Below, piece after piece: positions 1 through 64,000 of a DNA stretch of 64,000 nucleotides. The notes beneath the pieces were generated by a model. That model did not search any database, was not told the DNA's origin, and was given only the letters and a program-made list of their open reading frames with translations. The position numbers and the translations under genes are program-made. The DNA is from an uncultured archaeon (GTDB taxonomy: Archaea; Altiarchaeota; Altiarchaeia; IMC4; QMZM01): contig CAZJVE010000004.1 of assembly GCA_964549685.1 (NCBI GenBank), positions 20,687 through 84,686 of the forward strand, read 5' to 3'. Numbering within the stretch: the first letter of the stretch is position 1; each line of letters begins with the position of its first letter.

Positions 1-2
1 AT

Positions 3-3000
3 CAATGGCGCTTCGATGAAAATCCAAGTCTGCATTCAATACCCCTAAACATAATCAACCTGAGATTTCCAGTCATCCAACTACCGGTTTCGTCAGGGAC
101 GACCAACACCACTACTGAAGAGGAAACAAACCAGACCACATGGTATGTCTCCTACCAGAATATAAGTAATCATACATACACTCCGCCGGAAGTAGACGAA
201 TCCCCAGAAAAACCAGAACTCGATGGAATTAAACCCCATCCAGTAGAAAACATACACGAAAGAGTCAAGCTCTCCATCTCCCAGGAAGCAACATTAGAAA
301 TGGACGCATTTGACGCCAAGCTGGACATGGAAAACAAGCTGGCTGACAAAACAATAACTAATGTAGTTTCAGAACTCAAGGTATTCGACGGCGGCGGACA
401 GGAGAAGACCACAAACTTCCACATTACGGAAGCCGAACTAAGTAACATAGATGATATCAATGGCTCCGGTTCGATAACCCAGGGAAGCACAGCAACCGTG
501 CACTGGACCCTGATACCAAAATCTGATGCCGGTGGTATAAGTGAGGACGGCACAACCTATCTGGTTCAGGCCTTTATTACCTACAAGGTGGAAGGCACTC
601 CATTTGGCATAAATTCCACCGAGGAGAAGATTCTTGTCAGACCATCACCACAGATAACGCTGGACTATTACATCCCTCACAAAGTTGGAGCCAACAAAAC
701 CTTTAAGCTGGCAGTAAAGGCAACCAACGACGGCCATGGAACCGCAAGCAATTTTGCCATAGACTCCGCCCAGCCTCAAATCTACGACAACAAAGCAGAG
801 CTGCTGATAGACTTTGAGATACTTGGCGATGAGTCACTAAAGGTGAGCTTCGGAGACATCCCTCCCGGCGAGAGCAGGATTACCTCATGGAGCATGAGCT
901 CGTCCCTGAACGGAACCTTTTCTGCCTTTACCGCTACTTACGCGCACGAGAATTCCTTTGGAGCCATGGAGACCTCCGTCATCAAGGATGTAAGGACTCA
1001 CATAATCGAGCAGGAAATAAACACGAGCAAGGAGTATCTCGATTTCCTAATAGATTCTGATAACGACACCGTTCCCGACACACTGGTTGACCCGGTTAAT
1101 GGAACTGCCACTACTGTACTCTCTACAAACTACACTACTGTAGTTGAACTGCCATCCGGGGGCAGGGGGTTCACGATAGAGGTTAATGTAACAGACATCT
1201 TTAACTGGACCCTGATTGTAGTAAACGATTCTTATCTGGGCGATGTACCAATAGACGAGATAGTGTACTGGAATGGCACGCAGGTCGAGTCCACAAACTA
1301 CTGGCTTCTTAACAACAAGATATACTTCGTGATTTACATAGTCAATAATACCCGATACAACATAACCTACGACGGCGCTGCCCCCCTACCAAAAGCAGAA
1401 ATAGTAATAAACGAAATCATGTACGACCCGGACACCGATAAAACCGGGGAATTCATCGAGCTCTACAACTACGGCAATTATTCTGTGGATTTGAGCGGAT
1501 GGGAGATATTCGATGATTCCGGTTCTGATACTCTGGCAGGATTCAATGGCAGCTCCTCCATTGTTGCTCCAGGCGGCTACGTAGTTATTACAGACAATGA
1601 CAGCAAAGTCAATGTATCTGATAACGCAACCCACCTAACGACAGGGGATACTACTGTCTGTCATCGCGGTCTGAAGAACTCGGGAGAGCTGCTAGTTCTC
1701 AAAGACAAATGGGGAGATATCAAAGACCAAATAGGCTATTCCTCACCTATGAAGAAGTGTGACGAGAATTTCTCCCTCGAGAGGATTAATCCGCTGGAGA
1801 ATTCCTCTAACATAAGCAACTGGGACCAGAGCAATGTATCGGGAGGAACACCCGGAATGACAAACAGCATCTATGGAAGGGCAGCAATTACTACGACTAC
1901 TACCAGTACCTCAACCACTACAACAACTACAACATCCACTACAACTACATTGCTGCCGGCAAAGGCCCTGCAGTGTGGGGTCTACAATTCCTCCGAATGC
2001 ACTGGTGGCAGAGGGAACCTAACCTGCATATTCTCACTATACAATGAAACCAACGCCCACGCCGGAAGCTGCGGCGAATACAGCAAGGCGGTCTGCTGCA
2101 ACATCTCGAATGGAACAGTAACCAGCACTGTAACGACAAGCAGTTGCCCTGCCGGGGATGGTAGGGTGATTTCCATGCATTCGACGACCAATTCTCATGT
2201 CGCAATTTACGGCGTTGATAATTACCAAAACAACGTATGTTTGGACATTGACATAGCAAACGTTACCTGTACCACAAACAACCTTAATTGTCCGTCAGGC
2301 TACTATGGCAAATTAGCCTCAATCTACAGACCAGGAAATGCCCATGTAGGGAACTTTTCGTACTACAACTTCAAGGTATGCTGCAATGCTACTGAGGTCT
2401 CAACCACAACTACAACGACAACCACTACAATACCAACACTATCATCAGAAATTGTGATTAATGAGGTGATGTACGACCCAGGAGACGGCAACAAAGGAGA
2501 ATTCGTCGAGCTATATAATGACGGAGATTATGCCGTAAACCTGGCGGGATGGAGAATCTCTGATTCAAGCTCGACTGATACTCTGGAAGGATTCAACGGA
2601 AGCTCGGCAGTAATAGTGTCCAAGGGCTATGCAGTCATAACAGCTAATGATACATCAGCAACTCCGCTGGGGAGTTCAACCCACCTGAGCACTGGAGACA
2701 AGAGAATCGGAAACGGCCTCAATAATGGTGGAGACATTGTTACTCTAATCAACACCTTGGGCAATGTCACGGACAGGATTAACTACTCACAGACGCCTTG
2801 GTGCGACGATAACCGCTCGCTGGAGAGGGTCAGTACCGATGAAGATTACTGGAATGAGAGTCTTGAAGATGGAGGAACCCCTGGATATGCTAACAGCGTT
2901 TCACAGGGCGGCCCACGAGCAGTTCTTGATTATTACCTCCCATCAGAGGTGCTGGCCAACAAGGACTTCAAGATGGTGATAAAGGTCAACAACGAAGGCC

Positions 3001-4982
3001 AGGGAGCATTGAAAGACTTTGCCATAGCTTCTGCCCAGCCCAAGGTAAAAGGAAAATCCAAAGCCAACCTTAACTGCCAGGTATCCAATTCCTCCCTGGT
3101 GGGCAAGGGCAAGGGGAAATCCCTCATGATGAATTTCTCGGATATTCAACCAGGGAAGAGCAAGCTCGTCCACTGGACCATGAATACTGACGAGGACGGA
3201 AATTTCACAGAGTTCGAGGCCACCTTCCGCTATCAGAATCCTGCCGGGAAGGTGAAGAAACTTTCCACCGAGATAAGAATTCACTTATTGGAGAGGGAAA
3301 TCTACACCAACAAGGAGGATTTTGACTTCCTTGTAGACTTCGATAATGACGGAATCCCCGACCAGATACTGGAATCCATCTACGGCAACACGACCAATGT
3401 CTCCAAGGTTAACTATTCCATTCACACCCAACTTCCACCACAGGGGAAGGACTTTAGCATCGAGATTAACAAATCCGGCTGGATATACATCCCTGTTGAA
3501 GACCCCTACAACAATACAGTATCCATAGAGAAGATAACCCTGGAGAACGGCACAGTTCTTCATTCACAAAATTACTGGCTGGATGATAATAAAATCTATA
3601 TCCTAGATGACCCTTCGCAGACATACAATATAACCTACAACCTTTCTCAGGAAACCACAACGACAACTACAACAACGCCCCCAACAACCACGACCCCTGC
3701 ACCGGAAACTACCACTGTTCCAACATCAACTACCACGACTACTTCAACAACTACAACACTCCTGCCCGGCACTTATGGGGTAGTAATAAACGAAATCATG
3801 TACAATCCTAATCCATGCAGCGATTCCTATTGCGAATGGATTGAAGTCTACAACCCAACGAGCCAGAGCATAGACCTGGGCGGCTGGTATCTCTGCGATG
3901 ACAAATTGCTGGAGGGATATGTTGACTATCAGGACGGACTGGTCCATTCTGCCAACGGGATGTTAATTCCGTCTGATGGCCATGCCCTTATTACAGATGG
4001 TGGCTCTGGAACACTTTTCTATGCCAATCTAAGCGTGAGTCCAAATCTTATAGCCCTGCACGTAAATGCAAGCAGCATGTGCGGAGGTCTTGATAACTCC
4101 GGAGAAGAGATTACACTCAGCAACGAAAGCATTACCATTGCTCTCTCATCCTCCTATTCAAAATCAGGACTGGGAGACTCGATAACCTACGACAGCTCAT
4201 GGGGCGCGAACGGCAATGGCTATTCTCTGGAGAGGATAAATCCCTCTGCTGACCCGGCCGATGCAGCGAACTGGGGCCAGAGTCTTACGTTGGGTGGCTC
4301 CCCTGCTATCAAGAACACGATATACTCGCCAGGGGCGAATGAATCCACAACGACCACCTTAACCTCCAGTTCCACAACAACCTCTACAAGCACGACATTG
4401 GTGACGACATCTACGACTTCGACAACATCCACACTTACCACAACCAGCACATCTACCACCACACCCATCACAACCAGCACCACCTCTACTACATCCACGA
4501 CCTCATCATCAACCAGTACAATAACATCAACAACGACCAGCACCACAAGCACAACGACATCTTCTTCAACCACAACCTCGACAACAATCCATGTAGATGA
4601 TTTTGATTCTGCGAATCCCTCCGCGAAAGAGGGCGAGATTATCTGCAAGCCGGACGGAAAGGAAAATTATAGAGAAACAGGAATTGATTGTGGCGGCCCC
4701 TGTGGACCATGTCCTGAGACGACTATTGCTACTGCATCTTTAATCACTACCATGCCCACAACGTCCGTTCCAACTACGACAACGTTATCGGCCACAGCAC
4801 TACCAACTACAACAACAATACCCTCTACCCCCGGAATCATCGGCAGCGTTATAGCGCTATCTCAGGACTGGGCCGGCGAGCTTTCAATCGTCGCGATACT
4901 CCTCCTCCTATCAGCAACAGGATATGCGATGAAGAAAGGCCGGGGCAAGAAAAAGGGACAGTATTCGCTCTCGATGGTCTGA
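3..4982 (+). CDS. Giant surface protein (5'-truncated): three lamin-tail-like domains, duplicated Ig-like module, Cys-rich repeats, Thr-rich linkers, C-terminal TM anchor
   Basis: Frame is open from nt 3 (QWRFDENP...ERVKLSISQEATLEMDAF), so the true start lies upstream of the window. Three VINE(I/V)MY(D/N)P...E(F/W)(I/V)E(L/V)YN motifs, poly-Thr linkers, ETGIDCGGPCGPC motif, hydrophobic C-terminal helix plus basic tail. Confidence 0.85.
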   Translation, partial: QWRFDENPSLHSIPLNIINLRFPVIQLPVSSGTTNTTTEEETNQTTWYVSYQNISNHTYTPPEVDESPEKPELDGIKPHPVENIHERVKLSISQEATLEMDAFDAKLDMENKLADKTITNVVSELKVFDGGGQEKTTNFHITEAELSNIDDINGSGSITQGSTATVHWTLIPKSDAGGISEDGTTYLVQAFITYKVEGTPFGINSTEEKILVRPSPQITLDYYIPHKVGANKTFKLAVKATNDGHGTASNFAIDSAQPQIYDNKAELLIDFEILGDESLKVSFGDIPPGESRITSWSMSSSLNGTFSAFTATYAHENSFGAMETSVIKDVRTHIIEQEINTSKEYLDFLIDSDNDTVPDTLVDPVNGTATTVLSTNYTTVVELPSGGRGFTIEVNVTDIFNWTLIVVNDSYLGDVPIDEIVYWNGTQVESTNYWLLNNKIYFVIYIVNNTRYNITYDGAAPLPKAEIVINEIMYDPDTDKTGEFIELYNYGNYSVDLSGWEIFDDSGSDTLAGFNGSSSIVAPGGYVVITDNDSKVNVSDNATHLTTGDTTVCHRGLKNSGELLVLKDKWGDIKDQIGYSSPMKKCDENFSLERINPLENSSNISNWDQSNVSGGTPGMTNSIYGRAAITTTTTSTSTTTTTTTSTTTTLLPAKALQCGVYNSSECTGGRGNLTCIFSLYNETNAHAGSCGEYSKAVCCNISNGTVTSTVTTSSCPAGDGRVISMHSTTNSHVAIYGVDNYQNNVCLDIDIANVTCTTNNLNCPSGYYGKLASIYRPGNAHVGNFSYYNFKVCCNATEVSTTTTTTTTTIPTLSSEIVINEVMYDPGDGNKGEFVELYNDGDYAVNLAGWRISDSSSTDTLEGFNGSSAVIVSKGYAVITANDTSATPLGSSTHLSTGDKRIGNGLNNGGDIVTLINTLGNVTDRINYSQTPWCDDNRSLERVSTDEDYWNESLEDGGTPGYANSVSQGGPRAVLDYYLPSEVLANKDFKMVIKVNNEGQGALKDFAIASAQPKVKGKSKANLNCQVSNSSLVGKGKGKSLMMNFSDIQPGKSKLVHWTMNTDEDGNFTEFEATFRYQNPAGKVKKLSTEIRIHLLEREIYTNKEDFDFLVDFDNDGIPDQILESIYGNTTNVSKVNYSIHTQLPPQGKDFSIEINKSGWIYIPVEDPYNNTVSIEKITLENGTVLHSQNYWLDDNKIYILDDPSQTYNITYNLSQETTTTTTTTPPTTTTPAPETTTVPTSTTTTTSTTTTLLPGTYGVVINEIMYNPNPCSDSYCEWIEVYNPTSQSIDLGGWYLCDDKLLEGYVDYQDGLVHSANGMLIPSDGHALITDGGSGTLFYANLSVSPNLIALHVNASSMCGGLDNSGEEITLSNESITIALSSSYSKSGLGDSITYDSSWGANGNGYSLERINPSADPADAANWGQSLTLGGSPAIKNTIYSPGANESTTTTLTSSSTTTSTSTTLVTTSTTSTTSTLTTTSTSTTTPITTSTTSTTSTTSSSTSTITSTTTSTTSTTTSSSTTTSTTIHVDDFDSANPSAKEGEIICKPDGKENYRETGIDCGGPCGPCPETTIATASLITTMPTTSVPTTTTLSATALPTTTTIPSTPGIIGSVIALSQDWAGELSIVAILLLLSATGYAMKKGRGKKKGQYSLSMV

Positions 4983-4999
4983 TAAACATTTATACAAGA

Positions 5000-5548
5000 A
5001 TGAGAAAAATAGTATTTAGGATGGAGATGAGAGATTTTTTAATTGGTGGGTTTATTGTACTAATTTTATTCACAGGCTGTACTGATGGAGGAAACCCGCT
5101 CAGCACGGGCCCCAAAGAGGTCTCAGTGGACCTAAGCACTCCGGAAGGGGTGATTGAGGCTTATTGGAAGTATATTGATGTTGGGAAATATGATGAGGTG
5201 TATGATCTATTTTGTGATGATAGTTACTTCGATCAGATTAAAGGTGGTGGTGCTAGTAAAAACTATTACAGTAAGGAAAGTTTCATGGATCATATGGTAA
5301 GTGCTTACGGAGAACAAGGCGAGAAATTAGATGCGAGTTCCCCAAAGATTACAGGGAAAAACTTACTAAGCAGCAGACGTGCTAGCATTTATGGGATAGG
5401 TACAGCGGCAGAGGAGGGCTACGGTATAGGTTGTGAAGCAGGTAAAGTATTGGCTAGTAGCCCCAGTGGACGGCGGGGTTGGGTAGATATCCGCGGTGGT
5501 GGAATAGTGGTCAAACACAACGGTAGATGGTGCATCGCAAGCGAGTGA
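5000..5548 (+). CDS. Putative lipoprotein, function unknown
   Basis: Hydrophobic N-terminus ending in a lipobox-like LFTGC. Start may be 5021 or 5027. AT-rich codon usage. Confidence 0.65.
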   Translation: MRKIVFRMEMRDFLIGGFIVLILFTGCTDGGNPLSTGPKEVSVDLSTPEGVIEAYWKYIDVGKYDEVYDLFCDDSYFDQIKGGGASKNYYSKESFMDHMVSAYGEQGEKLDASSPKITGKNLLSSRRASIYGIGTAAEEGYGIGCEAGKVLASSPSGRRGWVDIRGGGIVVKHNGRWCIASE

Positions 5549-5606
5549 TAATTCTAATGAATTCTCTTTCACAAGGATTTATTCTGGAAGACCAAATGAT
5601 TAATTG

Positions 5607-6236
5607 ATGGAAAAATTTCTCTTAGTTATCATTCTGGGTATCGTGCTCCTTTCAGGTTACTGGCTCTATTCGGGCCAGCAGGAAATGACTGGGACTCATA
5701 CTTTAATATCATTACCTAAAGAGATCGAAATCGTGCACCAGGGCTATAAAAGTAGATACGAGCACAAGGGAATCCCTATCGAATTTTCTGAAAATTCAAT
5801 CAAATACAAAGAAAAGAAAGACATAGAAGATATCAAAGCGGCATTAACGCTGATCAAGGACAAATCACCTGAGGATTATCGAATGGTTGAAACATATGTA
5901 GATGAGATAACGATTATTATTGTAGTAATGTATGGTGGCACAGGTGGACAATATACTAGGGGGACAAAGGATATTGATGTAATGCTGCAGATAATAAACC
6001 CTAAATGTGTCAATTGCGATTTGACATCTGAGGATTACGAGAGGTTAGCAGGTGTAATCGTTCATGAGGCATGTCATTCTATGAGGTACAATACAGGCGT
6101 AGGGAGTGCCTTGGGGCTTGATGAAAATATTTCCCGTGAGGCCATTGAGGAAGAAGCTTGCATTGGAATGGGGAATGATTTCCTGGAAAGGATAAGGAGT
6201 GAGCACAGACAGGAGCCATATTCTGCTGAGGAGTGA
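5607..6236 (+). CDS. Membrane-anchored putative Zn metallopeptidase (HExxH)
   Basis: N-terminal TM helix. LAGVIVHEACH followed ~30 aa later by EEEAC, a gluzincin-like third ligand. Confidence 0.6.
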   Translation: MEKFLLVIILGIVLLSGYWLYSGQQEMTGTHTLISLPKEIEIVHQGYKSRYEHKGIPIEFSENSIKYKEKKDIEDIKAALTLIKDKSPEDYRMVETYVDEITIIIVVMYGGTGGQYTRGTKDIDVMLQIINPKCVNCDLTSEDYERLAGVIVHEACHSMRYNTGVGSALGLDENISREAIEEEACIGMGNDFLERIRSEHRQEPYSAEE

Positions 6237-6259
6237 TTCGGTAGGATCGAATCCCCCGG

Positions 6260-6296
6260 AGTTAGGCACTACATCTTAGCAAAGTTAGGCACTACA
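6260..6296. repeat. 14-bp direct repeat AGTTAGGCACTACA x2, 9-bp spacer
   Basis: Exact copies at 6260-6273 and 6283-6296 in the intergenic region. Confidence 0.9.
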
Positions 6297-6339
6297 ATCA
6301 AGTTTAAATAACTCTAAACTAATCTATAACTGAACAAGG

Positions 6340-9300
6340 GTGGACCCCAGGATTTTATTTATGGGCTGCATGTTTTTTCTCATTCTAATCAGCTCTGCAG
6401 ATGCAGCAATATATAACTGCTCCAACTGTTCCAACTGCGAGTCAGCAATCTCAGATGCTTCGGCCGGGGACACGGTCAACCTTTTGGCTGATATAGCAAA
6501 CCAGTCCTGGAACTGCATCGTCTGGGACAACAGCAACGTAACATTCGACTGCCAGCAGCACGGTATAGATGGTACTGACACCCTCTACGGAATTGTCATG
6601 GAGTACGACAAAGGAAACGTCATAAAAAACTGTGTGATTACTGACTTCATGATGGGGATATACCTCTATTATTCCGACAACAACCAGATTGGCGATAATA
6701 CTATAGAGTCAAACACCGGCAATGGAATCAAGCTGAGTCATTCCGCTGGCAACCTGATATCCGGCAATACATTGAAATCAAACACGGAGGACGGGCTCTA
6801 TGTCTTTGGTTCAGGGAGCCAGGACAACACCATTCTCAACAACCTCGCGAGCTCGAACAACTACAACGGAATCTACATCCGCGACTCCTCCAGCAATACC
6901 CTCACAAACAATACTGCAAACTCCAACGACGACCACGGAATCCGCCTTCGCGAGTCCTTCAACAACACCCTCACAAGCAATACAGCAAACTCCAACACAA
7001 TGGACGGAATCAGTTTGTATGATTCCTCCAACAACACCATTACAGGAAACACCGCAAACTCGAACAGCTATTATGGAATCTACATCGTCTATCCCTCGGG
7101 CAGCACGGTGAACTCGAACGAGGCGTGCTATAACGATGTAGATGATATCCACCTCTATAACAGCGAGGATAACTCAGGAGATGAGAACACCTGCGACACG
7201 ACCTATGAGTGGAACGATGAAGGAGCTACTGGATGCACCAATGCCTGCGGGGCTGCAACATCGACCAGCAGCACATCTACATCAACCTCGACAAGCACGA
7301 CACCAAGCACGATAAATGTTACTACGTCTACATCCACATCGACCAGTACAATATCGACAACCAGCACTACCTCAACCTCGACAAGCACAAGCACAACAAC
7401 CCTGCCCTTGGGGGAGACTACCTGCAGCAACTGCTCCGACTGCAGCAATAAACTGAACGGAAGCTACTCCACAGTCAGGCTTGATGCCGATATAACCGAA
7501 CACAGCCACAACTGCATAGAATTCAATACAAATGGCACGGTGTTCGACTGCCAGGGCCATATCATTGATGGGAACTATACTTCCCTATCCGGCAGCGGAG
7601 TTTATATCTCAGACAAGTCCTCCAACACAGTAAAGAACTGCATAATCACGGACTTCAACCGTGGAATCTACGTTTACTACTCGCCCAGCAATACTCTCAT
7701 AAACAACTCCGTCTCGAGCAACATGTATGGCGTCCATCTCCACATGTCCAACTATAGCACTATCGACAGCAACACAGTGGAATCGAATCTGGATTTCGGC
7801 ATTCTCCTGTCCTTTTCCAGCTACAGCTACATGGCGAATAACAGGTTTTGCTCACACGGAGTCCTGGATATATTCCTGGAATACGTTACAGGAAATTCCG
7901 GCGACGAGAACACCTGCGACAGCCCCGGAGGATGGAACGATACGGGAACAACCTACTGCACATATGGCTGCAGTGCAGTAACGACAACAACAACATCAAC
8001 AACCTCCACAACCACAATCCAGCCCCAGGTAATGCTGGCGAGAATTCTCCCTGATGAGGCCCTTCCGGGCGAGAATCTAACGGTCACACTTAGTCTGGAC
8101 GTAAACGAATCGAACACCCCGAACAGCATCGGTATAACTGAAACACCGCCGGCCGGCTGGGAGATATTGGAGACGTCAATAGACGGCAACCTTCAGTCAG
8201 CACCCGGCTCGATAGAGTGGCTTCTCTGGGACATGGGCACATCGGTGGAGGACATGAATATCACATACACCTTGCACGTGCCAGAGAATGCAAATGGAAC
8301 CTATTACTTCAGTGGGGAGTTCATGTACTACCTGGGCGATACGCGCACGGATGACAACATATTCGGCGATGAGCTGATAATCGTCAATGGAACATCCGTC
8401 CTGAGGCCGCACCTTACGGTCTCAAGGGGCAACACAACAATAAACGAAAATTACATAGACCTCGAATTTATTGTAGAGAATGATGGCAATTCAACGGCAG
8501 AGAATATAAGCGTCTGGACCTGGCTTGCTGGGTTCATTCCTGCAAGGGAGACCACCTACAACTACAATTCCAGCAACTTCTCGTTGGAGAGCTATGGTTC
8601 TGCCGTAAAGCTCGTGCTGAACTCGCTGGGGTCTCAGACCTCCACCAGCATGCGCTTCACCGCAGTGCCTGTTCTTGCCGAGGATGATGTTGACTACGAG
8701 ATTGATTCCACAGGCCATGTGGACGTAACCTACATTGACAGCGACGGGGTTGAATACTCCGAAACCTTCACGACATCTGCAAGCATCCAGGAGCAGGACG
8801 TCTACTCGGCAATCTCGGCCTCGGACTACCTTATAGTTACGAACCCTTCAAGGCTCTACTCCTACTACTCCAATGCCGATGTCCATAGCCTTCTCCTGGT
8901 AATGAGCAAACTGGCAAGGGAGGAGAACGGCGTTCTCGGCTTTGTTACGAACTATTCGGCAGAGTCCCTGGAGAGACTGATAGACAACGGATGGAACGGC
9001 AGGATGAATTCCCAGTGGAGGGACGACGGATTCCTGCTCCTTGTCGGAGAGACCGAGATAATCCCGTCCTGGGACATCAGCTTCGATTGCGAGGGCAGCC
9101 TCCCCCTATCCCTGACGGCCACGAGCTCGGATAACGTCTATGCCGACATACTGGAGGGCGACTCCTATGCCCCCGAGCTGTATATCGGCAGAATCATAGG
9201 GAATTCCGCCAGCGACCTGGAGAATTCCATCACGAACTCAATCGACGCCTCTCTGCAGAGGGACAATGCGCTGATTGCCAGTGGAAGCGGAAACGGGTGG

Positions 9301-11250
9301 GAGAGCTTCCTCAACAACGCAATCGAGGCTGTAGACATACTGAGCGACTGGTTCAGCACAACCCGGCTCTACATGGGCAACTACAGCACGGACGGGGAGA
9401 AATTCAACGAGTTCAGCAGTTATACGAGCGATGCCGACCTGATATTCTGGAGGGACCACGGCTCCGAGCAGTCCTGGGGCACCGGCTTCATCGATACGGA
9501 CAATGCAGCCAGCCTGGACTTGAGCTCCCTTCCATTAGTCTTCTCATCCGCATGCCTCACCGGGCATTATCAAAATACCTACAGCCTGGCCGAGGCCTTC
9601 CTTGCCAATGGCGCTGGAGTATTCATCGGCTCGACCGAGGTCAGCTACCGCACATTCAACAACGAATTCTCCAAGACGTTCTTCAATGAGTTCATGCACT
9701 CTACTGAGCGGCCGGTGGGCAAGTCACTGCGGGAGGCAAAGAGGGAGTTCAGGTCTGCAGGAACCGGCTCCTGCCAGATGAAGGCCCTGCTTGGCTATAC
9801 GATAAACGAATACAACCTCTATGGCAATCCGAAGCTCGGCTCCAGTTCGATACAGCAATCAGAGCTGATAGGAATACAGACCGTGGAAGGGCCGCTCTCC
9901 TCCCTCAATGTCACGGTTCCGGACTACACTGTAACTGAGATGTTCAGCGAGCACTGGGTCGAGATTCCCAGCGGCAACATGCTCCTCGAGCCGGGCAACT
10001 GGCAGATACCCTACTACAGGACAGCCATATCCTATCCTGCGGGCTATAAGGTACAGGGCGTTTCCATACTGGAAAGGGACGGTCTTATGCAGGCTACCGG
10101 GTTGATCATCCCTGAAGTGAGCATGGAGACGGGTGGAATTCCAACGGATAAGAGCCATGGCGTATTGCCGCAGAACCCCGGCTTCTATCCCAGCTCCGAC
10201 TTCAGTTGGGAGACGGTCGAATACCTTAACGGTACAACTATCCTCGTCATCTCGATGTACCCGTTCTACTACGATGCCAATACGACTGAGGTTCAGTTCT
10301 ACAAGAACTACTCCTTCGGAATAAGCTACAGTCTATCTTTTGTGACTATGGGCCGGGTGCAAACGGACAAGGAAAACTACCTGATTGGAGAGCAGGTCAG
10401 CATAAGCTTTGACGCAAACAACACACAGATACCCATAAACGCCACCGTCAATGCAACGATAAGGTACTATGGCAACAACGAGATTGCAGACTCGATAGGC
10501 CCCCAGACAATCAGCGTGGATGCCGGCGTTACGGAGGGTCAGATATACTGGAATTCCACCGGCTTTGAGGCAGGGTATTATCTCGTCAGCGTGAAGCTGT
10601 CAGACCCCAACGGATATGAGCTGGACTCAGCAACCGAGAGATTCAGACTTGGTTTAGTTTCCGGTGAGATGGCTGATTTCTCGGCGTCGCCCCAGAGAAT
10701 ACGGATAGGGGAGTACGCGAACATTTCGCTAATATTCGATAACATCGGCACAGAGAACATCTCCGGTTCAGCCGCAATAAAAATCTACAATTCAAGTAGC
10801 TCTCTAGTGGGGGAGTTCAACCACAGTTTCACCAACCTGAACCCCCTGGACGCAGTTGACTTCTCATTCATATTCACTCCTTCGGCTGTCGATACGTACA
10901 AGATAATCGGCTTCATCCTCTACGGGAGCGAATCCACAGAGCCGCAGGAGATTAACATGACTGTGGGGTGTGCCATGAGGGGAGATGCCCAACCCTGTGA
11001 CTCCATAATCGAAGACCTGGAGTTCCTGCTTTACCTGGACCTATGGGGCCAGGACGAGGTGGAGAATTCCCAGGTTCTTGAATCTGTTGAAAACTGGATA
11101 GATTATGGTAGCTGTGAGATAGAGGGGGACACCCCGCCATGCGGCGCTGTAGAGCTGGCTGAGGTGATAGATTTTATAACTGAGTGGGATGCAGGAAGTG
11201 CAGATTTGGAGGACGTAATCGATTTGATAAACGAATGGGTGCCGGAGTGA
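6340..11250 (+). CDS. Secreted multidomain protein: two NosD/right-handed beta-helix modules, cohesin-like domain, C25 (gingipain-family) cysteine peptidase, propeptide-like domain, Ig-like domains, C-terminal duplicated dockerin-like motif
   Basis: Signal peptide; GIYL..S.NNT(L/I)..N repeats; DYLIVT, LLLVGE, SDNVYAD, IGRI, WRDHG (His), SACLTG (Cys) and YNLYGNP motifs typical of C25. Confidence 0.8.
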   Translation: MDPRILFMGCMFFLILISSADAAIYNCSNCSNCESAISDASAGDTVNLLADIANQSWNCIVWDNSNVTFDCQQHGIDGTDTLYGIVMEYDKGNVIKNCVITDFMMGIYLYYSDNNQIGDNTIESNTGNGIKLSHSAGNLISGNTLKSNTEDGLYVFGSGSQDNTILNNLASSNNYNGIYIRDSSSNTLTNNTANSNDDHGIRLRESFNNTLTSNTANSNTMDGISLYDSSNNTITGNTANSNSYYGIYIVYPSGSTVNSNEACYNDVDDIHLYNSEDNSGDENTCDTTYEWNDEGATGCTNACGAATSTSSTSTSTSTSTTPSTINVTTSTSTSTSTISTTSTTSTSTSTSTTTLPLGETTCSNCSDCSNKLNGSYSTVRLDADITEHSHNCIEFNTNGTVFDCQGHIIDGNYTSLSGSGVYISDKSSNTVKNCIITDFNRGIYVYYSPSNTLINNSVSSNMYGVHLHMSNYSTIDSNTVESNLDFGILLSFSSYSYMANNRFCSHGVLDIFLEYVTGNSGDENTCDSPGGWNDTGTTYCTYGCSAVTTTTTSTTSTTTIQPQVMLARILPDEALPGENLTVTLSLDVNESNTPNSIGITETPPAGWEILETSIDGNLQSAPGSIEWLLWDMGTSVEDMNITYTLHVPENANGTYYFSGEFMYYLGDTRTDDNIFGDELIIVNGTSVLRPHLTVSRGNTTINENYIDLEFIVENDGNSTAENISVWTWLAGFIPARETTYNYNSSNFSLESYGSAVKLVLNSLGSQTSTSMRFTAVPVLAEDDVDYEIDSTGHVDVTYIDSDGVEYSETFTTSASIQEQDVYSAISASDYLIVTNPSRLYSYYSNADVHSLLLVMSKLAREENGVLGFVTNYSAESLERLIDNGWNGRMNSQWRDDGFLLLVGETEIIPSWDISFDCEGSLPLSLTATSSDNVYADILEGDSYAPELYIGRIIGNSASDLENSITNSIDASLQRDNALIASGSGNGWESFLNNAIEAVDILSDWFSTTRLYMGNYSTDGEKFNEFSSYTSDADLIFWRDHGSEQSWGTGFIDTDNAASLDLSSLPLVFSSACLTGHYQNTYSLAEAFLANGAGVFIGSTEVSYRTFNNEFSKTFFNEFMHSTERPVGKSLREAKREFRSAGTGSCQMKALLGYTINEYNLYGNPKLGSSSIQQSELIGIQTVEGPLSSLNVTVPDYTVTEMFSEHWVEIPSGNMLLEPGNWQIPYYRTAISYPAGYKVQGVSILERDGLMQATGLIIPEVSMETGGIPTDKSHGVLPQNPGFYPSSDFSWETVEYLNGTTILVISMYPFYYDANTTEVQFYKNYSFGISYSLSFVTMGRVQTDKENYLIGEQVSISFDANNTQIPINATVNATIRYYGNNEIADSIGPQTISVDAGVTEGQIYWNSTGFEAGYYLVSVKLSDPNGYELDSATERFRLGLVSGEMADFSASPQRIRIGEYANISLIFDNIGTENISGSAAIKIYNSSSSLVGEFNHSFTNLNPLDAVDFSFIFTPSAVDTYKIIGFILYGSESTEPQEINMTVGCAMRGDAQPCDSIIEDLEFLLYLDLWGQDEVENSQVLESVENWIDYGSCEIEGDTPPCGAVELAEVIDFITEWDAGSADLEDVIDLINEWVPE

Positions 11251-11338
11251 AATGAGAAATTCGGACACCAAAGCAATTATATCCTATCCCATCTAATCTA
11301 TAATTATACTTTTTTCAAAAGAAACTTATAGATTAAAG

Positions 11339-14300
11339 ATGAATTCGAAATTCATAACTCTTGTTGCCGTTTTAATCCTTGTTTCCACCGCATACGGGCA
11401 GGAAACAACCCCCTATGCTGTTGTTGGTCGCGTCTATCAGCAGGATGGCGAAACACTCCAGGCCGATGCTGCCATCACCCTTATCTACCTACCGACCGGC
11501 GAGACCCTCACTCAGGATTCCTCGGCAAGCGGCGACTATCTCTTCGACATCTCGGACTTACCCGGCGGCTACGAGGTCGGGGAGCAGATACAGATTATTG
11601 CCGAATACAACAATTCCGGGGCGAGCGTCATAGAGACGATAATCGAGGACGGCCCCATATTCGCCCAGAGCCTCGTTCTGGGCCCGCTGGCAGATAACGT
11701 CTCTGTCGTTCCGAACTATCTCCAGGGCGGCGAGACTGCCGAGGTTACTGTAATAAGCCTCGTCGTAAACGCTGTCGTCAATGCAACAATAGAGGGGGCA
11801 ACGACCTTCCTTACCCAGGGGGAGCTGGGCACATATTCTGGCTATATTACTGCCCCCGACGATGACGGCGTCTATGTAGTTGATATACTGATGGAAAGCC
11901 CCGAGGGCACAACTGCACACTACCAGGAACTCCTGACGGTCGACAACCTCCCGCCCTCTCTCGTGATATACTATCCAACTAACGGCACCGCCACAACCAA
12001 TCTGACAATACTGGTTGACGGAATTACTGAGCCGGATGCGACCGTAACCGTGGACGGAGTCGACGTGAACGTATCTGAACTGGGGAGATTCAACCACACT
12101 GTGACACTGGAAGCCGGCACCAACACCATCGTAGTTGATGCAGAGGACAGGGCAGGCAACATAAACCGGACGAGAGTTACCGTATTCCTCTACGCGCTCT
12201 ACATCTCTGAGGTTTCGGCAGACTCGGTCCAGCTCGGCGAAGGGACCACAATCTACGCCGAGGTTATCTCAACCTTCGACATAGCCGGCGTAATAGCGCA
12301 GGTCCTCTCGCCTGACGGAACTACCCTGAACTATCCGATGGTTGAGGCCGACGGCGGCTATGATGTTGACATCCCGGAATATGACATCGCCCAGATAGGC
12401 GACTATAACGTAACAGTAACTGCAACGGATGTAAACGGAAACACAACCAACGGAACCGGATGGTTCGAGGTTTACGGCACGAGAAGGTTCTACGGAGATG
12501 TCCTGGATTCCGAGAGCAATCCCGTTTCCACCACATTCAGTCTCTACAGGCCCGGAACCGAATACCTCATCCATGAATTCATAACCGACGTCTTTGGTGA
12601 ATATGATGTAACGATTCACAGCAGGAATTACGACCCAATGCTTGAATTCTCGGACATGGAATTCAAGCTGAACAACATAAACTTCACCCCGCTCCATGAC
12701 GACCCCATAGACGTAGACCTCCTGGAAGGCAATGAAGTCTATATTGCCACTACCGAACCCATCAAGGGCTTTGCGGTCGATACAAACATCACAGCGACCG
12801 GCATTGTGGAGATTACCTACTCGCAACTGGAAATAAGCAACGAGGAGCTGATTGAGATTTATGGGTGCAACGACTGGGACTTTGGGAACAAGACATGCAG
12901 GGGCTTATGGACGGCCCTTGACAGCCAGGTGGACAAGTTCGCAAACACCGTAACAGCGGCAATAAGCAAGCCGCTGGAGTCAACCGCCTATATGGCTGTG
13001 GAGGCCTCAAAGTGCGGCGACGGGGAATGCATACTGGAATATGGGGAAACCTGCAGCACCTGTCCGATTGACTGTGGCACCTGTCCCACGGGAGGGGGAG
13101 CGACAGACGTTTCCGGGATAGAGGCAACACTTCTCATCCTGATAGAAAAGATAACCATTCTCGAGGAGAGACTTAATCTCACTCAGGAGCAGATAAACAT
13201 AAACCTCGAAAGCCGGGAAGTGACAGAGTATCTGAGGGGCGCGATATACAACCAGACGCAGGACATGGCCCTCCTTCTTCTCGCGAAAAAGGTCGAGCTG
13301 GTTTCCGGCTACCAGGTCGTTTCGGCTGAATTATACCCTGGCGAGTTTACAAAAACGTCCATAAGAATCAAGAACCCGTCCAACAAGAGCACAACAATGG
13401 CCGTGAATATATCCGGAAAGGTCGTGGACTTCATAAGCTTCGAAGAAGAAGCAGTGGAGTTAACGCCCGGCGAGGAATCTGACCTCATAATAAACACCTT
13501 CATTCCCGAGGGAACGACTGCCGGCAACTACTATGGTGAGTTAACCTTAACCATCGCAGATATAGCCTCGAATATACCTGTAAATATAAGGGTCCTCGAG
13601 AGGAGGGAGAGACTTCTTGACCTCAAGATTAACCCCCTTACGGACGTTATTGCCCCCGGAAGAACCCTCCGGGTTGATGTCAGTCTTTACAATCTTGGAA
13701 CCAAGGATGTCAATGTCGAATTCCTGCTCCAGCTTGTAGATTCCATAACTAACGACATAGTCGTCGAGAAATCGGAGAACATATCCATAGCTGCGGGGGC
13801 AAGCATCCCCCGGATAGAGGACCTCAATATTTCCGAGGGCGTCAGGGAAGGAAAATACATAGTGAAAGGCATAGCCCGTTATCAAGGAGAGGGAGAGAGG
13901 GAGGTCGTTTCCATATCCTATGTTGACGTTAGTAAGTCATTCTTTGAGTTGCAAATCTTTGGCATACCGGTCTGGATAATCCTGCTTGTTTTCTTCATCG
14001 TAACTCTGAGCTATGTAGCATTCCTCCTCTACAAGAGGGAGCAGTCGAGAAAGAAACGTTATCTCGAGCTGGTTGAACTCAGGAGCCTGCCACAGCCTGG
14101 ACCGCGCTCAGGAGTCATCGGCAAACTGGCGGAGACCGCAATAAGGGCATTTATGCCGGTAGACCGGCTGCAGATGCATACTCTTATCGCAGGGGCAACC
14201 GGTTGTGGAAAGACAGTTGCTGCCCAGGTTCTGGTTGAGGAAGCACTCCTGAAAGAAGCCGCGGTCCTCGTTTTCGACCCAACTGCCCAGTGGAGCGGAT

Positions 14301-15724
14301 TCCTGAGAGCGAACAAGGACGCGGGAATGTTCCGTCTCTATCCAGCATTCAAGATGAAGGACAGCGACGCGAGGGTCTTCAACGGCAACGTCTACACGAT
14401 AACGGAACCCGGCCAGAGGATAGAAGTAGGAAAGCACATCAAACCTGGAGAGATTTCCGTGTTCTGCCTACATAAACTCGACCCCTCCCAGATTGATTCG
14501 ATAGTCGAGAATACGGTAAGGGAGGTCTTCCTTGCGAACCTTGAGGAGACACCAAAGCTAAGGGCCCTCTTCGTGTATGACGAGGTCCACCGCCTGCTGC
14601 CAAAATTCGGTGGCTCAGGAAAGGGTTTCACCCAGGTCGAGAGGGCAGTCAGGGAATTCAGAAAGTGGGGCATAGGTCTTGTTCTGATTTCGCAGGTTTT
14701 GTCGGACTTCGTGGGAGAGATTAAGGCAAACATAGGTACAGAGGTTCAGATGAGGTCCCGCTATGAGGGCGACCTAGAAAGGATTAAGATGAAGTACGGC
14801 GAAGACATCCTGCGCTCAGTTGTGAAGTCAGCTGTCGGAACCGGTATGGTGCAGAACGCGGAGTACAACAAAGGAAGGCCATACTTCGTCAGCTTTAGAC
14901 CCCTGCTCCATAATCCCCACAGACTTTCCGACGAAGAGCTTGACAACTATGACAAGTTCAACAAGGAGATAACCAAACTCAGGGATAAACTGGAAATTCT
15001 CAAGAAGGGTGGAATTGACGTATTCGACCTGGAACTGGAGCTGAATCTGGCACTGGACAATGTGAAGAAGGGCTCATTTGACGTGGTCAAGATGTATCTG
15101 GAATCCCTGGGCCCAAGGATAGAGGACGAATTCTCCAAGATGGGCACCGGGGAGAGGGAGAAGGCCGAGGCCAAGGCAAAAGAGGAGGAAGAGAGTGCAA
15201 GAAGGGATGCTGAGAAAGATGCAAAGCACGGGGAGATGCTTGAGGGCCTTAAGGAGAGAAGGGAAGAGAGAAACGAGAAGTGGGAGCGCCTAAAGACGGA
15301 AAAGCCCGAGGAAAAGCCATCTCCTGAGAAAAAGGAACTGAGCTCCGATGAGAAAAAGGCGGGTGAGAGGGTAAGGGAGATAATACGCCGTGGCAGGGGG
15401 GGCGCTGAGGGGAAAAGAGCGCCGTCCAGACGCCCCCTAGGGGAAAAGCCAGCCGAGAAACCACCTGAAAAGCCACCGGCTCCTCCAGCAGGGGAAAAGC
15501 CACCAGAGAAACCACCTGAGAGACCACCAGCTCCTCCAGCCAAGGAAAAGCCCGCTGGAGAGGACGAGGAGCTGAAGAATATGCGCAAGGAGGTGGAGGA
15601 GCTGAAGGAGCTTCAGGAAGAGCTAAAGAAGTCTGGAGGCAAGATAACCCCTGAGATGAGGAAGAAGATAGAGGAGAAACTGAGGGCGAAGAGGGAAAGG
15701 GAGAAGAAATCGTCAGGCACATAA
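11339..15724 (+). CDS. Type I membrane protein: large Ig-like/Cys-rich ectodomain fused to a cytoplasmic HerA/FtsK/VirB4-like (DUF87) P-loop ATPase
   Basis: Signal peptide; Ig-like repeats; CGDGEC...ETCSTCPIDCGTC; TM at ~13955-14032; Walker A GATGCGKT, VFDPT, Walker B LFVYDEVH, REFRKWG, LISQ; Pro/Glu/Lys tail. Confidence 0.85.
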   Translation: MNSKFITLVAVLILVSTAYGQETTPYAVVGRVYQQDGETLQADAAITLIYLPTGETLTQDSSASGDYLFDISDLPGGYEVGEQIQIIAEYNNSGASVIETIIEDGPIFAQSLVLGPLADNVSVVPNYLQGGETAEVTVISLVVNAVVNATIEGATTFLTQGELGTYSGYITAPDDDGVYVVDILMESPEGTTAHYQELLTVDNLPPSLVIYYPTNGTATTNLTILVDGITEPDATVTVDGVDVNVSELGRFNHTVTLEAGTNTIVVDAEDRAGNINRTRVTVFLYALYISEVSADSVQLGEGTTIYAEVISTFDIAGVIAQVLSPDGTTLNYPMVEADGGYDVDIPEYDIAQIGDYNVTVTATDVNGNTTNGTGWFEVYGTRRFYGDVLDSESNPVSTTFSLYRPGTEYLIHEFITDVFGEYDVTIHSRNYDPMLEFSDMEFKLNNINFTPLHDDPIDVDLLEGNEVYIATTEPIKGFAVDTNITATGIVEITYSQLEISNEELIEIYGCNDWDFGNKTCRGLWTALDSQVDKFANTVTAAISKPLESTAYMAVEASKCGDGECILEYGETCSTCPIDCGTCPTGGGATDVSGIEATLLILIEKITILEERLNLTQEQININLESREVTEYLRGAIYNQTQDMALLLLAKKVELVSGYQVVSAELYPGEFTKTSIRIKNPSNKSTTMAVNISGKVVDFISFEEEAVELTPGEESDLIINTFIPEGTTAGNYYGELTLTIADIASNIPVNIRVLERRERLLDLKINPLTDVIAPGRTLRVDVSLYNLGTKDVNVEFLLQLVDSITNDIVVEKSENISIAAGASIPRIEDLNISEGVREGKYIVKGIARYQGEGEREVVSISYVDVSKSFFELQIFGIPVWIILLVFFIVTLSYVAFLLYKREQSRKKRYLELVELRSLPQPGPRSGVIGKLAETAIRAFMPVDRLQMHTLIAGATGCGKTVAAQVLVEEALLKEAAVLVFDPTAQWSGFLRANKDAGMFRLYPAFKMKDSDARVFNGNVYTITEPGQRIEVGKHIKPGEISVFCLHKLDPSQIDSIVENTVREVFLANLEETPKLRALFVYDEVHRLLPKFGGSGKGFTQVERAVREFRKWGIGLVLISQVLSDFVGEIKANIGTEVQMRSRYEGDLERIKMKYGEDILRSVVKSAVGTGMVQNAEYNKGRPYFVSFRPLLHNPHRLSDEELDNYDKFNKEITKLRDKLEILKKGGIDVFDLELELNLALDNVKKGSFDVVKMYLESLGPRIEDEFSKMGTGEREKAEAKAKEEEESARRDAEKDAKHGEMLEGLKERREERNEKWERLKTEKPEEKPSPEKKELSSDEKKAGERVREIIRRGRGGAEGKRAPSRRPLGEKPAEKPPEKPPAPPAGEKPPEKPPERPPAPPAKEKPAGEDEELKNMRKEVEELKELQEELKKSGGKITPEMRKKIEEKLRAKREREKKSSGT

Positions 15725-15811
15725 AAGCACCCGTCTCAAATCTACACTTTTTATCGTCTATTCTTAATATATTTCTATCTTATAGTATCATCCATTCTGT
15801 CCCCTTCCAAG

Positions 15812-16663
15812 ATGATAAACCCCTTGCGCAAACTACTCAAAAAACTCGGTCTGGGCGCTCTTGCAACCAGGGAGAAACCCGCTGAGGAAGTTAAGGGTGC
15901 AAAGAAGAACAGGATAATAGCGGTTGCGAACCAGAAAGGCGGCGTGGGGAAAACAACGACTGCTATTAACCTTGCGGCCTATCTCGCCATGATGGAGAAC
16001 AAGGTCCTTCTCATAGATATAGACCCCCAGGCCAACAGCACCATCGGACTCGGGATAGAGAAGGACAGCATATCCGATTCGATAGCCGATATACTCACCG
16101 ACAAGGCAAAGGTAAAGGACGTAATTCTCCCGACAAAGGTTAAGGGACTTAGCATTATTCCTGCAAGCGTCCATCTGGCCGATGCCGAGATAAAACTGGT
16201 CGGGATGAATTTCCGCGAGACAATCCTGAAGAATTCCATTAATAACCTGACGAGGAACTACGATTTCGTCCTGGTAGACTGCCCTCCCTCCCTCGGTCTT
16301 TTGGCCCTGAATGCATTAACGGCAGCAGATTCGGTCGTAATCCCTGTCCAGTGCGAGTATTTTGCTCTGGAAGGCCTGAACGAATTCATGAATGTCGTAA
16401 GCCTGATACAGGAGAGGGTAAACCCCGGGCTTGAGATAGACGGCATACTCCTTACGATGTACCAAAAGGATACAAAGCACGTGAATGAAATTCTCAAAGA
16501 CATCCGGAAACTGTTCGGCGGGAACATCTATGCAACAGTCATCCCCCGGGATGAGAAATTCCCCGAGTCCTCAAGTTTCGGGAAACCCATCGGAGTCTAT
16601 GATAAGAAGTCCGACGGGGCCAAAGCGTATGAAGAATTAGCCCATGAATTTTTGGGTCAATAA
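15812..16663 (+). CDS. parA: ParA/Soj-family ATPase
   Basis: NQKGGVGKTT deviant Walker A, DIDPQAN, DCPPSLG, PVQCEYFALEG. Confidence 0.92.
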   Translation: MINPLRKLLKKLGLGALATREKPAEEVKGAKKNRIIAVANQKGGVGKTTTAINLAAYLAMMENKVLLIDIDPQANSTIGLGIEKDSISDSIADILTDKAKVKDVILPTKVKGLSIIPASVHLADAEIKLVGMNFRETILKNSINNLTRNYDFVLVDCPPSLGLLALNALTAADSVVIPVQCEYFALEGLNEFMNVVSLIQERVNPGLEIDGILLTMYQKDTKHVNEILKDIRKLFGGNIYATVIPRDEKFPESSSFGKPIGVYDKKSDGAKAYEELAHEFLGQ

Positions 16664-16665
16664 AA

Positions 16666-19128
16666 ATGGCAAAGAAATCAAAATCTAAAGACTTAGAAGC
16701 GCTGATACCTGCTTCCAGAGCTAAGAAAACAAAAAAAGTCAAGGAGTCCGAAGTAAAGGATTACGGAAAAGTCGCTGACATTTTGGATATGACAAAGGAC
16801 TATCTTGCAGAGGTAGAGACGGAAAAGCAGAAAGTAGGGGCGGAGATGAGGAAAATAATGAAGGAAAGAGGGGAACTGAGAGATGAATGGAAGAACATAA
16901 AAGAAACCAGGGAGGAGGTAGAAAAAGCCAAGGAAGATCTGGAGAATGTTCTGAAGACAAAGGCCAAGAAAGTGGCAAAGGCCCTGCCAAAGGCCGTGGC
17001 AAAAAGTCAGGCATTGAGCACGCTTATTCCTGTAACTGGCCCCAAAGAAGGCAAAGGACCAAAGGGCGATGCTGGAAGCCTTCTGGGATTGGCCAAGACG
17101 TACCTTGCAGAGGTTGAGAAGGAAACCCGTGAGATAGAGGTCATGAGGGGGGAGGTGGAGAAGGAGGCTGCCAAGGTCGAAAAGGAGTGGGATAAAATAC
17201 AGAAATCACGGGAAGATATAGAAAAGCTCTTAGAGAAGAAGGAGCAGGACGAGAAGGAGATAGACCGGCGCAGGATTGAGGTCGAGAAGGAATTCGCCAA
17301 GATAGCCAACGAATGGGAGAAGATAGAGGGGATTCAAAATGATACGGATTCCCACCGCGACAAGCTCGACCAGGAATTCATCAAGGTTGGGAAGGAATGG
17401 ACTGAAATCAGGAAGAACAAGGCTCACCTGGAGAAGGAGCTCCAGAAGAAGAACCTCGACATGGACGAGGTTGACAGGCAGAGGTCAGAAATCGACGGGG
17501 GCCTGAAAAAGATAGGCCACGAGTGGGGCAAGCTGGAGGAGACGAGGAATTCTATAGAGAAGCAATCAACCGAGCTGGATAGGGAATTCGGCAAGCTCAA
17601 GGAGGAATGGAGCAATCTCAGGAAAAGCCAGGCTGAACTGAGCGAGGCAATGAAGAAGAGCGAGGTCGACCAGGAGAAGATAGCTCATCAGAGAGAGATA
17701 ATCACGGAGGAGATGAAGAAGATAAACGGAGAATGGAGCAAGATAGACGAGGCTAGGAAAGAGATGGAAGAGCACCGAACCAGCATTGCCCATGACTTGA
17801 AGAAGATAGATGAAGGCAAGGCGGAGCTTGAGGAGTACATGAAGAACAGAGAGGCCAGTAACAAGGAACTCGAAGAACAAAAATCCTCCCTAAAATCCGA
17901 ACTCTCAAAAATCACCGAAGAATGGTCGCAATTGCGCGAGAATCAGGCAAAGCTGGAAGAAACCCTCAGCAGCACTTCCGAATTCAACAAGAACGTTGAG
18001 GAGCAGAAGAGGCACATAGAAAAAGAGCTGAGGAAGATAGACGACGAGTGGAGGAAGATAGACGAGATTAACAAGAGAAGAGAAATCGACAAGAGGGCAA
18101 TCGAGCAGCAGAATAAGGAGATAGAGGCCGGGCTGAGGAAGATGGGCGAGGAATGGAGCAGCATAGAGGAGCACAAGAAGAAGATTGAGGATGACCGGAA
18201 GACCGTTGACCTGGATCTGGCCAAGGTAAGAATAGAATGGGACAAGCTGAAGGACGGAGAGAAAGAGTTCGATGAGAGAATGGCCCAAATCGAGGAGGAA
18301 GACAGAAAGAGGGGTTCCGAGAGGGACGAACTCGTCAAGCTCAGAAGGAAAATCGACGAAGACCTTGGCAGGATAAAGCTGGAGTGGGACAGGATAGAAC
18401 TGACACAGAAGGACATACAAAGGGAAAGGGACGACATGACCGAGGAATTAAACAAGATAGAGTCCGAGTGGCAGAAGATTCAATCTGCAGAGGAGGACCT
18501 CAGCATAGAACTCGGCAAAGGAAAGATAGACCGGCAGATGGTAGAGAACATTATGAAGAAGATAGACCGGGAGTTCAAGAAGGTACACAAGGACCTGGCC
18601 AAGGCCAAGAAGGACAAAACCAGGATAGACAAGCAGAGAAAGGCCATCACTGGCGAACTGAAGAAGATTGCCGAGATATGTGAAGGGGTCGCAGAGGAGG
18701 GCGAGAAGGCCATAAAAAGAATTCCCAGGGAGATAAAGATTCCGCTACAACCAAGCAGGGATATGGAGCTTCTTGAAAAAGAGAGGGGCAAGCTAAAGGC
18801 CGAGTGGGACAGGATAGAGTCCGAGTGGGACAAGCTGGAGAGCGTCCTCTACGAGTCCGGCGTTGAGGAGATGATGCATGACGTGAAGCTCAAGCAGGCG
18901 GGGCTTGAGAAGGAGAAGAAGGAGATTCTTGCAAAGGAGGAGAGACTAAAGTCGTTCATCGAGGAGGACGAGTTCGAGATAGAGAAGAAAAAGAAGGAGC
19001 TTGAGCTACTGCTTCTGGAGGACGAAAAGAGGCTCAGGGAGAGGGAGAAGGAGTTGCTAAAGGAAGAAAAAAAGCTCAGGGGCAAATACTCGGACATGAG
19101 GCAACTCTTCAAAAAAGGAACAAGGTGA
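16666..19128 (+). CDS. 820-aa coiled-coil protein with Glu-Trp repeats, unknown function
   Basis: E/K-rich heptads with 15 EW motifs. No Walker motifs and no TM segment. Starts 2 bp after parA. Confidence 0.85.
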   Translation: MAKKSKSKDLEALIPASRAKKTKKVKESEVKDYGKVADILDMTKDYLAEVETEKQKVGAEMRKIMKERGELRDEWKNIKETREEVEKAKEDLENVLKTKAKKVAKALPKAVAKSQALSTLIPVTGPKEGKGPKGDAGSLLGLAKTYLAEVEKETREIEVMRGEVEKEAAKVEKEWDKIQKSREDIEKLLEKKEQDEKEIDRRRIEVEKEFAKIANEWEKIEGIQNDTDSHRDKLDQEFIKVGKEWTEIRKNKAHLEKELQKKNLDMDEVDRQRSEIDGGLKKIGHEWGKLEETRNSIEKQSTELDREFGKLKEEWSNLRKSQAELSEAMKKSEVDQEKIAHQREIITEEMKKINGEWSKIDEARKEMEEHRTSIAHDLKKIDEGKAELEEYMKNREASNKELEEQKSSLKSELSKITEEWSQLRENQAKLEETLSSTSEFNKNVEEQKRHIEKELRKIDDEWRKIDEINKRREIDKRAIEQQNKEIEAGLRKMGEEWSSIEEHKKKIEDDRKTVDLDLAKVRIEWDKLKDGEKEFDERMAQIEEEDRKRGSERDELVKLRRKIDEDLGRIKLEWDRIELTQKDIQRERDDMTEELNKIESEWQKIQSAEEDLSIELGKGKIDRQMVENIMKKIDREFKKVHKDLAKAKKDKTRIDKQRKAITGELKKIAEICEGVAEEGEKAIKRIPREIKIPLQPSRDMELLEKERGKLKAEWDRIESEWDKLESVLYESGVEEMMHDVKLKQAGLEKEKKEILAKEERLKSFIEEDEFEIEKKKKELELLLLEDEKRLREREKELLKEEKKLRGKYSDMRQLFKKGTR

Positions 19129-19129
19129 G

Positions 19130-19372
19130 ATGGTCGAAGAACTGAAGAAAAAAATCGATGAGACGAAGGCAGAGGTCCAGGAGAGCTGGAGGCGAATCGA
19201 TGAGCTCGGGAAGGGAACACCGCAATCACTGCCAAAGCCCAAGGAGCAAAAGAAGCTCGAGGACAAGAGCAACGTAAGCCCGCTGAAGAGGGCGATGACA
19301 AAGGTGGGCCTCAAGAAAGACGGAGATAAGGAAGGCGGCGACTGGACCAGGGTGAAGAGTAACATTGACTGA
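19130..19372 (+). CDS. Small protein with a short coiled coil
   Basis: Starts 1 bp after the upstream stop with AGGTGA SD. VQESWRRIDE resembles the upstream EWxxI repeat. Confidence 0.6.
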   Translation: MVEELKKKIDETKAEVQESWRRIDELGKGTPQSLPKPKEQKKLEDKSNVSPLKRAMTKVGLKKDGDKEGGDWTRVKSNID

Positions 19373-19408
19373 TTGCTTTTTTACCCCCTAAATCTACTAT
19401 CTAATCCT

Positions 19409-20532
<1,124 letters not shown>

Positions 20533-20559
20533 ATAAGCAATCGAATAAATAACTGCAAA

Positions 20560-21069
20560 ATGGAAAGAGTCAATCTAGGCATCGTTGCCTCAGAATTCAA
20601 CTACGACATAACTTATGCCATGGTGCAGCTTGCAATGGAGCACGCAAGGTTTCTCGGAGCAGAAGTCGTTAAGATAATAAAGGTTCCCGGCGTCTTTGAC
20701 ACGCCGCTCGCAGTCAAAAAGCTGATGCAGATGCCGGACATAGACTGCGCAGTCGTTCTCGGTGCAGTAATAGAAGGGCAGACAGAACACGACGAAATCG
20801 TTGCCCAGCACGCATCCAGAAAGATTGCAGACCTCGCGCTTGACTACGGCAAGCCGGTCGGTCTCGGAATCTCAGGCCCTGGGATGAGCAGGCTCGAGGC
20901 ACATAAGAGGGTGGAATACGCCCGGCGCGCAGTAGAAGCAGCGGTAAAGATGTGCAGGGCCCTCGGCGACAGCGAAACAGGAGAAACGCACCTCAGTAGC
21001 GTAGGCGGCTTTGAAGACTCCGATTCTGAGACAAGTTCCGTCTTCAAGGACTTTATGGAGATGGGCTAG
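20560..21069 (+). CDS. ribH: 6,7-dimethyl-8-ribityllumazine synthase with C-terminal extension
   Basis: GIVASEFN, VPGVFDTP, LGAVIEGQTEHD, KPVGLGISGPG. Confidence 0.95.
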   Translation: MERVNLGIVASEFNYDITYAMVQLAMEHARFLGAEVVKIIKVPGVFDTPLAVKKLMQMPDIDCAVVLGAVIEGQTEHDEIVAQHASRKIADLALDYGKPVGLGISGPGMSRLEAHKRVEYARRAVEAAVKMCRALGDSETGETHLSSVGGFEDSDSETSSVFKDFMEMG

Positions 21070-21404
21070 TAAAGCTTCAGCTCCCCAGTAACCTTATCTA
21101 TTTCTTCCTCTGGAGCAGGACCTATCCCGACACAAGTCTTCGTCCCTGCCGGAATCTCCGTCTTCCCTTGATCCTGAATCAGATCGGTCGGCAGGCCCGA
21201 ATCCTTCGCATCCATAAAAACCTCAATCAGCTCCTTCTCGTTCTCCACCTTCAGCACGGACTTCTTCTGCCCCTGCCTGAGCCAGTCTTTTTTCCACTCA
21301 CTCTTGTCTGCTGCAGAAACGGAGGCATGAGCCACCTGTGCAGACAGCTTCCCCTTGCTCAGATTCAAGTCCTTCCTTGCCACAATGACCTGCTTCAGCT
21401 CCAT
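21066..21404 (-). CDS. pth2: Peptidyl-tRNA hydrolase Pth2
   Basis: KQVIVARKDL, GKLSAQVAHA, DQGKTEI, GIGP, IDKVTGELKL. Confidence 0.95.
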   Translation of the reverse strand: MELKQVIVARKDLNLSKGKLSAQVAHASVSAADKSEWKKDWLRQGQKKSVLKVENEKELIEVFMDAKDSGLPTDLIQDQGKTEIPAGTKTCVGIGPAPEEEIDKVTGELKLY

Positions 21405-21434
21405 TAGTTAAATATTCCATTCCAATAGTTTAAT

Positions 21435-22394
21435 ATGTCGAAGGAGTTATGGGTGAGGGCAGACGGCACCGATTCCTGGGAGGAGAGAAAAGAACTCGTA
21501 AAGACGGCGCTGGAGAGCGGAGCCCAGGCAGTTCTTGTTAATGCAGGCGAGGAGAAGCTTGTAAGGGAACTGGGAAAGATAAAGGTAGTTTCAGATGGGG
21601 GAGATTCAGACATATTTCTTACTAATGATATTAAAAAAATAAAAAAATCCACTGCGTTCTACTGTGAGATTAAGAGCAAGGAGGACGAGCGCCTCATAGC
21701 CGAGGCGGGCAAAGCCGCGGCTTATGTCATAATCAATGCCAAGGACTGGAAGGTCATTCCCCTCGAGAACCTGATTGCCGAGCTGAAGGGCAAGTGCAGT
21801 ATTCTGGCCGAGGCAGGCACAGAAAACGAGGCCCGCCTGGCCCTGGAAACCCTTGAGATAGGCACCGATGGAGTTCTTGCCAGCGCAGATTTCCAGGAAG
21901 TCAGGAAGATAAAGAACCTCATAGACTCCCTTTCGGCTGAGAAGCTGCAGCTGAGGACAGTGAAGGTCACTGCCGCTGAGCCGTCGGGAGAGCACGACAG
22001 CGCGTCCATCGACACCTGCTCAATCCTTAACCTCGGCGAAGGCCTTCTGGCAGATAACATCCTAGTCCACTCAGACACGGAGAAAATCCCCTGGATGGAA
22101 CCGACGCCGTTCAGGATAAATTTAGGTATTAATTCGAAAATTAAAATTCCTGATGGAATTAAATCAGTGAAGGAATTAAAGCCAGGAGACGAAATTCTTT
22201 CTGCTAATTTCGAGGGCAGGACACGGAGGCTCGTAGTCAATGAAATAATCTCCTCAAAGAAGAAGATGCTGAAGGTCAGCGCCGATAAATCCGAGCTAGT
22301 TATCCCAGACGACTCGGCCCTTGTTGGAAGAAAAGGGAAAAAGATTCCCGCCGGAAAACTGAAGCCCGGAGATGAGATATCTATTTCTCAATAA
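21435..22394 (+). CDS. 3-dehydroquinate synthase II family: intact N-terminal domain, degenerate C-terminal domain
   Basis: TALESG, DWKVIPLENLIA and ALETLEIGTDGVL are conserved. The C-terminal half is eroded (DSASIDTCS, PTPFRINLG; no LQNAETIRL or RHFG). Confidence 0.85.
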   Translation: MSKELWVRADGTDSWEERKELVKTALESGAQAVLVNAGEEKLVRELGKIKVVSDGGDSDIFLTNDIKKIKKSTAFYCEIKSKEDERLIAEAGKAAAYVIINAKDWKVIPLENLIAELKGKCSILAEAGTENEARLALETLEIGTDGVLASADFQEVRKIKNLIDSLSAEKLQLRTVKVTAAEPSGEHDSASIDTCSILNLGEGLLADNILVHSDTEKIPWMEPTPFRINLGINSKIKIPDGIKSVKELKPGDEILSANFEGRTRRLVVNEIISSKKKMLKVSADKSELVIPDDSALVGRKGKKIPAGKLKPGDEISISQ

Positions 22395-22929
22395 TCGTCT
22401 CTTCGACGGCCATTCCGAAGTGCCGGCCCATTCCTTCTTTATCCACCAGGGCAAGAACCTTATCTCCAGATTTCAGATTGACCACCGAGACCGCTTTGCC
22501 ATCCTCCGTCACGAGCCTGATTGTCTCGGCATTCTGCAGGAATGAATGGAATTCCACCTCCCCGCACTTCGCCTCAACAAGGAGAAACGGCCTCGTTTCT
22601 ATCTTCGACCTGACCACCTTCACCTCTCTTTCCTTCCCTTTGGAATCCACCGCGAGGAGGGGGTCGCCGCCCTTAAGCTCGACCAGGTAGCGCGTCTTCC
22701 CTCCTGGGACTAGGACATAGGCAGATACAGGCCCTGCATTTACTCTGAATGGCCTAGTCTCAACATACGGATTCTCAACAGTTTCAGAATGAATGAGAAA
22801 CATACCTCTCGACAGAGAGCCGATAAGCATACCCTCGCCCAGCTTCAGCTCGGTGTCGGTGTCTATACAGACCCTGTCCCCCGAGCCGACCTCTTCAATC
22901 TTCGTTATCTCAACAAGAGAGAGTTCCAT
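22381..22929 (-). CDS. Stand-alone C-terminal domain of 3-dehydroquinate synthase II
   Basis: GDRVCIDT, GEGMLIGS, HSETVENPYVETRPFRVNAG, LQNAETIRLV, RHFGMAVEETIIEK. No N-terminal domain. Confidence 0.9.
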   Translation of the reverse strand: MELSLVEITKIEEVGSGDRVCIDTDTELKLGEGMLIGSLSRGMFLIHSETVENPYVETRPFRVNAGPVSAYVLVPGGKTRYLVELKGGDPLLAVDSKGKEREVKVVRSKIETRPFLLVEAKCGEVEFHSFLQNAETIRLVTEDGKAVSVVNLKSGDKVLALVDKEGMGRHFGMAVEETIIEK

Positions 22930-22932
22930 ACT

Positions 22933-23802
22933 TTATCCTCTGGAAACGTAGTAGATTCCAGACAGGGTGACGATGACAACCAAGATGAGACCAATCCATA
23001 GCGTGGAATCATCTCCTGCTGCCTGCGGTACGGTCGTCCCTGTCCCAGACACGGTCGTCTCCGTCCCAGGCACTGTTGTAATTTCCTCGCCACCTTCATA
23101 ACCTGATAGCGTGTCCCTCAGACCCTCGACCTCGCCAAGGGCGCCGCCGGACGGGTCCGAGTCTGTAAGCCTCATATCAAGGTCCGAGAGCATCCACTCT
23201 ATCTTCTGGATGGACGCATCCAGTGCATCAGAATCCTCCGTGCTGTTCTTCAGGTTCGAGAATTCCTCCTTGAGTTTGTCGAATTCCTCCTTGAGGGACT
23301 CCCTGCTTCTCCCTGACTGGTTCAGCTTCTTACCTATGCTGTTCAGCTTTGTTATAACGTCCCTTATCTCATCGGAGCACTCTGTTATTGCACCGCCGTA
23401 ATCAGAACTTTTCACGCAGCCCACTTCTGCTTCCCACTCCATGCCTATGGGGCAAACGCACGCTGAATCATCCTTCACCCACTCACCCTCTTTTATTCTG
23501 CACCAGTTCGTGCAGCCCTCGTCTCCCTCACCAAGGCAGTCGCAGCCAAGGCCTTCCCATATCTCTTCCTCAGCAGAATATCGCAGGCACGCCCACTGAC
23601 AAACAGTTCTGTTCTCCTCCGCAAGGCCGACCATGTACCAGGTGCCGTTGGGCATCGGGTTTCGATGTCTGTCATCCCCTGCAAAGTAGTACTTACACTC
23701 CCCTGTTTCAGGGCTTGCTATGTGTGTTGGAGGCAGGTATCCGGCAGCAGCCCCCATAACTATAAACATCCCAACAATAACCAAAATATTTTTAGTTTTC
23801 AT
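22933..23802 (-). CDS. Secreted Cys-rich protein with helical stalk and C-terminal TM anchor
   Basis: Signal peptide, Cys-rich N-terminal half, helical segment, GT(E/G)TTV repeats, C-terminal hydrophobic helix. Confidence 0.75.
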   Translation of the reverse strand: MKTKNILVIVGMFIVMGAAAGYLPPTHIASPETGECKYYFAGDDRHRNPMPNGTWYMVGLAEENRTVCQWACLRYSAEEEIWEGLGCDCLGEGDEGCTNWCRIKEGEWVKDDSACVCPIGMEWEAEVGCVKSSDYGGAITECSDEIRDVITKLNSIGKKLNQSGRSRESLKEEFDKLKEEFSNLKNSTEDSDALDASIQKIEWMLSDLDMRLTDSDPSGGALGEVEGLRDTLSGYEGGEEITTVPGTETTVSGTGTTVPQAAGDDSTLWIGLILVVIVTLSGIYYVSRG

Positions 23803-23893
23803 TTTAACTATAACTATTAGGATTAAGCTTTTTTATTTATTTAACAGGATTAAGCCCTTATTTATTTAACCTGAATCCATTATAGAGACTAAT

Positions 23894-24250
23894 ATGTTTA
23901 GAGGCAAAACAAAGAAGTCCAGGAACTGGAGAAGGTACGAGGCAGGCAGAGTGTCTTCCGACACCACTGTAGGGGAGAGGAAGGCAAAGAACATAAGGGT
24001 CAGGGGGGGGAAGGAGAAGGTAAGACTCGTTGCCGATAATTATGCTCATGTAATCATCGACAAGAAGCCCGTGAAATGCGAAATTCTGTCGGTTGCCGAG
24101 AATTCTGCCAACAAGGACTTCACTCGGAGGAACATAATCACGAAGGGAGCAATTCTGAAGGCAAAGACACCTGAAGGGAAGGAGATTCAGATAAAGGTCA
24201 CCTCGAGGCCGGGACAGGACGGCCTGCTAAACGCAGTTTCTCTTTTGTGA
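23894..24250 (+). CDS. rps8e: 30S ribosomal protein S8e
   Basis: RVRGGKEKVR, ENSANKDFTRRNIITKGA, VTSRPGQDGLLNA. Confidence 0.95.
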   Translation: MFRGKTKKSRNWRRYEAGRVSSDTTVGERKAKNIRVRGGKEKVRLVADNYAHVIIDKKPVKCEILSVAENSANKDFTRRNIITKGAILKAKTPEGKEIQIKVTSRPGQDGLLNAVSLL

Positions 24251-24329
24251 GCGTCTGGTTAGCATATGCTAAAGCCAGACCAATAGTTAACTAATACTAA
24301 ATTTATTACGCTAACAACCTTACACGAAA

Positions 24330-25817
24330 ATGGCGAGGAAAATAAAGGTATTCGACACGACGCTGAGGGACGGAGAACAAACTCCCGGAGTGGCACTGAC
24401 CATAGACAACAAGATTCAGATAGCCCAGGCCCTGGCCGAAATGGGAGTCGACATAATCGAGGCCGGCTTTCCCATGAACTCGGAGCTTGAATTTCAAGCT
24501 GTCAAGAAAATTGCAAAGGAAATCGACACGACGGTATGCGGGCTTGCAAGAGCGCTGCAGTCTGACATAGACTCGTGCATTAAAGCCGATGTAAATCTTG
24601 TCCATACATTCATCTCAACCTCGCCGCAGCATCTGAAGTATCAGATGAACAAAAGTGAGGATGAAGTCTATGAAATGGCGGTAAAGGCAGTGGAATATGT
24701 CGTCGACCACGGCCTGCCGTGCCTTTTCTCTCCGATGGATGCAAGCAGAAGCGACCTCCCCTACCTGATAAGGGTATGCAAGGGCGTGGAAGAAGCAGGA
24801 GCGGAGGTAATAAACGTTCCCGATACCGTGGGAGTGATGTATCCTTCCCAAATGAAGGAATTCATTGCGAAGATTCGCAAGGAAATCAAAATCGACCTGG
24901 ACGTCCACTGCCACAACGACTTCGGGATGGCGGTGGCCAACACCCTTGCAGCAGTCGAGGCGGGCTGTAACCAGGTTCAAGTCGCAGTAAACGGCCTCGG
25001 GGAGAGGGCAGGAAACGCGGACCTAGAGCAAGTCATTATGGCACTGGAGGTTCTCTACAAGACAAAGACCAACATAAAGACCGGGAACATATACCGGACG
25101 AGCAAGCTTGTTGAAAGGCTGACTGGCGTGAGAGTGATGCCCAACTTCCCGATAGTCGGGGAGAACGCATTTGCCCATGAGTCAGGAATTCATGTTCATG
25201 CAATCCTGAAGAAGGCCGAGACCTTTGAGCCCCTGAAGCCAGAGATGGTCGGCGCAAGGAGAAGGTTCGTCATTGGAAAGCACGTTGGAGTCCATGGTAT
25301 AGACGCGAAGCTGAAGGAGATTAACCTGGAGGTCAACAAGGAGCAGCTGAAGGACATAACTCAGAAGGTCAAAGATTTGGGCAGCATGGGCAAGAAGGTA
25401 TTCGAAGAGGACCTTGTTGCAATAGCGGAGGATGTCATAGGCAAGGTCCCGGACAAGGACGTCATAGTCGAGCTGAAGGACATGAAGCTGAGCGCAGAAC
25501 TCGGAAAGGAGCCCGTAGCAACGGTGGTACTCAGTGTAAGGGGCAAGGAGAAGAAGGCCACCGAGGAGGGCGTAGGCCCTGTAGATGCAACCCTGAGCGC
25601 AATCAGAAGTGCAGTCGGCGAGAAGAACATAACTCTGGATGAATTCCACCTTGACGCAATCACGGGGGGTTCTGACGCCCTTGCTGATGTGACTATAAAG
25701 GTATCCGACGGAAAGAAGACGACCATGGCGAGAGGAGTCCATGAAGACGTGGTCATGGCCGCGGTCATAGCCTTCATAAACGGCCTGAACAGGATTCTGA
25801 GACTAGAATCTAAATAG
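24330..25817 (+). CDS. leuA: 2-isopropylmalate synthase (LeuA/CimA family)
   Basis: DTTLRDGEQ, HCHNDFG, GERAGNA, FAHESGIH, C-terminal regulatory domain (GVGPVDA). CimA specificity cannot be excluded. Confidence 0.85.
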   Translation: MARKIKVFDTTLRDGEQTPGVALTIDNKIQIAQALAEMGVDIIEAGFPMNSELEFQAVKKIAKEIDTTVCGLARALQSDIDSCIKADVNLVHTFISTSPQHLKYQMNKSEDEVYEMAVKAVEYVVDHGLPCLFSPMDASRSDLPYLIRVCKGVEEAGAEVINVPDTVGVMYPSQMKEFIAKIRKEIKIDLDVHCHNDFGMAVANTLAAVEAGCNQVQVAVNGLGERAGNADLEQVIMALEVLYKTKTNIKTGNIYRTSKLVERLTGVRVMPNFPIVGENAFAHESGIHVHAILKKAETFEPLKPEMVGARRRFVIGKHVGVHGIDAKLKEINLEVNKEQLKDITQKVKDLGSMGKKVFEEDLVAIAEDVIGKVPDKDVIVELKDMKLSAELGKEPVATVVLSVRGKEKKATEEGVGPVDATLSAIRSAVGEKNITLDEFHLDAITGGSDALADVTIKVSDGKKTTMARGVHEDVVMAAVIAFINGLNRILRLESK

Positions 25818-25864
25818 TATATATAGTCCCCCGATTTATAACTTCTTATCTATATCGATAAGAG

Positions 25865-26947
25865 TTGGACACCAAAAATATACAAAAAGTTCTGCTGCTC
25901 TTCCTCCTTGTTTATGTATTTCTTGTCAGCATAAAGCTGATGGGCGCATCCTTCCAGCTATTTGGCAAGGACTTCGCCGAATTTCTCATTGCAACCACCT
26001 CAGACCCGCTAACCGGCCTGCTTATCGGCATTGCTGCAACCTCGATAATCCAGAGTTCCTCTACTACGACATCAATCGTCGTCGGGTTGGTTGCAGGGGG
26101 AGGCCTTCCACTGAGTGGTGCAATCCCCATCATAATGGGCGCCAACATCGGGACAACGGTAACCAACATAATCGTCTCCATGATGCACGTCACAAGAAAG
26201 CAAGAGTTCGAGAGGGCATTCTCCGGAGCGGTTGTCCACGACTTCTTCAATGTCTTTGCGGTAATACTCCTCTTCCCACTCGAGATGGCTACCCACATCC
26301 TGGAGAATTCCGCAACATTCCTTTCGAATGCATTTGTTGGGGTGGGCGGGATGACCTTTATGGGGCCGCTGGACTATCTTGTGAAGCCCGTTGTTGAATC
26401 CATAGAGGACCTGACAGGCAGTTCACCCGATATAATGCTTGTCCTGTCTCTAATCATGCTATTCCTCGCCCTGAAGTTTATGGTCGATACATCCCGCTCC
26501 CTGATGATGACCAAGTTCGAGGTGCTGATTGACCAGTACCTCTTCAGGAATGCCTCCACGGCGTTCGTTCTTGGGATAATTCTCACTGCCCTGGTGCAAA
26601 GCAGTTCCGTAACCACATCGATAATAATCCCTCTCGTAGGGGCCGGGCTTCTCACCGTCAGGAAGATATTCCCCTACACCCTCGGAGCAAACATAGGGAC
26701 TACGATAACTGCCATACTGGCTGCTCTTATCACCATGAACCCCATAGCCATCACGGTCGCCTTCAGCCACCTCCTCTTTAACATATTTGGAATAGTGCTA
26801 ATCTATCCCCTTAGGGAGATACCCATACGACTCGCTATTGGTTTTGCAAAAATAGTAGCAAAGTCAAAGAAACACGCAATCCTCGTCTTGGCCATATACT
26901 TTTCACTTTTCGCTATCCCCTTGATTTTTATCCTTGCATTTAAATAA
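25865..26947 (+). CDS. Na+/Pi cotransporter (NptA/SLC34 family)
   Basis: Two QSSS motifs, two GANIGTT motifs, AVVHDFFN. TTG start. Confidence 0.92.
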   Translation: MDTKNIQKVLLLFLLVYVFLVSIKLMGASFQLFGKDFAEFLIATTSDPLTGLLIGIAATSIIQSSSTTTSIVVGLVAGGGLPLSGAIPIIMGANIGTTVTNIIVSMMHVTRKQEFERAFSGAVVHDFFNVFAVILLFPLEMATHILENSATFLSNAFVGVGGMTFMGPLDYLVKPVVESIEDLTGSSPDIMLVLSLIMLFLALKFMVDTSRSLMMTKFEVLIDQYLFRNASTAFVLGIILTALVQSSSVTTSIIIPLVGAGLLTVRKIFPYTLGANIGTTITAILAALITMNPIAITVAFSHLLFNIFGIVLIYPLREIPIRLAIGFAKIVAKSKKHAILVLAIYFSLFAIPLIFILAFK

Positions 26948-26965
26948 ATATGTTGCGTGGTGTAA

Positions 26966-27631
26966 ATGTTTAACGATATATTTGGCATGTGGAAGAAGCA
27001 GGGCCTTATGAGCCAGGCACTCAAGAACCTGGAGGAGATGTTCAAAGACAGCCGCTGTATGTTTGAGAAGTCAACAAAGGCACTCTTCAATAACGATAAG
27101 ATAGACGTTGACATATACAAGGCAGACAAGAACCTGAACAAGCTGGAGATGGAGACGAGAAGAAAGATACTCGAGCATCTGTCAATAAACCCGCAGCAGG
27201 ACATAATCGCATCATTTATCTTTGTCGATGTTGTCAGAGACTTAGAACGGATAGGGGACGTCTCCAAGGCAATAATGAAACTGAACGAGGACTACCCCAA
27301 GAAGTTTGAGCCGGGCGAATACACGGACGTTATCACATCCTCCAAGGAGAGGATAGACACCATGTTCGACCTGACTCCAAAGGCCTTTATGGAGGCCGAC
27401 AGGGATTCTGCCGGCAAGGTGGAAACAATCTATGAAGACGAGGTAAGGGTAAAGCTTGACAAGCTGGTCAGGAAGATAATGGACGACAAGGAAATAGATG
27501 TAAAGAAGGCCATAGCATATACTCTGGCGGCAAGGTATCTCAGGAGGATAAGCGGCCATCTCGCTAACATAAGCAGCACCGTCGTGAGCCCGTTTGACAG
27601 GGTAAGGCACGACAAGGTGGATATAGATTAA
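26966..27631 (+). CDS. PhoU-family phosphate regulator
   Basis: DLERIGD and YLRRISGH helical repeats; adjacent to the Na/Pi transporter. Confidence 0.88.
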
Positions 27632-27633
27632 AG

Positions 27634-29277
27634 ATGAGGTCCGACAGAATCAAAAAAGGACTGGGGAGGGCCCCTCACAGGGCGCTACTCTATGCAACGG
27701 GAATCTCGAAGGAACAGATGGACAAGCCGTTCATCGGAGTTGCGACATCCTTCAGCGACGTCGTCCCGGGGCACATAGAAATGCGAACCCAGGAGAGATT
27801 CATCGAGAAGGGAGTCCATTCCGGAGGGGGCCACTCGTTCTTCTTCGGCGTTCCAGGAATCTGTGACGGGATTGCAATGGGTCATGAGGGAATGAATTAT
27901 TCTCTCCCTTCCAGGGAACTGATTGCAGACATCATAGAGTCAATGGCCATGGCCCACGCCTTCGACGGCCTTGTTCTATTGACAAACTGCGATAAAATCA
28001 CTCCGGGTATGCTGATGGGTGCTGCAAGGACCGACATCCCCTCGATAGTCGTTACGGCCGGCCCCATGCTATCCGGTAGATACAAGGGAAGAAAACTCTC
28101 GTTAGTCAGGGACACATTCGAAGCGCTTGCAAAGTGCCAGGCCGGAGAGCTTCCGGAGGAGGAGGTCCATGCCATGGAAGAGTGCGCATGCCCCGGCGTT
28201 GGCTCCTGCCAGGGCCTCTACACCGCCAATACAATGGCCTGTGTTACCGAAGCACTGGGAATGTCCCTGGAGGGCTGTGGAACGGCCCTCGCAGTATCAG
28301 CCAAGAAGAGGAGAATCGCATTCAATTCCGGCACGAGAATTGTCTCATTAGTCAAGGAAAATATCACTCCAAGAAAGATTCTGACAAAGAACGCCTTCGA
28401 GAACGCCATAAGAGTAGACATGGCCATGGGCGGCTCTACAAATACGGCATTACATATCCCTGCCATCGCCAATGACGCTGGCATTAAAATCGAGCTGGAC
28501 CTGTTCGACAAAATCAGCAGGGAGACCCCGCACATAACCAACATAAGGCCGGGCGGTGAATTCTTTATGGAAGATGTTGAATTCGCGGGAGGAATCCCCG
28601 CTGTTCTGAATATCATCAAGGACATGCTGAAGGACAACCCAACCGTCACTGGAAAGGCGATAAAGAAGATTGCTTCCGATGCCGAGGTATCTGACTCAGA
28701 GGTCCTGAGGCCCCTGGACAACCCGTTCCACAAGGAGGGAGGCATCGCGGTCCTGAAGGGAAGCCTTGCCCCCAACGGCTCCGTAATAAAGCAGAGCGCG
28801 GTAAACCCGGACATGCTCAGGCACGAGGGCCCGGCAAGGGTCTTCGACTCAGAAGATGATGCAATAAAGGCAATCTTCGGCAAGAAGATTAATGAAGGGG
28901 ACGTAGTCATCATCCGCTACGAGGGCCCAAAGGGCGGCCCCGGCATGAGGGAGATGCTCTCTCCCACATCAGCAATCTCAGGTATGGGCTACAAGAAGGT
29001 CGCGCTCATCACTGACGGCAGGTTCTCAGGAGGAACAAGGGGACCGTGCATCGGCCACGTTTCTCCAGAGGCAATGGAGGGCGGCCCTATGGCCATAGTG
29101 AAGGAAGGAGATGCGATAGAAATCGACATCCCCGGCAGGAAGCTGAACCTCAAGCTCTCGGACAAGGAAATAAAGGAAAGGCTCAAGAACTGGAAAAAGC
29201 CCAAGAAGAAACTAACCGGGCTCCTTGCCCGCTATTCTAAGCTTGTCAGTTCTGCAGACAGGGGCGCAGTATTCTAA
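27634..29277 (+). CDS. ilvD: Dihydroxy-acid dehydratase
   Basis: [44 protein letters not shown]. Confidence 0.97.
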
Positions 29278-30131
29278 TCTTCTATAATCTCTACCCTCTT
29301 CATCGCACCGGCAACGACCTCATTGTCATAGATGATTCCATCGAATTCTCCGCTGTAAAGCAGCTTGGCATTTATCCCGTAAAGTCCGGCGTCGATGGTG
29401 AGGTTGTCCTCTAGAGCAGGTATCATATACTCATAATCGAATGAACTCTCCCCGGCCGGGATTTTCACTCTCTGGGAGTTGTCAATCCTGTCACAGCCGG
29501 AGCGAATCCCTTCAACCTTCAGCGTTGCCATTCCGATGTCCCTTTCACTGCCGACCCTGACGAGAACCTTCACCGTTTCCTCAAGTTTATATTCCTCCTT
29601 TTCAGTCTCCACCGAGATGTTCAGTGTGTCCTCCAGCTCGGGTAGCCTTCTTCTCTCCAGTTCGAACTCGTTGGAGTAGTATGTCTCATTCCTCTCGCAG
29701 CCGGATACCTCGCTGTCAGGGCAGCCGAAATACAGGTCGAACCTCTCTCTGTATGTCCCCGGGTCCAGGTAGTTGTTTGCCGACCGCCTCGTCTCAAGGG
29801 AGAATTCCTTGCTCTCGCCGGGAGCCAGGCTGTGGGTAATCTTGTTTTTCTTGCACCTCTTTTCCGATGATGGCCCCCATTTGTTCCAGACCTCCTTTTC
29901 GAGAACAAGGTAATCGCAGGATGCAAAATGAGCATCCCTATCGAGGCCGTTCTTGACGGTTATGGTGATGGTCTCAGCCTGAACATACTCTTCTTTATCA
30001 GTCTTTATCGTAAGCTCCCCTGCCTGGGGAACGGTCGTTTCCGTCCCTTCCTGTTTCAATCCCTGTTCCGCTTCCTGATGGACACAGCCAGCGAAGAGCA
30101 GAAGCACAACCAAAAACATAATTCCTTTCAT
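29274..30131 (-). CDS. Lipoprotein with two Ig-like domains
   Basis: LLFAGC lipobox; two (T/V).T(D/E)KEEY...ET(I/V) Ig-like starts. Confidence 0.7.
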
Positions 30132-31183
30132 TTTTTGAATTCCTCAACGGCTCCGAGAATTGCTTCAATGAAATCATCTGCCGTTGCGCCAATTAATTGC
30201 ACGTCGTTCTCGGAGAAATAATCATTGACCGTCTGCTCAATAGCAGCCCTCTCGGATTCAACTCCTGAAAGGGCCTTCTCAAGCCCCGTAAAGTCTATGT
30301 CGTTTACCTGCATGAAGTCCCCCGTAATTCCAATGGCCCTTATGCTGTCCCCCTCAAGATAGGCGGCAACCCTTATGATGCCCTTTTCGGCGGGATGTAT
30401 GTAACTGACATTGGAAACGCTGCAGTGCCCTGGCCTGAATATGAATTTCAGGTCTCTGAACTGCCCTATTTTCTCCTCCCATATCTTTCTCTCCTCGTCA
30501 TTGAGCGGCTTCTTCTCCAGTTTCAGGCCGAGGGATTCTTCGAATCCCTGCAATAGATACTGCCTTAATTCGGCGGGCGGAATCTTCCTGCCCAATTCAG
30601 CAGTCAGTGTGGTGATTCTCTTTTGCGCCGAGGGGACGCCCTTCTTCTCCAGCTTATGGGCCGGAATCTTCGCAATCTGCTTGTAGGTCTCAAAATCCAG
30701 GTCCCAGATGACGCTGCCGTAGACAAGGACGGCATCGCTCTTGCTCATGGCCGTCATCCCTCCAATTTTCTTATCGTCTATATTTATGTCATTAACTGGG
30801 GTGAAATTAGCGTTCAGGCCGAGCTTTTTCAGCCCGATTACCACTCCTTCGGAAAATCTTTTGAAGTTCTCCATCATATCGCTCGAGGCATCTTCCCTGC
30901 TGACGCAGACGCCCCAGGCAGTATTTCCCGGGACCATGAATCCCGCCCCGCCCCCGGTCTCTCTCCTCTCCAGCTTTATACCCAGGCGATTACAGGCATC
31001 CAGGTCACATTCCTCCTCAGCGCACTGGTTCCTGCCGAGAGAGAGAACATTACTTGGACACTCTTCAAGAAAAACGGTATTCGGACTGACTCCCTTATTC
31101 ATCCCGTCAAGAAGGGTCGAGTGGATGGCATTGCACTTGAACACCTCGTCCTCCCTTACCTCAAGATAACGCCACAACATCAT
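30128..31183 (-). CDS. Lipoate-protein ligase A family, with C-terminal domain
   Basis: SLGRNQ, RRETGGGA, NDI..DDKKIGG, C-terminal ITGDF. Confidence 0.88.
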   Translation of the reverse strand: MMLWRYLEVREDEVFKCNAIHSTLLDGMNKGVSPNTVFLEECPSNVLSLGRNQCAEEECDLDACNRLGIKLERRETGGGAGFMVPGNTAWGVCVSREDASSDMMENFKRFSEGVVIGLKKLGLNANFTPVNDINIDDKKIGGMTAMSKSDAVLVYGSVIWDLDFETYKQIAKIPAHKLEKKGVPSAQKRITTLTAELGRKIPPAELRQYLLQGFEESLGLKLEKKPLNDEERKIWEEKIGQFRDLKFIFRPGHCSVSNVSYIHPAEKGIIRVAAYLEGDSIRAIGITGDFMQVNDIDFTGLEKALSGVESERAAIEQTVNDYFSENDVQLIGATADDFIEAILGAVEEFKK

Positions 31184-31228
31184 GAATCTTAAATTATAGC
31201 TATTACAGAAATAAAAACAGTCAGCGGA

Positions 31229-33193
31229 TTATTCCTCTTCCCCTTCAGGAATCTCTTTGGCCTCTTTTTTTGCCTCCTGAATGACACTCTTGATTTCCTC
31301 CTCCATGCTCTCCCCGGCATCCGGCTTCTCTACGGGTTCCTTTTCCTTGACCGCGGCCTTCTCCCCTGCCGGCAGAGTTTCCCCCTTCACAATCTCTCTC
31401 TCCCTCTCGACCATGCCCTCACGGCCCCTTCGCGTGTCCTCAAATTCCTGCCTTGCAGTCTCTTTTTCTCTAATCTCCTCTTCGACCCGGTGTCTCTCCT
31501 CTATCTCCCTCTTCTCCTTCTCGGAGCGCCACTTCATAATCACAAATATTATCATAATTATGACTACCACGGCTATACCTACGTTGAATATGTCGCTCAA
31601 CCTCTCCGTCTCCCCCAACATCTTTTTATTCGAGGAAATCAAATCCTCCGACTTCGAGATTCCGCTGGAATGGTTAATCTCCTTGTAAAGACCGTTTGCC
31701 CTTATCGAATAATCCTTGGAAACCTCGTAGTTGTTAAGCTCGAAGTACCTCTGGGCTTCAGCATAATAGTTGTTCGCCTCCACCTCCTTTACAATCCCCG
31801 CCTGGATGGATGAATTCAGCTCCTGCAATTTTTTGTATTCACTGTAACAGCACATACTCTCTTCATCACATTCCATCCCCCTAAGGGTGTCGCTTCCGTT
31901 CTTCACATCCGCGGTTGCCAGCCCATAATCTGCCGACCTGTAGTATCCCTCTGCTGATATGTATCTCAGATTCACATCGTCCATATACCTCAGGCTCTCC
32001 TCTATCTTCTCCTTCAGGACTATACACTTCGACATACCTGCAGAGTAATCTATGGAATCAAAGAGCCCATAGGCATTTTCAACCCTCTCGCTGGCATTCT
32101 CGAAGCATCCGGAGCCGAAGAGGACATAGGCCCTGTCATAATGGTATTCCGCGTCATCCTTGACACTCATCTTCCCCCAGTCCACCCTTATTCTGTCCTG
32201 GAGATCCTCGACCACGCCAACCTTATCTGAATAGGCCTTCATCTTGACACTGTCATCTGTGCTCCTTGCCAGGTCGAAGAACGTCTGGTATATGTCGTGC
32301 GCCATTGCGGCAGTAGTATTCGCATTAGCATAATCCCCCGTCAGGTAGTAGGTCCTTGCTTCCCTGTAATATCCTTCTGCCTTTTTGTTCTGCTCCGTCT
32401 CGTAGATTGACATCTCGCTATAGATGACGTCCACCAGTTCCTGGGCCTTTGCAGCCCCCACCTCATCATCTATCTTCAGGTAAAGCCTCTTCGCTTCCCC
32501 GACATATTCCAAAGCAGTGTTATAGTTCCCGTAACCCCCCATCCCGTAATACTCCTGCGCCCTGCCGTAGTTTATGTTCGCCATCTCCTCTATCTCGGTT
32601 ATCTTCTCATCAACAGTGCTCAGGAAATTTGTGCATTTTTCAACTCCTACGGTGTCGCTTATCTCCGCATATACTTCAGAGGCGTTCTCGGCATACTCTC
32701 TTGCGGTTATGTAATTCTCTGATATGAAGAAATCCTCCGCCTGATAGTACAGGCTGTCAGCATATGCCTTTCTACTCGCTTCCACCTTCTCATTAATCTT
32801 TGCAATAAGCACGTCACAGTTGTCGATTCCCTGCTGATAGGGGATTAGGGAATACAGTTCCCTTGACCTGCTCACAAAGTCGGTCGCATCCGCATAATTG
32901 CCCTGGTTGTAATATTCGAAAGCCTGATAGTAGTAATTGTAGGCCTGGTTCCTAAGACACGTGTTAATCTCGATAATCAACGCAGCTGCGTTGTCCTTAC
33001 CTTCAGTGTAATGTGCCCTGTCATAGTAATTCAGGGCAAGCTCTGCAAGTGGGCTGGCGTTCTTGCAGTTGGTATTATCATACTCGTCAAGGGCCTGCTG
33101 ATAATACATGTCGGCCAACTCCCTGTCGGAAATGGCATTTACTGTCCCGATTATCAGAATCAAGGCCAGCGCGGTGATGAGTTTAGCTTTCAT
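31229..33193 (-). CDS. Type I membrane protein with TPR-like extracellular repeats
   Basis: Signal peptide; repeated A..YY..A..Y....Y..A......A...Y....G..KC..L; TM helix; charged tail. Confidence 0.8.
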   Translation of the reverse strand: MKAKLITALALILIIGTVNAISDRELADMYYQQALDEYDNTNCKNASPLAELALNYYDRAHYTEGKDNAAALIIEINTCLRNQAYNYYYQAFEYYNQGNYADATDFVSRSRELYSLIPYQQGIDNCDVLIAKINEKVEASRKAYADSLYYQAEDFFISENYITAREYAENASEVYAEISDTVGVEKCTNFLSTVDEKITEIEEMANINYGRAQEYYGMGGYGNYNTALEYVGEAKRLYLKIDDEVGAAKAQELVDVIYSEMSIYETEQNKKAEGYYREARTYYLTGDYANANTTAAMAHDIYQTFFDLARSTDDSVKMKAYSDKVGVVEDLQDRIRVDWGKMSVKDDAEYHYDRAYVLFGSGCFENASERVENAYGLFDSIDYSAGMSKCIVLKEKIEESLRYMDDVNLRYISAEGYYRSADYGLATADVKNGSDTLRGMECDEESMCCYSEYKKLQELNSSIQAGIVKEVEANNYYAEAQRYFELNNYEVSKDYSIRANGLYKEINHSSGISKSEDLISSNKKMLGETERLSDIFNVGIAVVVIIMIIFVIMKWRSEKEKREIEERHRVEEEIREKETARQEFEDTRRGREGMVEREREIVKGETLPAGEKAAVKEKEPVEKPDAGESMEEEIKSVIQEAKKEAKEIPEGEEE

Positions 33194-35177
33194 TATTTAT
33201 TTCTTCACTATCCTCTTTTGTTATCTTTTCAATCTCCTCCTCTATTTCTTTACTAATCCCCTCATCTATTTCCCCACCCTTATCCTCTATCTCTGCACTC
33301 TCCTCCTTTATTCCTACACTCTCCTCCTTTACTCCTTCAATCCCTCCCTCCTTTATTCCTTCACCCTCTATCTCTTTACTCTCCTCCTCCTTTACCTCTT
33401 CCTTCTCCGTTCCTTTACTCCCCTCCGTCTTTGTTCCTTTACTCCCTTCCTTTCCCTTTTCTTCACCCCCCTTCTTCGTCTGCTTCACCCCTCTCTTCCT
33501 AATAAATATTATCGCGAGCACTATTATTAATACTGCCGCCATACCTGGAAGCTTGCCTGCGATATCCCCCAGGGCATTGTCCTCGACAGGAATTGTTGTC
33601 GGAATCGTCGTGGGAATCGTCGTTTCCAGCTGAACCGAAGTCGTTGACTCGGGGAGAGAAGTGCTCGTCGTAATCGTGGCCTCCTTTATCCTTCTCGATA
33701 ACGTATTGCACTTTGCAATGCCCTCGCCGTCCCTCAATCCTATATACTCCCTTGTCGCGTTCATAATGTAAATACTGGCATTTTCATAGAGGGAGTTGTT
33801 GTAGTAATACTCTGCAAGTTGATAATAGCTCTCGGCAAGCGCTTTCTTCTCATCCCTAACACCTGCTGCAATCTTGGCGATAATTATCGAACACTTGAGC
33901 ATATTCTCGTTATCACCCAATTCCACATATGCTGCCTTTGCCATATTGATATACCGGCTGGAATTGTCATAGTCCTTGATTGTGAAATATCCCTCTGCAA
34001 TCCTGTAGTACTCGTCCGCATTATCTCTCTTGACCTGAGTCCAGTTTATGTTGAAGACATAAATTCCATCCGCCGAGGCTATTACGAACTCCTTTTCACC
34101 ATCGTTTTCGAAGTCATCGATGACTACGTCGTTTATACTGTATTCAAGGCCGGGGTCATAGATGTGCTCCAGTTCCCCGTCCCTGCTAATCGCATGCAAA
34201 TGGCTGTCGCTGAGAAGCAGAATGCTGTCGTTCACCATACCCTCCGCTATTATGCCCCAGATATACTCCCCCGCATCATACTCCCAGATTGCTTCATTGT
34301 TTACATCGCGGGCATAGGCAACATTCCCCGAGATAAGAAGAATCTCATCGTAATCATCGTCATCAAGATTCAGGGGAATTGCATCGAAATCCCCCTCAGT
34401 TATGTTGATTTCCACCTCCAGCTCCCCCTCGGTGTTCAGGACGTATATGCTGTCCTCCAGGGAAACGACGAATATCTCCTCACCGGCCCTCGGATAGAAA
34501 TCGGCGAGATATATGCTGCTGACCCCATTGGACAGGCTGTAGTTCCACTCAACAGAGCCCTCAAAGTCCATGATATATATCGAATAGTCGGAATTTGCCA
34601 GGATCCATCCCCTCAGTTCAGTCGACATCGACTCTATGCTGTCGTTGAGAGAATTGTACCAGAGGTATTCATTATAGTTATCAGCAAGTGTTGCCACCCC
34701 CTGTCTCGTTCCACCCAGTATCTCTTTGTAGCCGTTATCGTCCATGTCAACGGCTTTGATTTCACGCATTATCTTGTTTGATTTAACCTTGCCGGAGGGG
34801 AACACCCACCTCAGCTTGCCGCTGTTCTCAAATATCCATATATTGCCCCTGGCAATGTTCTCGATGCTCTTACCGGAGCTTATGACAATCTCTTTCTTGT
34901 TGTCCCACTCAAGGTCTGATATGCAGATGGATACGAGATTGTTTATGTCATTTTTCCATAAAAGCCCGCCGTCATTTCCGATGACGTAGACTGTATCGCC
35001 GCTCACAACAACGAGCTCACTGACACCGTCGGGGCCCAGGTCCTCGACGTTGATATACCTGCCCTTGCCTCCGATGGCATAATCCCATCTCAGGTCCATG
35101 TTTTCTGCTTGAACAACATTGAGCAGCATAGAAGCCAGTGCGAGCAGAAGCAATATTTTTTTGGACATCTTATTCAT
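33183..35177 (-). CDS. Type I membrane protein: FG-GAP/PQQ-like beta-propeller, TPR-like repeats, low-complexity tail
   Basis: Signal peptide after MNKMSKK; DMDDNGYKEI and DFENDGEKEF-type motifs; W.Y blade ends; TM helix; E/G/K tail. Confidence 0.8.
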   Translation of the reverse strand: MNKMSKKILLLLALASMLLNVVQAENMDLRWDYAIGGKGRYINVEDLGPDGVSELVVVSGDTVYVIGNDGGLLWKNDINNLVSICISDLEWDNKKEIVISSGKSIENIARGNIWIFENSGKLRWVFPSGKVKSNKIMREIKAVDMDDNGYKEILGGTRQGVATLADNYNEYLWYNSLNDSIESMSTELRGWILANSDYSIYIMDFEGSVEWNYSLSNGVSSIYLADFYPRAGEEIFVVSLEDSIYVLNTEGELEVEINITEGDFDAIPLNLDDDDYDEILLISGNVAYARDVNNEAIWEYDAGEYIWGIIAEGMVNDSILLLSDSHLHAISRDGELEHIYDPGLEYSINDVVIDDFENDGEKEFVIASADGIYVFNINWTQVKRDNADEYYRIAEGYFTIKDYDNSSRYINMAKAAYVELGDNENMLKCSIIIAKIAAGVRDEKKALAESYYQLAEYYYNNSLYENASIYIMNATREYIGLRDGEGIAKCNTLSRRIKEATITTSTSLPESTTSVQLETTIPTTIPTTIPVEDNALGDIAGKLPGMAAVLIIVLAIIFIRKRGVKQTKKGGEEKGKEGSKGTKTEGSKGTEKEEVKEEESKEIEGEGIKEGGIEGVKEESVGIKEESAEIEDKGGEIDEGISKEIEEEIEKITKEDSEEINNES

Positions 35178-35202
35178 AATTTCGAAGGCGGCGATAAATA
35201 CT

Positions 35203-36096
35203 TTACTTTCCGCCGATTTCGCCCCTATAATGTTCGGCAGCAACCTCAGGCGGCATCGTATTTATGACAATGCCCGTGCCGAACTCAAAGCCGGCAAACC
35301 TCGAGAGCCGGGGCAGCAGTTCAAGATGGAGATGTAAATCTTTCCCTTCTGGAGCATAATGGATAACGAAGTTATACGGCGGATAATTCAGCGAGGAATT
35401 CAGTGCGGATAAAATCTTCTTCAGCGCCCCCGCAAAGGACTCTGTCTCTTTTTTATCCATCTCATCCAGGTTTCCAAGATGCCTCTTCGGCATCACCCAT
35501 GCCTCGAACGGGAACCTGGACGCAAATGGCGCAAATGCGGCAGTATATTTGTCCTCATAGACGAGCCTGTCGCTCTTAACCTCGTCCTTCCATGTCCTGC
35601 ATAGGGGACAACCCTTACTTGAGGCTCTCACCTCGTTCCTAATCAGTGGTGGAACCATCGTAAGGCCAATAAGCTGCGTATGTGAATGGGGCAGGGAAGC
35701 CCCTCCCATCTTCCCGCTGTTCTTGAAGATTGAGACGTACTTCACTCCAGACTTCTTCTTGATTGCCCTCTGCCTTTCCGAATACATCTTAAGGACCTTG
35801 GCTATGTGCCCAACGCTCAGGTCGCCAAGATGCTCCCCGTGATTCGGCGTCTCCACAACGACCTCGTGCCATTTCGTTGCTGGAAACTTGTTCGGAAAGG
35901 TCCGGATAATCCACCTGCCCTTTTCCTCGACCCGTGCTATCTCCGAGGGAGTGGTATTCTCGTTCCCGGGGCAGAAGAAGCAGAGCTTCTCCTTAACCTT
36001 ACCTGGCTTCTGCACGAAGTGCTGGGGCCTCTTCCCCCGACCCTTTGCGATTATCACCCACCTGTCAAGGATGTAGTCCTTCCTCAGTTCGTTCAT
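35203..36096 (-). CDS. galT: Galactose-1-phosphate uridylyltransferase
   Basis: RGKRP, CFFCPGNE, PNKFP, GASLPHSHTQ, AGFEFGTG. Confidence 0.9.
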   Translation of the reverse strand: MNELRKDYILDRWVIIAKGRGKRPQHFVQKPGKVKEKLCFFCPGNENTTPSEIARVEEKGRWIIRTFPNKFPATKWHEVVVETPNHGEHLGDLSVGHIAKVLKMYSERQRAIKKKSGVKYVSIFKNSGKMGGASLPHSHTQLIGLTMVPPLIRNEVRASSKGCPLCRTWKDEVKSDRLVYEDKYTAAFAPFASRFPFEAWVMPKRHLGNLDEMDKKETESFAGALKKILSALNSSLNYPPYNFVIHYAPEGKDLHLHLELLPRLSRFAGFEFGTGIVINTMPPEVAAEHYRGEIGGK

Positions 36097-37106
36097 TTTA
36101 TGACCTCTGTCTCAGTTGCAAGATTCTCGGCCTCTTTTTCATCGAGGCCGTCCCTCAGGACGGTGTACCTGTCCCTTATCGAACTGGCCATCACCAGCGC
36201 CTTTACTATGTCATCGCCGGCAATCCCCAGCCCATCGGCATCCGTCGGAGCCCCTGCCCTCTTCAGAGCGTCCTTCACCCCCTCCCAGTCCGCTTCATGG
36301 AGGCGGGCCATCATTATCGTTCCAACGCCGCACTGCTCCCCGTGCAATGCTTGTTTTTTACATATCGCATCCAGCGCATGGCTGAACTGATGCTCGGCCC
36401 CGGAACAGGGCCTTGACGAGCCGGCTATTCCGATGGCGACCCCGCTGCTGATAAGCGCCTCAACCAAGATGCTGACATCGTCCTTAATCTTATCCGCAGT
36501 TTTCATGACTATCTCGGCACTGAGCATTGACAGGGAGGCGGCATAATGCCCATAGTACTCGTCCTTCTCATCCCTGCCGAGCTTCCAGTCAAGAACAGCA
36601 GTATAGTTCGAGATTGCATCCGCACAGCCAGAAGCAATCAGCCTTGGTGGAGAATTCCCTATTATCCTGGTGTCCGCTATAATGCAAACAGGGCTATGAA
36701 CTCCGACCGAGTAGGGCTTTTGGCCCTTCAGGGAAACCCTGGGAGAAATAATGCCGTCATGAGATGCAGAGGTTGGTACGGAAAGGAAGGGAATTCCCGC
36801 ATTATAGGCAAGAAATTTACCGGCATCTATGACGTGACCTCCCCCCACGCCGGCTATGTAGGAGACGCCATTCTTTATCATATCCAGGTTCTTCTCAACT
36901 ACCTGCTTCGCAGAGCCCTCGATAATCAGGATTTCGGCGTCAAGCTCTTTGGCAACTGCTTCGCCTGCGACCTTCAGCGTATTTTCATCAGCAACAACAA
37001 GCGCACTGCCTCTGAGACCTAGTTCCTTAACAACATCGCCAGTCTTCTCAATAGCCCCCTTGCCTATAACGACTCTCCAGGGAAGCTCTATGTGCTTGAC
37101 CGCCAT
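36093..37106 (-). CDS. egsA: Glycerol-1-phosphate dehydrogenase
   Basis: GGGHVIDAGK, PTSASHDG, SRPCSGAEHQFSH, LHGEQCG. Confidence 0.95.
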   Translation of the reverse strand: MAVKHIELPWRVVIGKGAIEKTGDVVKELGLRGSALVVADENTLKVAGEAVAKELDAEILIIEGSAKQVVEKNLDMIKNGVSYIAGVGGGHVIDAGKFLAYNAGIPFLSVPTSASHDGIISPRVSLKGQKPYSVGVHSPVCIIADTRIIGNSPPRLIASGCADAISNYTAVLDWKLGRDEKDEYYGHYAASLSMLSAEIVMKTADKIKDDVSILVEALISSGVAIGIAGSSRPCSGAEHQFSHALDAICKKQALHGEQCGVGTIMMARLHEADWEGVKDALKRAGAPTDADGLGIAGDDIVKALVMASSIRDRYTVLRDGLDEKEAENLATETEVIK

Positions 37107-37148
37107 ATTACTTTAGAATATGGTTTTTCCTACGTTAAATAAACCCAT

Positions 37149-37445
37149 TCAGATTATGTTGACCGTCTGTGCGTGTTTTACACCGGATATCTCCATTACG
37201 CAATCCTCATCAACAAACCCAAGCTCAACGGCCTTCTCAACCACCTCGTTGCCGATAAGATTTGCGATGGTGGCTTCGGCCATAAGCCCGGCCAATTCTT
37301 CGATATCTACAAGCATGTCCTCATAGAATCCCTCATCAACTTTCAGGCAGAATTCACCGTCCGTCAGAGTATTACCCAGAACCTCTTTGTCGCAGGCCGC
37401 AAGAAGAATATCATCCTCCCTTCTGTGAATCTTGACGCATATCAT
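37149..37445 (-). CDS. DUF424 family protein
   Basis: LLAACDKEVLG, FYE, ATIANLIG, GVKHAQ. Start MICVKIH directly follows aIF-2beta. Confidence 0.88.
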   Translation of the reverse strand: MICVKIHRREDDILLAACDKEVLGNTLTDGEFCLKVDEGFYEDMLVDIEELAGLMAEATIANLIGNEVVEKAVELGFVDEDCVMEISGVKHAQTVNII

Positions 37446-37447
37446 CT

Positions 37448-37861
37448 CTACTTGATTTTCCTTAGTGGCCACCAGCCGCCGCATGCGGTGCACTTTATTA
37501 TCCTCTCGCCGCTGAGCTCTGTAATCTTCGTGTCGGGTCGGCCGCATTCATGGCACAGTACGAACACCTTGGCGTAGTCCTCAATCTTCTTTGCTATCAT
37601 GTTCTTCTTCAGGACCCTCTGCACTATGGCCCGCTTGCCGTCAAAGGTTGCGGGAGCAGCAAGCTCTTTCGAGAGAAACGTCAATAAATGTTGCGGCTTT
37701 CTTCTAAGAACGTCAACAATCTCATTAAAGTTGGTTATTATGGTCTGGTTGCCCTCAATCAGAGTATCAAGCTCGGGCATCTGGAACCTTGAGTGGTTCT
37801 GGAGCTCCTCCGGGAGGTTCGCCCATGCCCTGTCCAATAAGCTCGCGTAGTCGTAATTCAT
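37448..37861 (-). CDS. eif2b: Translation initiation factor 2 subunit beta
   Basis: YASLLDRA, RFQMP, GNQTIITNF, CHECGRPDT...CTACG zinc ribbon. Confidence 0.95.
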   Translation of the reverse strand: MNYDYASLLDRAWANLPEELQNHSRFQMPELDTLIEGNQTIITNFNEIVDVLRRKPQHLLTFLSKELAAPATFDGKRAIVQRVLKKNMIAKKIEDYAKVFVLCHECGRPDTKITELSGERIIKCTACGGWWPLRKIK

Positions 37862-38349
37862 TCGCCTTCGGATTCCTCATCCTCGAGAGTGGCCTGTGTC
37901 GTTGGCGGTCCGGGATAGGTGATGAATTTCCTGTCGACGTCCCTTATCAGCGAGTCGCAGTCCTGCTTTATTTTCTCAAGGGTTGCCACTATTCTATGCC
38001 TCTCCCCCTCCACGTCGTCTATCATCTCGAAGGGCTCGATGGCAGTCTTGAAATCGTCGGTTTCAACCATCGTATACTCGGAGCGGTTCATGATGTTGGA
38101 TATCTTCCTGCAGACCTTCTCCAGCCACAGGTTCATCTCCACCTTCACCCTGCTCCGAATCATCTTGTCGTTGTCGAGCTCCTCTTTCATAATCCTCACA
38201 ACCGGAGCCATCGCAAAGGCGAACTCTCGCCCCCCTGTCTCTTCCATTCCCTCCATGGATTCGTCTTCCGCTCCCTCCACAGGTTCCTCTTTTGCTGCTT
38301 CCACAGCGTCTTCCTCTTCCTTCTCAGTAGGTTCTTTTTCTTCTGTCAT
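37858..38349 (-). CDS. Histone-fold protein with C-terminal long helix and acidic tails
   Basis: FAMAPVVRIMK (alpha1), MIRSRVK...WLEKVCRKIS (alpha2), TMVETDDFKTAI (L2/alpha3), then an amphipathic helix. Confidence 0.7.
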   Translation of the reverse strand: MTEEKEPTEKEEEDAVEAAKEEPVEGAEDESMEGMEETGGREFAFAMAPVVRIMKEELDNDKMIRSRVKVEMNLWLEKVCRKISNIMNRSEYTMVETDDFKTAIEPFEMIDDVEGERHRIVATLEKIKQDCDSLIRDVDRKFITYPGPPTTQATLEDEESEGE

Positions 38350-38428
38350 TTTGCTGTCATAACTTAAGATTCAGCGCTAAAAAGCCGCCCTTTTAAGTTT
38401 TTAATAGAGTATATTATCTACCCGTTAT

Positions 38429-38543
38429 GGCAGTTCTCACGTTCGAATTCGCCGGGGAATTCTCCTGGAAATTCAAGTGTCATCGAGCCTGTTCTAAGAC
38501 TAGGGCGAAGATGGCACCCGCGTGTGAACGGAGCGAGCCGTTC
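38429..38543 (+). ncRNA. Candidate structured RNA or tRNA-Cys leader
   Basis: Several complementary helices, e.g. GTGTCATC/GATGGCAC and GAACGG/CCGTTC. TATA-like TTTTTAATA about 25 nt upstream. Confidence 0.4.
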
Positions 38544-38617
38544 GCAGGGGTGGTCTAGCCTGGTAAGGCAGTCGGCTGCAAACCGACGTATCGAGGGTTC
38601 AAATCCCTCCCCCTGCT
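38544..38617 (+). tRNA. tRNA-Cys(GCA)
   Basis: Acceptor GCAGGGG/CCCCTGC, anticodon arm GTCGG-CTGCAAA-CCGAC, T-arm GAGGG-TTCAAAT-CCCTC, U discriminator. Confidence 0.95.
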
Positions 38618-38716
38618 TCCTTGATTTCTCTCAAAAACCCGATTTCTGCAAATATTTATACTTCCGCGTGAAATTTCTTATTGTTACTTAGCAAGTAAAT
38701 TGCCGCAACCCGAAAG

Positions 38717-39586
38717 ATGCCTTCACTCTTCGAATCTAACCAGCTCCTGAAATCATCGGAGCCGCTCAAACCCGCTGCCCACCAGCTCTCTCTGATGTTC
38801 CCCCAGCTTGAATGGGACCTCAAGAAAGCCGGCTACACAATCGATGTCGGGCAGTTCCTCTCCATCGTGATATTCTCGACGCTCGCCGTCTTCTTCATCG
38901 CCATGTCCTTCACAAGCACGTCGCTCGTTATAGCCCAGGGGATAGTTGGCTCATATGGCGCGCTTGGCATATCGCTCGTCGCCTCCGCCCTTACCTTCTC
39001 CTATCTCATGTTCGTTCCGAGATTCAAGATTCTAAGCAGGGGAAAACTGGTTGATAAGCACTTGGAGTATATGCTGAAGGACATGCAGATTCAGCTAACT
39101 GCAGGGATTCCCATATTCGACGCAATGGCGAACGTGGCAAAGGGAGGCTATGGTGAATGCTCAGTGGTAATGAACGAGATAGTTCAGGAGGTCCAGTCGG
39201 GAGAGTCAATGACGTCCGCGCTTGATAATTACGGTATGCTGTCCCCGTCGGAATACCTGAGGAGGGTTTTCTGGCAGATAGTGAATGCCGTAAAGACGGG
39301 ATCCGATGTTACTCTTGCATTGAAGGCAATATCCAGCGACCTTAGGATGGAGAAGGAGAACAAGATAAAGATGTACGGCCAGGAGCTTAACCTGTGGGGG
39401 CTCATATACATGATGGCCGTCGTTGTTGCTCCATCAATGGGAGTAACCCTTTTGGTTATTCTGTCCAGCTTTATTGGAAGCACCCAGATTAATGAACGGC
39501 TGTTCTGGATAATCCTCTTCGGACTCGTCCTTTTCCAGATAGTATTAATATCAATCATAAGGAACAAGAGACCGGATGTCGGCTAA
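38717..39586 (+). CDS. Type II secretion F / TadB-TadC-like pilus platform protein
   Basis: Multiple TMs; LKDM..QL.AG.P..DAM, YGECS, WQIVNA..TG. Confidence 0.88.
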   Translation: MPSLFESNQLLKSSEPLKPAAHQLSLMFPQLEWDLKKAGYTIDVGQFLSIVIFSTLAVFFIAMSFTSTSLVIAQGIVGSYGALGISLVASALTFSYLMFVPRFKILSRGKLVDKHLEYMLKDMQIQLTAGIPIFDAMANVAKGGYGECSVVMNEIVQEVQSGESMTSALDNYGMLSPSEYLRRVFWQIVNAVKTGSDVTLALKAISSDLRMEKENKIKMYGQELNLWGLIYMMAVVVAPSMGVTLLVILSSFIGSTQINERLFWIILFGLVLFQIVLISIIRNKRPDVG

Positions 39587-40778
39587 AATGGCGGAACCAC
39601 CTGAAGAAAAACCGAGGCCGAAGGGCCCAGGGGGGATAATAGCGCATTTGATACTTGACGTAATCGTAGGCAATCTGATAAAGGCCATCTCCCACCTATT
39701 CATAGCCATCGGAAATATTGCGATACGGATTGTTACTCTCATAGTCGCCATGATGCGGCCGATTGCTAGGTTCTTCACCAATTTCATCACCTCTCTCCAT
39801 GAAAGACTTGGCTCGTATTTCCCTACCGACGTTAGGGGGAAGCTGGAGCAGAACATAATATATGCGGGTGTTCCCAGGAATCCCGAGGAAACGCTGGGCA
39901 CTACACTGATGTATTCTATGATTCTGCCATTACTAACTGCAGCACTAGCGATTACACTGGGCGCGTCACTGCTCATTATCCTAGCCACAATTGTCGTCTC
40001 GTTCTTTGTAGTATGGACCACGATGTACGTCCTCCTAACGCTGCTGATAGAGAGGAGGACGGAGAGCATAGAGAACGTACTGCCGGACGTCTTGTCCATG
40101 ATAAGTCAGAACATGATTGCAGGGATGACGCCATACAATGCCCTATGGACTGCTGCAAGGCCGGAGTTCGGACCGCTAGCTCTTGAGATTCAGAAGGTTG
40201 CAAGGGACACTCTCGCAGGGGTTTCGCTCGAGGAAGCGCTCCTGGACATGGCTTTCAGGGTAAAGTCCACGAAGCTGGACAGGGCCGTGAAGCTGATGAT
40301 TCAGGGAATGAAGTCCGGAGGCGAGCTCCCAACGGTCCTGCAGGAGATTGCAACGGACATAAGAACCGAGCAGAACCTGATGAATAGAATGCGCGCTGAA
40401 ACGGCGGCACAGGCAATGTTCATAGTGTTTGCAATCCTGGTCGGCGCCCCCCTCTTGTTTGCTTCGTCGATACAGTTCATAACCATATTCTCAAAGATTT
40501 ACGGCAGGATAGACTCCAACGTCCTGTCGCAGCAGGCGCAGTCCGGCCTGATGACACTCACGGGACTTTCAATCACCCCTGACTTCTATTTTATGTATGC
40601 CGTAATAACCCTGGCAGTATCCGCCTTCTTTGCATCGCTCCTTGTCGGTCTAATCAGGACAGGAAAGATAAGCTCCGGCATGTCGTCCATCCCCATCCTG
40701 ATAGCACTTGCGGTAGGAATCTTCATTGGCCTGAACTACGGCCTTGGTTCGTTCTTCCAGGGAATGATATCCATGTGA
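39576..40778 (+). CDS. Type II secretion F / TadC-like pilus platform protein
   Basis: IENVLPDVL, AGMTPYNAL, ARPEFGPL, SGGEL, GLIRTGK. Confidence 0.9.
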   Translation: MSAKMAEPPEEKPRPKGPGGIIAHLILDVIVGNLIKAISHLFIAIGNIAIRIVTLIVAMMRPIARFFTNFITSLHERLGSYFPTDVRGKLEQNIIYAGVPRNPEETLGTTLMYSMILPLLTAALAITLGASLLIILATIVVSFFVVWTTMYVLLTLLIERRTESIENVLPDVLSMISQNMIAGMTPYNALWTAARPEFGPLALEIQKVARDTLAGVSLEEALLDMAFRVKSTKLDRAVKLMIQGMKSGGELPTVLQEIATDIRTEQNLMNRMRAETAAQAMFIVFAILVGAPLLFASSIQFITIFSKIYGRIDSNVLSQQAQSGLMTLTGLSITPDFYFMYAVITLAVSAFFASLLVGLIRTGKISSGMSSIPILIALAVGIFIGLNYGLGSFFQGMISM

Positions 40779-40786
40779 CGGGGTCC

Positions 40787-41518
40787 CTATTTTGCATACC
40801 TCAGGATTACATCCCCCATCCTCTTAATCTCCTCATCAGAAAAACGGGTTTCTGACTCCACCTGGGATATGAAGTCGGAAAGCTCCTCGACCCTGAGTAC
40901 GTTTACGGTGGGTTTCTTGATAATCAGGTCGGCGTTCTCGTTCGTGAATACGACAATTACATTGACCCAGATGTGCGGGTCCCTTCCCTTGAAAATCTCA
41001 TCCTTGCGCTCAAGGATGAAATCCTTCAGCACCTTTGCGTTTCTCTTCACCTGGTTGCTGGGGCTCCCTATCCAGAGCTTATACGGCTTCCCTCGTTTAC
41101 TCACCTTCTGCCTGCTCCATGAGTCCCCCTCGCATTTTATCTCCCCGCCGTAGTTCTTGGATTCGATGACGAAGATGCCGTTGGGCCCGAGAGTGATGTG
41201 GTCCGTATCGCCTCTGTTCGGAGGGATAACGACTCCATCAATCTGATAGTAGTAGTCGCTCAGGTCACTCAGACTCCTACTTACTACGTCCTCTCCCCTG
41301 ATACCGCTGCCCCACGTCATATACTTGCTGTAGCTGTAAATGCCGAACACATAGGCGAGGGGAATCAGAATTATCCCGACCGATGAATAGGGATACTGGT
41401 CCATGATAAAGAGCGCAGTGGCAAAAACAAACAGTGCTGAGAAAAGCAGGAGCCTGCTCCTCGTTAGCTGGATGTTCCTCCACAGGTAGAGATCTATCCC
41501 TTTTTTAAGAATCTGCAT
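40787..41518 (-). CDS. Membrane-anchored NERD (nuclease-related) domain protein
   Basis: Two N-terminal TMs; G..GE..V, DTDH...GP.GIFVIESKNYGG, SP..QV.RNA. Confidence 0.88.
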   Translation of the reverse strand: MQILKKGIDLYLWRNIQLTRSRLLLFSALFVFATALFIMDQYPYSSVGIILIPLAYVFGIYSYSKYMTWGSGIRGEDVVSRSLSDLSDYYYQIDGVVIPPNRGDTDHITLGPNGIFVIESKNYGGEIKCEGDSWSRQKVSKRGKPYKLWIGSPSNQVKRNAKVLKDFILERKDEIFKGRDPHIWVNVIVVFTNENADLIIKKPTVNVLRVEELSDFISQVESETRFSDEEIKRMGDVILRYAK

Positions 41519-41553
41519 AATTTATATTTATTGGTTATATTATAGAAAACACA

Positions 41554-42246
41554 ATGAAGGAGAATCCCTGGAGCAACTGGAGGCACATAACGAAGCTGGA
41601 CCCGGACAAACCCCTGTCCGACGATGATGTACGGGCAGTGGCTGAGAGCGGGACCGATGCAATAATGATTTCCGGGACCCAGAACGTCACTCTAGAGGAG
41701 GTAAACCGCTTGGTTTCCCTGCTGAAGGACTACGAAATCCCAAAGGTCCTTGAGCCCTCCGGCCCGGAGCACGTAATCTATGAGGGAATTGACCATGTCT
41801 TTGTGCCATCTGTCATAAACGCCCAGGACCTGAACTGGGTCACTGGCAAGCACATTCACTGGATAAAGGACTCCGCCGTCGAATGGGAAAAGGTCGTTCC
41901 CGAGGCCTACATAGTCCTGAACCCCGACTCCGCCGTTGGCATGGTAACCAAATCAAAAACAGAGCTGGACACGGACGAAATCATAGCCTATGCGAAGCTG
42001 GCCGACCGCTACTTCGGATTCCCCATCTTTTACATCGAATACAGCGGCACCTATGGAAATCCCGATGTGGTGAAGGCAGTAAAGGAAAACCTGGAGAATT
42101 CAACCCTCTTCTACGGCGGGGGCATAACCGACGGGGAAAAGGCCAGGGAGATGTCAGCGCACGCAGACACGATAATAGTCGGAAACGTCCTATATGAGCA
42201 GGGCATAGGAAAGCTAAAGGAAACAATAGATGCCATCAGGCGCTAG
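41554..42246 (+). CDS. Geranylgeranylglyceryl phosphate synthase (PcrB-type, group I)
   Basis: WRHITKLDPDK, SGTDAIMISG, EAYIVLNP, YIEYSG, LFYGGGI, IIVGN. Confidence 0.92.
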   Translation: MKENPWSNWRHITKLDPDKPLSDDDVRAVAESGTDAIMISGTQNVTLEEVNRLVSLLKDYEIPKVLEPSGPEHVIYEGIDHVFVPSVINAQDLNWVTGKHIHWIKDSAVEWEKVVPEAYIVLNPDSAVGMVTKSKTELDTDEIIAYAKLADRYFGFPIFYIEYSGTYGNPDVVKAVKENLENSTLFYGGGITDGEKAREMSAHADTIIVGNVLYEQGIGKLKETIDAIRR

Positions 42247-42295
42247 AAAAGGAAAGGTATTTATTTAAACAAGGGAAAATTAGATATGATACACG

Positions 42296-42760
42296 ATGAA
42301 ATTATTGAGCAGAAAAGGACAGGGCGCTCTCGAATACATGCAGACTTATGGCTGGGCAATTCTTGTTGTCCTAGTTGTCGGCATAGTCCTCTGGCAATTC
42401 GGCGTTTTCGGCCAGCACAGCGGGGCGAACAGGGCAACCGGCCTTGGAAAAATCAAGGTCCTTGACCAGAGCATAAAGTACGATTCGACAGCAGACGAAC
42501 TCACCTTTGACGTAATAAACGGCGAGAGCATGCACATACGTGTTCTGGGGAATAAAAGTGAGGGTGACTGTAACATCATAAACATTGATGATGTAGGGCT
42601 AGATGGCGGAGAAACCGCCACAATAACCTGCACAAACTGCACGAATTTAGATGCCGGCGAGGCCTTCGACGTGTCTATAACAATCAATTACAGGATAAAG
42701 GTAGCCGCTGACATAATCTACCGCAACGATACGGGTCGTATCACAGGCCTTGCAGAATAG
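42296..42760 (+). CDS. Type IV pilin-like protein (class III signal peptide)
   Basis: RKG/QGALEYMQTYGWAILVVLVVGIVLWQFG. Confidence 0.9.
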   Translation: MKLLSRKGQGALEYMQTYGWAILVVLVVGIVLWQFGVFGQHSGANRATGLGKIKVLDQSIKYDSTADELTFDVINGESMHIRVLGNKSEGDCNIINIDDVGLDGGETATITCTNCTNLDAGEAFDVSITINYRIKVAADIIYRNDTGRITGLAE

Positions 42761-42765
42761 AGGAA

Positions 42766-43344
42766 ATGAAATTCCCGCGCGGAAAAGGGCAGGGTGCTCT
42801 TGAATATCTACAGACCTACGCTTGGGCAATTCTCGTGGTTCTCATAGTAGGCGTTGTCCTCTGGCAGCTTGGCATATTTGGCCCGCACAGAGGCCCTAAC
42901 ACCTCGAGCGGCTTCGCAGCCATGAAGATTCTCAACCCCTCGATTACTTATAGAGAAACTACTGAGGACAACGCATTCAACTTCAGCTTCGTAAACGCCG
43001 TGGGAATTCGCGCGAGGAGCACATATGTTCTCAAGAACGTAAGTGGTGATTGCTCGGTCATACTGCTCGATTATTCTGAATTAACTCTATCCGAGGCTGT
43101 TTGCAACGCTCTTCCAGACCCGAATTATGGCGTATTCATACCCCCTGATACCTGTTGGGTAAACCAACCAGTATCCATCGAAGCAGGGGATACTGCCAAG
43201 CCAGTATATACGAGATGCAATTCCCTTGACGCAGGGGAAACATTTATTGTCTATATAACCTTCCAGTACAGTGAGAGGGTCGGTTCGGGAGAGCCAACGA
43301 CCCGCCTGGACAGCGGCGTTATAATGGGCACCGTACAAGAATGA
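42766..43344 (+). CDS. Type IV pilin-like protein (class III signal peptide)
   Basis: KG/QGALEYLQTYAWAILVV; extra Cys-bounded insert. Confidence 0.9.
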   Translation: MKFPRGKGQGALEYLQTYAWAILVVLIVGVVLWQLGIFGPHRGPNTSSGFAAMKILNPSITYRETTEDNAFNFSFVNAVGIRARSTYVLKNVSGDCSVILLDYSELTLSEAVCNALPDPNYGVFIPPDTCWVNQPVSIEAGDTAKPVYTRCNSLDAGETFIVYITFQYSERVGSGEPTTRLDSGVIMGTVQE

Positions 43345-43859
43345 CATCAAGCAACAAAGCACAGTCGGCTCTGGAATACCTGAATACCTATGGGTGGGCA
43401 ATTCTCGTGGTTCTGGTTGTTGGCCTAGTTTTATGGCAGATGGGCATATTCGGCTCCCATGCTGATGTAAACAGGGCAGTTGGCTTCGGGAAGATAACGG
43501 TCCTGGAGCCGACAATCAAGTATATGGAAAAATCAGGCACCCCTGAGCAGCAGGTAACGAATAATCTGAATTTCACCGTCGTTAATGCCGCTGGCACACA
43601 CATCCATGGCCTTGGAATAGGAACAAACGGCGATTGCAATAGCAGTGTGCTTTCATGTAGCGGAGGCGTAACCCTCTCAAAAACCTCACTTGCGCCCGAT
43701 GAAATCACGGAGATTTCAAAAATATGCTGCAAAAATTGGGAGTCGGGGGACTTCTTCTGGGTCAATGTAACGTTTACATACTGGTACAGGGTTGCCGAAA
43801 TGAAGGTAAATCGCACAGAGAGAGGTATTATTCAGGGGTTTGTGGAGGAGGAGACCTAA
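43341..43859 (+). CDS. Type IV pilin-like protein (class III signal peptide)
   Basis: KA/QSALEYLNTYGWAILVV. Confidence 0.9.
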   Translation: MTSSNKAQSALEYLNTYGWAILVVLVVGLVLWQMGIFGSHADVNRAVGFGKITVLEPTIKYMEKSGTPEQQVTNNLNFTVVNAAGTHIHGLGIGTNGDCNSSVLSCSGGVTLSKTSLAPDEITEISKICCKNWESGDFFWVNVTFTYWYRVAEMKVNRTERGIIQGFVEEET

Positions 43860-43873
43860 AGTCCAATAACAGC

Positions 43874-43930
43874 AAAGTATTTATACTACCTCAACCATCA
43901 CTATAATACCCTAATAAACAAATGAGGTGA
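43874..43930 (+). promoter_or_regulatory. BRE/TATA-like element (AAAGTATTTATAC) and SD (GAGGTGA) of the pilin at 43937
   Basis: Archaeal TATA consensus and SD. Duplicated at about 44454-44510. Confidence 0.6.
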
Positions 43931-43936
43931 TATACA

Positions 43937-44410
43937 ATGATTGGAAGAAAAGGACAGGGCGCTATGGAGTACCTGATGACCTATGGATGGGCAATCTTAG
44001 TAGTTATGATTGTCGGAGTCGTCCTATGGCAGCTGGGTATCTTCGGAGGCGGCCCAGGTGCAGTTAACACTGCAAGCGGATTTGGAAAAATTAAGCCGAT
44101 GGAGCCGAGCATAAAGTACGACTCCAGTGGACTTACGTATTCCATGATGAACGGCGCGGGACAGAGCATACACACTGTTTCATTTACCAGTGTATCTGGT
44201 GATTGTTCCGGTGCAACAATGGCTGCTGGAGTCAATGGAGCTGGAACTATGGGTAGCGGAGAGGTACTCATGGTGACCGGTACAGGCTGCGGTAGCAAGA
44301 CAGCAGGTCAGTCCTTCAGTACGGTCATGACCATACAGTACAACGTAACTGTCGCTGGCTCTGACGTAATACACGCCGAGACTGGAACAATAAGGGGCGT
44401 TGCAGAATAA
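43937..44410 (+). CDS. Probable major type IV pilin, copy A
   Basis: RKG/QGAMEYLMTYGWAILVV; own promoter, SD and terminator. Confidence 0.92.
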   Translation: MIGRKGQGAMEYLMTYGWAILVVMIVGVVLWQLGIFGGGPGAVNTASGFGKIKPMEPSIKYDSSGLTYSMMNGAGQSIHTVSFTSVSGDCSGATMAAGVNGAGTMGSGEVLMVTGTGCGSKTAGQSFSTVMTIQYNVTVAGSDVIHAETGTIRGVAE

Positions 44411-44419
44411 ACCCCTTAA

Positions 44420-44443
44420 TTTTTTTCTTTTTCTTTTATTTTT
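44420..44443 (+). terminator. Oligo-T archaeal terminator
   Basis: TTTTTTTCTTTTTCTTTTATTTTT directly after the pilin stop. Confidence 0.65.
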
Positions 44444-44516
44444 CTCTCATAGTAAGGTATTTATACTCCCTTAACCATCACTATAATACCCTAATAAACA
44501 AATGAGGTGATATACA

Positions 44517-44996
44517 ATGATTGGAAGAAAAGGACAGGGCGCTATGGAGTACCTGATGACCTATGGATGGGCAATCTTAGTAGTTATGATTGTCGGAGTC
44601 GTCCTATGGCAGCTGGGTATCTTCGGAGGCGGCCCAGGTGCAGTTAACACTGCAAGCGGATTTGGAAAAATTAAGCCGATGGAGCCGAGCATAAAGTTTA
44701 CAGCCGGCGCATCAGGAGATCTTAGCTTTTCCATAATGAACGGCGTGGGACAGGCTGTACGTGAACTCAATTACACGGCAACCGGTGATTGCACCCAGGC
44801 AACCCAAACACTAATCTCGGGCGGGACTTTGAACGCTGGAGAGGTGGACTCGGTGTCTCTGGGAGCAGCAAACTGCAACGACAAGACCGCAGGTCAGTCC
44901 TTCAGTACGGTGCTTACCATAAGGTACGCAACTACTGTTGCTGGAAATGATGTAACCCACGTAGAGACCGGAACAATAAGGGGCGTTGCAGAATAA
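44517..44996 (+). CDS. Probable major type IV pilin, copy B
   Basis: First 60 aa identical to copy A; variable core. Confidence 0.92.
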   Translation: MIGRKGQGAMEYLMTYGWAILVVMIVGVVLWQLGIFGGGPGAVNTASGFGKIKPMEPSIKFTAGASGDLSFSIMNGVGQAVRELNYTATGDCTQATQTLISGGTLNAGEVDSVSLGAANCNDKTAGQSFSTVLTIRYATTVAGNDVTHVETGTIRGVAE

Positions 44997-45005
44997 ACCC
45001 CTTCC

Positions 45006-45028
45006 TTTTTCTTTTTTCTTTATTTTTT
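45006..45028 (+). terminator. Oligo-T archaeal terminator
   Basis: TTTTTCTTTTTTCTTTATTTTTT after the pilin stop. Confidence 0.65.
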
Positions 45029-45059
45029 AATTACCTGAGGTTAATTATTATCCTACGAG

Positions 45060-45236
45060 ATGAAACTGGATAGAGATAAATGCTGCTATTGCGGGGGATG
45101 TGTTGGCATCTGCCCCGAAAACGCAATGGAGTTGAGGGAGATTGCCCTTTGCATAGATGGGGAAAGGTGCAAGAATTGCGGGCTTTGCGCTAAATTCTGT
45201 CCGGTCGGAGCTTTAACGAAAGATGGAGATTCCTGA
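45060..45236 (+). CDS. 2[4Fe-4S] ferredoxin (58 aa, absent from the ORF track)
   Basis: MKLDRDKCCYCGGCVGICP...CKNCGLCAKFCPVGAL: two CxxCxxCxxxCP motifs; overlaps the GGR start. Confidence 0.92.
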   Translation: MKLDRDKCCYCGGCVGICPENAMELREIALCIDGERCKNCGLCAKFCPVGALTKDGDS

Positions 45237-46422
45237 TTATGATGCTGTTGTGGTGGGCGCAGGCCCTGCCGGAAGCATCGCGGCCAAATTCCTTGCCATG
45301 AATGGCGCTAAAACCCTTGTCGTTGACAAGAAGCAGGAGATAGGGACCCCCAAGAGGTGCGCCGAGGGGATAAACCTGGGGGGCCTTGAAAAAATGGGCC
45401 TCAAGCCCGACCCCAGATGGGCGACAAACGAAATCACTGGCTCAGTTATCCACTCTCCAGGTGGTGGGAAGGTTGTCTGCAAATTCAGCAAGGGATATGT
45501 CCTGGAGAGGAAGATATTTGAGAAGCACCTGGCAATGGACGCGATAAGGGCAGGAGCAAGGTATATGGTGAAGACCAGGGCTATCGAGGCAATAAAGGAG
45601 GGCGACAAAGTCACAGGGATAAGGGCGGAATTCATGGGCGAGGAATTCAGCATAAATTCAAAGCTTGTAATAGCAGCGGACGGCGTGGATTCAAAAATCG
45701 CCCGGTCAGCCGGCATCAACACAACGAACAAGATGACCGACTACCACTCCGGCTTCCAGTACGAGATGGCGGGCCTTAACCTAGAGGGGCACGATACGCT
45801 GCACCTGTACTTTGGGAACGACGTAGCCCCCAAGGGCTACATCTGGATATTCCCCAAGGGCAAGGACGTAGCCAATGTGGGCATAGGAATCCTTGCCATC
45901 ACATCCGAGGAGGGGAACAGGGCGAGGGACTACCTTGACAGGTTCATCGGCAACAATCCGGAGATATTCGGGAATTCAAGCCCGATTGAAATCAATACCG
46001 GGGGAATTCCAGTCAGTTCCTCGGTCGACACGTTCGTAATGGACGGCCTCATGATTGTTGGTGATGCGGCACAGCAGGTTAATCCCATCCACGGAGGAGG
46101 GATGGCGATTGCGATGAAGGCTGCAAAGCTATGTGCTGAGGTTGGTGCGGAAGCGATAAAGGAGGACAACGTCTCAAGGGAAAGGCTCTATGAATACGAG
46201 AAGACCTGGAGAGAGACCGAGGGGGTAAAGCTGCAGAAGCTGTTCAAGCTGAGAATATTCCTTGAGAAGCTGAACGACAATGACTTTGAGAAATTCGCGG
46301 ATATTCTGTCGGAAGAGGACATAGCAAAACTGACCAATGCAGAGTACAAATCCCTGCTTAAGACATTCGCGAGGAAGGCACCCAAAATTCTTCCGCTTGC
46401 CTTGAAATTCCTGTCCGGTTAA
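45223..46422 (+). CDS. Digeranylgeranylglycerophospholipid (geranylgeranyl) reductase
   Basis: VVGAGPAG, GTPKRCAEG, AADG, PKGYIWIFPK, GDAA..VNP.HGGG. Confidence 0.92.
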   Translation: MEIPDYDAVVVGAGPAGSIAAKFLAMNGAKTLVVDKKQEIGTPKRCAEGINLGGLEKMGLKPDPRWATNEITGSVIHSPGGGKVVCKFSKGYVLERKIFEKHLAMDAIRAGARYMVKTRAIEAIKEGDKVTGIRAEFMGEEFSINSKLVIAADGVDSKIARSAGINTTNKMTDYHSGFQYEMAGLNLEGHDTLHLYFGNDVAPKGYIWIFPKGKDVANVGIGILAITSEEGNRARDYLDRFIGNNPEIFGNSSPIEINTGGIPVSSSVDTFVMDGLMIVGDAAQQVNPIHGGGMAIAMKAAKLCAEVGAEAIKEDNVSRERLYEYEKTWRETEGVKLQKLFKLRIFLEKLNDNDFEKFADILSEEDIAKLTNAEYKSLLKTFARKAPKILPLALKFLSG

Positions 46423-46423
46423 A

Positions 46424-46654
46424 ATGCCCGATGAAGAAAAGATAAAGGAGGAGGGAGTGAAGCTGATAGAGGAATTCTCCAGGATGCTCGAGAAGGTTCC
46501 GGAGACGGAGGAGACGCACTACGTCGTTGATATCCGGAACGTCACGAGAAAGGACGGAAAGCCCGTAAAGAAGAAGAAATTCCCCAAGAACCTCCGGAAG
46601 ATTGTCCCGAGACAGGAGGACGGTTATGTAGTGGCTGAGAAGGGGGTAAAATGA
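46424..46654 (+). CDS. gatC: Asp/Glu-tRNA amidotransferase subunit C
   Basis: ETHYVVDIRNVTRKD, VPRQEDGYVVAEKG; size typical of archaeal GatC. Confidence 0.75.
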   Translation: MPDEEKIKEEGVKLIEEFSRMLEKVPETEETHYVVDIRNVTRKDGKPVKKKKFPKNLRKIVPRQEDGYVVAEKGVK

Positions 46655-47001
46655 AGAGAAACGCAATGATTCTTGCCCTGCTTGCTCTAATCCTTGTTAT
46701 TGTTGCCGCATATTTCCTGTCCACCGGCCAGGACGACTGGTGCCCCACGCGGATTGAGGACAAGGAAATTCGCGGAGAGATGCGGGAGGCGTGCCTCTCC
46801 GAATCCACCTACGACACGGGCGAACCAAGGCTAAGGTCCTGGGAGACCCAGGACAGGGACTATATATACCAGGAATTCTATAAGAGAAATACCCTTCAGT
46901 ATTCAATAACCTACTGGACCGAGGACAACAAGAGATGTCAGGAAATCAAGCGAATCAACAACGAGTTCGTTCCTGAAGGGATAGAATGCACGGAAATCTA
47001 A
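46651..47001 (+). CDS. Hypothetical membrane-anchored protein
   Basis: N-terminal TM, 4 Cys, translationally coupled on both sides. Confidence 0.65.
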   Translation: MKRNAMILALLALILVIVAAYFLSTGQDDWCPTRIEDKEIRGEMREACLSESTYDTGEPRLRSWETQDRDYIYQEFYKRNTLQYSITYWTEDNKRCQEIKRINNEFVPEGIECTEI

Positions 47002-47002
47002 G

Positions 47003-48220
47003 ATGGATGCAGTAGTCATGGCAGCCGGGGAAGGAACACGACTGAGGCCCCTCACATCAACGAGGCCCAAGCCGATGCTTCCAGTCGCAGGCAAACCAAT
47101 CCTTGAATGGAATCTTGAGGCACTGGCCGGGAACGGGTTCAAGAACGCCCTCCTCATTGTCGGCTACAAGAAGGAAACCATCACCGACCACTTTGGGAAG
47201 AGATTCAACGGCATCAAGCTGAAGTACGTTGAACAGAAGGAGCAGCTCGGAACGGCCCATGCAATCTCCATGGCCGAGGGTAAAGTAGGCGATGAATTTC
47301 TTGCCATGAACGGCGATTTGATTCTCCCCAAGAAACTGATATCGGACTTCCTCTCCCGCACCCGGAAGGTAAAGGCCGTTAACAGCATCTGCCTTACACG
47401 GGTGGACAACCCCTCGCAATTCGGCATAGTGAATCTTAAGGGGAACACCGTCAGTGGCATAGTAGAAAAACCAAAGAAATCTACCAGCAACCTGGCCAAT
47501 GCAGGAATCTACTCCTTCAGCTCCGAGATATTCGACGCGATAAGGGGCATTGAAAAGTCAACCCGACTCGAATACGAGATTCCCGACGCACTCAAACTCC
47601 TCATAAAGGAAAAGAAGGTCCACGGCTTCGAGTGCAAAGGCCATTGCATAGACATCGGCAGGCCATGGGACCTCCTTGATGCGAACGAGATACTGCTGAA
47701 GAATATGGAACTCAAGCCAGAGAAGGCGGAGGTCGAGAAGTTCGCCGTAATCAAGGGCCCGGTCAGGATAGGCAAGGGCACAGTGATAAAATCCGGCTCA
47801 TACATAGAGGGCCCCTGCTGGATTGGGGAGAACTGCACGATAGGGCCCAGCTGCTACATAAGGCCCCATTCCTCAATCGGCAACAACGCCCACATAGGCA
47901 ATGCAGTGGAAATCAAGAATTCCATCGTGATGGACGGCACGAACATAGGCCACCTCTCATATGTCGGGGATTCAATAATCGGCGAGAGCTGCAACTTCGG
48001 GGCAGGAACGAAGGTTGCAAACCTCAGAGTTGATAATGAGGAGGTCAGGATAGAGATAAAGAACGAGCTGACAGCATCTGGAAGGAGAAAATTCGGGTGT
48101 CTCATGGGCGATGGAGTCAGGACCGGCATAAACGTCTCGATAATGCCCGGCAGGGCCATCTACCCCCACGCAAGCGTGTCCGCAGGGAGCATTGTGCGGA
48201 ATACCATCTATACTGACTAA
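47003..48220 (+). CDS. glmU: Bifunctional sugar-1-phosphate nucleotidylyltransferase/acetyltransferase
   Basis: AAGEGTRLRPLT..RPKPML, QKEQLGTAHA, hexapeptide LbH repeats, HLSYVGDS. Confidence 0.9.
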   Translation: MDAVVMAAGEGTRLRPLTSTRPKPMLPVAGKPILEWNLEALAGNGFKNALLIVGYKKETITDHFGKRFNGIKLKYVEQKEQLGTAHAISMAEGKVGDEFLAMNGDLILPKKLISDFLSRTRKVKAVNSICLTRVDNPSQFGIVNLKGNTVSGIVEKPKKSTSNLANAGIYSFSSEIFDAIRGIEKSTRLEYEIPDALKLLIKEKKVHGFECKGHCIDIGRPWDLLDANEILLKNMELKPEKAEVEKFAVIKGPVRIGKGTVIKSGSYIEGPCWIGENCTIGPSCYIRPHSSIGNNAHIGNAVEIKNSIVMDGTNIGHLSYVGDSIIGESCNFGAGTKVANLRVDNEEVRIEIKNELTASGRRKFGCLMGDGVRTGINVSIMPGRAIYPHASVSAGSIVRNTIYTD

Positions 48221-48251
48221 ATATAAGCTCCTAATCCCCTTATTATTACTA

Positions 48252-48740
48252 ATGAAATCAAAAACACTCCATTTTTTGATAATATCGCTCTTATTCTTAT
48301 TCATCGTTCAATCGGCTTCGGCAGAAGACACATTGAAACCCGCGCTGGAGCAGCTCTATAACGCAATACAGCAGATTGTAGATAAGATACAGGAGATTGT
48401 CTACGGCTTCTTCCCTGGCCTCGAGGCTTCTATTGAGGGGATAAAGGCAATCTTCCTCGAATCGCCGGTACTTGAATGGTTCCCCTCAATCCAGGATTAC
48501 TTCTGGCTGTTCTATGTCGCCGCCTTCTTTGTGATAATAGCAATCCTCGCAAAGGTATGGAGCATGTCAAAGAACTTCATAATAAACTCGGTGGTCGGCA
48601 TAATAATCCTGCTCATACTCATCCATTATTTCGATGTCGATATTCAGGTTACTATTCTAAAGCTAGCCATCATAGCGATTTTCGGAGTCCCGGGGGTTCT
48701 CTTCGTGCTTATCGCGCACTACTTGGGAATCCCCCTCTGA
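48252..48740 (+). CDS. Membrane protein with a BofA-like C-terminal domain
   Basis: Signal-like N-terminus; FIINSVVGIIIL...AIFGVPGV. Confidence 0.7.
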   Translation: MKSKTLHFLIISLLFLFIVQSASAEDTLKPALEQLYNAIQQIVDKIQEIVYGFFPGLEASIEGIKAIFLESPVLEWFPSIQDYFWLFYVAAFFVIIAILAKVWSMSKNFIINSVVGIIILLILIHYFDVDIQVTILKLAIIAIFGVPGVLFVLIAHYLGIPL

Positions 48741-50996
48741 CTGCGCCACCTTAGGCCTCCTCTCTGGCCTCACCGTCCCTGAATCACCCTGCGACTGCTT
48801 TCTCACCTCAGGGGGCCTGGAAGTCCTCCCTGACCTCACCGCCCCGGAACCCGCCTCCGACAGCTTTGTCTTTCCTACCACCCGGGAATCCCCCCCTGAC
48901 TGCTTCCTCATCCTCAGAAATACCAGAATAATTGCAATAATAAATACTGCCGCTATGGCATAATTCACGTAATCCATGTACCAGTTCCTTTTCTCGCCTA
49001 TACCTGTGAAAATGGAATCGCATTTTTCAATGCCGTTATTATCACCCAGCCCCACATACAAATCCCTGGCCTCCTTTGCATACTCCTCCGCTTTGTCATA
49101 GTCCCCCCCGTCGTAGGATTCCTTTGCCTTCCGGTAGGACTCATCCGCACGCATGTACCTGTCGGAGGAATCAATAAGCCTCTCACATACCTTGACCATT
49201 CCCTCATCTTCAATCTCCAGGTAAATCTCCTTTGCATCCTCCGCGTACTGGCTGGAATTCTCGTACTCTCCCGCCTCGAAATGTTCCATTGCCTTATCGT
49301 ACATTGACGTTGCATCCATACGCTTCCCGCTTTTATGGATGATGGAGTCGCATTCGTCTACTTTGTCCTGGTCGTTGATTTTCAGGTAAATCTCCTTCGC
49401 CTTTTCTGCATAAGACATCGCGTCCTCGTAATTCTCCATGTCGTAGCTAACCTTCGCATCTATCAGATACTTATCAGCTGCTTTAATCTCACCCTCCATC
49501 ATCTCGTCCCATCTATTACCGATGTTAGCGAGCAGGAGGTCGCAGTCCATAACTCCTCTAATAAGTCCCAGCTCATCGTATATCTCCCTTGCACTCTCGG
49601 CATAATAGGTCGCATTGCTGAGCATGTCCTCCATGTATAATTCCTGGGCTTTACTGAAATACTCCTCCGCCAGGCCCTTCCTGTCCCCCAAAGTCCCATT
49701 CTCCCCCCAGAGGAGAAGCTTGTCGCACTTTATAACTCCTTCAGTATCTCCAAGCCTGATGAATATCTCCTTGGCAAGGGTCGCATATTCTATCAGCTCA
49801 TCAAGGCCCCTGCTCGTGTAGTATTCAAGAGCCAGCTCATAGTAACCGTTCGCCTTTTCGTCATCCACGTAATCCGGGTTTATCCTGAACGAATAGAGGG
49901 CCTTGTTGGTTCCCACGAGGAGAGTTTTTTCACTTTCCCCCTGCATTACGTAAAGGGACTGCATGCTCTCACCCAGGCCGTATTCCCATTCCTCCATGAG
50001 ATTATCCATGCTGTAATTCCAGTCCTGCCACAGGTCGCTGTTAATTGCGTAGATGTTCCTGTCCTTGGATGCAGTAATTATCTCTGCCTTGCCGTTCTCG
50101 TCAAAATCAGCTATAGCTATTCCTGCAGTCACTCCTGCAAGGCTGAACCTGCTCTTCAGATTCCCCACCGAATCCAGGACGTATATCTCATCGTCCTCGG
50201 AGACCCCGACCACCTCATTGCCGATATTTCCATCAAGGTCTGCCGCATAGACGCCCCATATCCTCCCGTCCGTTGCATAATCCCAAATCGGCCCCCCGGA
50301 CGAATCAACTACTGATATGGAGCGGAACGTTCCTGCCAGAATATCGGTCAGGCCGTCCCTGTTTATATCGACCGGCATTATGTCCCAGACAGCACCCTCC
50401 AGGTCGCTCGTCCACTCCACTGACCCATTGGTGGTAAATCTATAGATTGCAGCGTCCTCCAGGTTGGCGGCAAGAATCCCCCCATCCAGGTACTCGACGT
50501 CGTTCATCCTGCCTGCCCCCTCATGGAACCACTGCAGTTTTAATGGGTGTAGTATATCGCCGCCGACCTCCTTCGTAATCCTATCGACCCTGTAGAACTT
50601 GTGCACATTGAGCGAGCCCCAGACAAGCCAGCTCCCCACGAAGAAGTCCAGGTCCCCGTCATCATTTACATCATCGACATAGATGCCATATAATCTCTCA
50701 TCGGCTGCAGTATATGTCGTGGCAGAATAGGTGCCCCATCCCTTAATATCAGTATCTAACTCCAGACCCCCGTCGGGTTCAAGAACATTCAGACGCAGGT
50801 AATTCTCCTTGGAACCGTGTGATATGGAGGTGAAGGCGAATATTTCCTCTACTCCATCATCATCCCAGTCCAGAGAATATATCTTCTGCGTCTTGGCAGG
50901 ATACCTCCAGTTCACCAAGAGCGGAGGATATTCCTTCGCGACGGAGATTCCTGCAATCAAGATTATTGCAAGTAGGGTTATTATTCTCCTGTTCAT
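48663..50996 (-). CDS. Type I membrane protein: FG-GAP beta-propeller plus TPR-like repeats
   Basis: Signal peptide; DWDDDG, DVNDDG, DINRDG, DLDG, DFDENG motifs; TPR-like repeats; TM helix. Paralog of 33183-35177. Confidence 0.82.
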   Translation of the reverse strand: MNRRIITLLAIILIAGISVAKEYPPLLVNWRYPAKTQKIYSLDWDDDGVEEIFAFTSISHGSKENYLRLNVLEPDGGLELDTDIKGWGTYSATTYTAADERLYGIYVDDVNDDGDLDFFVGSWLVWGSLNVHKFYRVDRITKEVGGDILHPLKLQWFHEGAGRMNDVEYLDGGILAANLEDAAIYRFTTNGSVEWTSDLEGAVWDIMPVDINRDGLTDILAGTFRSISVVDSSGGPIWDYATDGRIWGVYAADLDGNIGNEVVGVSEDDEIYVLDSVGNLKSRFSLAGVTAGIAIADFDENGKAEIITASKDRNIYAINSDLWQDWNYSMDNLMEEWEYGLGESMQSLYVMQGESEKTLLVGTNKALYSFRINPDYVDDEKANGYYELALEYYTSRGLDELIEYATLAKEIFIRLGDTEGVIKCDKLLLWGENGTLGDRKGLAEEYFSKAQELYMEDMLSNATYYAESAREIYDELGLIRGVMDCDLLLANIGNRWDEMMEGEIKAADKYLIDAKVSYDMENYEDAMSYAEKAKEIYLKINDQDKVDECDSIIHKSGKRMDATSMYDKAMEHFEAGEYENSSQYAEDAKEIYLEIEDEGMVKVCERLIDSSDRYMRADESYRKAKESYDGGDYDKAEEYAKEARDLYVGLGDNNGIEKCDSIFTGIGEKRNWYMDYVNYAIAAVFIIAIILVFLRMRKQSGGDSRVVGKTKLSEAGSGAVRSGRTSRPPEVRKQSQGDSGTVRPERRPKVAQSEGDSQVVRDKHEENPRDSENRYDG

Positions 50997-51008
50997 CCTG
51001 ATTAGGGC

Positions 51009-51398
51009 TCATGAAACGGCCAGAATCTTCTTCCTGCCGAGGACGTCCATGTATTGCAATTCCTTGCCCTGCTCCAGCTTGTCCCTGAACTCATCCGGCA
51101 CATCAAGCTCAAACGTCTCATAGCTCTCCATGTCCATCAGCTGGACCGAACTGCCTATAATATTCAGCACCTGGGCGGTCTTCTTGTCAATGATTGGAAT
51201 CTCAATCTTCTGGCTGATTGGGCCCATAAGGCTCCTCTTCTGCCCGTCGAAGATTCCAACGGCATCAACCCTTGCCTTCGCTCCGCCGTGCTTGCCGGGT
51301 TTTGATTTTGTAATCTTCGTAACCTTGCATGGTTCATCATCAACCATAACGTACTTACCTTCCTTCAATTCCTTCATGTCGCCTATCTTCTTACCCAT
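51009..51398 (-). CDS. eif5a: Translation factor aIF-5A
   Basis: KSKPGKHGGAK hypusine motif, VQLMDMESYETFE. Confidence 0.97.
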   Translation of the reverse strand: MGKKIGDMKELKEGKYVMVDDEPCKVTKITKSKPGKHGGAKARVDAVGIFDGQKRSLMGPISQKIEIPIIDKKTAQVLNIIGSSVQLMDMESYETFELDVPDEFRDKLEQGKELQYMDVLGRKKILAVS

Positions 51399-51487
51399 CT
51401 TATCACCTTGATATTTAACTATTTGATTTCGCGGTAAAAAGCCCCCCAGCCGAATTTTTAGCTTCAATCCAAATACTTACTGTTAAA

Positions 51488-51943
51488 ATGAGCAGACCAT
51501 CATGGGACAGGTACTTTGCAAGGATTACAGAGGACGTCGCAGCCAGGTCCACGTGCACAAGACACAAATTCGGCGCGGTCATAACCAACGACAAGCACGA
51601 GATTGTTGCTACCGGATTCAATGGTGTAGTCAGGGGAGCGCCCCACTGCGAGGACATCGGCTGCATCAAGGACGAGAAGGGGATAGACTCCGGCATGGGC
51701 CACGGAATCTGCCCTGCAGTGCATGCAGAACAGAATGCATTAATCCAGGCCGGGCGGAATTCCCTCGGCTGCACGCTCTACATAAATGCCTATCCCTGCA
51801 AAATATGTGCAAGGATGACAGTGAACTCCGGAATCAAGAAGGTCGTGGTCTCTGGAGACTACGCCGACAAGGATGGACTGAAGATTCTCGAGGATGCGGG
51901 AATCGAGGTCATTAATTTGAATGGTGATAAAGATGAAGATTGA
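51488..51943 (+). CDS. dCMP deaminase family
   Basis: RPSWD.YF, RSTC.R, HAEQNA, PCKIC. Confidence 0.92.
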   Translation: MSRPSWDRYFARITEDVAARSTCTRHKFGAVITNDKHEIVATGFNGVVRGAPHCEDIGCIKDEKGIDSGMGHGICPAVHAEQNALIQAGRNSLGCTLYINAYPCKICARMTVNSGIKKVVVSGDYADKDGLKILEDAGIEVINLNGDKDED

Positions 51944-52424
51944 CATGCAGCTTGCGTTGAAGGACGTTCCGGGCAGCCTCTTGAGAGCGCTGGAGCCCGT
52001 ATCATCCCACGGCGGCAACATAATCAGCGTCCTTCACTCGAGGGGCAAGAAGGAGCGGGTGGAGGTAAAGGTAACGTTCAAGATAGCAGACCAGGAGTCA
52101 CTGGACCTCATCAGGAAGGAGATGGAGAAGAGGGGGATTCAGGTATCCGACATAAGGGCGGAGGGCAAGCGCTACTATTCGAAGAAAATCCTATCCTTCA
52201 TCCTGGTGGGCCATGTCATAGACACCGATGTCAGGGACACCATCGACAGAATCAATGAGGTCGGTCTCGTATCAGACATAGATGTCGTCATGCCATCCCC
52301 AGAGCAAAAATCCTCGGTGATGGTAAATGTCGAGGTTGACAACGGAAAGCTGGAGAGGCTGAATTCCGCGGTCGAGAAGGTATGTAAAGAGAAGGACCTG
52401 CTCCTAATCTCATCAATAGAATGA
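51933..52424 (+). CDS. ACT-domain regulator of homoserine dehydrogenase
   Basis: LKDVPGSL, GGNIISVLHSR, ILVGHVIDTD; coupled to hom. Confidence 0.85.
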   Translation: MKIDMQLALKDVPGSLLRALEPVSSHGGNIISVLHSRGKKERVEVKVTFKIADQESLDLIRKEMEKRGIQVSDIRAEGKRYYSKKILSFILVGHVIDTDVRDTIDRINEVGLVSDIDVVMPSPEQKSSVMVNVEVDNGKLERLNSAVEKVCKEKDLLLISSIE

Positions 52425-53404
52425 AATCCACAAGAATTGCAATCATCGGGTTCGGGGTGATTGGAAGGGGATTTGCAGAGGCACTGCTGCAAAAGAAAAA
52501 ATACCTCAAGGAGCTTGGCGTTGAACTCAATGTCATTGCAGTCTGCGAGGTCGATGGCTCCCTCGTCAATGAGAAGGGCATCGACCTCGAGAAGGCCCTG
52601 AAAGGAAAGCTCCAGAAGAACAGCGACTGGGATTCTATCAAAGCCCCCGTAGTAATCGAAAAACACAAGCCCGACATAGTCCTCGAACTCACGCCAGGAA
52701 ACGTAAAGGACGGCGAACCGGGCCTCGGGCACATAAGGAAGGCTCTGAGCAACGGAATCAGCGTTGTGACATCCAACAAGGCGCCCCTTGCTCTGCATTT
52801 CTCGGAACTCGTCTCTCTTGCCGGGAAGAACAAGGCACAGCTCAGGTTCGAGGCAACGGTCGGCGGGGCAATGCCTATCATCAACCTGTACCAAAATACC
52901 CTGAAGATTAACGAGATTCGCTCCATCTATGGAATCCTCAACGGAACGAGCAACTTTGTCCTCTCAAAGATGGACGAGGAGGCAATAGGCCTCGATGACG
53001 CCGTAAAGGAGGCGCAGGAGCTGGGTATTGCAGAGTCCGACCCCGGCTACGACATAGACGGAATCGACACGGCCGTGAAGGTTGCAATCCTTACCAACTC
53101 TCTAATGAACCGAAAGGTCTCGTTCAGGGACATAAAGGTAAAGGGCATAAGGGAGGTTACACCAGAAGCAATAGAGCTGGCAAGGAAGCACGGCTATTCT
53201 ATAAAACTGATAGGGGACGTAGGAAACCTTGAGGTATCGCCGAGGCTCGTGCCGAAGGGCGACCCCCTCGACGTATCCGGCAGCCTGAATGCAGTAATGC
53301 TCGACACAGACATAGCCAAGGACATAACGATAGTCGGCAGAGGGGCAGGAGCGATAGAAACAGCGAGTTCTCTGCTCTCTGATGTTTTGGAGATTATAGG
53401 TTAA
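52421..53404 (+). CDS. hom: Homoserine dehydrogenase
   Basis: GFGVIG, TSNKAP, EATVGGAMP, GILNGTSNF, GRGAG..ETAS. Confidence 0.95.
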   Translation: MKSTRIAIIGFGVIGRGFAEALLQKKKYLKELGVELNVIAVCEVDGSLVNEKGIDLEKALKGKLQKNSDWDSIKAPVVIEKHKPDIVLELTPGNVKDGEPGLGHIRKALSNGISVVTSNKAPLALHFSELVSLAGKNKAQLRFEATVGGAMPIINLYQNTLKINEIRSIYGILNGTSNFVLSKMDEEAIGLDDAVKEAQELGIAESDPGYDIDGIDTAVKVAILTNSLMNRKVSFRDIKVKGIREVTPEAIELARKHGYSIKLIGDVGNLEVSPRLVPKGDPLDVSGSLNAVMLDTDIAKDITIVGRGAGAIETASSLLSDVLEIIG

Positions 53405-54117
53405 TACCACCCGTATTCTTTCTTCTTATCCCTGGGCCTCGACTTCCCCCAGTCCAGCACCTCGAGCCCCTTCAGAATGACGTCGGGGTTCTTCCTGTCG
53501 CTGACCTTCTTCAGCAGCGCTGCCGGACAGACGGCAGTCCTTGCCTCCAGCTCGGTCATTCCCAGACATTTACCAAAAGCCATCAGCTCCCCCGGAGCTC
53601 TCAATCCCCACTTATCCCTGGCTCCAGAGGTGAGAACCACCGGCGTCTTATACTTCCTCGCAAGCATAACGTTCTGCCTCATCCTACCCAGAATTCTCGC
53701 CCTTGCATTGCCCGAGGAATTCAGCACCTCCGCGAAATTTATCTCTATTGCAATGCACCTCTCCTTCATGAACCTCGCCATTATATGGTCTATCCCGGAA
53801 TTCCGCTGGTGCATGAAGTCCTTGTTAGTGTTCCTTTCCGGATGCGCCAATACATCGACCTCCCAGCACTCCGCGGCCTTCCTGTTGACTGACTCATCGC
53901 CCCCATCGACCAGAATCAGGTCTGCAGAATCGAGAGCCTTCCTGGCACTCTTTCTTACGGGAGTGGATATCACTGCCCCAGTCAGCAGGTCCAGTCCCGA
54001 ACCCCCACCGCGGGCCTTTCCCGTCGAACAGACGCCGTTCCAGCCAAGAATCTGCGCAGTCTTAAGAATCTCTTCATCCCCTGCGCCAACGTTCAGGTCA
54101 TAGAATATGTGTTTCAT
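53401..54117 (-). CDS. rnp3: RNase P protein component 3 (Rpp30)
   Basis: FYDL, NRKAAE..VDVL.HPE, G.DH, AIEIN, LTSGA...LR.P. Confidence 0.88.
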   Translation of the reverse strand: MKHIFYDLNVGAGDEEILKTAQILGWNGVCSTGKARGGGSGLDLLTGAVISTPVRKSARKALDSADLILVDGGDESVNRKAAECWEVDVLAHPERNTNKDFMHQRNSGIDHIMARFMKERCIAIEINFAEVLNSSGNARARILGRMRQNVMLARKYKTPVVLTSGARDKWGLRAPGELMAFGKCLGMTELEARTAVCPAALLKKVSDRKNPDVILKGLEVLDWGKSRPRDKKKEYGWY

Positions 54118-56093
54118 TTGACCTTTGCCCCTGCCTTCACTCCCTTCTCAGGTACAAGAAGGACAGCTTTTCCGTCCATATCAGCAGCAAGCAACATCCC
54201 CTCGGATTTATGCCCCCGAATCTCGGCGGGCTCAAGGTTTACTATAACCACGACGTCCTTACCTACCAGGTCTTTCTCCTTATATTCCTCCTTAATACCT
54301 GCAACCAGCTGCCTTTCTCCAAGGCTGCCAAGGTCGACCTTCAGCAGGCAGAGCTTGTCAGCTCCCTTGATGCCATCAACCTTTTTTATCCTCCCTATCC
54401 GGAGGTCCATCCTCGCAAAATCTTCAAGCTTTACCATTTTTGGTTCCTCATCAGTCCTTAGGAATTTCTTCCCGAATTCATCAATCCTCTCATCCTCAAT
54501 CTTCCCGTACAACGGCTTGACCTTCCCTATTTTATGCCCCCCCTCTATGGGAGACTCTCCTGCAGCAGCCCACTCCTGCTTCTCGACCCTGCCCTTGAGC
54601 CCGAGCATCTTCCATATCTCCTGTGCTGAGAATGGCAGCATGGGGTGCATGATTATCGCAATGGTCCTCGCAAGATTGGCACACAGATAGAGCGTCGTTC
54701 CATTGTCATTCTTCCAGGGCTCCTTGTGCTGGAAGTATTCGTTCCCCTCAGCAGCTACTGCAAGCAGCGCATTCAGTGCCTCTTTGAACCTGAAGTTTTC
54801 CATCTCCCTTCCAACCTTCCCCGGGGCGCCCCTTATCGTCTCCAGCATCCTGCTGTCCAGCTCGTCAAACTCCGTGGGTTCTGGCACGACACCCCCGCTC
54901 TTATTCTCGATGAAAACCAAAACCCTGTTGATGAAATTCCCCAGCGTTCCAATCAACTCCGAATTTACCTTCTGCTGGAATTCTTTGAGGGAAAAGTCAC
55001 AATCGTGCTTTGCCGGGTTTATCGAGAGGAGATAGTAGCGCACCAGGTCCGGGTCGAATTCCCCGAGGATGTCATGCAGCCAGATGACCCACCCCCTGGA
55101 AGTGCTCATCTTCTGCCCCTCCAGGTTAAGGTATTCATTGCTTGATATCTGCCAGGGCAGGGTATAATCGCCGTGGGCCATCAGCATCCCTGGCCAGATT
55201 ATGGCGTGGAAGGGAATGTTATCCTTTCCTATGAAGTGCACTATTTTACAGTCCGGATTCTGCCAGTAGTCCTTCCATTTCTTGGACCATTCCATCGTCG
55301 AGGATATATAGCCTATGGGGGCGTCGAACCATACATAGAGAACCTTGCCCTTGGCGCCCTTCAATGGCACGGGGACGCCCCAGTCCAAATCCCTTGTAAT
55401 CGCCCTGTCCTTGAGCCCCTCGGAAATCCATCCCAGGGAGAAATTTCTGGCGTTATCGGGCCAGTGCTCCTGCTTTGAAATCCACCCCTTCAGTTTCGGG
55501 GAGAATTCGCTCAGCTTGAAGAACCAGTGTTCGGTCTTCTTCTGCTTGGGAGAGCCCTCGCATATCGCACAGTAGCTGTCCAGGAGCTCGTGGGGCTCAA
55601 GCTGCTTGCCGCACTTCTCGCACTGGTCGCCCCTCTCGTCCCCGCTCTTGCAATGGGGACATGTCCCCTTGACATACCTGTCTGGAAGGAATTTCTTACA
55701 CGTCGGGCAGTATGGCCTCTCGACAGTCTTATTATAGATGAACCCATTCTCCATAACCCTGGAAAAGAAGTCCTGGGAATTCTTGTAATGCAGTTCCTTC
55801 GTAGTCCTTGAGAAATTGTCAAAGGAGACGCCGAGGTCGTCGAACGCCTTCTTTATAATCTTGTAGTATTTGTCAACCACCTTCTTTGGTGTTGTTCCGT
55901 CCTGCTCTGCAGTGACTGCAATCGGAGTCCCATGCTCATCTGTCCCACAGATGAAGACAACGTCACTGCCCTTGAGCCTGTGATATCTGGTATAGACGTC
56001 GGCGGGAATATACGCGCCTATGGCATGTCCGATATGCAAGGGGCCGTTTGCATAAGGCAGCGCTGACGTTACCAGTATCCTCTCCTTATCCAT
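54114..56093 (-). CDS. metG: Methionine-tRNA ligase
   Basis: ALPYANGPLHIGH, YVWFDAPIGY, GKDNIPFH, KMSTS, C-terminal tRNA-binding OB domain. Confidence 0.97.
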   Translation of the reverse strand: MDKERILVTSALPYANGPLHIGHAIGAYIPADVYTRYHRLKGSDVVFICGTDEHGTPIAVTAEQDGTTPKKVVDKYYKIIKKAFDDLGVSFDNFSRTTKELHYKNSQDFFSRVMENGFIYNKTVERPYCPTCKKFLPDRYVKGTCPHCKSGDERGDQCEKCGKQLEPHELLDSYCAICEGSPKQKKTEHWFFKLSEFSPKLKGWISKQEHWPDNARNFSLGWISEGLKDRAITRDLDWGVPVPLKGAKGKVLYVWFDAPIGYISSTMEWSKKWKDYWQNPDCKIVHFIGKDNIPFHAIIWPGMLMAHGDYTLPWQISSNEYLNLEGQKMSTSRGWVIWLHDILGEFDPDLVRYYLLSINPAKHDCDFSLKEFQQKVNSELIGTLGNFINRVLVFIENKSGGVVPEPTEFDELDSRMLETIRGAPGKVGREMENFRFKEALNALLAVAAEGNEYFQHKEPWKNDNGTTLYLCANLARTIAIIMHPMLPFSAQEIWKMLGLKGRVEKQEWAAAGESPIEGGHKIGKVKPLYGKIEDERIDEFGKKFLRTDEEPKMVKLEDFARMDLRIGRIKKVDGIKGADKLCLLKVDLGSLGERQLVAGIKEEYKEKDLVGKDVVVIVNLEPAEIRGHKSEGMLLAADMDGKAVLLVPEKGVKAGAKVK

Positions 56094-56130
56094 AAAGAAA
56101 TATTGGGGGTGTAAGCGTATAAATTGCTTA

Positions 56131-57261
56131 TCACCCTGCTATGCAAGCATCGGCGAAGACCTTCATTCCTTCATCATCTGGGAATGCCCCCACCTTTATC
56201 TCACCGTTATTCACGCAGATGAACTGTGGCACGCTGCCGCTCGTCAGGTAATCGCTGAAGCAGTCATCGACTACGGCTCTTGATTCGGCATCGCTCACAT
56301 CGGCCCAGTGGAAGTTGTAGCCCTCGCTCTGGAGATCCTCCACGAGAGGCATCATCTTCTGGCACCATCCGCAGCTGAGGGAATGGTAGAATATTACCGT
56401 GTCCGCTGTCAGATTGTAATTCGCGGAGCATTCCGTCAAGGCATCCTTGTTGCAGACAAGATTTAAGGAACAGGAGTCGTCGTCGCAGTCCACCAACCCA
56501 TCGTCGTTGTCATCGACCCCGTTGTCGCAGATCTCAGCGGCCGGGTCGAATGTCGCGCCGATTCTCAATGAGTAATAATCCCCTGCCTTTTCCAGGAAAT
56601 TCTGTATATTGACATAACCGTCCTCTGATTTCACGGACTCGTCAAACAGCACGGCAGGAAGAAAAACCAGCCCGAGGTCATCGTATAGCTGCTTACCCTC
56701 TTCAGTGCCATAATCCAGTTCCTTTACCTTGATTCCTGGAAAGACCATCTCCAGCTGCTTTATGACTCCGGAGGCATCGCAGTCCGCGCACCTCTTGTCG
56801 CTCAGGACAATCATCTCCAGCGACGTTTCCTTAATCTCCAGCAGAGTTACCTCAAAGATGAGTGTCTCCCCTGCAAGTTGGCCATAAGGATACCCCTTCT
56901 CAGGGGGCACTGTTATGGTTTTGCTCTCCCCGACGGCCATTCCCTTTACTCCATCTTCAAAGCCAGCTATGACCATCCCGTCACCAATTGCAAAGCATAA
57001 CGGCGCATAGGACCTGGCGGCATCATAGAGCCCGGCGTCCCTCGCAACGTCCTCAATGTTCGTGTCAAAAACAGTGCCGTTCTCGAAGCTTCCTATGTAA
57101 TTCAGGCAGACGACGTCGCCCATCACTGATACCTCTCCTGAGGCTATCGTTGTCTCGCCCGAAGGCAGGGTCGTGGTCGTTTCATTATCCGGGTTCTGAA
57201 CACAGCCCAAGAAAATTACCGATAAGATTAATAATCCTGTTAATAGTTTCATGTTGTCCAT
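56131..57261 (-). CDS. Lipoprotein: FKBP-type PPIase fused to thioredoxin-like domains
   Basis: IFLGC lipobox; Y.G.FENGTVFDT, VIAGFE, VPPEKGY, LIFEV; CADC and CGWC motifs; VPQF. Confidence 0.85.
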   Translation of the reverse strand: MDNMKLLTGLLILSVIFLGCVQNPDNETTTTLPSGETTIASGEVSVMGDVVCLNYIGSFENGTVFDTNIEDVARDAGLYDAARSYAPLCFAIGDGMVIAGFEDGVKGMAVGESKTITVPPEKGYPYGQLAGETLIFEVTLLEIKETSLEMIVLSDKRCADCDASGVIKQLEMVFPGIKVKELDYGTEEGKQLYDDLGLVFLPAVLFDESVKSEDGYVNIQNFLEKAGDYYSLRIGATFDPAAEICDNGVDDNDDGLVDCDDDSCSLNLVCNKDALTECSANYNLTADTVIFYHSLSCGWCQKMMPLVEDLQSEGYNFHWADVSDAESRAVVDDCFSDYLTSGSVPQFICVNNGEIKVGAFPDDEGMKVFADACIAG

Positions 57262-57306
57262 TTTTAGCACGGAAAGGATTTAAGAAAGAAGACTTAAAAG
57301 TTGGTT

Positions 57307-57381
57307 TGGGCCCGGCCGGATTCGAACCGGCGATCTTCGCCACGTCAAGGCGACGTCATAACCGGGCTAGACTACGGGCCC
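57307..57381 (-). tRNA. tRNA-Val(GAC)
   Basis: GGGCCCG/CGGGCCC acceptor, TCGCC-TTGACGT-GGCGA anticodon arm, GCCGG-TTCGAAT-CCGGC T-arm. Confidence 0.95.
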
Positions 57382-57493
57382 GAACCTTCATAAGGTTCAC
57401 GAACTATGTAGTATCGCTTCGCGATACTACTTATTGAATTCACCGCGCTATATGGGTGAATTTAGCCGTCCCAACCTGCAGACAAGAATCCAA

Positions 57494-57637
57494 TCACTTC
57501 AAACTCTTGCTTCTCCCGTAGCCGCAGGACGCGCAAATATCCCTTCTCCTGTGTAGTGCGAATTTCCCGCAGCGCGGGCATCTGACGTGAGTGTGCTTCT
57601 TCCCGTGTTTACCAAAACTTGGCGTTCCCTTACCCAT
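57494..57637 (-). CDS. rpl37e: 50S ribosomal protein L37e (47 aa, absent from the ORF track)
   Basis: [10 protein letters not shown]...THVRCPRCG...CASCGYGRS; conserved Sm-L37e linkage. Confidence 0.92.
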
Positions 57638-57638
57638 T

Positions 57639-57845
57639 TTACGAAACGAACAGAATCATATCCCCTCTAAGAAAGAGAGTCTTGAACTTCTTCTCAACAT
57701 CCCCATCGCCAAACTCTGCATCATCCAGTACGAGGTTTATGTGGATGTCAAAGGCCTTTAGAACGCCCCTGACCTCAATACCGTTCTTGAGTCTGACAAG
57801 CACCTGGTTATCTAACAGCTCTCCCAACGCATCCAATGGCTTCAT
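57639..57845 (-). CDS. Sm/Lsm protein
   Basis: KPLDAL, VLVRLK, G.LKAFD.HINLVL, FLRGD. Confidence 0.93.
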
Positions 57846-57891
57846 ATTTATCACCTAACGAATATTAATACTACGTAGCGCGCCTATAAAA

Positions 57892-58923
57892 ATGAGCATG
57901 GAACAGGAGATTGGCAGAAGGGTCGGGAATCTCAGAGAGTCTCTGGAGAGTGATGGAATTGACGCAATTCTCCTGTCGAATTCAAATAATCTAAGGTACC
58001 TTACGGGCAAAGAGAGCGGAAGAATGCTAATATCAGGCGATGATGCAGTGATATGGCTTAGGGAGCTCTACATGGAACTTTATTCATTCGGCAAAGAATT
58101 CGATGTAAGGTCTGATGAGGAGGATGCGGTTAAACACTACATCAAAGAATCCGGCATAAAGAAACTCGCGGTGGAGAACCTACCTATTACTTTGTATGAA
58201 AGACGCAAAGAAGAGCTTCAAATTGAGTTGATTCCGATAAATATCGTGGAGAGATTAAGGGCAGTTAAATCAGATTACGAAATAGAACTCCTGAGGAATT
58301 CCGCCACTATCGCAAAGAAGGGCATGAGCCGGGCCCGTGAGGTTATCGGGGAGGGGGTAAATGAACTGGATGCCGTAGCAGAGATCGAATATGTGATCAG
58401 GAAGGCGGGTTCTGAAACCCCACCGTTCCAGAATGGGATGCTCCTGGCAGCAGGCCCGGACGGAGCCGACATCCATGCCCATGCAGGGATGAAGAAGGTC
58501 AAAGCCGGAGACCTCGTCGTCGTAGACCTCGGCGCAAGGGTCGACGGCTACTACTCGGACATGACACGGACAATTCCGGTAGGGGAACCGAATCCACTGG
58601 CCGCAGATGTTCTTGAATTCATAGAGAACCTACAGGCAGAGGCAATAGACAGAATTCACCCAGGAGTCAGGGCGGGAGACATCCATGATTTCGTAAGCAA
58701 AGAAATAGAAAACAAGGGCTACAAATTCTATCACTCTACCGGCCATGGAATAGGCCTCGACGTCCATGAATTGCCGAATATAGGCCCCAAGTCCGAGGAT
58801 ACACTCGGGCCGGGCATGGCCTTCACCATCGAGCCGGGGGTCTACATCCCTGGCAAATTCGGCGTCAGGTTCGAGGACACCTTCATCATGAAAAAAAACA
58901 AGGCCGAGACAATCACCAGATAA
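57892..58923 (+). CDS. Xaa-Pro aminopeptidase (M24)
   Basis: LRAVKS..EI, DLG....GY.SD.TRT, HSTGHGIGLDVHE, IEPGVY, GVRFED. Confidence 0.92.
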   Translation: MSMEQEIGRRVGNLRESLESDGIDAILLSNSNNLRYLTGKESGRMLISGDDAVIWLRELYMELYSFGKEFDVRSDEEDAVKHYIKESGIKKLAVENLPITLYERRKEELQIELIPINIVERLRAVKSDYEIELLRNSATIAKKGMSRAREVIGEGVNELDAVAEIEYVIRKAGSETPPFQNGMLLAAGPDGADIHAHAGMKKVKAGDLVVVDLGARVDGYYSDMTRTIPVGEPNPLAADVLEFIENLQAEAIDRIHPGVRAGDIHDFVSKEIENKGYKFYHSTGHGIGLDVHELPNIGPKSEDTLGPGMAFTIEPGVYIPGKFGVRFEDTFIMKKNKAETITR

Positions 58924-59285
58924 TGGCACGAAGACACAGCATCGAAAGGGAGAGGCGGAGGAAAATCGCAAGGGAGAGGATAGGCTACCTCATGAACCTG
59001 GCCGATGAGGCAGCATCAATGGGCGGCCTTGACGTTGCCACCGACTACGTGAAGCAGGCCCGGGAGCTCGGCATGAAGTACACGGTCCGTCTCCCCACGG
59101 AGTACAAGAGAAAGTTCTGCAAGTACTGCTACAAATATCTCAAGCCCATGATATCCTCGAGGAGCAGGACAAATTCCGAAAAGAAAAGGGTCGAGGTGAA
59201 GTGCCTGAACTGCGGCAGGGTCATGTTCTTCCCCTACGGGAGGGAGAAAAAGGAACGGAGGAGGAAACGGAATGAGGGGGGATAA
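58923..59285 (+). CDS. rnp4: RNase P protein component 4 (Rpp21)
   Basis: IARERI, KRKFCKYC, CLNCG. Confidence 0.9.
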   Translation: MARRHSIERERRRKIARERIGYLMNLADEAASMGGLDVATDYVKQARELGMKYTVRLPTEYKRKFCKYCYKYLKPMISSRSRTNSEKKRVEVKCLNCGRVMFFPYGREKKERRRKRNEGG

Positions 59286-59532
59286 CACCATTCAAATAGG
59301 GAAGAACGGGATTACTGACAATTTAATTATTGAGATAAAGAACCAACTCAAAAAGAAGAAAGAATTAAAGGTGAAAATTCTCAAGTCTGCAAGGATGGAA
59401 AAAGACAGGAAGGAAATCGCAGCCGAGGTCGCAGAAAGAACGAGGTCCCGCCTCCTGCAGCTTCGAGGCAACGTATTCATATTATCCAAGAAACTAACAA
59501 TTGAACAATGGAAGAAATCAAACAAAAAATAG
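59272..59532 (+). CDS. YhbY/CRM RNA-binding protein
   Basis: IQIGKNGIT, EIKNQL, KVKIL, RGNVFIL. Confidence 0.88.
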   Translation: MRGDNTIQIGKNGITDNLIIEIKNQLKKKKELKVKILKSARMEKDRKEIAAEVAERTRSRLLQLRGNVFILSKKLTIEQWKKSNKK

Positions 59533-59759
59533 ATGATTACTTGGAGAAGGCCAAGCCCCTCTTTAAGGACATAGAAATTCAAACCCCTTCCGATATCAAT
59601 ATTGAAAAAATATCTGTAGAATTCAAGCAGATGGCCCTAGCCTACTACAACGACGCGAAGCACTTCTACGAGGTTGGAGAGTACGCCAATGCATTGGCCG
59701 CATTAGAATACGCCGAGGGCTGGCTGGATGCAGGAAAAAGACTGGGAATTTTCAAATAG
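59508..59759 (+). CDS. DUF357 family protein
   Basis: MA.AYY.DA.HF...G...NAL.ALEYA.GWLDAG.RLG. Confidence 0.88.
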   Translation: MEEIKQKIDDYLEKAKPLFKDIEIQTPSDINIEKISVEFKQMALAYYNDAKHFYEVGEYANALAALEYAEGWLDAGKRLGIFK

Positions 59760-60719
59760 TTACATCATAGGGGCCTGCACCTTCTGCAGAATCTTGGATA
59801 TCACGTCATCTGTTGTGGTGCCGGTATCCGCATATTCCGGATAGAGAATCACCCGATGTCTCATAATCGGGAACGCCAGCTTCCTTATGTCCTGCGGTTT
59901 GACATGGTCGCGCCCCTCGATGAACGCCCTGGCCTTCGCGCCCCTCATGAACGCTATCGATGCTCTGGGGCTTGCCCCTGTCGCAAGCTCCCTCCTCTGC
60001 CTCGTCTCGTCGATAACCCTGACGACGTAATCCAGGATAGAATCCGACATGAAGACGGTATCCTCAATCTCCTTCTGGATTATCTGGATTTCAGCCGGGT
60101 TGAATACGCTGCCGAGCTCGTGCTTGCCCGACTTCGACTTCATTATCATTACCTCCTCCTCGGTCGACAGGTACTTGAGGACGGACTTGAACATGAACCT
60201 GTCCTGCTGTGCCTCGGGCAGGGGGTAGACGCCCTCCTGCTCCAGGGGATTCTGTGTTGCTATGACAACGAAGGGCTGGGGCAACGGATAGGTCTTGCCG
60301 CTTATGCTGATATGCTTTTCCTCCATGGCCTCCAGCAGCGCGGACTGGGTCTTTGGAGGCGCTCTGTTAATCTCATCCATGAGCAATATATTGGTAAAGA
60401 CCGCCCCCTTCCTGAGGGTATACTGCCTGGTGTTCTCGTCATACCTCATCTCGCCCGTAATGTCCTTTGCAGTCAAATCGGGGGTGCCCTGCAGCCTCTT
60501 GAATTCGCACTCGAGGACATCGGAGATGGTGTTCGTCAAGACAGTCTTACCCATTCCGGGAACGCTTTCCAGAAGAATGTGGCCCCCGGCAAACAGGGCG
60601 ATTACGATATCCTCTATCACCTCGTCATTGCCGATTATAACCTTGTGAACCTCGTTATAGAGCTGAGCGAACTGCTGCTTTATGTCCTTGTCCCTCTCAA
60701 CACCCTGGGTTGTGGCCAT
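59760..60719 (-). CDS. MoxR-family AAA+ ATPase
   Basis: GHILLESVPGMGKT, TPDL, DEINRAPPKTQSALLEAM, ATQNP.EQEG.YPLPEAQ.DRF, GASPR. Confidence 0.93.
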   Translation of the reverse strand: MATTQGVERDKDIKQQFAQLYNEVHKVIIGNDEVIEDIVIALFAGGHILLESVPGMGKTVLTNTISDVLECEFKRLQGTPDLTAKDITGEMRYDENTRQYTLRKGAVFTNILLMDEINRAPPKTQSALLEAMEEKHISISGKTYPLPQPFVVIATQNPLEQEGVYPLPEAQQDRFMFKSVLKYLSTEEEVMIMKSKSGKHELGSVFNPAEIQIIQKEIEDTVFMSDSILDYVVRVIDETRQRRELATGASPRASIAFMRGAKARAFIEGRDHVKPQDIRKLAFPIMRHRVILYPEYADTGTTTDDVISKILQKVQAPMM

Positions 60720-60752
60720 CTTAAATATATACTTCTTCTTCCTACTATAAAT

Positions 60753-63700
60753 CTATTTCACAATCTCCACCGAAACATCATCGGAGCTCATCATATAGTT
60801 GTGCCCCTTTCCGTCCTTGTAGGTCATATCAAAAAGCTTGAACTGGAATTTACCCGCGCTCTTTGGCATTAACTCAACCTGGATGTTCTTCGCCTCCCCT
60901 GCCTTAATAGCAGGAATCTCGCCAGGGGCCTTTTTTACCTCAAAGTTCTCGGGAAGCCGGGTGAGGAACCTTACGCCCTGCACATCATTGTCCCACTCGT
61001 TCTTTATGGAAATCTTTACGGCCAGCGGTTTGTTTGCATTTACCTTTTTTGGGAAGCTTATCGATAATGAGATGGCCGGCTTCCTCTGAATCTCGTCCAT
61101 CAGCATCCCAATCTCACCCTGGTTCTTATCGATGATTTTTTCCTCATCCTCATTCCAGCCACCCTTCCTGAGCGCATCCTCGAAACTCTTTTTCGATTTA
61201 TCCAGGTATTTCTTTGCTTCAGGATACTTACCTCGCTTTATGAGCTTCTTTGCCGCGACCTTTGAGACGAAGGCATCTATCGCTATTATGTGACTGTCAA
61301 TAAGGAGCTTGTCGGAGTGCCTTTTACCCTCGCTCTTTGTCTTTTTATAGGACTCCAGGGCAATCTTGAAGTATCTCTCTGCTTCCGGGAGATTATTGAT
61401 TCTCTCATAAATCTCACCGACACCATTGTGGGCCTCGCTAATTCTTTTTAAGTGAGTGAAACCCAGATTCTTTTTACTCTTCATCCCCTCTACGTATTTC
61501 AGGTAGCAGTCAACGGCTTTATGGTAGGACTTCTCCATCTCCACGTCCTCACCGAATCTTTCCTGGGTTTCCGCAACCCTCCTGTACCCATCTCCAGCAT
61601 GGAAGTAATTCTGGTTTCCAAGCTGGTTTTTTGCATATTCCTGATAGGAGCTTATCGCAACCCTGTAGTTTTTGTAATCCCCGCTTACTTTCTCAACGAC
61701 CTCGATTATTACCGGGTTTGACGATTTGACATACTTGTTATTAGCCTCATCATGATAGAGCACCTCAAGTGGCTTTACGTGGTACCTTCCCGCTTTGTCC
61801 GAAACCATCTCTATCGAATTCCTGCTGGACCCATCGGGCTTTATCTCGGCTATCTCTGTCGGCAGGACGACCACCCTCAGTTCCTCAGGAATGTGGGGAA
61901 GGAACGTTATGTTCCTGATTGGATTCTTGCCGTGGTTCGTCACAACCACGTTCACTATGACTGCCTCCTTGACGAAGGTGTACGAGTGCCTGTCCAGAAG
62001 CAGCGTTACCTCTGGCTTATCGCCTATCTCACCAAGCAGTTGCTTCGCCTTCTCCAGTGTGTCGTTTAGGAATTTTGCATACTCCTCATCCCATTTACCT
62101 TTTTCTATCGATTCGCTGATGTTTTTTATCGTCTTATTCAGCTCCTCGTTTGCAACCGTATAATCTCCCTGCTGGGTGGCCCTGCTTGCCTTTGTCATTG
62201 ACAGGAAGCCGCTGCTTAGAAGCTCCTCGGTGGCCATCTTCTTCTCCTTGAAGTATGAAACCGCCTTCTCAAAGTACCTCTCGGATTTCTGGAATTCGCC
62301 CAGGATTCTGTATGATTCTCCAATCTCATGATTGGCCTTTCCGGGGTTTGCTTCATCGCCCTTTTTCATACCCAGCCCTTCGGTTTCGTCTATGTAAGCG
62401 AGATACTGCTTTATCGCCTTCGTATAGTTCCTGTTGGCTGCCACCTTGTTTCCAAGCCTGATGCTGCATTCTGCCACCTTCTCATACCCCTCTCCGGAAC
62501 GGAAATATGTTTTCTCCTTTTCCTGCTCCTTTGCATACTTGAGGTAAAGGTCCATGGCGGACTTATAGTCTTTGCACTTCCAGTTTGAATCCGCCGCCTT
62601 TATCACCTCGCCTGCATCTTCGTAAAGCCTTGCTGCCTCTTTGTATATGGAGACGGCCTTGTCATAGTCTACTTTGGACTCTATCTCGGCGGCCTTGTAA
62701 TAAACCTTGGCGGCCGACAGGAGCCCCTTCATGCCCTCATAGCCTGCCCCTGCCCTCCTGTAAAGCTCCACTGCTTCTTCTATTTTCTTTTCCTTCAGAT
62801 TCTTTTTTGCGCCTTTTATGTAGGCCTCGGCTGCAAGCTTGTAGCCGGAAGCGGCAACGGAATCATCATCCTCTTTGAAACCGATTTCTGCATAACTGAA
62901 GTACGAATCCCCCGCATCCTCGAATTCCTTCACCTCCTCATGGCATTCCCCAATGACCTTGTAAACATTGGCAGCATCCATGTATTTTTTGAGTTTTACC
63001 TTGATGTTGGCCGCCTTTTCATAATAGCGTATCGCGGTATTACAATCCTTTTTACCTCTATAGCACCTTCCAATGCTCTCGTAGTTGTTGCTTGCTGCAA
63101 GCCTGTCGCTGTCCTTGGCGAATTCCGCCGAGGACATGTAATAGTAAATGGCAGTGTCATAGTCCTTTGTATCCTCATAGTCCTTGGCTATGGCGCCGTA
63201 TGTTTTGATAAGGTTTGGAACGTGCTCCAGCTTGGAACTCAGCGTGGCGGACATTATGTAGTGCTTAAGCGCCTTCTTATGCTGCCCCATCCTCCTGTAG
63301 AGCTCCGCGGCCCTCTCATAGCCGGAGCTCGCGCCGGAGATATTCCTTATCCCCTTGTTCATTTCAGCGGATTTCATATGAACCTTCAGCGCGGATTTAT
63401 AGTCCTCCCCTTTTTCATAGAACTCAGCGCCCTTTCCATACATCGATGTCGCAGCGAGGTAGTCCTTAATCCTCTCGTACATCTCCCCTATCTCTATGTA
63501 AACCTCGCCGGCCTTCTTGTAATTCTCAGCCTCTTCGTAGCGCTTGGCAGCAATCTCATAGTTCTTATGGGCCTCGTTATACTTCTTAACATCACTGTAG
63601 ATTCTTGCAACCTTCATGTAGTTCTTGGCTGCATGCTTCAAATCCTCCATCCTGTCTTTCTGCGTCAGGTGCATTGCGTTCTCGTAGCAGCCCGCTATCT

Positions 63701-63974
63701 TGAGATAGTAAGGGGCGAGGCTGAAATAGCTCTTTAGAGTAGTGCCGGGCCTCGATTCGATAATCTTGAGCTTTGCCTTCATGAACTTCAGATAGGCGTC
63801 GAGTGCCTTGTCGAATTGCTTCACGTTCTCCTGCGCCCTTGCTTCGTTGAGCCATTTCTGCGCCTCCATGTCCTCCTTCTTCTCACCCACGAACTTCTTT
63901 GCGCCCTTCCCCTCCTTTAGAATTTCCTTCTTGGCTTCATCCACAAGGCTGTCGAGAGGATTCTTCTTCGCCAT
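60753..63974 (-). CDS. Cytoplasmic SNAP/TPR-like repeat protein with two BatD/Ig-like domains
   Basis: ~20-aa A..Y..AA..Y repeats; duplicated helical-plus-Ig module; no signal peptide or TM. Confidence 0.75.
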   Translation of the reverse strand: MAKKNPLDSLVDEAKKEILKEGKGAKKFVGEKKEDMEAQKWLNEARAQENVKQFDKALDAYLKFMKAKLKIIESRPGTTLKSYFSLAPYYLKIAGCYENAMHLTQKDRMEDLKHAAKNYMKVARIYSDVKKYNEAHKNYEIAAKRYEEAENYKKAGEVYIEIGEMYERIKDYLAATSMYGKGAEFYEKGEDYKSALKVHMKSAEMNKGIRNISGASSGYERAAELYRRMGQHKKALKHYIMSATLSSKLEHVPNLIKTYGAIAKDYEDTKDYDTAIYYYMSSAEFAKDSDRLAASNNYESIGRCYRGKKDCNTAIRYYEKAANIKVKLKKYMDAANVYKVIGECHEEVKEFEDAGDSYFSYAEIGFKEDDDSVAASGYKLAAEAYIKGAKKNLKEKKIEEAVELYRRAGAGYEGMKGLLSAAKVYYKAAEIESKVDYDKAVSIYKEAARLYEDAGEVIKAADSNWKCKDYKSAMDLYLKYAKEQEKEKTYFRSGEGYEKVAECSIRLGNKVAANRNYTKAIKQYLAYIDETEGLGMKKGDEANPGKANHEIGESYRILGEFQKSERYFEKAVSYFKEKKMATEELLSSGFLSMTKASRATQQGDYTVANEELNKTIKNISESIEKGKWDEEYAKFLNDTLEKAKQLLGEIGDKPEVTLLLDRHSYTFVKEAVIVNVVVTNHGKNPIRNITFLPHIPEELRVVVLPTEIAEIKPDGSSRNSIEMVSDKAGRYHVKPLEVLYHDEANNKYVKSSNPVIIEVVEKVSGDYKNYRVAISSYQEYAKNQLGNQNYFHAGDGYRRVAETQERFGEDVEMEKSYHKAVDCYLKYVEGMKSKKNLGFTHLKRISEAHNGVGEIYERINNLPEAERYFKIALESYKKTKSEGKRHSDKLLIDSHIIAIDAFVSKVAAKKLIKRGKYPEAKKYLDKSKKSFEDALRKGGWNEDEEKIIDKNQGEIGMLMDEIQRKPAISLSISFPKKVNANKPLAVKISIKNEWDNDVQGVRFLTRLPENFEVKKAPGEIPAIKAGEAKNIQVELMPKSAGKFQFKLFDMTYKDGKGHNYMMSSDDVSVEIVK

Positions 63975-64000
63975 CAGTAATTTATTAGATTACGGGATAA

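Follow-up and report, generated by a model that had tools for sequence, protein, structure and literature searches.

How chromosomes, division sites and large complexes are positioned is poorly known for most archaea. In bacteria, coiled-coil proteins such as Streptomyces Scy bind and localise ParA. Scy, TipN and DivIVA/Wag31 act alongside ParB, are not known to replace it as a gene of the parA operon, and we know of no ParB-type N-terminal peptide in any of them. Where ParB itself is the partner, the partial account available reports that L11 in the first Leu-Gly region is required for ParA binding in M. xanthus (PMC12462528). The central basic residue of the peptide is reported to be essential for activation and dispensable for binding (PMC13170346). 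PomX, as described in the available part of PMC7993993, shows that a ParA/MinD activator can work as a basic peptide at the N-terminus of a coiled-coil scaffold. An earlier note on the present locus inferred an undescribed archaeal system; the architecture, with an N-terminal peptide grafted onto a coiled coil, is that of PomX. The archaeal ParA partners covered in the available sections of a review (PMC9178275), SegB and AspA/ParB of pNOB8, are DNA-binding. SegB is a small, site-specific RHH protein whose gene follows that of SegA.

The locus analysed here lies in a 64,000-nucleotide stretch (the window, in its whole length) of an Altiarchaeota MAG, whose host is an uncultivated marine archaeon. 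It consists of three genes (the trio) encoding a ParA, a long coiled-coil protein (CC) and a small protein, with the following features.

11339..15724, + strand: membrane HerA-like ATPase (HerA_A), upstream context and candidate anchor or cargo
15725..15811, + strand: AT-rich spacer of 87 bp with TATA-like stretches (sequence read)
15812..16663, + strand: ParA, 283 aa, AAA_31 at 2.3e-67 (Pfam/NCBIfam)
15812..15865, + strand: ParA N-terminal extension, residues 1-18, amphipathic helix
16666..19128, + strand: CC, 820-aa coiled-coil protein, proposed ParA partner/adaptor, with orthologues directly after ParA
16666..16710, + strand: CC peptide 1, residues 1-15, MAKKSKSKDLEALIP, putative degenerate ParB-type ParA-binding motif
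16801..16824, + strand: CC motif YLAEVE.E, copy 1, residues 46-53, from the aligned N-terminal units
16999..17031, + strand: CC peptide 2, residues 112-122, AKSQALSTLIP, duplicated copy present only in this genome
17101..17124, + strand: CC motif YLAEVE.E, copy 2, residues 146-153, DNA repeat D7 with 300-nt spacing
17086..18723, + strand: continuous heptad coiled-coil rod of CC, residues ~141-686, from heptad analysis
18724..18753, + strand: proline-containing break of CC, P687, P693 and P696 (sequence read)
18772..19125, + strand: C-terminal helical domain of CC, residues 703-820, best conserved part between genera
19130..19372, + strand: small protein, 80 aa, conserved in G001, G002 and G011
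19377..19382, + strand: T6 run directly 3' of the small-gene stop (sequence read)

The ParA stop codon (16661-16663) is separated by 2 bp from the CC ATG at 16666, and the CC stop codon (19126-19128) by 1 bp from the small-gene ATG at 19130, immediately 5' of which lies AGGTGA. Reading of these junctions confirmed the spacing given in the earlier note, and the Pfam and NCBIfam scans agree with its statement that the trio is without a ParB, CTPase or HTH domain. The 87-bp spacer between the membrane ATPase and ParA is near-identical in G002 and is probably the promoter of the trio, whose transcription unit probably ends at the T6 run as a putative terminator. The flanks of the trio are housekeeping genes (ribB/ribE/ribH, Pth2, DHQS, S8e, LeuA and IlvD), the downstream synteny is the same in G001 and G002, and orc1/cdc6 lies on another contig. 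No non-coding, parS-like repeat array was seen in 11000-21000, where all repeats found are inside CC or ATPase coding sequence, and the neighbourhood of the trio contains no obvious genes for a cargo, such as carboxysome or chemotaxis genes. We read the trio as a lineage-restricted Altiarchaeota operon encoding a PomX-like ParA/adaptor positioning module, in which ParB was lost and a coiled-coil partner is present instead; this reading is given an even chance.

Comparison across genomes bore out the gene association on which the earlier note relied. Two genera have the trio as a unit, in four genomes and one metagenome contig (L091). ParA and CC are adjacent in five loci (G000, G002, G001, G011 and L091; the G001 ParA is cut by the contig start), and the small gene follows CC in all four loci that reach that far. 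The trio comes after HerA_A in g1 and L091. In G011 it is located between a DAP-decarboxylase-like gene and DUF835-KaiC-HerA_B-NurA, at a junction that is unoccupied in the G000 contig C2; the overlap between the two contigs of G011 is exactly 127 nt long. The trio has relocated as a unit between the two arrangements. Its distribution is patchy and the CC family is tiny.

Judged by its sequence, ParA is a bacterial-type, Soj-type chromosomal ParA. The deviant Walker A motif KGGVGKT is intact, K42 and K47 are invariant and the signature Lys is present; structure matches include 8ray (a ParA, 1e-72) and 6iub (Soj of H. pylori, 2e-61) in the PDB. Among the matches listed, bacterial chromosomal ParAs come closest outside the phylum, with 50-54% identity, and the ParAs of both trio genera form one clade (99/99) amid ParB-linked bacterial ParAs. 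MinD and McdA-type identities were rejected. Both MinD models score below their cut-offs (TIGR01969, 119 bits vs. 201.75; TIGR01968, 91.9 vs. 212.9), and the amphipathic helix is N-terminal here, whereas the membrane-targeting helix of MinD is C-terminal. McdA is not known to have the signature Lys, and its structures match at ~1e-18 compared with 1e-61 to 1e-72 for Soj/ParA.

In the N-terminal extension of ParA, L5, L8, L9 and L12 line one side of the helix and R6, K7, K10 and K11 the other, with a hydrophobic moment of 0.77 for residues 1-12. Of the 11 clade sequences, 10 have an amphipathic extension (P0006 starts later), and none of the 18 bacterial ParAs compared has one; a motif is common to the seven g1-type extensions, and the three g10-type extensions differ in sequence. 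Membrane contact through this helix is possible. The six hydrophobic residues of the ParB-peptide pocket, placed using the M. xanthus map in the available part of PMC12462528, are I, L, L, L, L and V. The Tyr that receives the Arg of ParB is Y in all 18 bacterial relatives and A/S in 11/11 CC-linked clade ParAs, a loss that fits a partner in which the central basic residue has become variable.

The related loci show what usually occupies the position of CC. Of the 76 metagenome loci parsed for the nearest ParA relatives, 70 have a downstream ORF that carries a G[RK]G[LIV] anchor within residues 1-60, and the downstream partners checked (4/4) are ParB_N+HTH_ParB+ParB_C proteins. A search for ParB_N (PF02195) had no match in the four trio genomes, which are 81-86% complete, and a control search with PF02195 was positive in 10 of 14 known genomes. 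The canonical ParB whose presence elsewhere would have spoken against the earlier proposal did not appear in this search. The replacement of ParB by a rod suggests that a protein scaffold, not a centromere, is being positioned.

Comparison of CC residues 1-100 with residues 101-200 showed 34% identity over 83 aa (E 7e-12), with L..LIP and YLAEVE.E present in both copies, and contig X5 (16450-17090, from a run not flagged as source) spans the junction between copies 1 and 2 with zero differences. The duplicated ~100-aa unit described earlier is real in this genome but not family-wide, since the orthologues of G001, G002, G011 and L091 and the fragment P0001 have one peptide per chain. M1, K4, S5, L10, L13, I14 and P15 are invariant in six peptide sequences, and Y46, L47, A48, E49, E51 and E53 in five aligned N-terminal units. 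CC has four Lys within its first eight residues, and its start, MAKKS...GL..LI, resembles that of ParB. Alignment of the CC N-terminal profile to 26 ParB N-termini by hhalign gave a probability of 72% (P 3.3e-5, score 22.6), in a register of K8~R, G9~G, L10~L, L13~L and I14~I that places the motif at an equal distance from Met1 in both; 0/300 and 0/300 column shuffles reached 22.6, with a shuffle maximum of 19.5. However, the peptide keeps only K-G-L-x-x-L-I of the ParB motif, the first L-G being missing in all copies. A strict 9-mer PSSM (LGRGLxALI) scored CC at -1.0 bit, rank 53 of the 3161 ORF N-termini of the genome, and a ParB N-terminal HMM gave 2-3 bits (E 17-33), with other N-termini of the genome scoring higher. 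Thus, the ParB likeness claimed for the peptides stands at the profile-profile level and fails by PSSM and HMM against the genome's own N-termini, and peptide 1 may be a weakened ParB-type ParA-docking motif with a partial match. G011 has Met at the central basic position and copy 2 has Gln, so the peptide may tether ParA without activating it. No ParB counterpart was found for YLAEVE.E, though this motif is more strongly conserved than the LIP motif. A search of 1.84 billion representatives with the CC N-terminal profile gave one match, to a fragment of 49 aa.

CC matches no Pfam or NCBIfam family above cut-off. All its Trp spacings are multiples of 7, a single heptad register extends from residue ~141 to ~700, and residues 133-686 are proline-free. 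The super-repeat on which the rod is built measures 70 aa (210 nt), its Trp always at one position of the heptad. Given a rise of 0.148 nm per residue, the rod would be roughly 80 nm long if it is a canonical coiled coil. This long unbroken heptad coiled coil agrees with the filament or tether proposed in the earlier note. The C-terminal domain (703-820) shows 52% identity to that of G011, has strong matches in only 4 of the 61 phylum genomes, and is a candidate cargo- or anchor-binding end. The small protein has an N-terminal helix like one CC repeat, a basic middle PLKRAMTKVGLKK and a conserved end GGDWTRVKSNID, with identities of 74% to G001, 57% to G002 and 31% to G011, and was assigned to no family in Pfam, NCBIfam, PADLOC or PHROGs.

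In a PomX-like module assembled from these parts, ATP-bound ParA dimers would be located on a surface, either the nucleoid or the membrane. The nucleoid is the likelier surface because the DNA-binding Arg of ParA is conservatively replaced by Lys; the membrane would be possible via the extra N-terminal amphipathic helix. The rod, the C-terminal domain and the 80-aa protein would form a scaffold or tether positioned by ParA, as for PomX/PomZ, and this scaffold may be linked to the membrane-anchored ATPases of the HerA/FtsK-like type whose genes are its neighbours. The conserved gene order, the missing ParB_N, the motif with its profile likeness to ParB N-termini, the pocket and the rod geometry are observed, whereas the ParA-CC contact, stimulation of the ATPase if any, the choice of surface and the identity of the cargo are inferred.

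HerA_A is a protein of 1461 aa with a signal/TM segment, an Ig-like ectodomain and a TM helix, followed in the cytoplasm by a P-loop ATPase of the HerA/FtsK-like type and a tail that is charged and rich in Pro (Pfam DUF87 2.9e-9, HerA_C and Glucodextran_B). In G011, an ORF that we take to be IS200-like lies beside HerA_A. A more specific version of the positioning module, with its cargo or anchor named, would have a nucleoid ParA tied via the rod to the membrane HerA/FtsK-like ATPases, together with their NurA and KaiC-like partners, for segregation or DNA handling, bringing DNA to the translocase at division or DNA exchange. We regard this version as unlikely. In both genera a HerA-like paralogue is the co-oriented neighbour of the trio, and the link to this ATPase family noted earlier recurs in another arrangement; the HerA_A and HerA_B ATPase domains are 55-58% identical, and the ORF beside HerA_A in G011 fits a rearrangement there. 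However, the ATPase family, with two paralogues in this genome, occurs in 21 of the 61 phylum genomes and the trio in 4, which indicates that the ATPase is independent of the trio. The adjacency comprises two events only and could be chance, the AT-rich spacer points to a promoter of the trio's own, and a GGW..F..ME.EW profile of the HerA_B tails does not match CC or the small protein. In addition, the best PDB sequence matches of the ATPases are HerA helicases at just 1e-5.

It is similarly improbable that the coiled coil has a cytoskeletal or chromosome-organising role and is only co-transcribed with a ParA that acts alone or with another partner, its N-terminal motifs serving oligomerisation, membrane contact or some other protein. 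The weak likeness to the ParB peptide in single-sequence tests and the better conservation of YLAEVE.E would be expected from such a rod, and DivIVA and TipN are presented in the available sections of PMC9178275 as coiled coils that only localise ParA. The 2-bp spacing, the joint relocation of three genes, the profile match in the ParB register and the location of CC in a slot filled by ParB in most related loci argue against it. A defence or mobile-element module, conceivable from ParA-like NTPases in immunity and partition genes on plasmids and viruses, is highly improbable: the available part of a preprint (10.64898/2026.10.19.760177) describes many ParA-based immunity systems, some of them archaeal, the trio is patchy in distribution and the HerA-like proteins have a weak PADLOC match (mad8, 5.6e-15), but the flanks are housekeeping genes with shared downstream synteny, no effector domain was found, PADLOC and PHROGs gave no specific match to CC or the small protein, CC is unmatched in plasmids, phages and IMG/VR, and nothing like the trio architecture is described in that part of the preprint.

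The PomX-like positioning module can be carried further, to a scenario that we hold only tentatively and consider doubtful as a whole. A horizontally acquired bacterial parAB would have been rebuilt in Altiarchaeota, with the parB 5' end encoding the ParA-docking peptide kept and the CTPase/HTH body replaced by the ~80 nm rod, while ParA and the peptide co-adapted and the Arg-Tyr contact was lost. A machine for centromere segregation would thereby have become the first archaeal ParA-driven system that positions a protein scaffold, which could mark the site of FtsZ in a PomX-like way or tether the nucleoid to membrane HerA/FtsK-type motors. The locus has a Soj-type ParA with a non-DNA-binding coiled-coil partner in the slot of ParB, apparently retaining a ParB-like docking peptide. 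If the pairing is real, it is an example of how activator peptides grafted onto new bodies lead to new ParA cargos. ParA and a 15-30-residue peptide make a compact pair that is testable heterologously, and the recurrent neighbourhood of the trio is a first handle on the uncharacterised membrane HerA/FtsK-like ATPases.

Compared with chromosomal ParABS, the ParA is ~50% identical and has the deviant Walker A motif, the hydrophobic pocket and a basic DNA-binding residue, and a partner gene with a partly ParB-like N-terminus lies directly downstream. However, this partner has no ParB_N CTPase, HTH or dimerisation domain, none is found in the genome either, parS-like repeats are not seen in 11000-21000, the Arg-receiving Tyr is lost and ParA has an amphipathic N-terminal extension. 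As with TipN (Caulobacter) and DivIVA/Wag31, described in the available sections of PMC9178275 as binding or localising ParA, the partner is a long coiled coil. The locus also resembles McdA/McdB, ParC/ParP and PpfA/TlpT, in which, according to the available parts of PMC7993993 and PMC9178275, an orphan ParA works with a cargo-specific adaptor with a basic N-terminus; in contrast to McdAB, the ParA here matches Soj far better, keeps the signature lysine and has no carboxysome genes nearby. With PomX/PomZ, as far as PMC7993993 and PMC13170346 describe them in their available parts, the locus shares a ParA-family ATPase with a non-DNA-binding partner, a coiled-coil scaffold bearing a short Lys/Arg-rich N-terminal ATPase-interacting peptide, the likeness being at the architecture level only. 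The peptide here resembles the ParB motif for the hydrophobic pocket, whereas in those accounts the PomX peptide is modelled at a MinE-type site. FtsZ-based division is common to M. xanthus and this genome, which has two FtsZ genes. The ParA is of the Soj-type chromosomal kind, its nearest listed relatives having ParB downstream, no PomY-like second activator was found, and the operon has no large second partner gene. Compared with PomX, the rod is much longer, forms an unbroken heptad repeat and is encoded by an archaeal host.

The ORF listing of the window bears out the gene layout described in the earlier note, in which the genes for ParA, a coiled-coil protein (CC) and a small protein form a trio behind a membrane-protein gene.

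11339-15724: membrane protein, 1461 aa (ORF listing)
87 bp between the membrane-protein gene and the ParA gene: AT-rich spacer (sequence reading)
15812-16663: ParA, 283 aa (ORF listing)
16666-19128: CC, 820 aa (ORF listing)
19130-19372: small protein, 80 aa (ORF listing)

On reading of the sequence, the gaps within the trio are 2 bp (ParA-CC) and 1 bp (CC-small gene), and the small gene has AGGTGA ahead of its start and a T6 run after its stop. The mechanically assigned TTG start of the riboflavin gene ribB (19373) abuts the small-gene stop and takes in the T6 run; translation more likely begins at the ATG at 19409 (MSIQDAL...). Contig C4, which carries the window, belongs to a genome of 1.17 Mb in 27 contigs (85% complete). 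The remainder of the window is housekeeping chromosome, with riboflavin genes, Pth2, DHQS-II, S8e, LeuA, IlvD and eIF2-beta. An Rfam scan of 11000-21500 returned no family. The DHQS-II genes are convergent and overlap slightly (21435-22394, plus strand; 22381-22929, minus strand); one encodes a full-length protein (319 aa), and the 182-aa product of the other aligns with just the C-terminal half of the profile (positions 166-344). Upstream of the trio lie genes for two giant predicted surface proteins: the first (300-4979; 1560 aa) has three lamin-tail domains, the second (6340-11250; 1636 aa) has NosD/beta-helix repeats, linkers rich in Thr/Ser and a weak CHAT-like match.

The ParA of the trio matches AAA_31 (2e-67) and the solved Soj-type ParAs (8ray, 1e-72; 6iub, 2e-61), with MinD and McdA far poorer; a MinD identity was rejected, all MinD family models being under the cut-off. 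Within a large collection of proteins, the clade to which it belongs has eight clusters at 72-98% identity and three at 51-53%, the latter of the type found in G011, a genome of another genus. The next-nearest sequences are bacterial chromosomal ParAs at 50-54% identity. A 41-sequence tree joined these two archaeal ParA groups with support of 99/99 and placed a second Altiarchaeota ParA group, from the sister family f7, apart from the trio ParAs, with the deeper branching order unresolved. The f7 proteins, the nearest ParA relatives in that family (37-49% identical; L031:2066-6492, L032:4375-8803, L033:6461-10662 and L034:9633-13810), have an N-terminal extension of ~80 aa with a winged-helix look by eye. 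Their gene lies directly 5' of a T2SSE ATPase gene, whose product has a basic N terminus (MGL[KR].K...), followed by genes for T2SSF proteins and pilin-like genes. The f7 locus may represent a ParA-positioned type IV pilus machine, a genomic context unlike that of the trio.

The earlier note saw no ParB domain at the locus, and no ParB partner was found in the genomes that carry the trio: a PF02195 search of the window's genome (G000), two genomes of the same genus (G001 and G002) and G011, which are 81-86% complete, gave no match, and the same search was positive in 10 of 14 control genomes. Among 76 parsed metagenome loci of the nearest ParA relatives, the downstream ORF has G[RK]G[LIV] within its first 60 residues in 70 and an NPxQPR-type box in 71, and all four ORFs checked have the ParB_N+HTH_ParB+ParB_C architecture. 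CC therefore fills the slot of ParB.

Comparison of the CC N terminus with the ParB motif gave mixed support to the proposal that it bears ParB-like peptides. Six CC N termini have M1, K4, S5, L10, L13, I14 and P15 in common. Profile-profile comparison of six CC with 26 ParB N termini gave a probability of 72%, a P of 3.3e-5 and a score of 22.6, which none of the column shuffles reached (300 per profile; maxima of 19.1 and 19.5, mean about 7.5). The ungapped alignment pairs KKSKSKGLEtLIP of CC with K.aLGRGLgALi of ParB, so that K8 falls on the central basic position and G, L, L and I are kept as well, and the motif is as near Met1 as that of ParB, in which the first Leu usually falls at positions 5-16. 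However, the first Leu-Gly is lost, a 9-mer PSSM from 63 ParB motifs scores the window's CC at -1.0 bit (rank 53 of 3161 ORF N termini), and the ParB N-terminal HMM scores 2-3 bits on CC. The central basic position is Met in G011 and Gln in the second copy of the peptide in the window's genome. The duplication of the N-terminal unit, also claimed earlier, is clear (34% identity over 83 aa, E 7e-12) and is confirmed by a contig from an independent run, but is confined to this genome among the orthologues. Matches of the CC N-terminal profile in the PDB were at chance level (E of 0.23 or more). About 30 residues past each LIP peptide, the candidate ParA-docking element, lies a YLAEVE.E motif (16801-16824 and 17101-17124), the most strictly conserved feature of the unit and one with no counterpart in ParB.

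The opposing surface was assessed by transferring Myxococcus xanthus sites to the window's ParA through the ungapped 8ray alignment. According to PMC12462528, ParB L11, L15, L18 and I19 bind a ParA pocket of V116, L150, L152, L155, L187 and L192, ParB R13 contacts ParA Y81, E82, D110 and E117, and ParA R238 is required for DNA binding. The pocket residues in the window's ParA are I127, L161, L163, L166, L198 and V203, the R13-contact site reads A, D, H and K, and the R238 equivalent is K. The R13-contact Tyr is A or S in all 11 ParAs of the CC-linked clade vs. Y in all 18 bacterial relatives, which is a consistent pattern rather than a statistical result because only one or two independent lineages are involved. 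In PMC13170346, R13 is reported as essential for activation and not for binding; the CC peptide may therefore tether ParA more than activate it. At its N terminus the window's ParA also carries an amphipathic helix (hydrophobic moment of 0.77) absent from the bacterial ParAs compared, for which a membrane-binding or autoregulatory role is conjecture.

Beyond its N terminus, CC is predicted to form a single rod without a break, some 550 residues long. Its hydrophobic heptad register stays the same between approximately residues 141 and 700, the stretch between residues 133 and 686 is free of proline, and the Trp spacings are all multiples of seven (42, 28, 42, 28, 42, 63, 42, 35, 28, 49, 28, 112 and 7). 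The best self-lag is 70 residues, seen as 210-nt repeats in the DNA. Three prolines at 687-696 precede a C-terminal helical region of 120 residues. Orthologues are 770, 814 and 820 aa long; the one in G011, estimated from two pieces that overlap, has about 548 aa. Family scans of CC gave no family over the cut-off; its SMC, Rad50 and JetC matches were dismissed as coiled-coil noise, and the ESM Atlas matches of residues 640-820 (0.82 or less) as generic coiled coils.

The trio is narrowly distributed. A whole-CC search matched 7 of 41 relatives at E ≤ 1e-3, strongly only in G000, G001, G002 and G011; the weak matches in G003, G014 and G016 (E 3e-4 to 9e-4) were taken as coiled-coil noise. The C-terminal 120 residues have strong matches in 4 of 61 phylum genomes, and weaker ones in G050, G021, G054 and G012 (E 6e-4 to 5e-3) were likewise set aside. 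Scanning the genomes of 185,579 species confirmed only four loci, which are those of G001, G002 and G011. A search of 1.84 billion representatives with an HMM for the first 60 residues gave a single protein, a 49-aa fragment of this type. A fifth locus, on metagenome contig L091, has the tail of the upstream ATPase HerA_A, a ParA (87% identical) and a CC start 2 nt downstream. The small protein is kept in G001 and G002 and also, with 31% identity, in G011. CC had no tblastn match in plasmids and phages and no homologue at 1e-5 in a full-length protein search, and searching with the CC alignment gave no relatives in metagenome contigs or IMG/VR viral contigs. Literature searches, covering listings and the passages cited, found no description of an archaeal ParA with such a coiled-coil partner, nor one of the trio system through DUF835/KaiC/HerA/NurA clusters.

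The protein encoded upstream of ParA (11339-15724) has an Ig-like ectodomain and a TM helix together with a HerA/FtsK-like ATPase. Membrane-anchored ATPases of this build, in which an Ig-like ectodomain is paired with a long charged tail, form an uncharacterised family, present in 21 of 61 phylum genomes and often as two paralogues. G000 has two, HerA_A in the window and HerA_B on contig C2.

Window 11339-15724: HerA-like ATPase
G000:C2 (L080:6978-12948): HerA-like ATPase
L037:1734-7807: HerA-like ATPase

HerA_B lies within a conserved DUF835(iKaiC)-KaiC-HerA_B-NurA cluster, divergent in G000 from a DAP-decarboxylase-like gene (DAPdc). In G011 the order is DAPdc, then divergently ParA-CC-small-DUF835-KaiC-HerA_B-NurA, with the trio exactly in between (across two contigs sharing 127 identical overlapping bases), and the HerA_A orthologue (77%) is on another contig. 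The different placements indicate that the trio moved as a block. It adjoins a HerA-like paralogue in both genera, which is suggestive of a trio-ATPase link but comes from two events; most genomes with the ATPase are without the trio. Just downstream of the G011 HerA_A orthologue, at the position that the trio takes up in the window's genus, is an ORF (L079:1566-1919) that presumably resembles an IS200/IS605-type transposase. The HerA_B tail ends in two copies of GGW..F..ME.EW[KR]K, which is also found at the end of a coiled-coil protein (498 aa) encoded behind HerA_B in G010 (L081:10622-12118). A likeness of the CC repeats or small protein to this motif was rejected because its profile matches HerA_B alone in the genome. 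In five genomes, a highly charged protein of 330-414 aa with a conserved N terminus (..P.I.K....EQ.EID.LI..) is encoded next to HerA-like genes. A Pfam scan of it gave no family over the cut-off, and a small membrane-type protein follows it in four of the five loci, L076 being the exception.

L076:7440-8585: charged protein
L082:7365-8381: charged protein
L083:6737-7741: charged protein
L081:13570-14619: charged protein
L080:866-2110: charged protein

The most economical reading is that the trio would be a ParA module lacking ParB, in which a putative coiled-coil scaffold would serve as partner and bear a docking peptide that either derives from ParB or mimics it. We infer the trio's cargo, the surface that ParA uses and any activation of ParA. 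In function, the trio would be closest to PomX/PomZ (PMC7993993).
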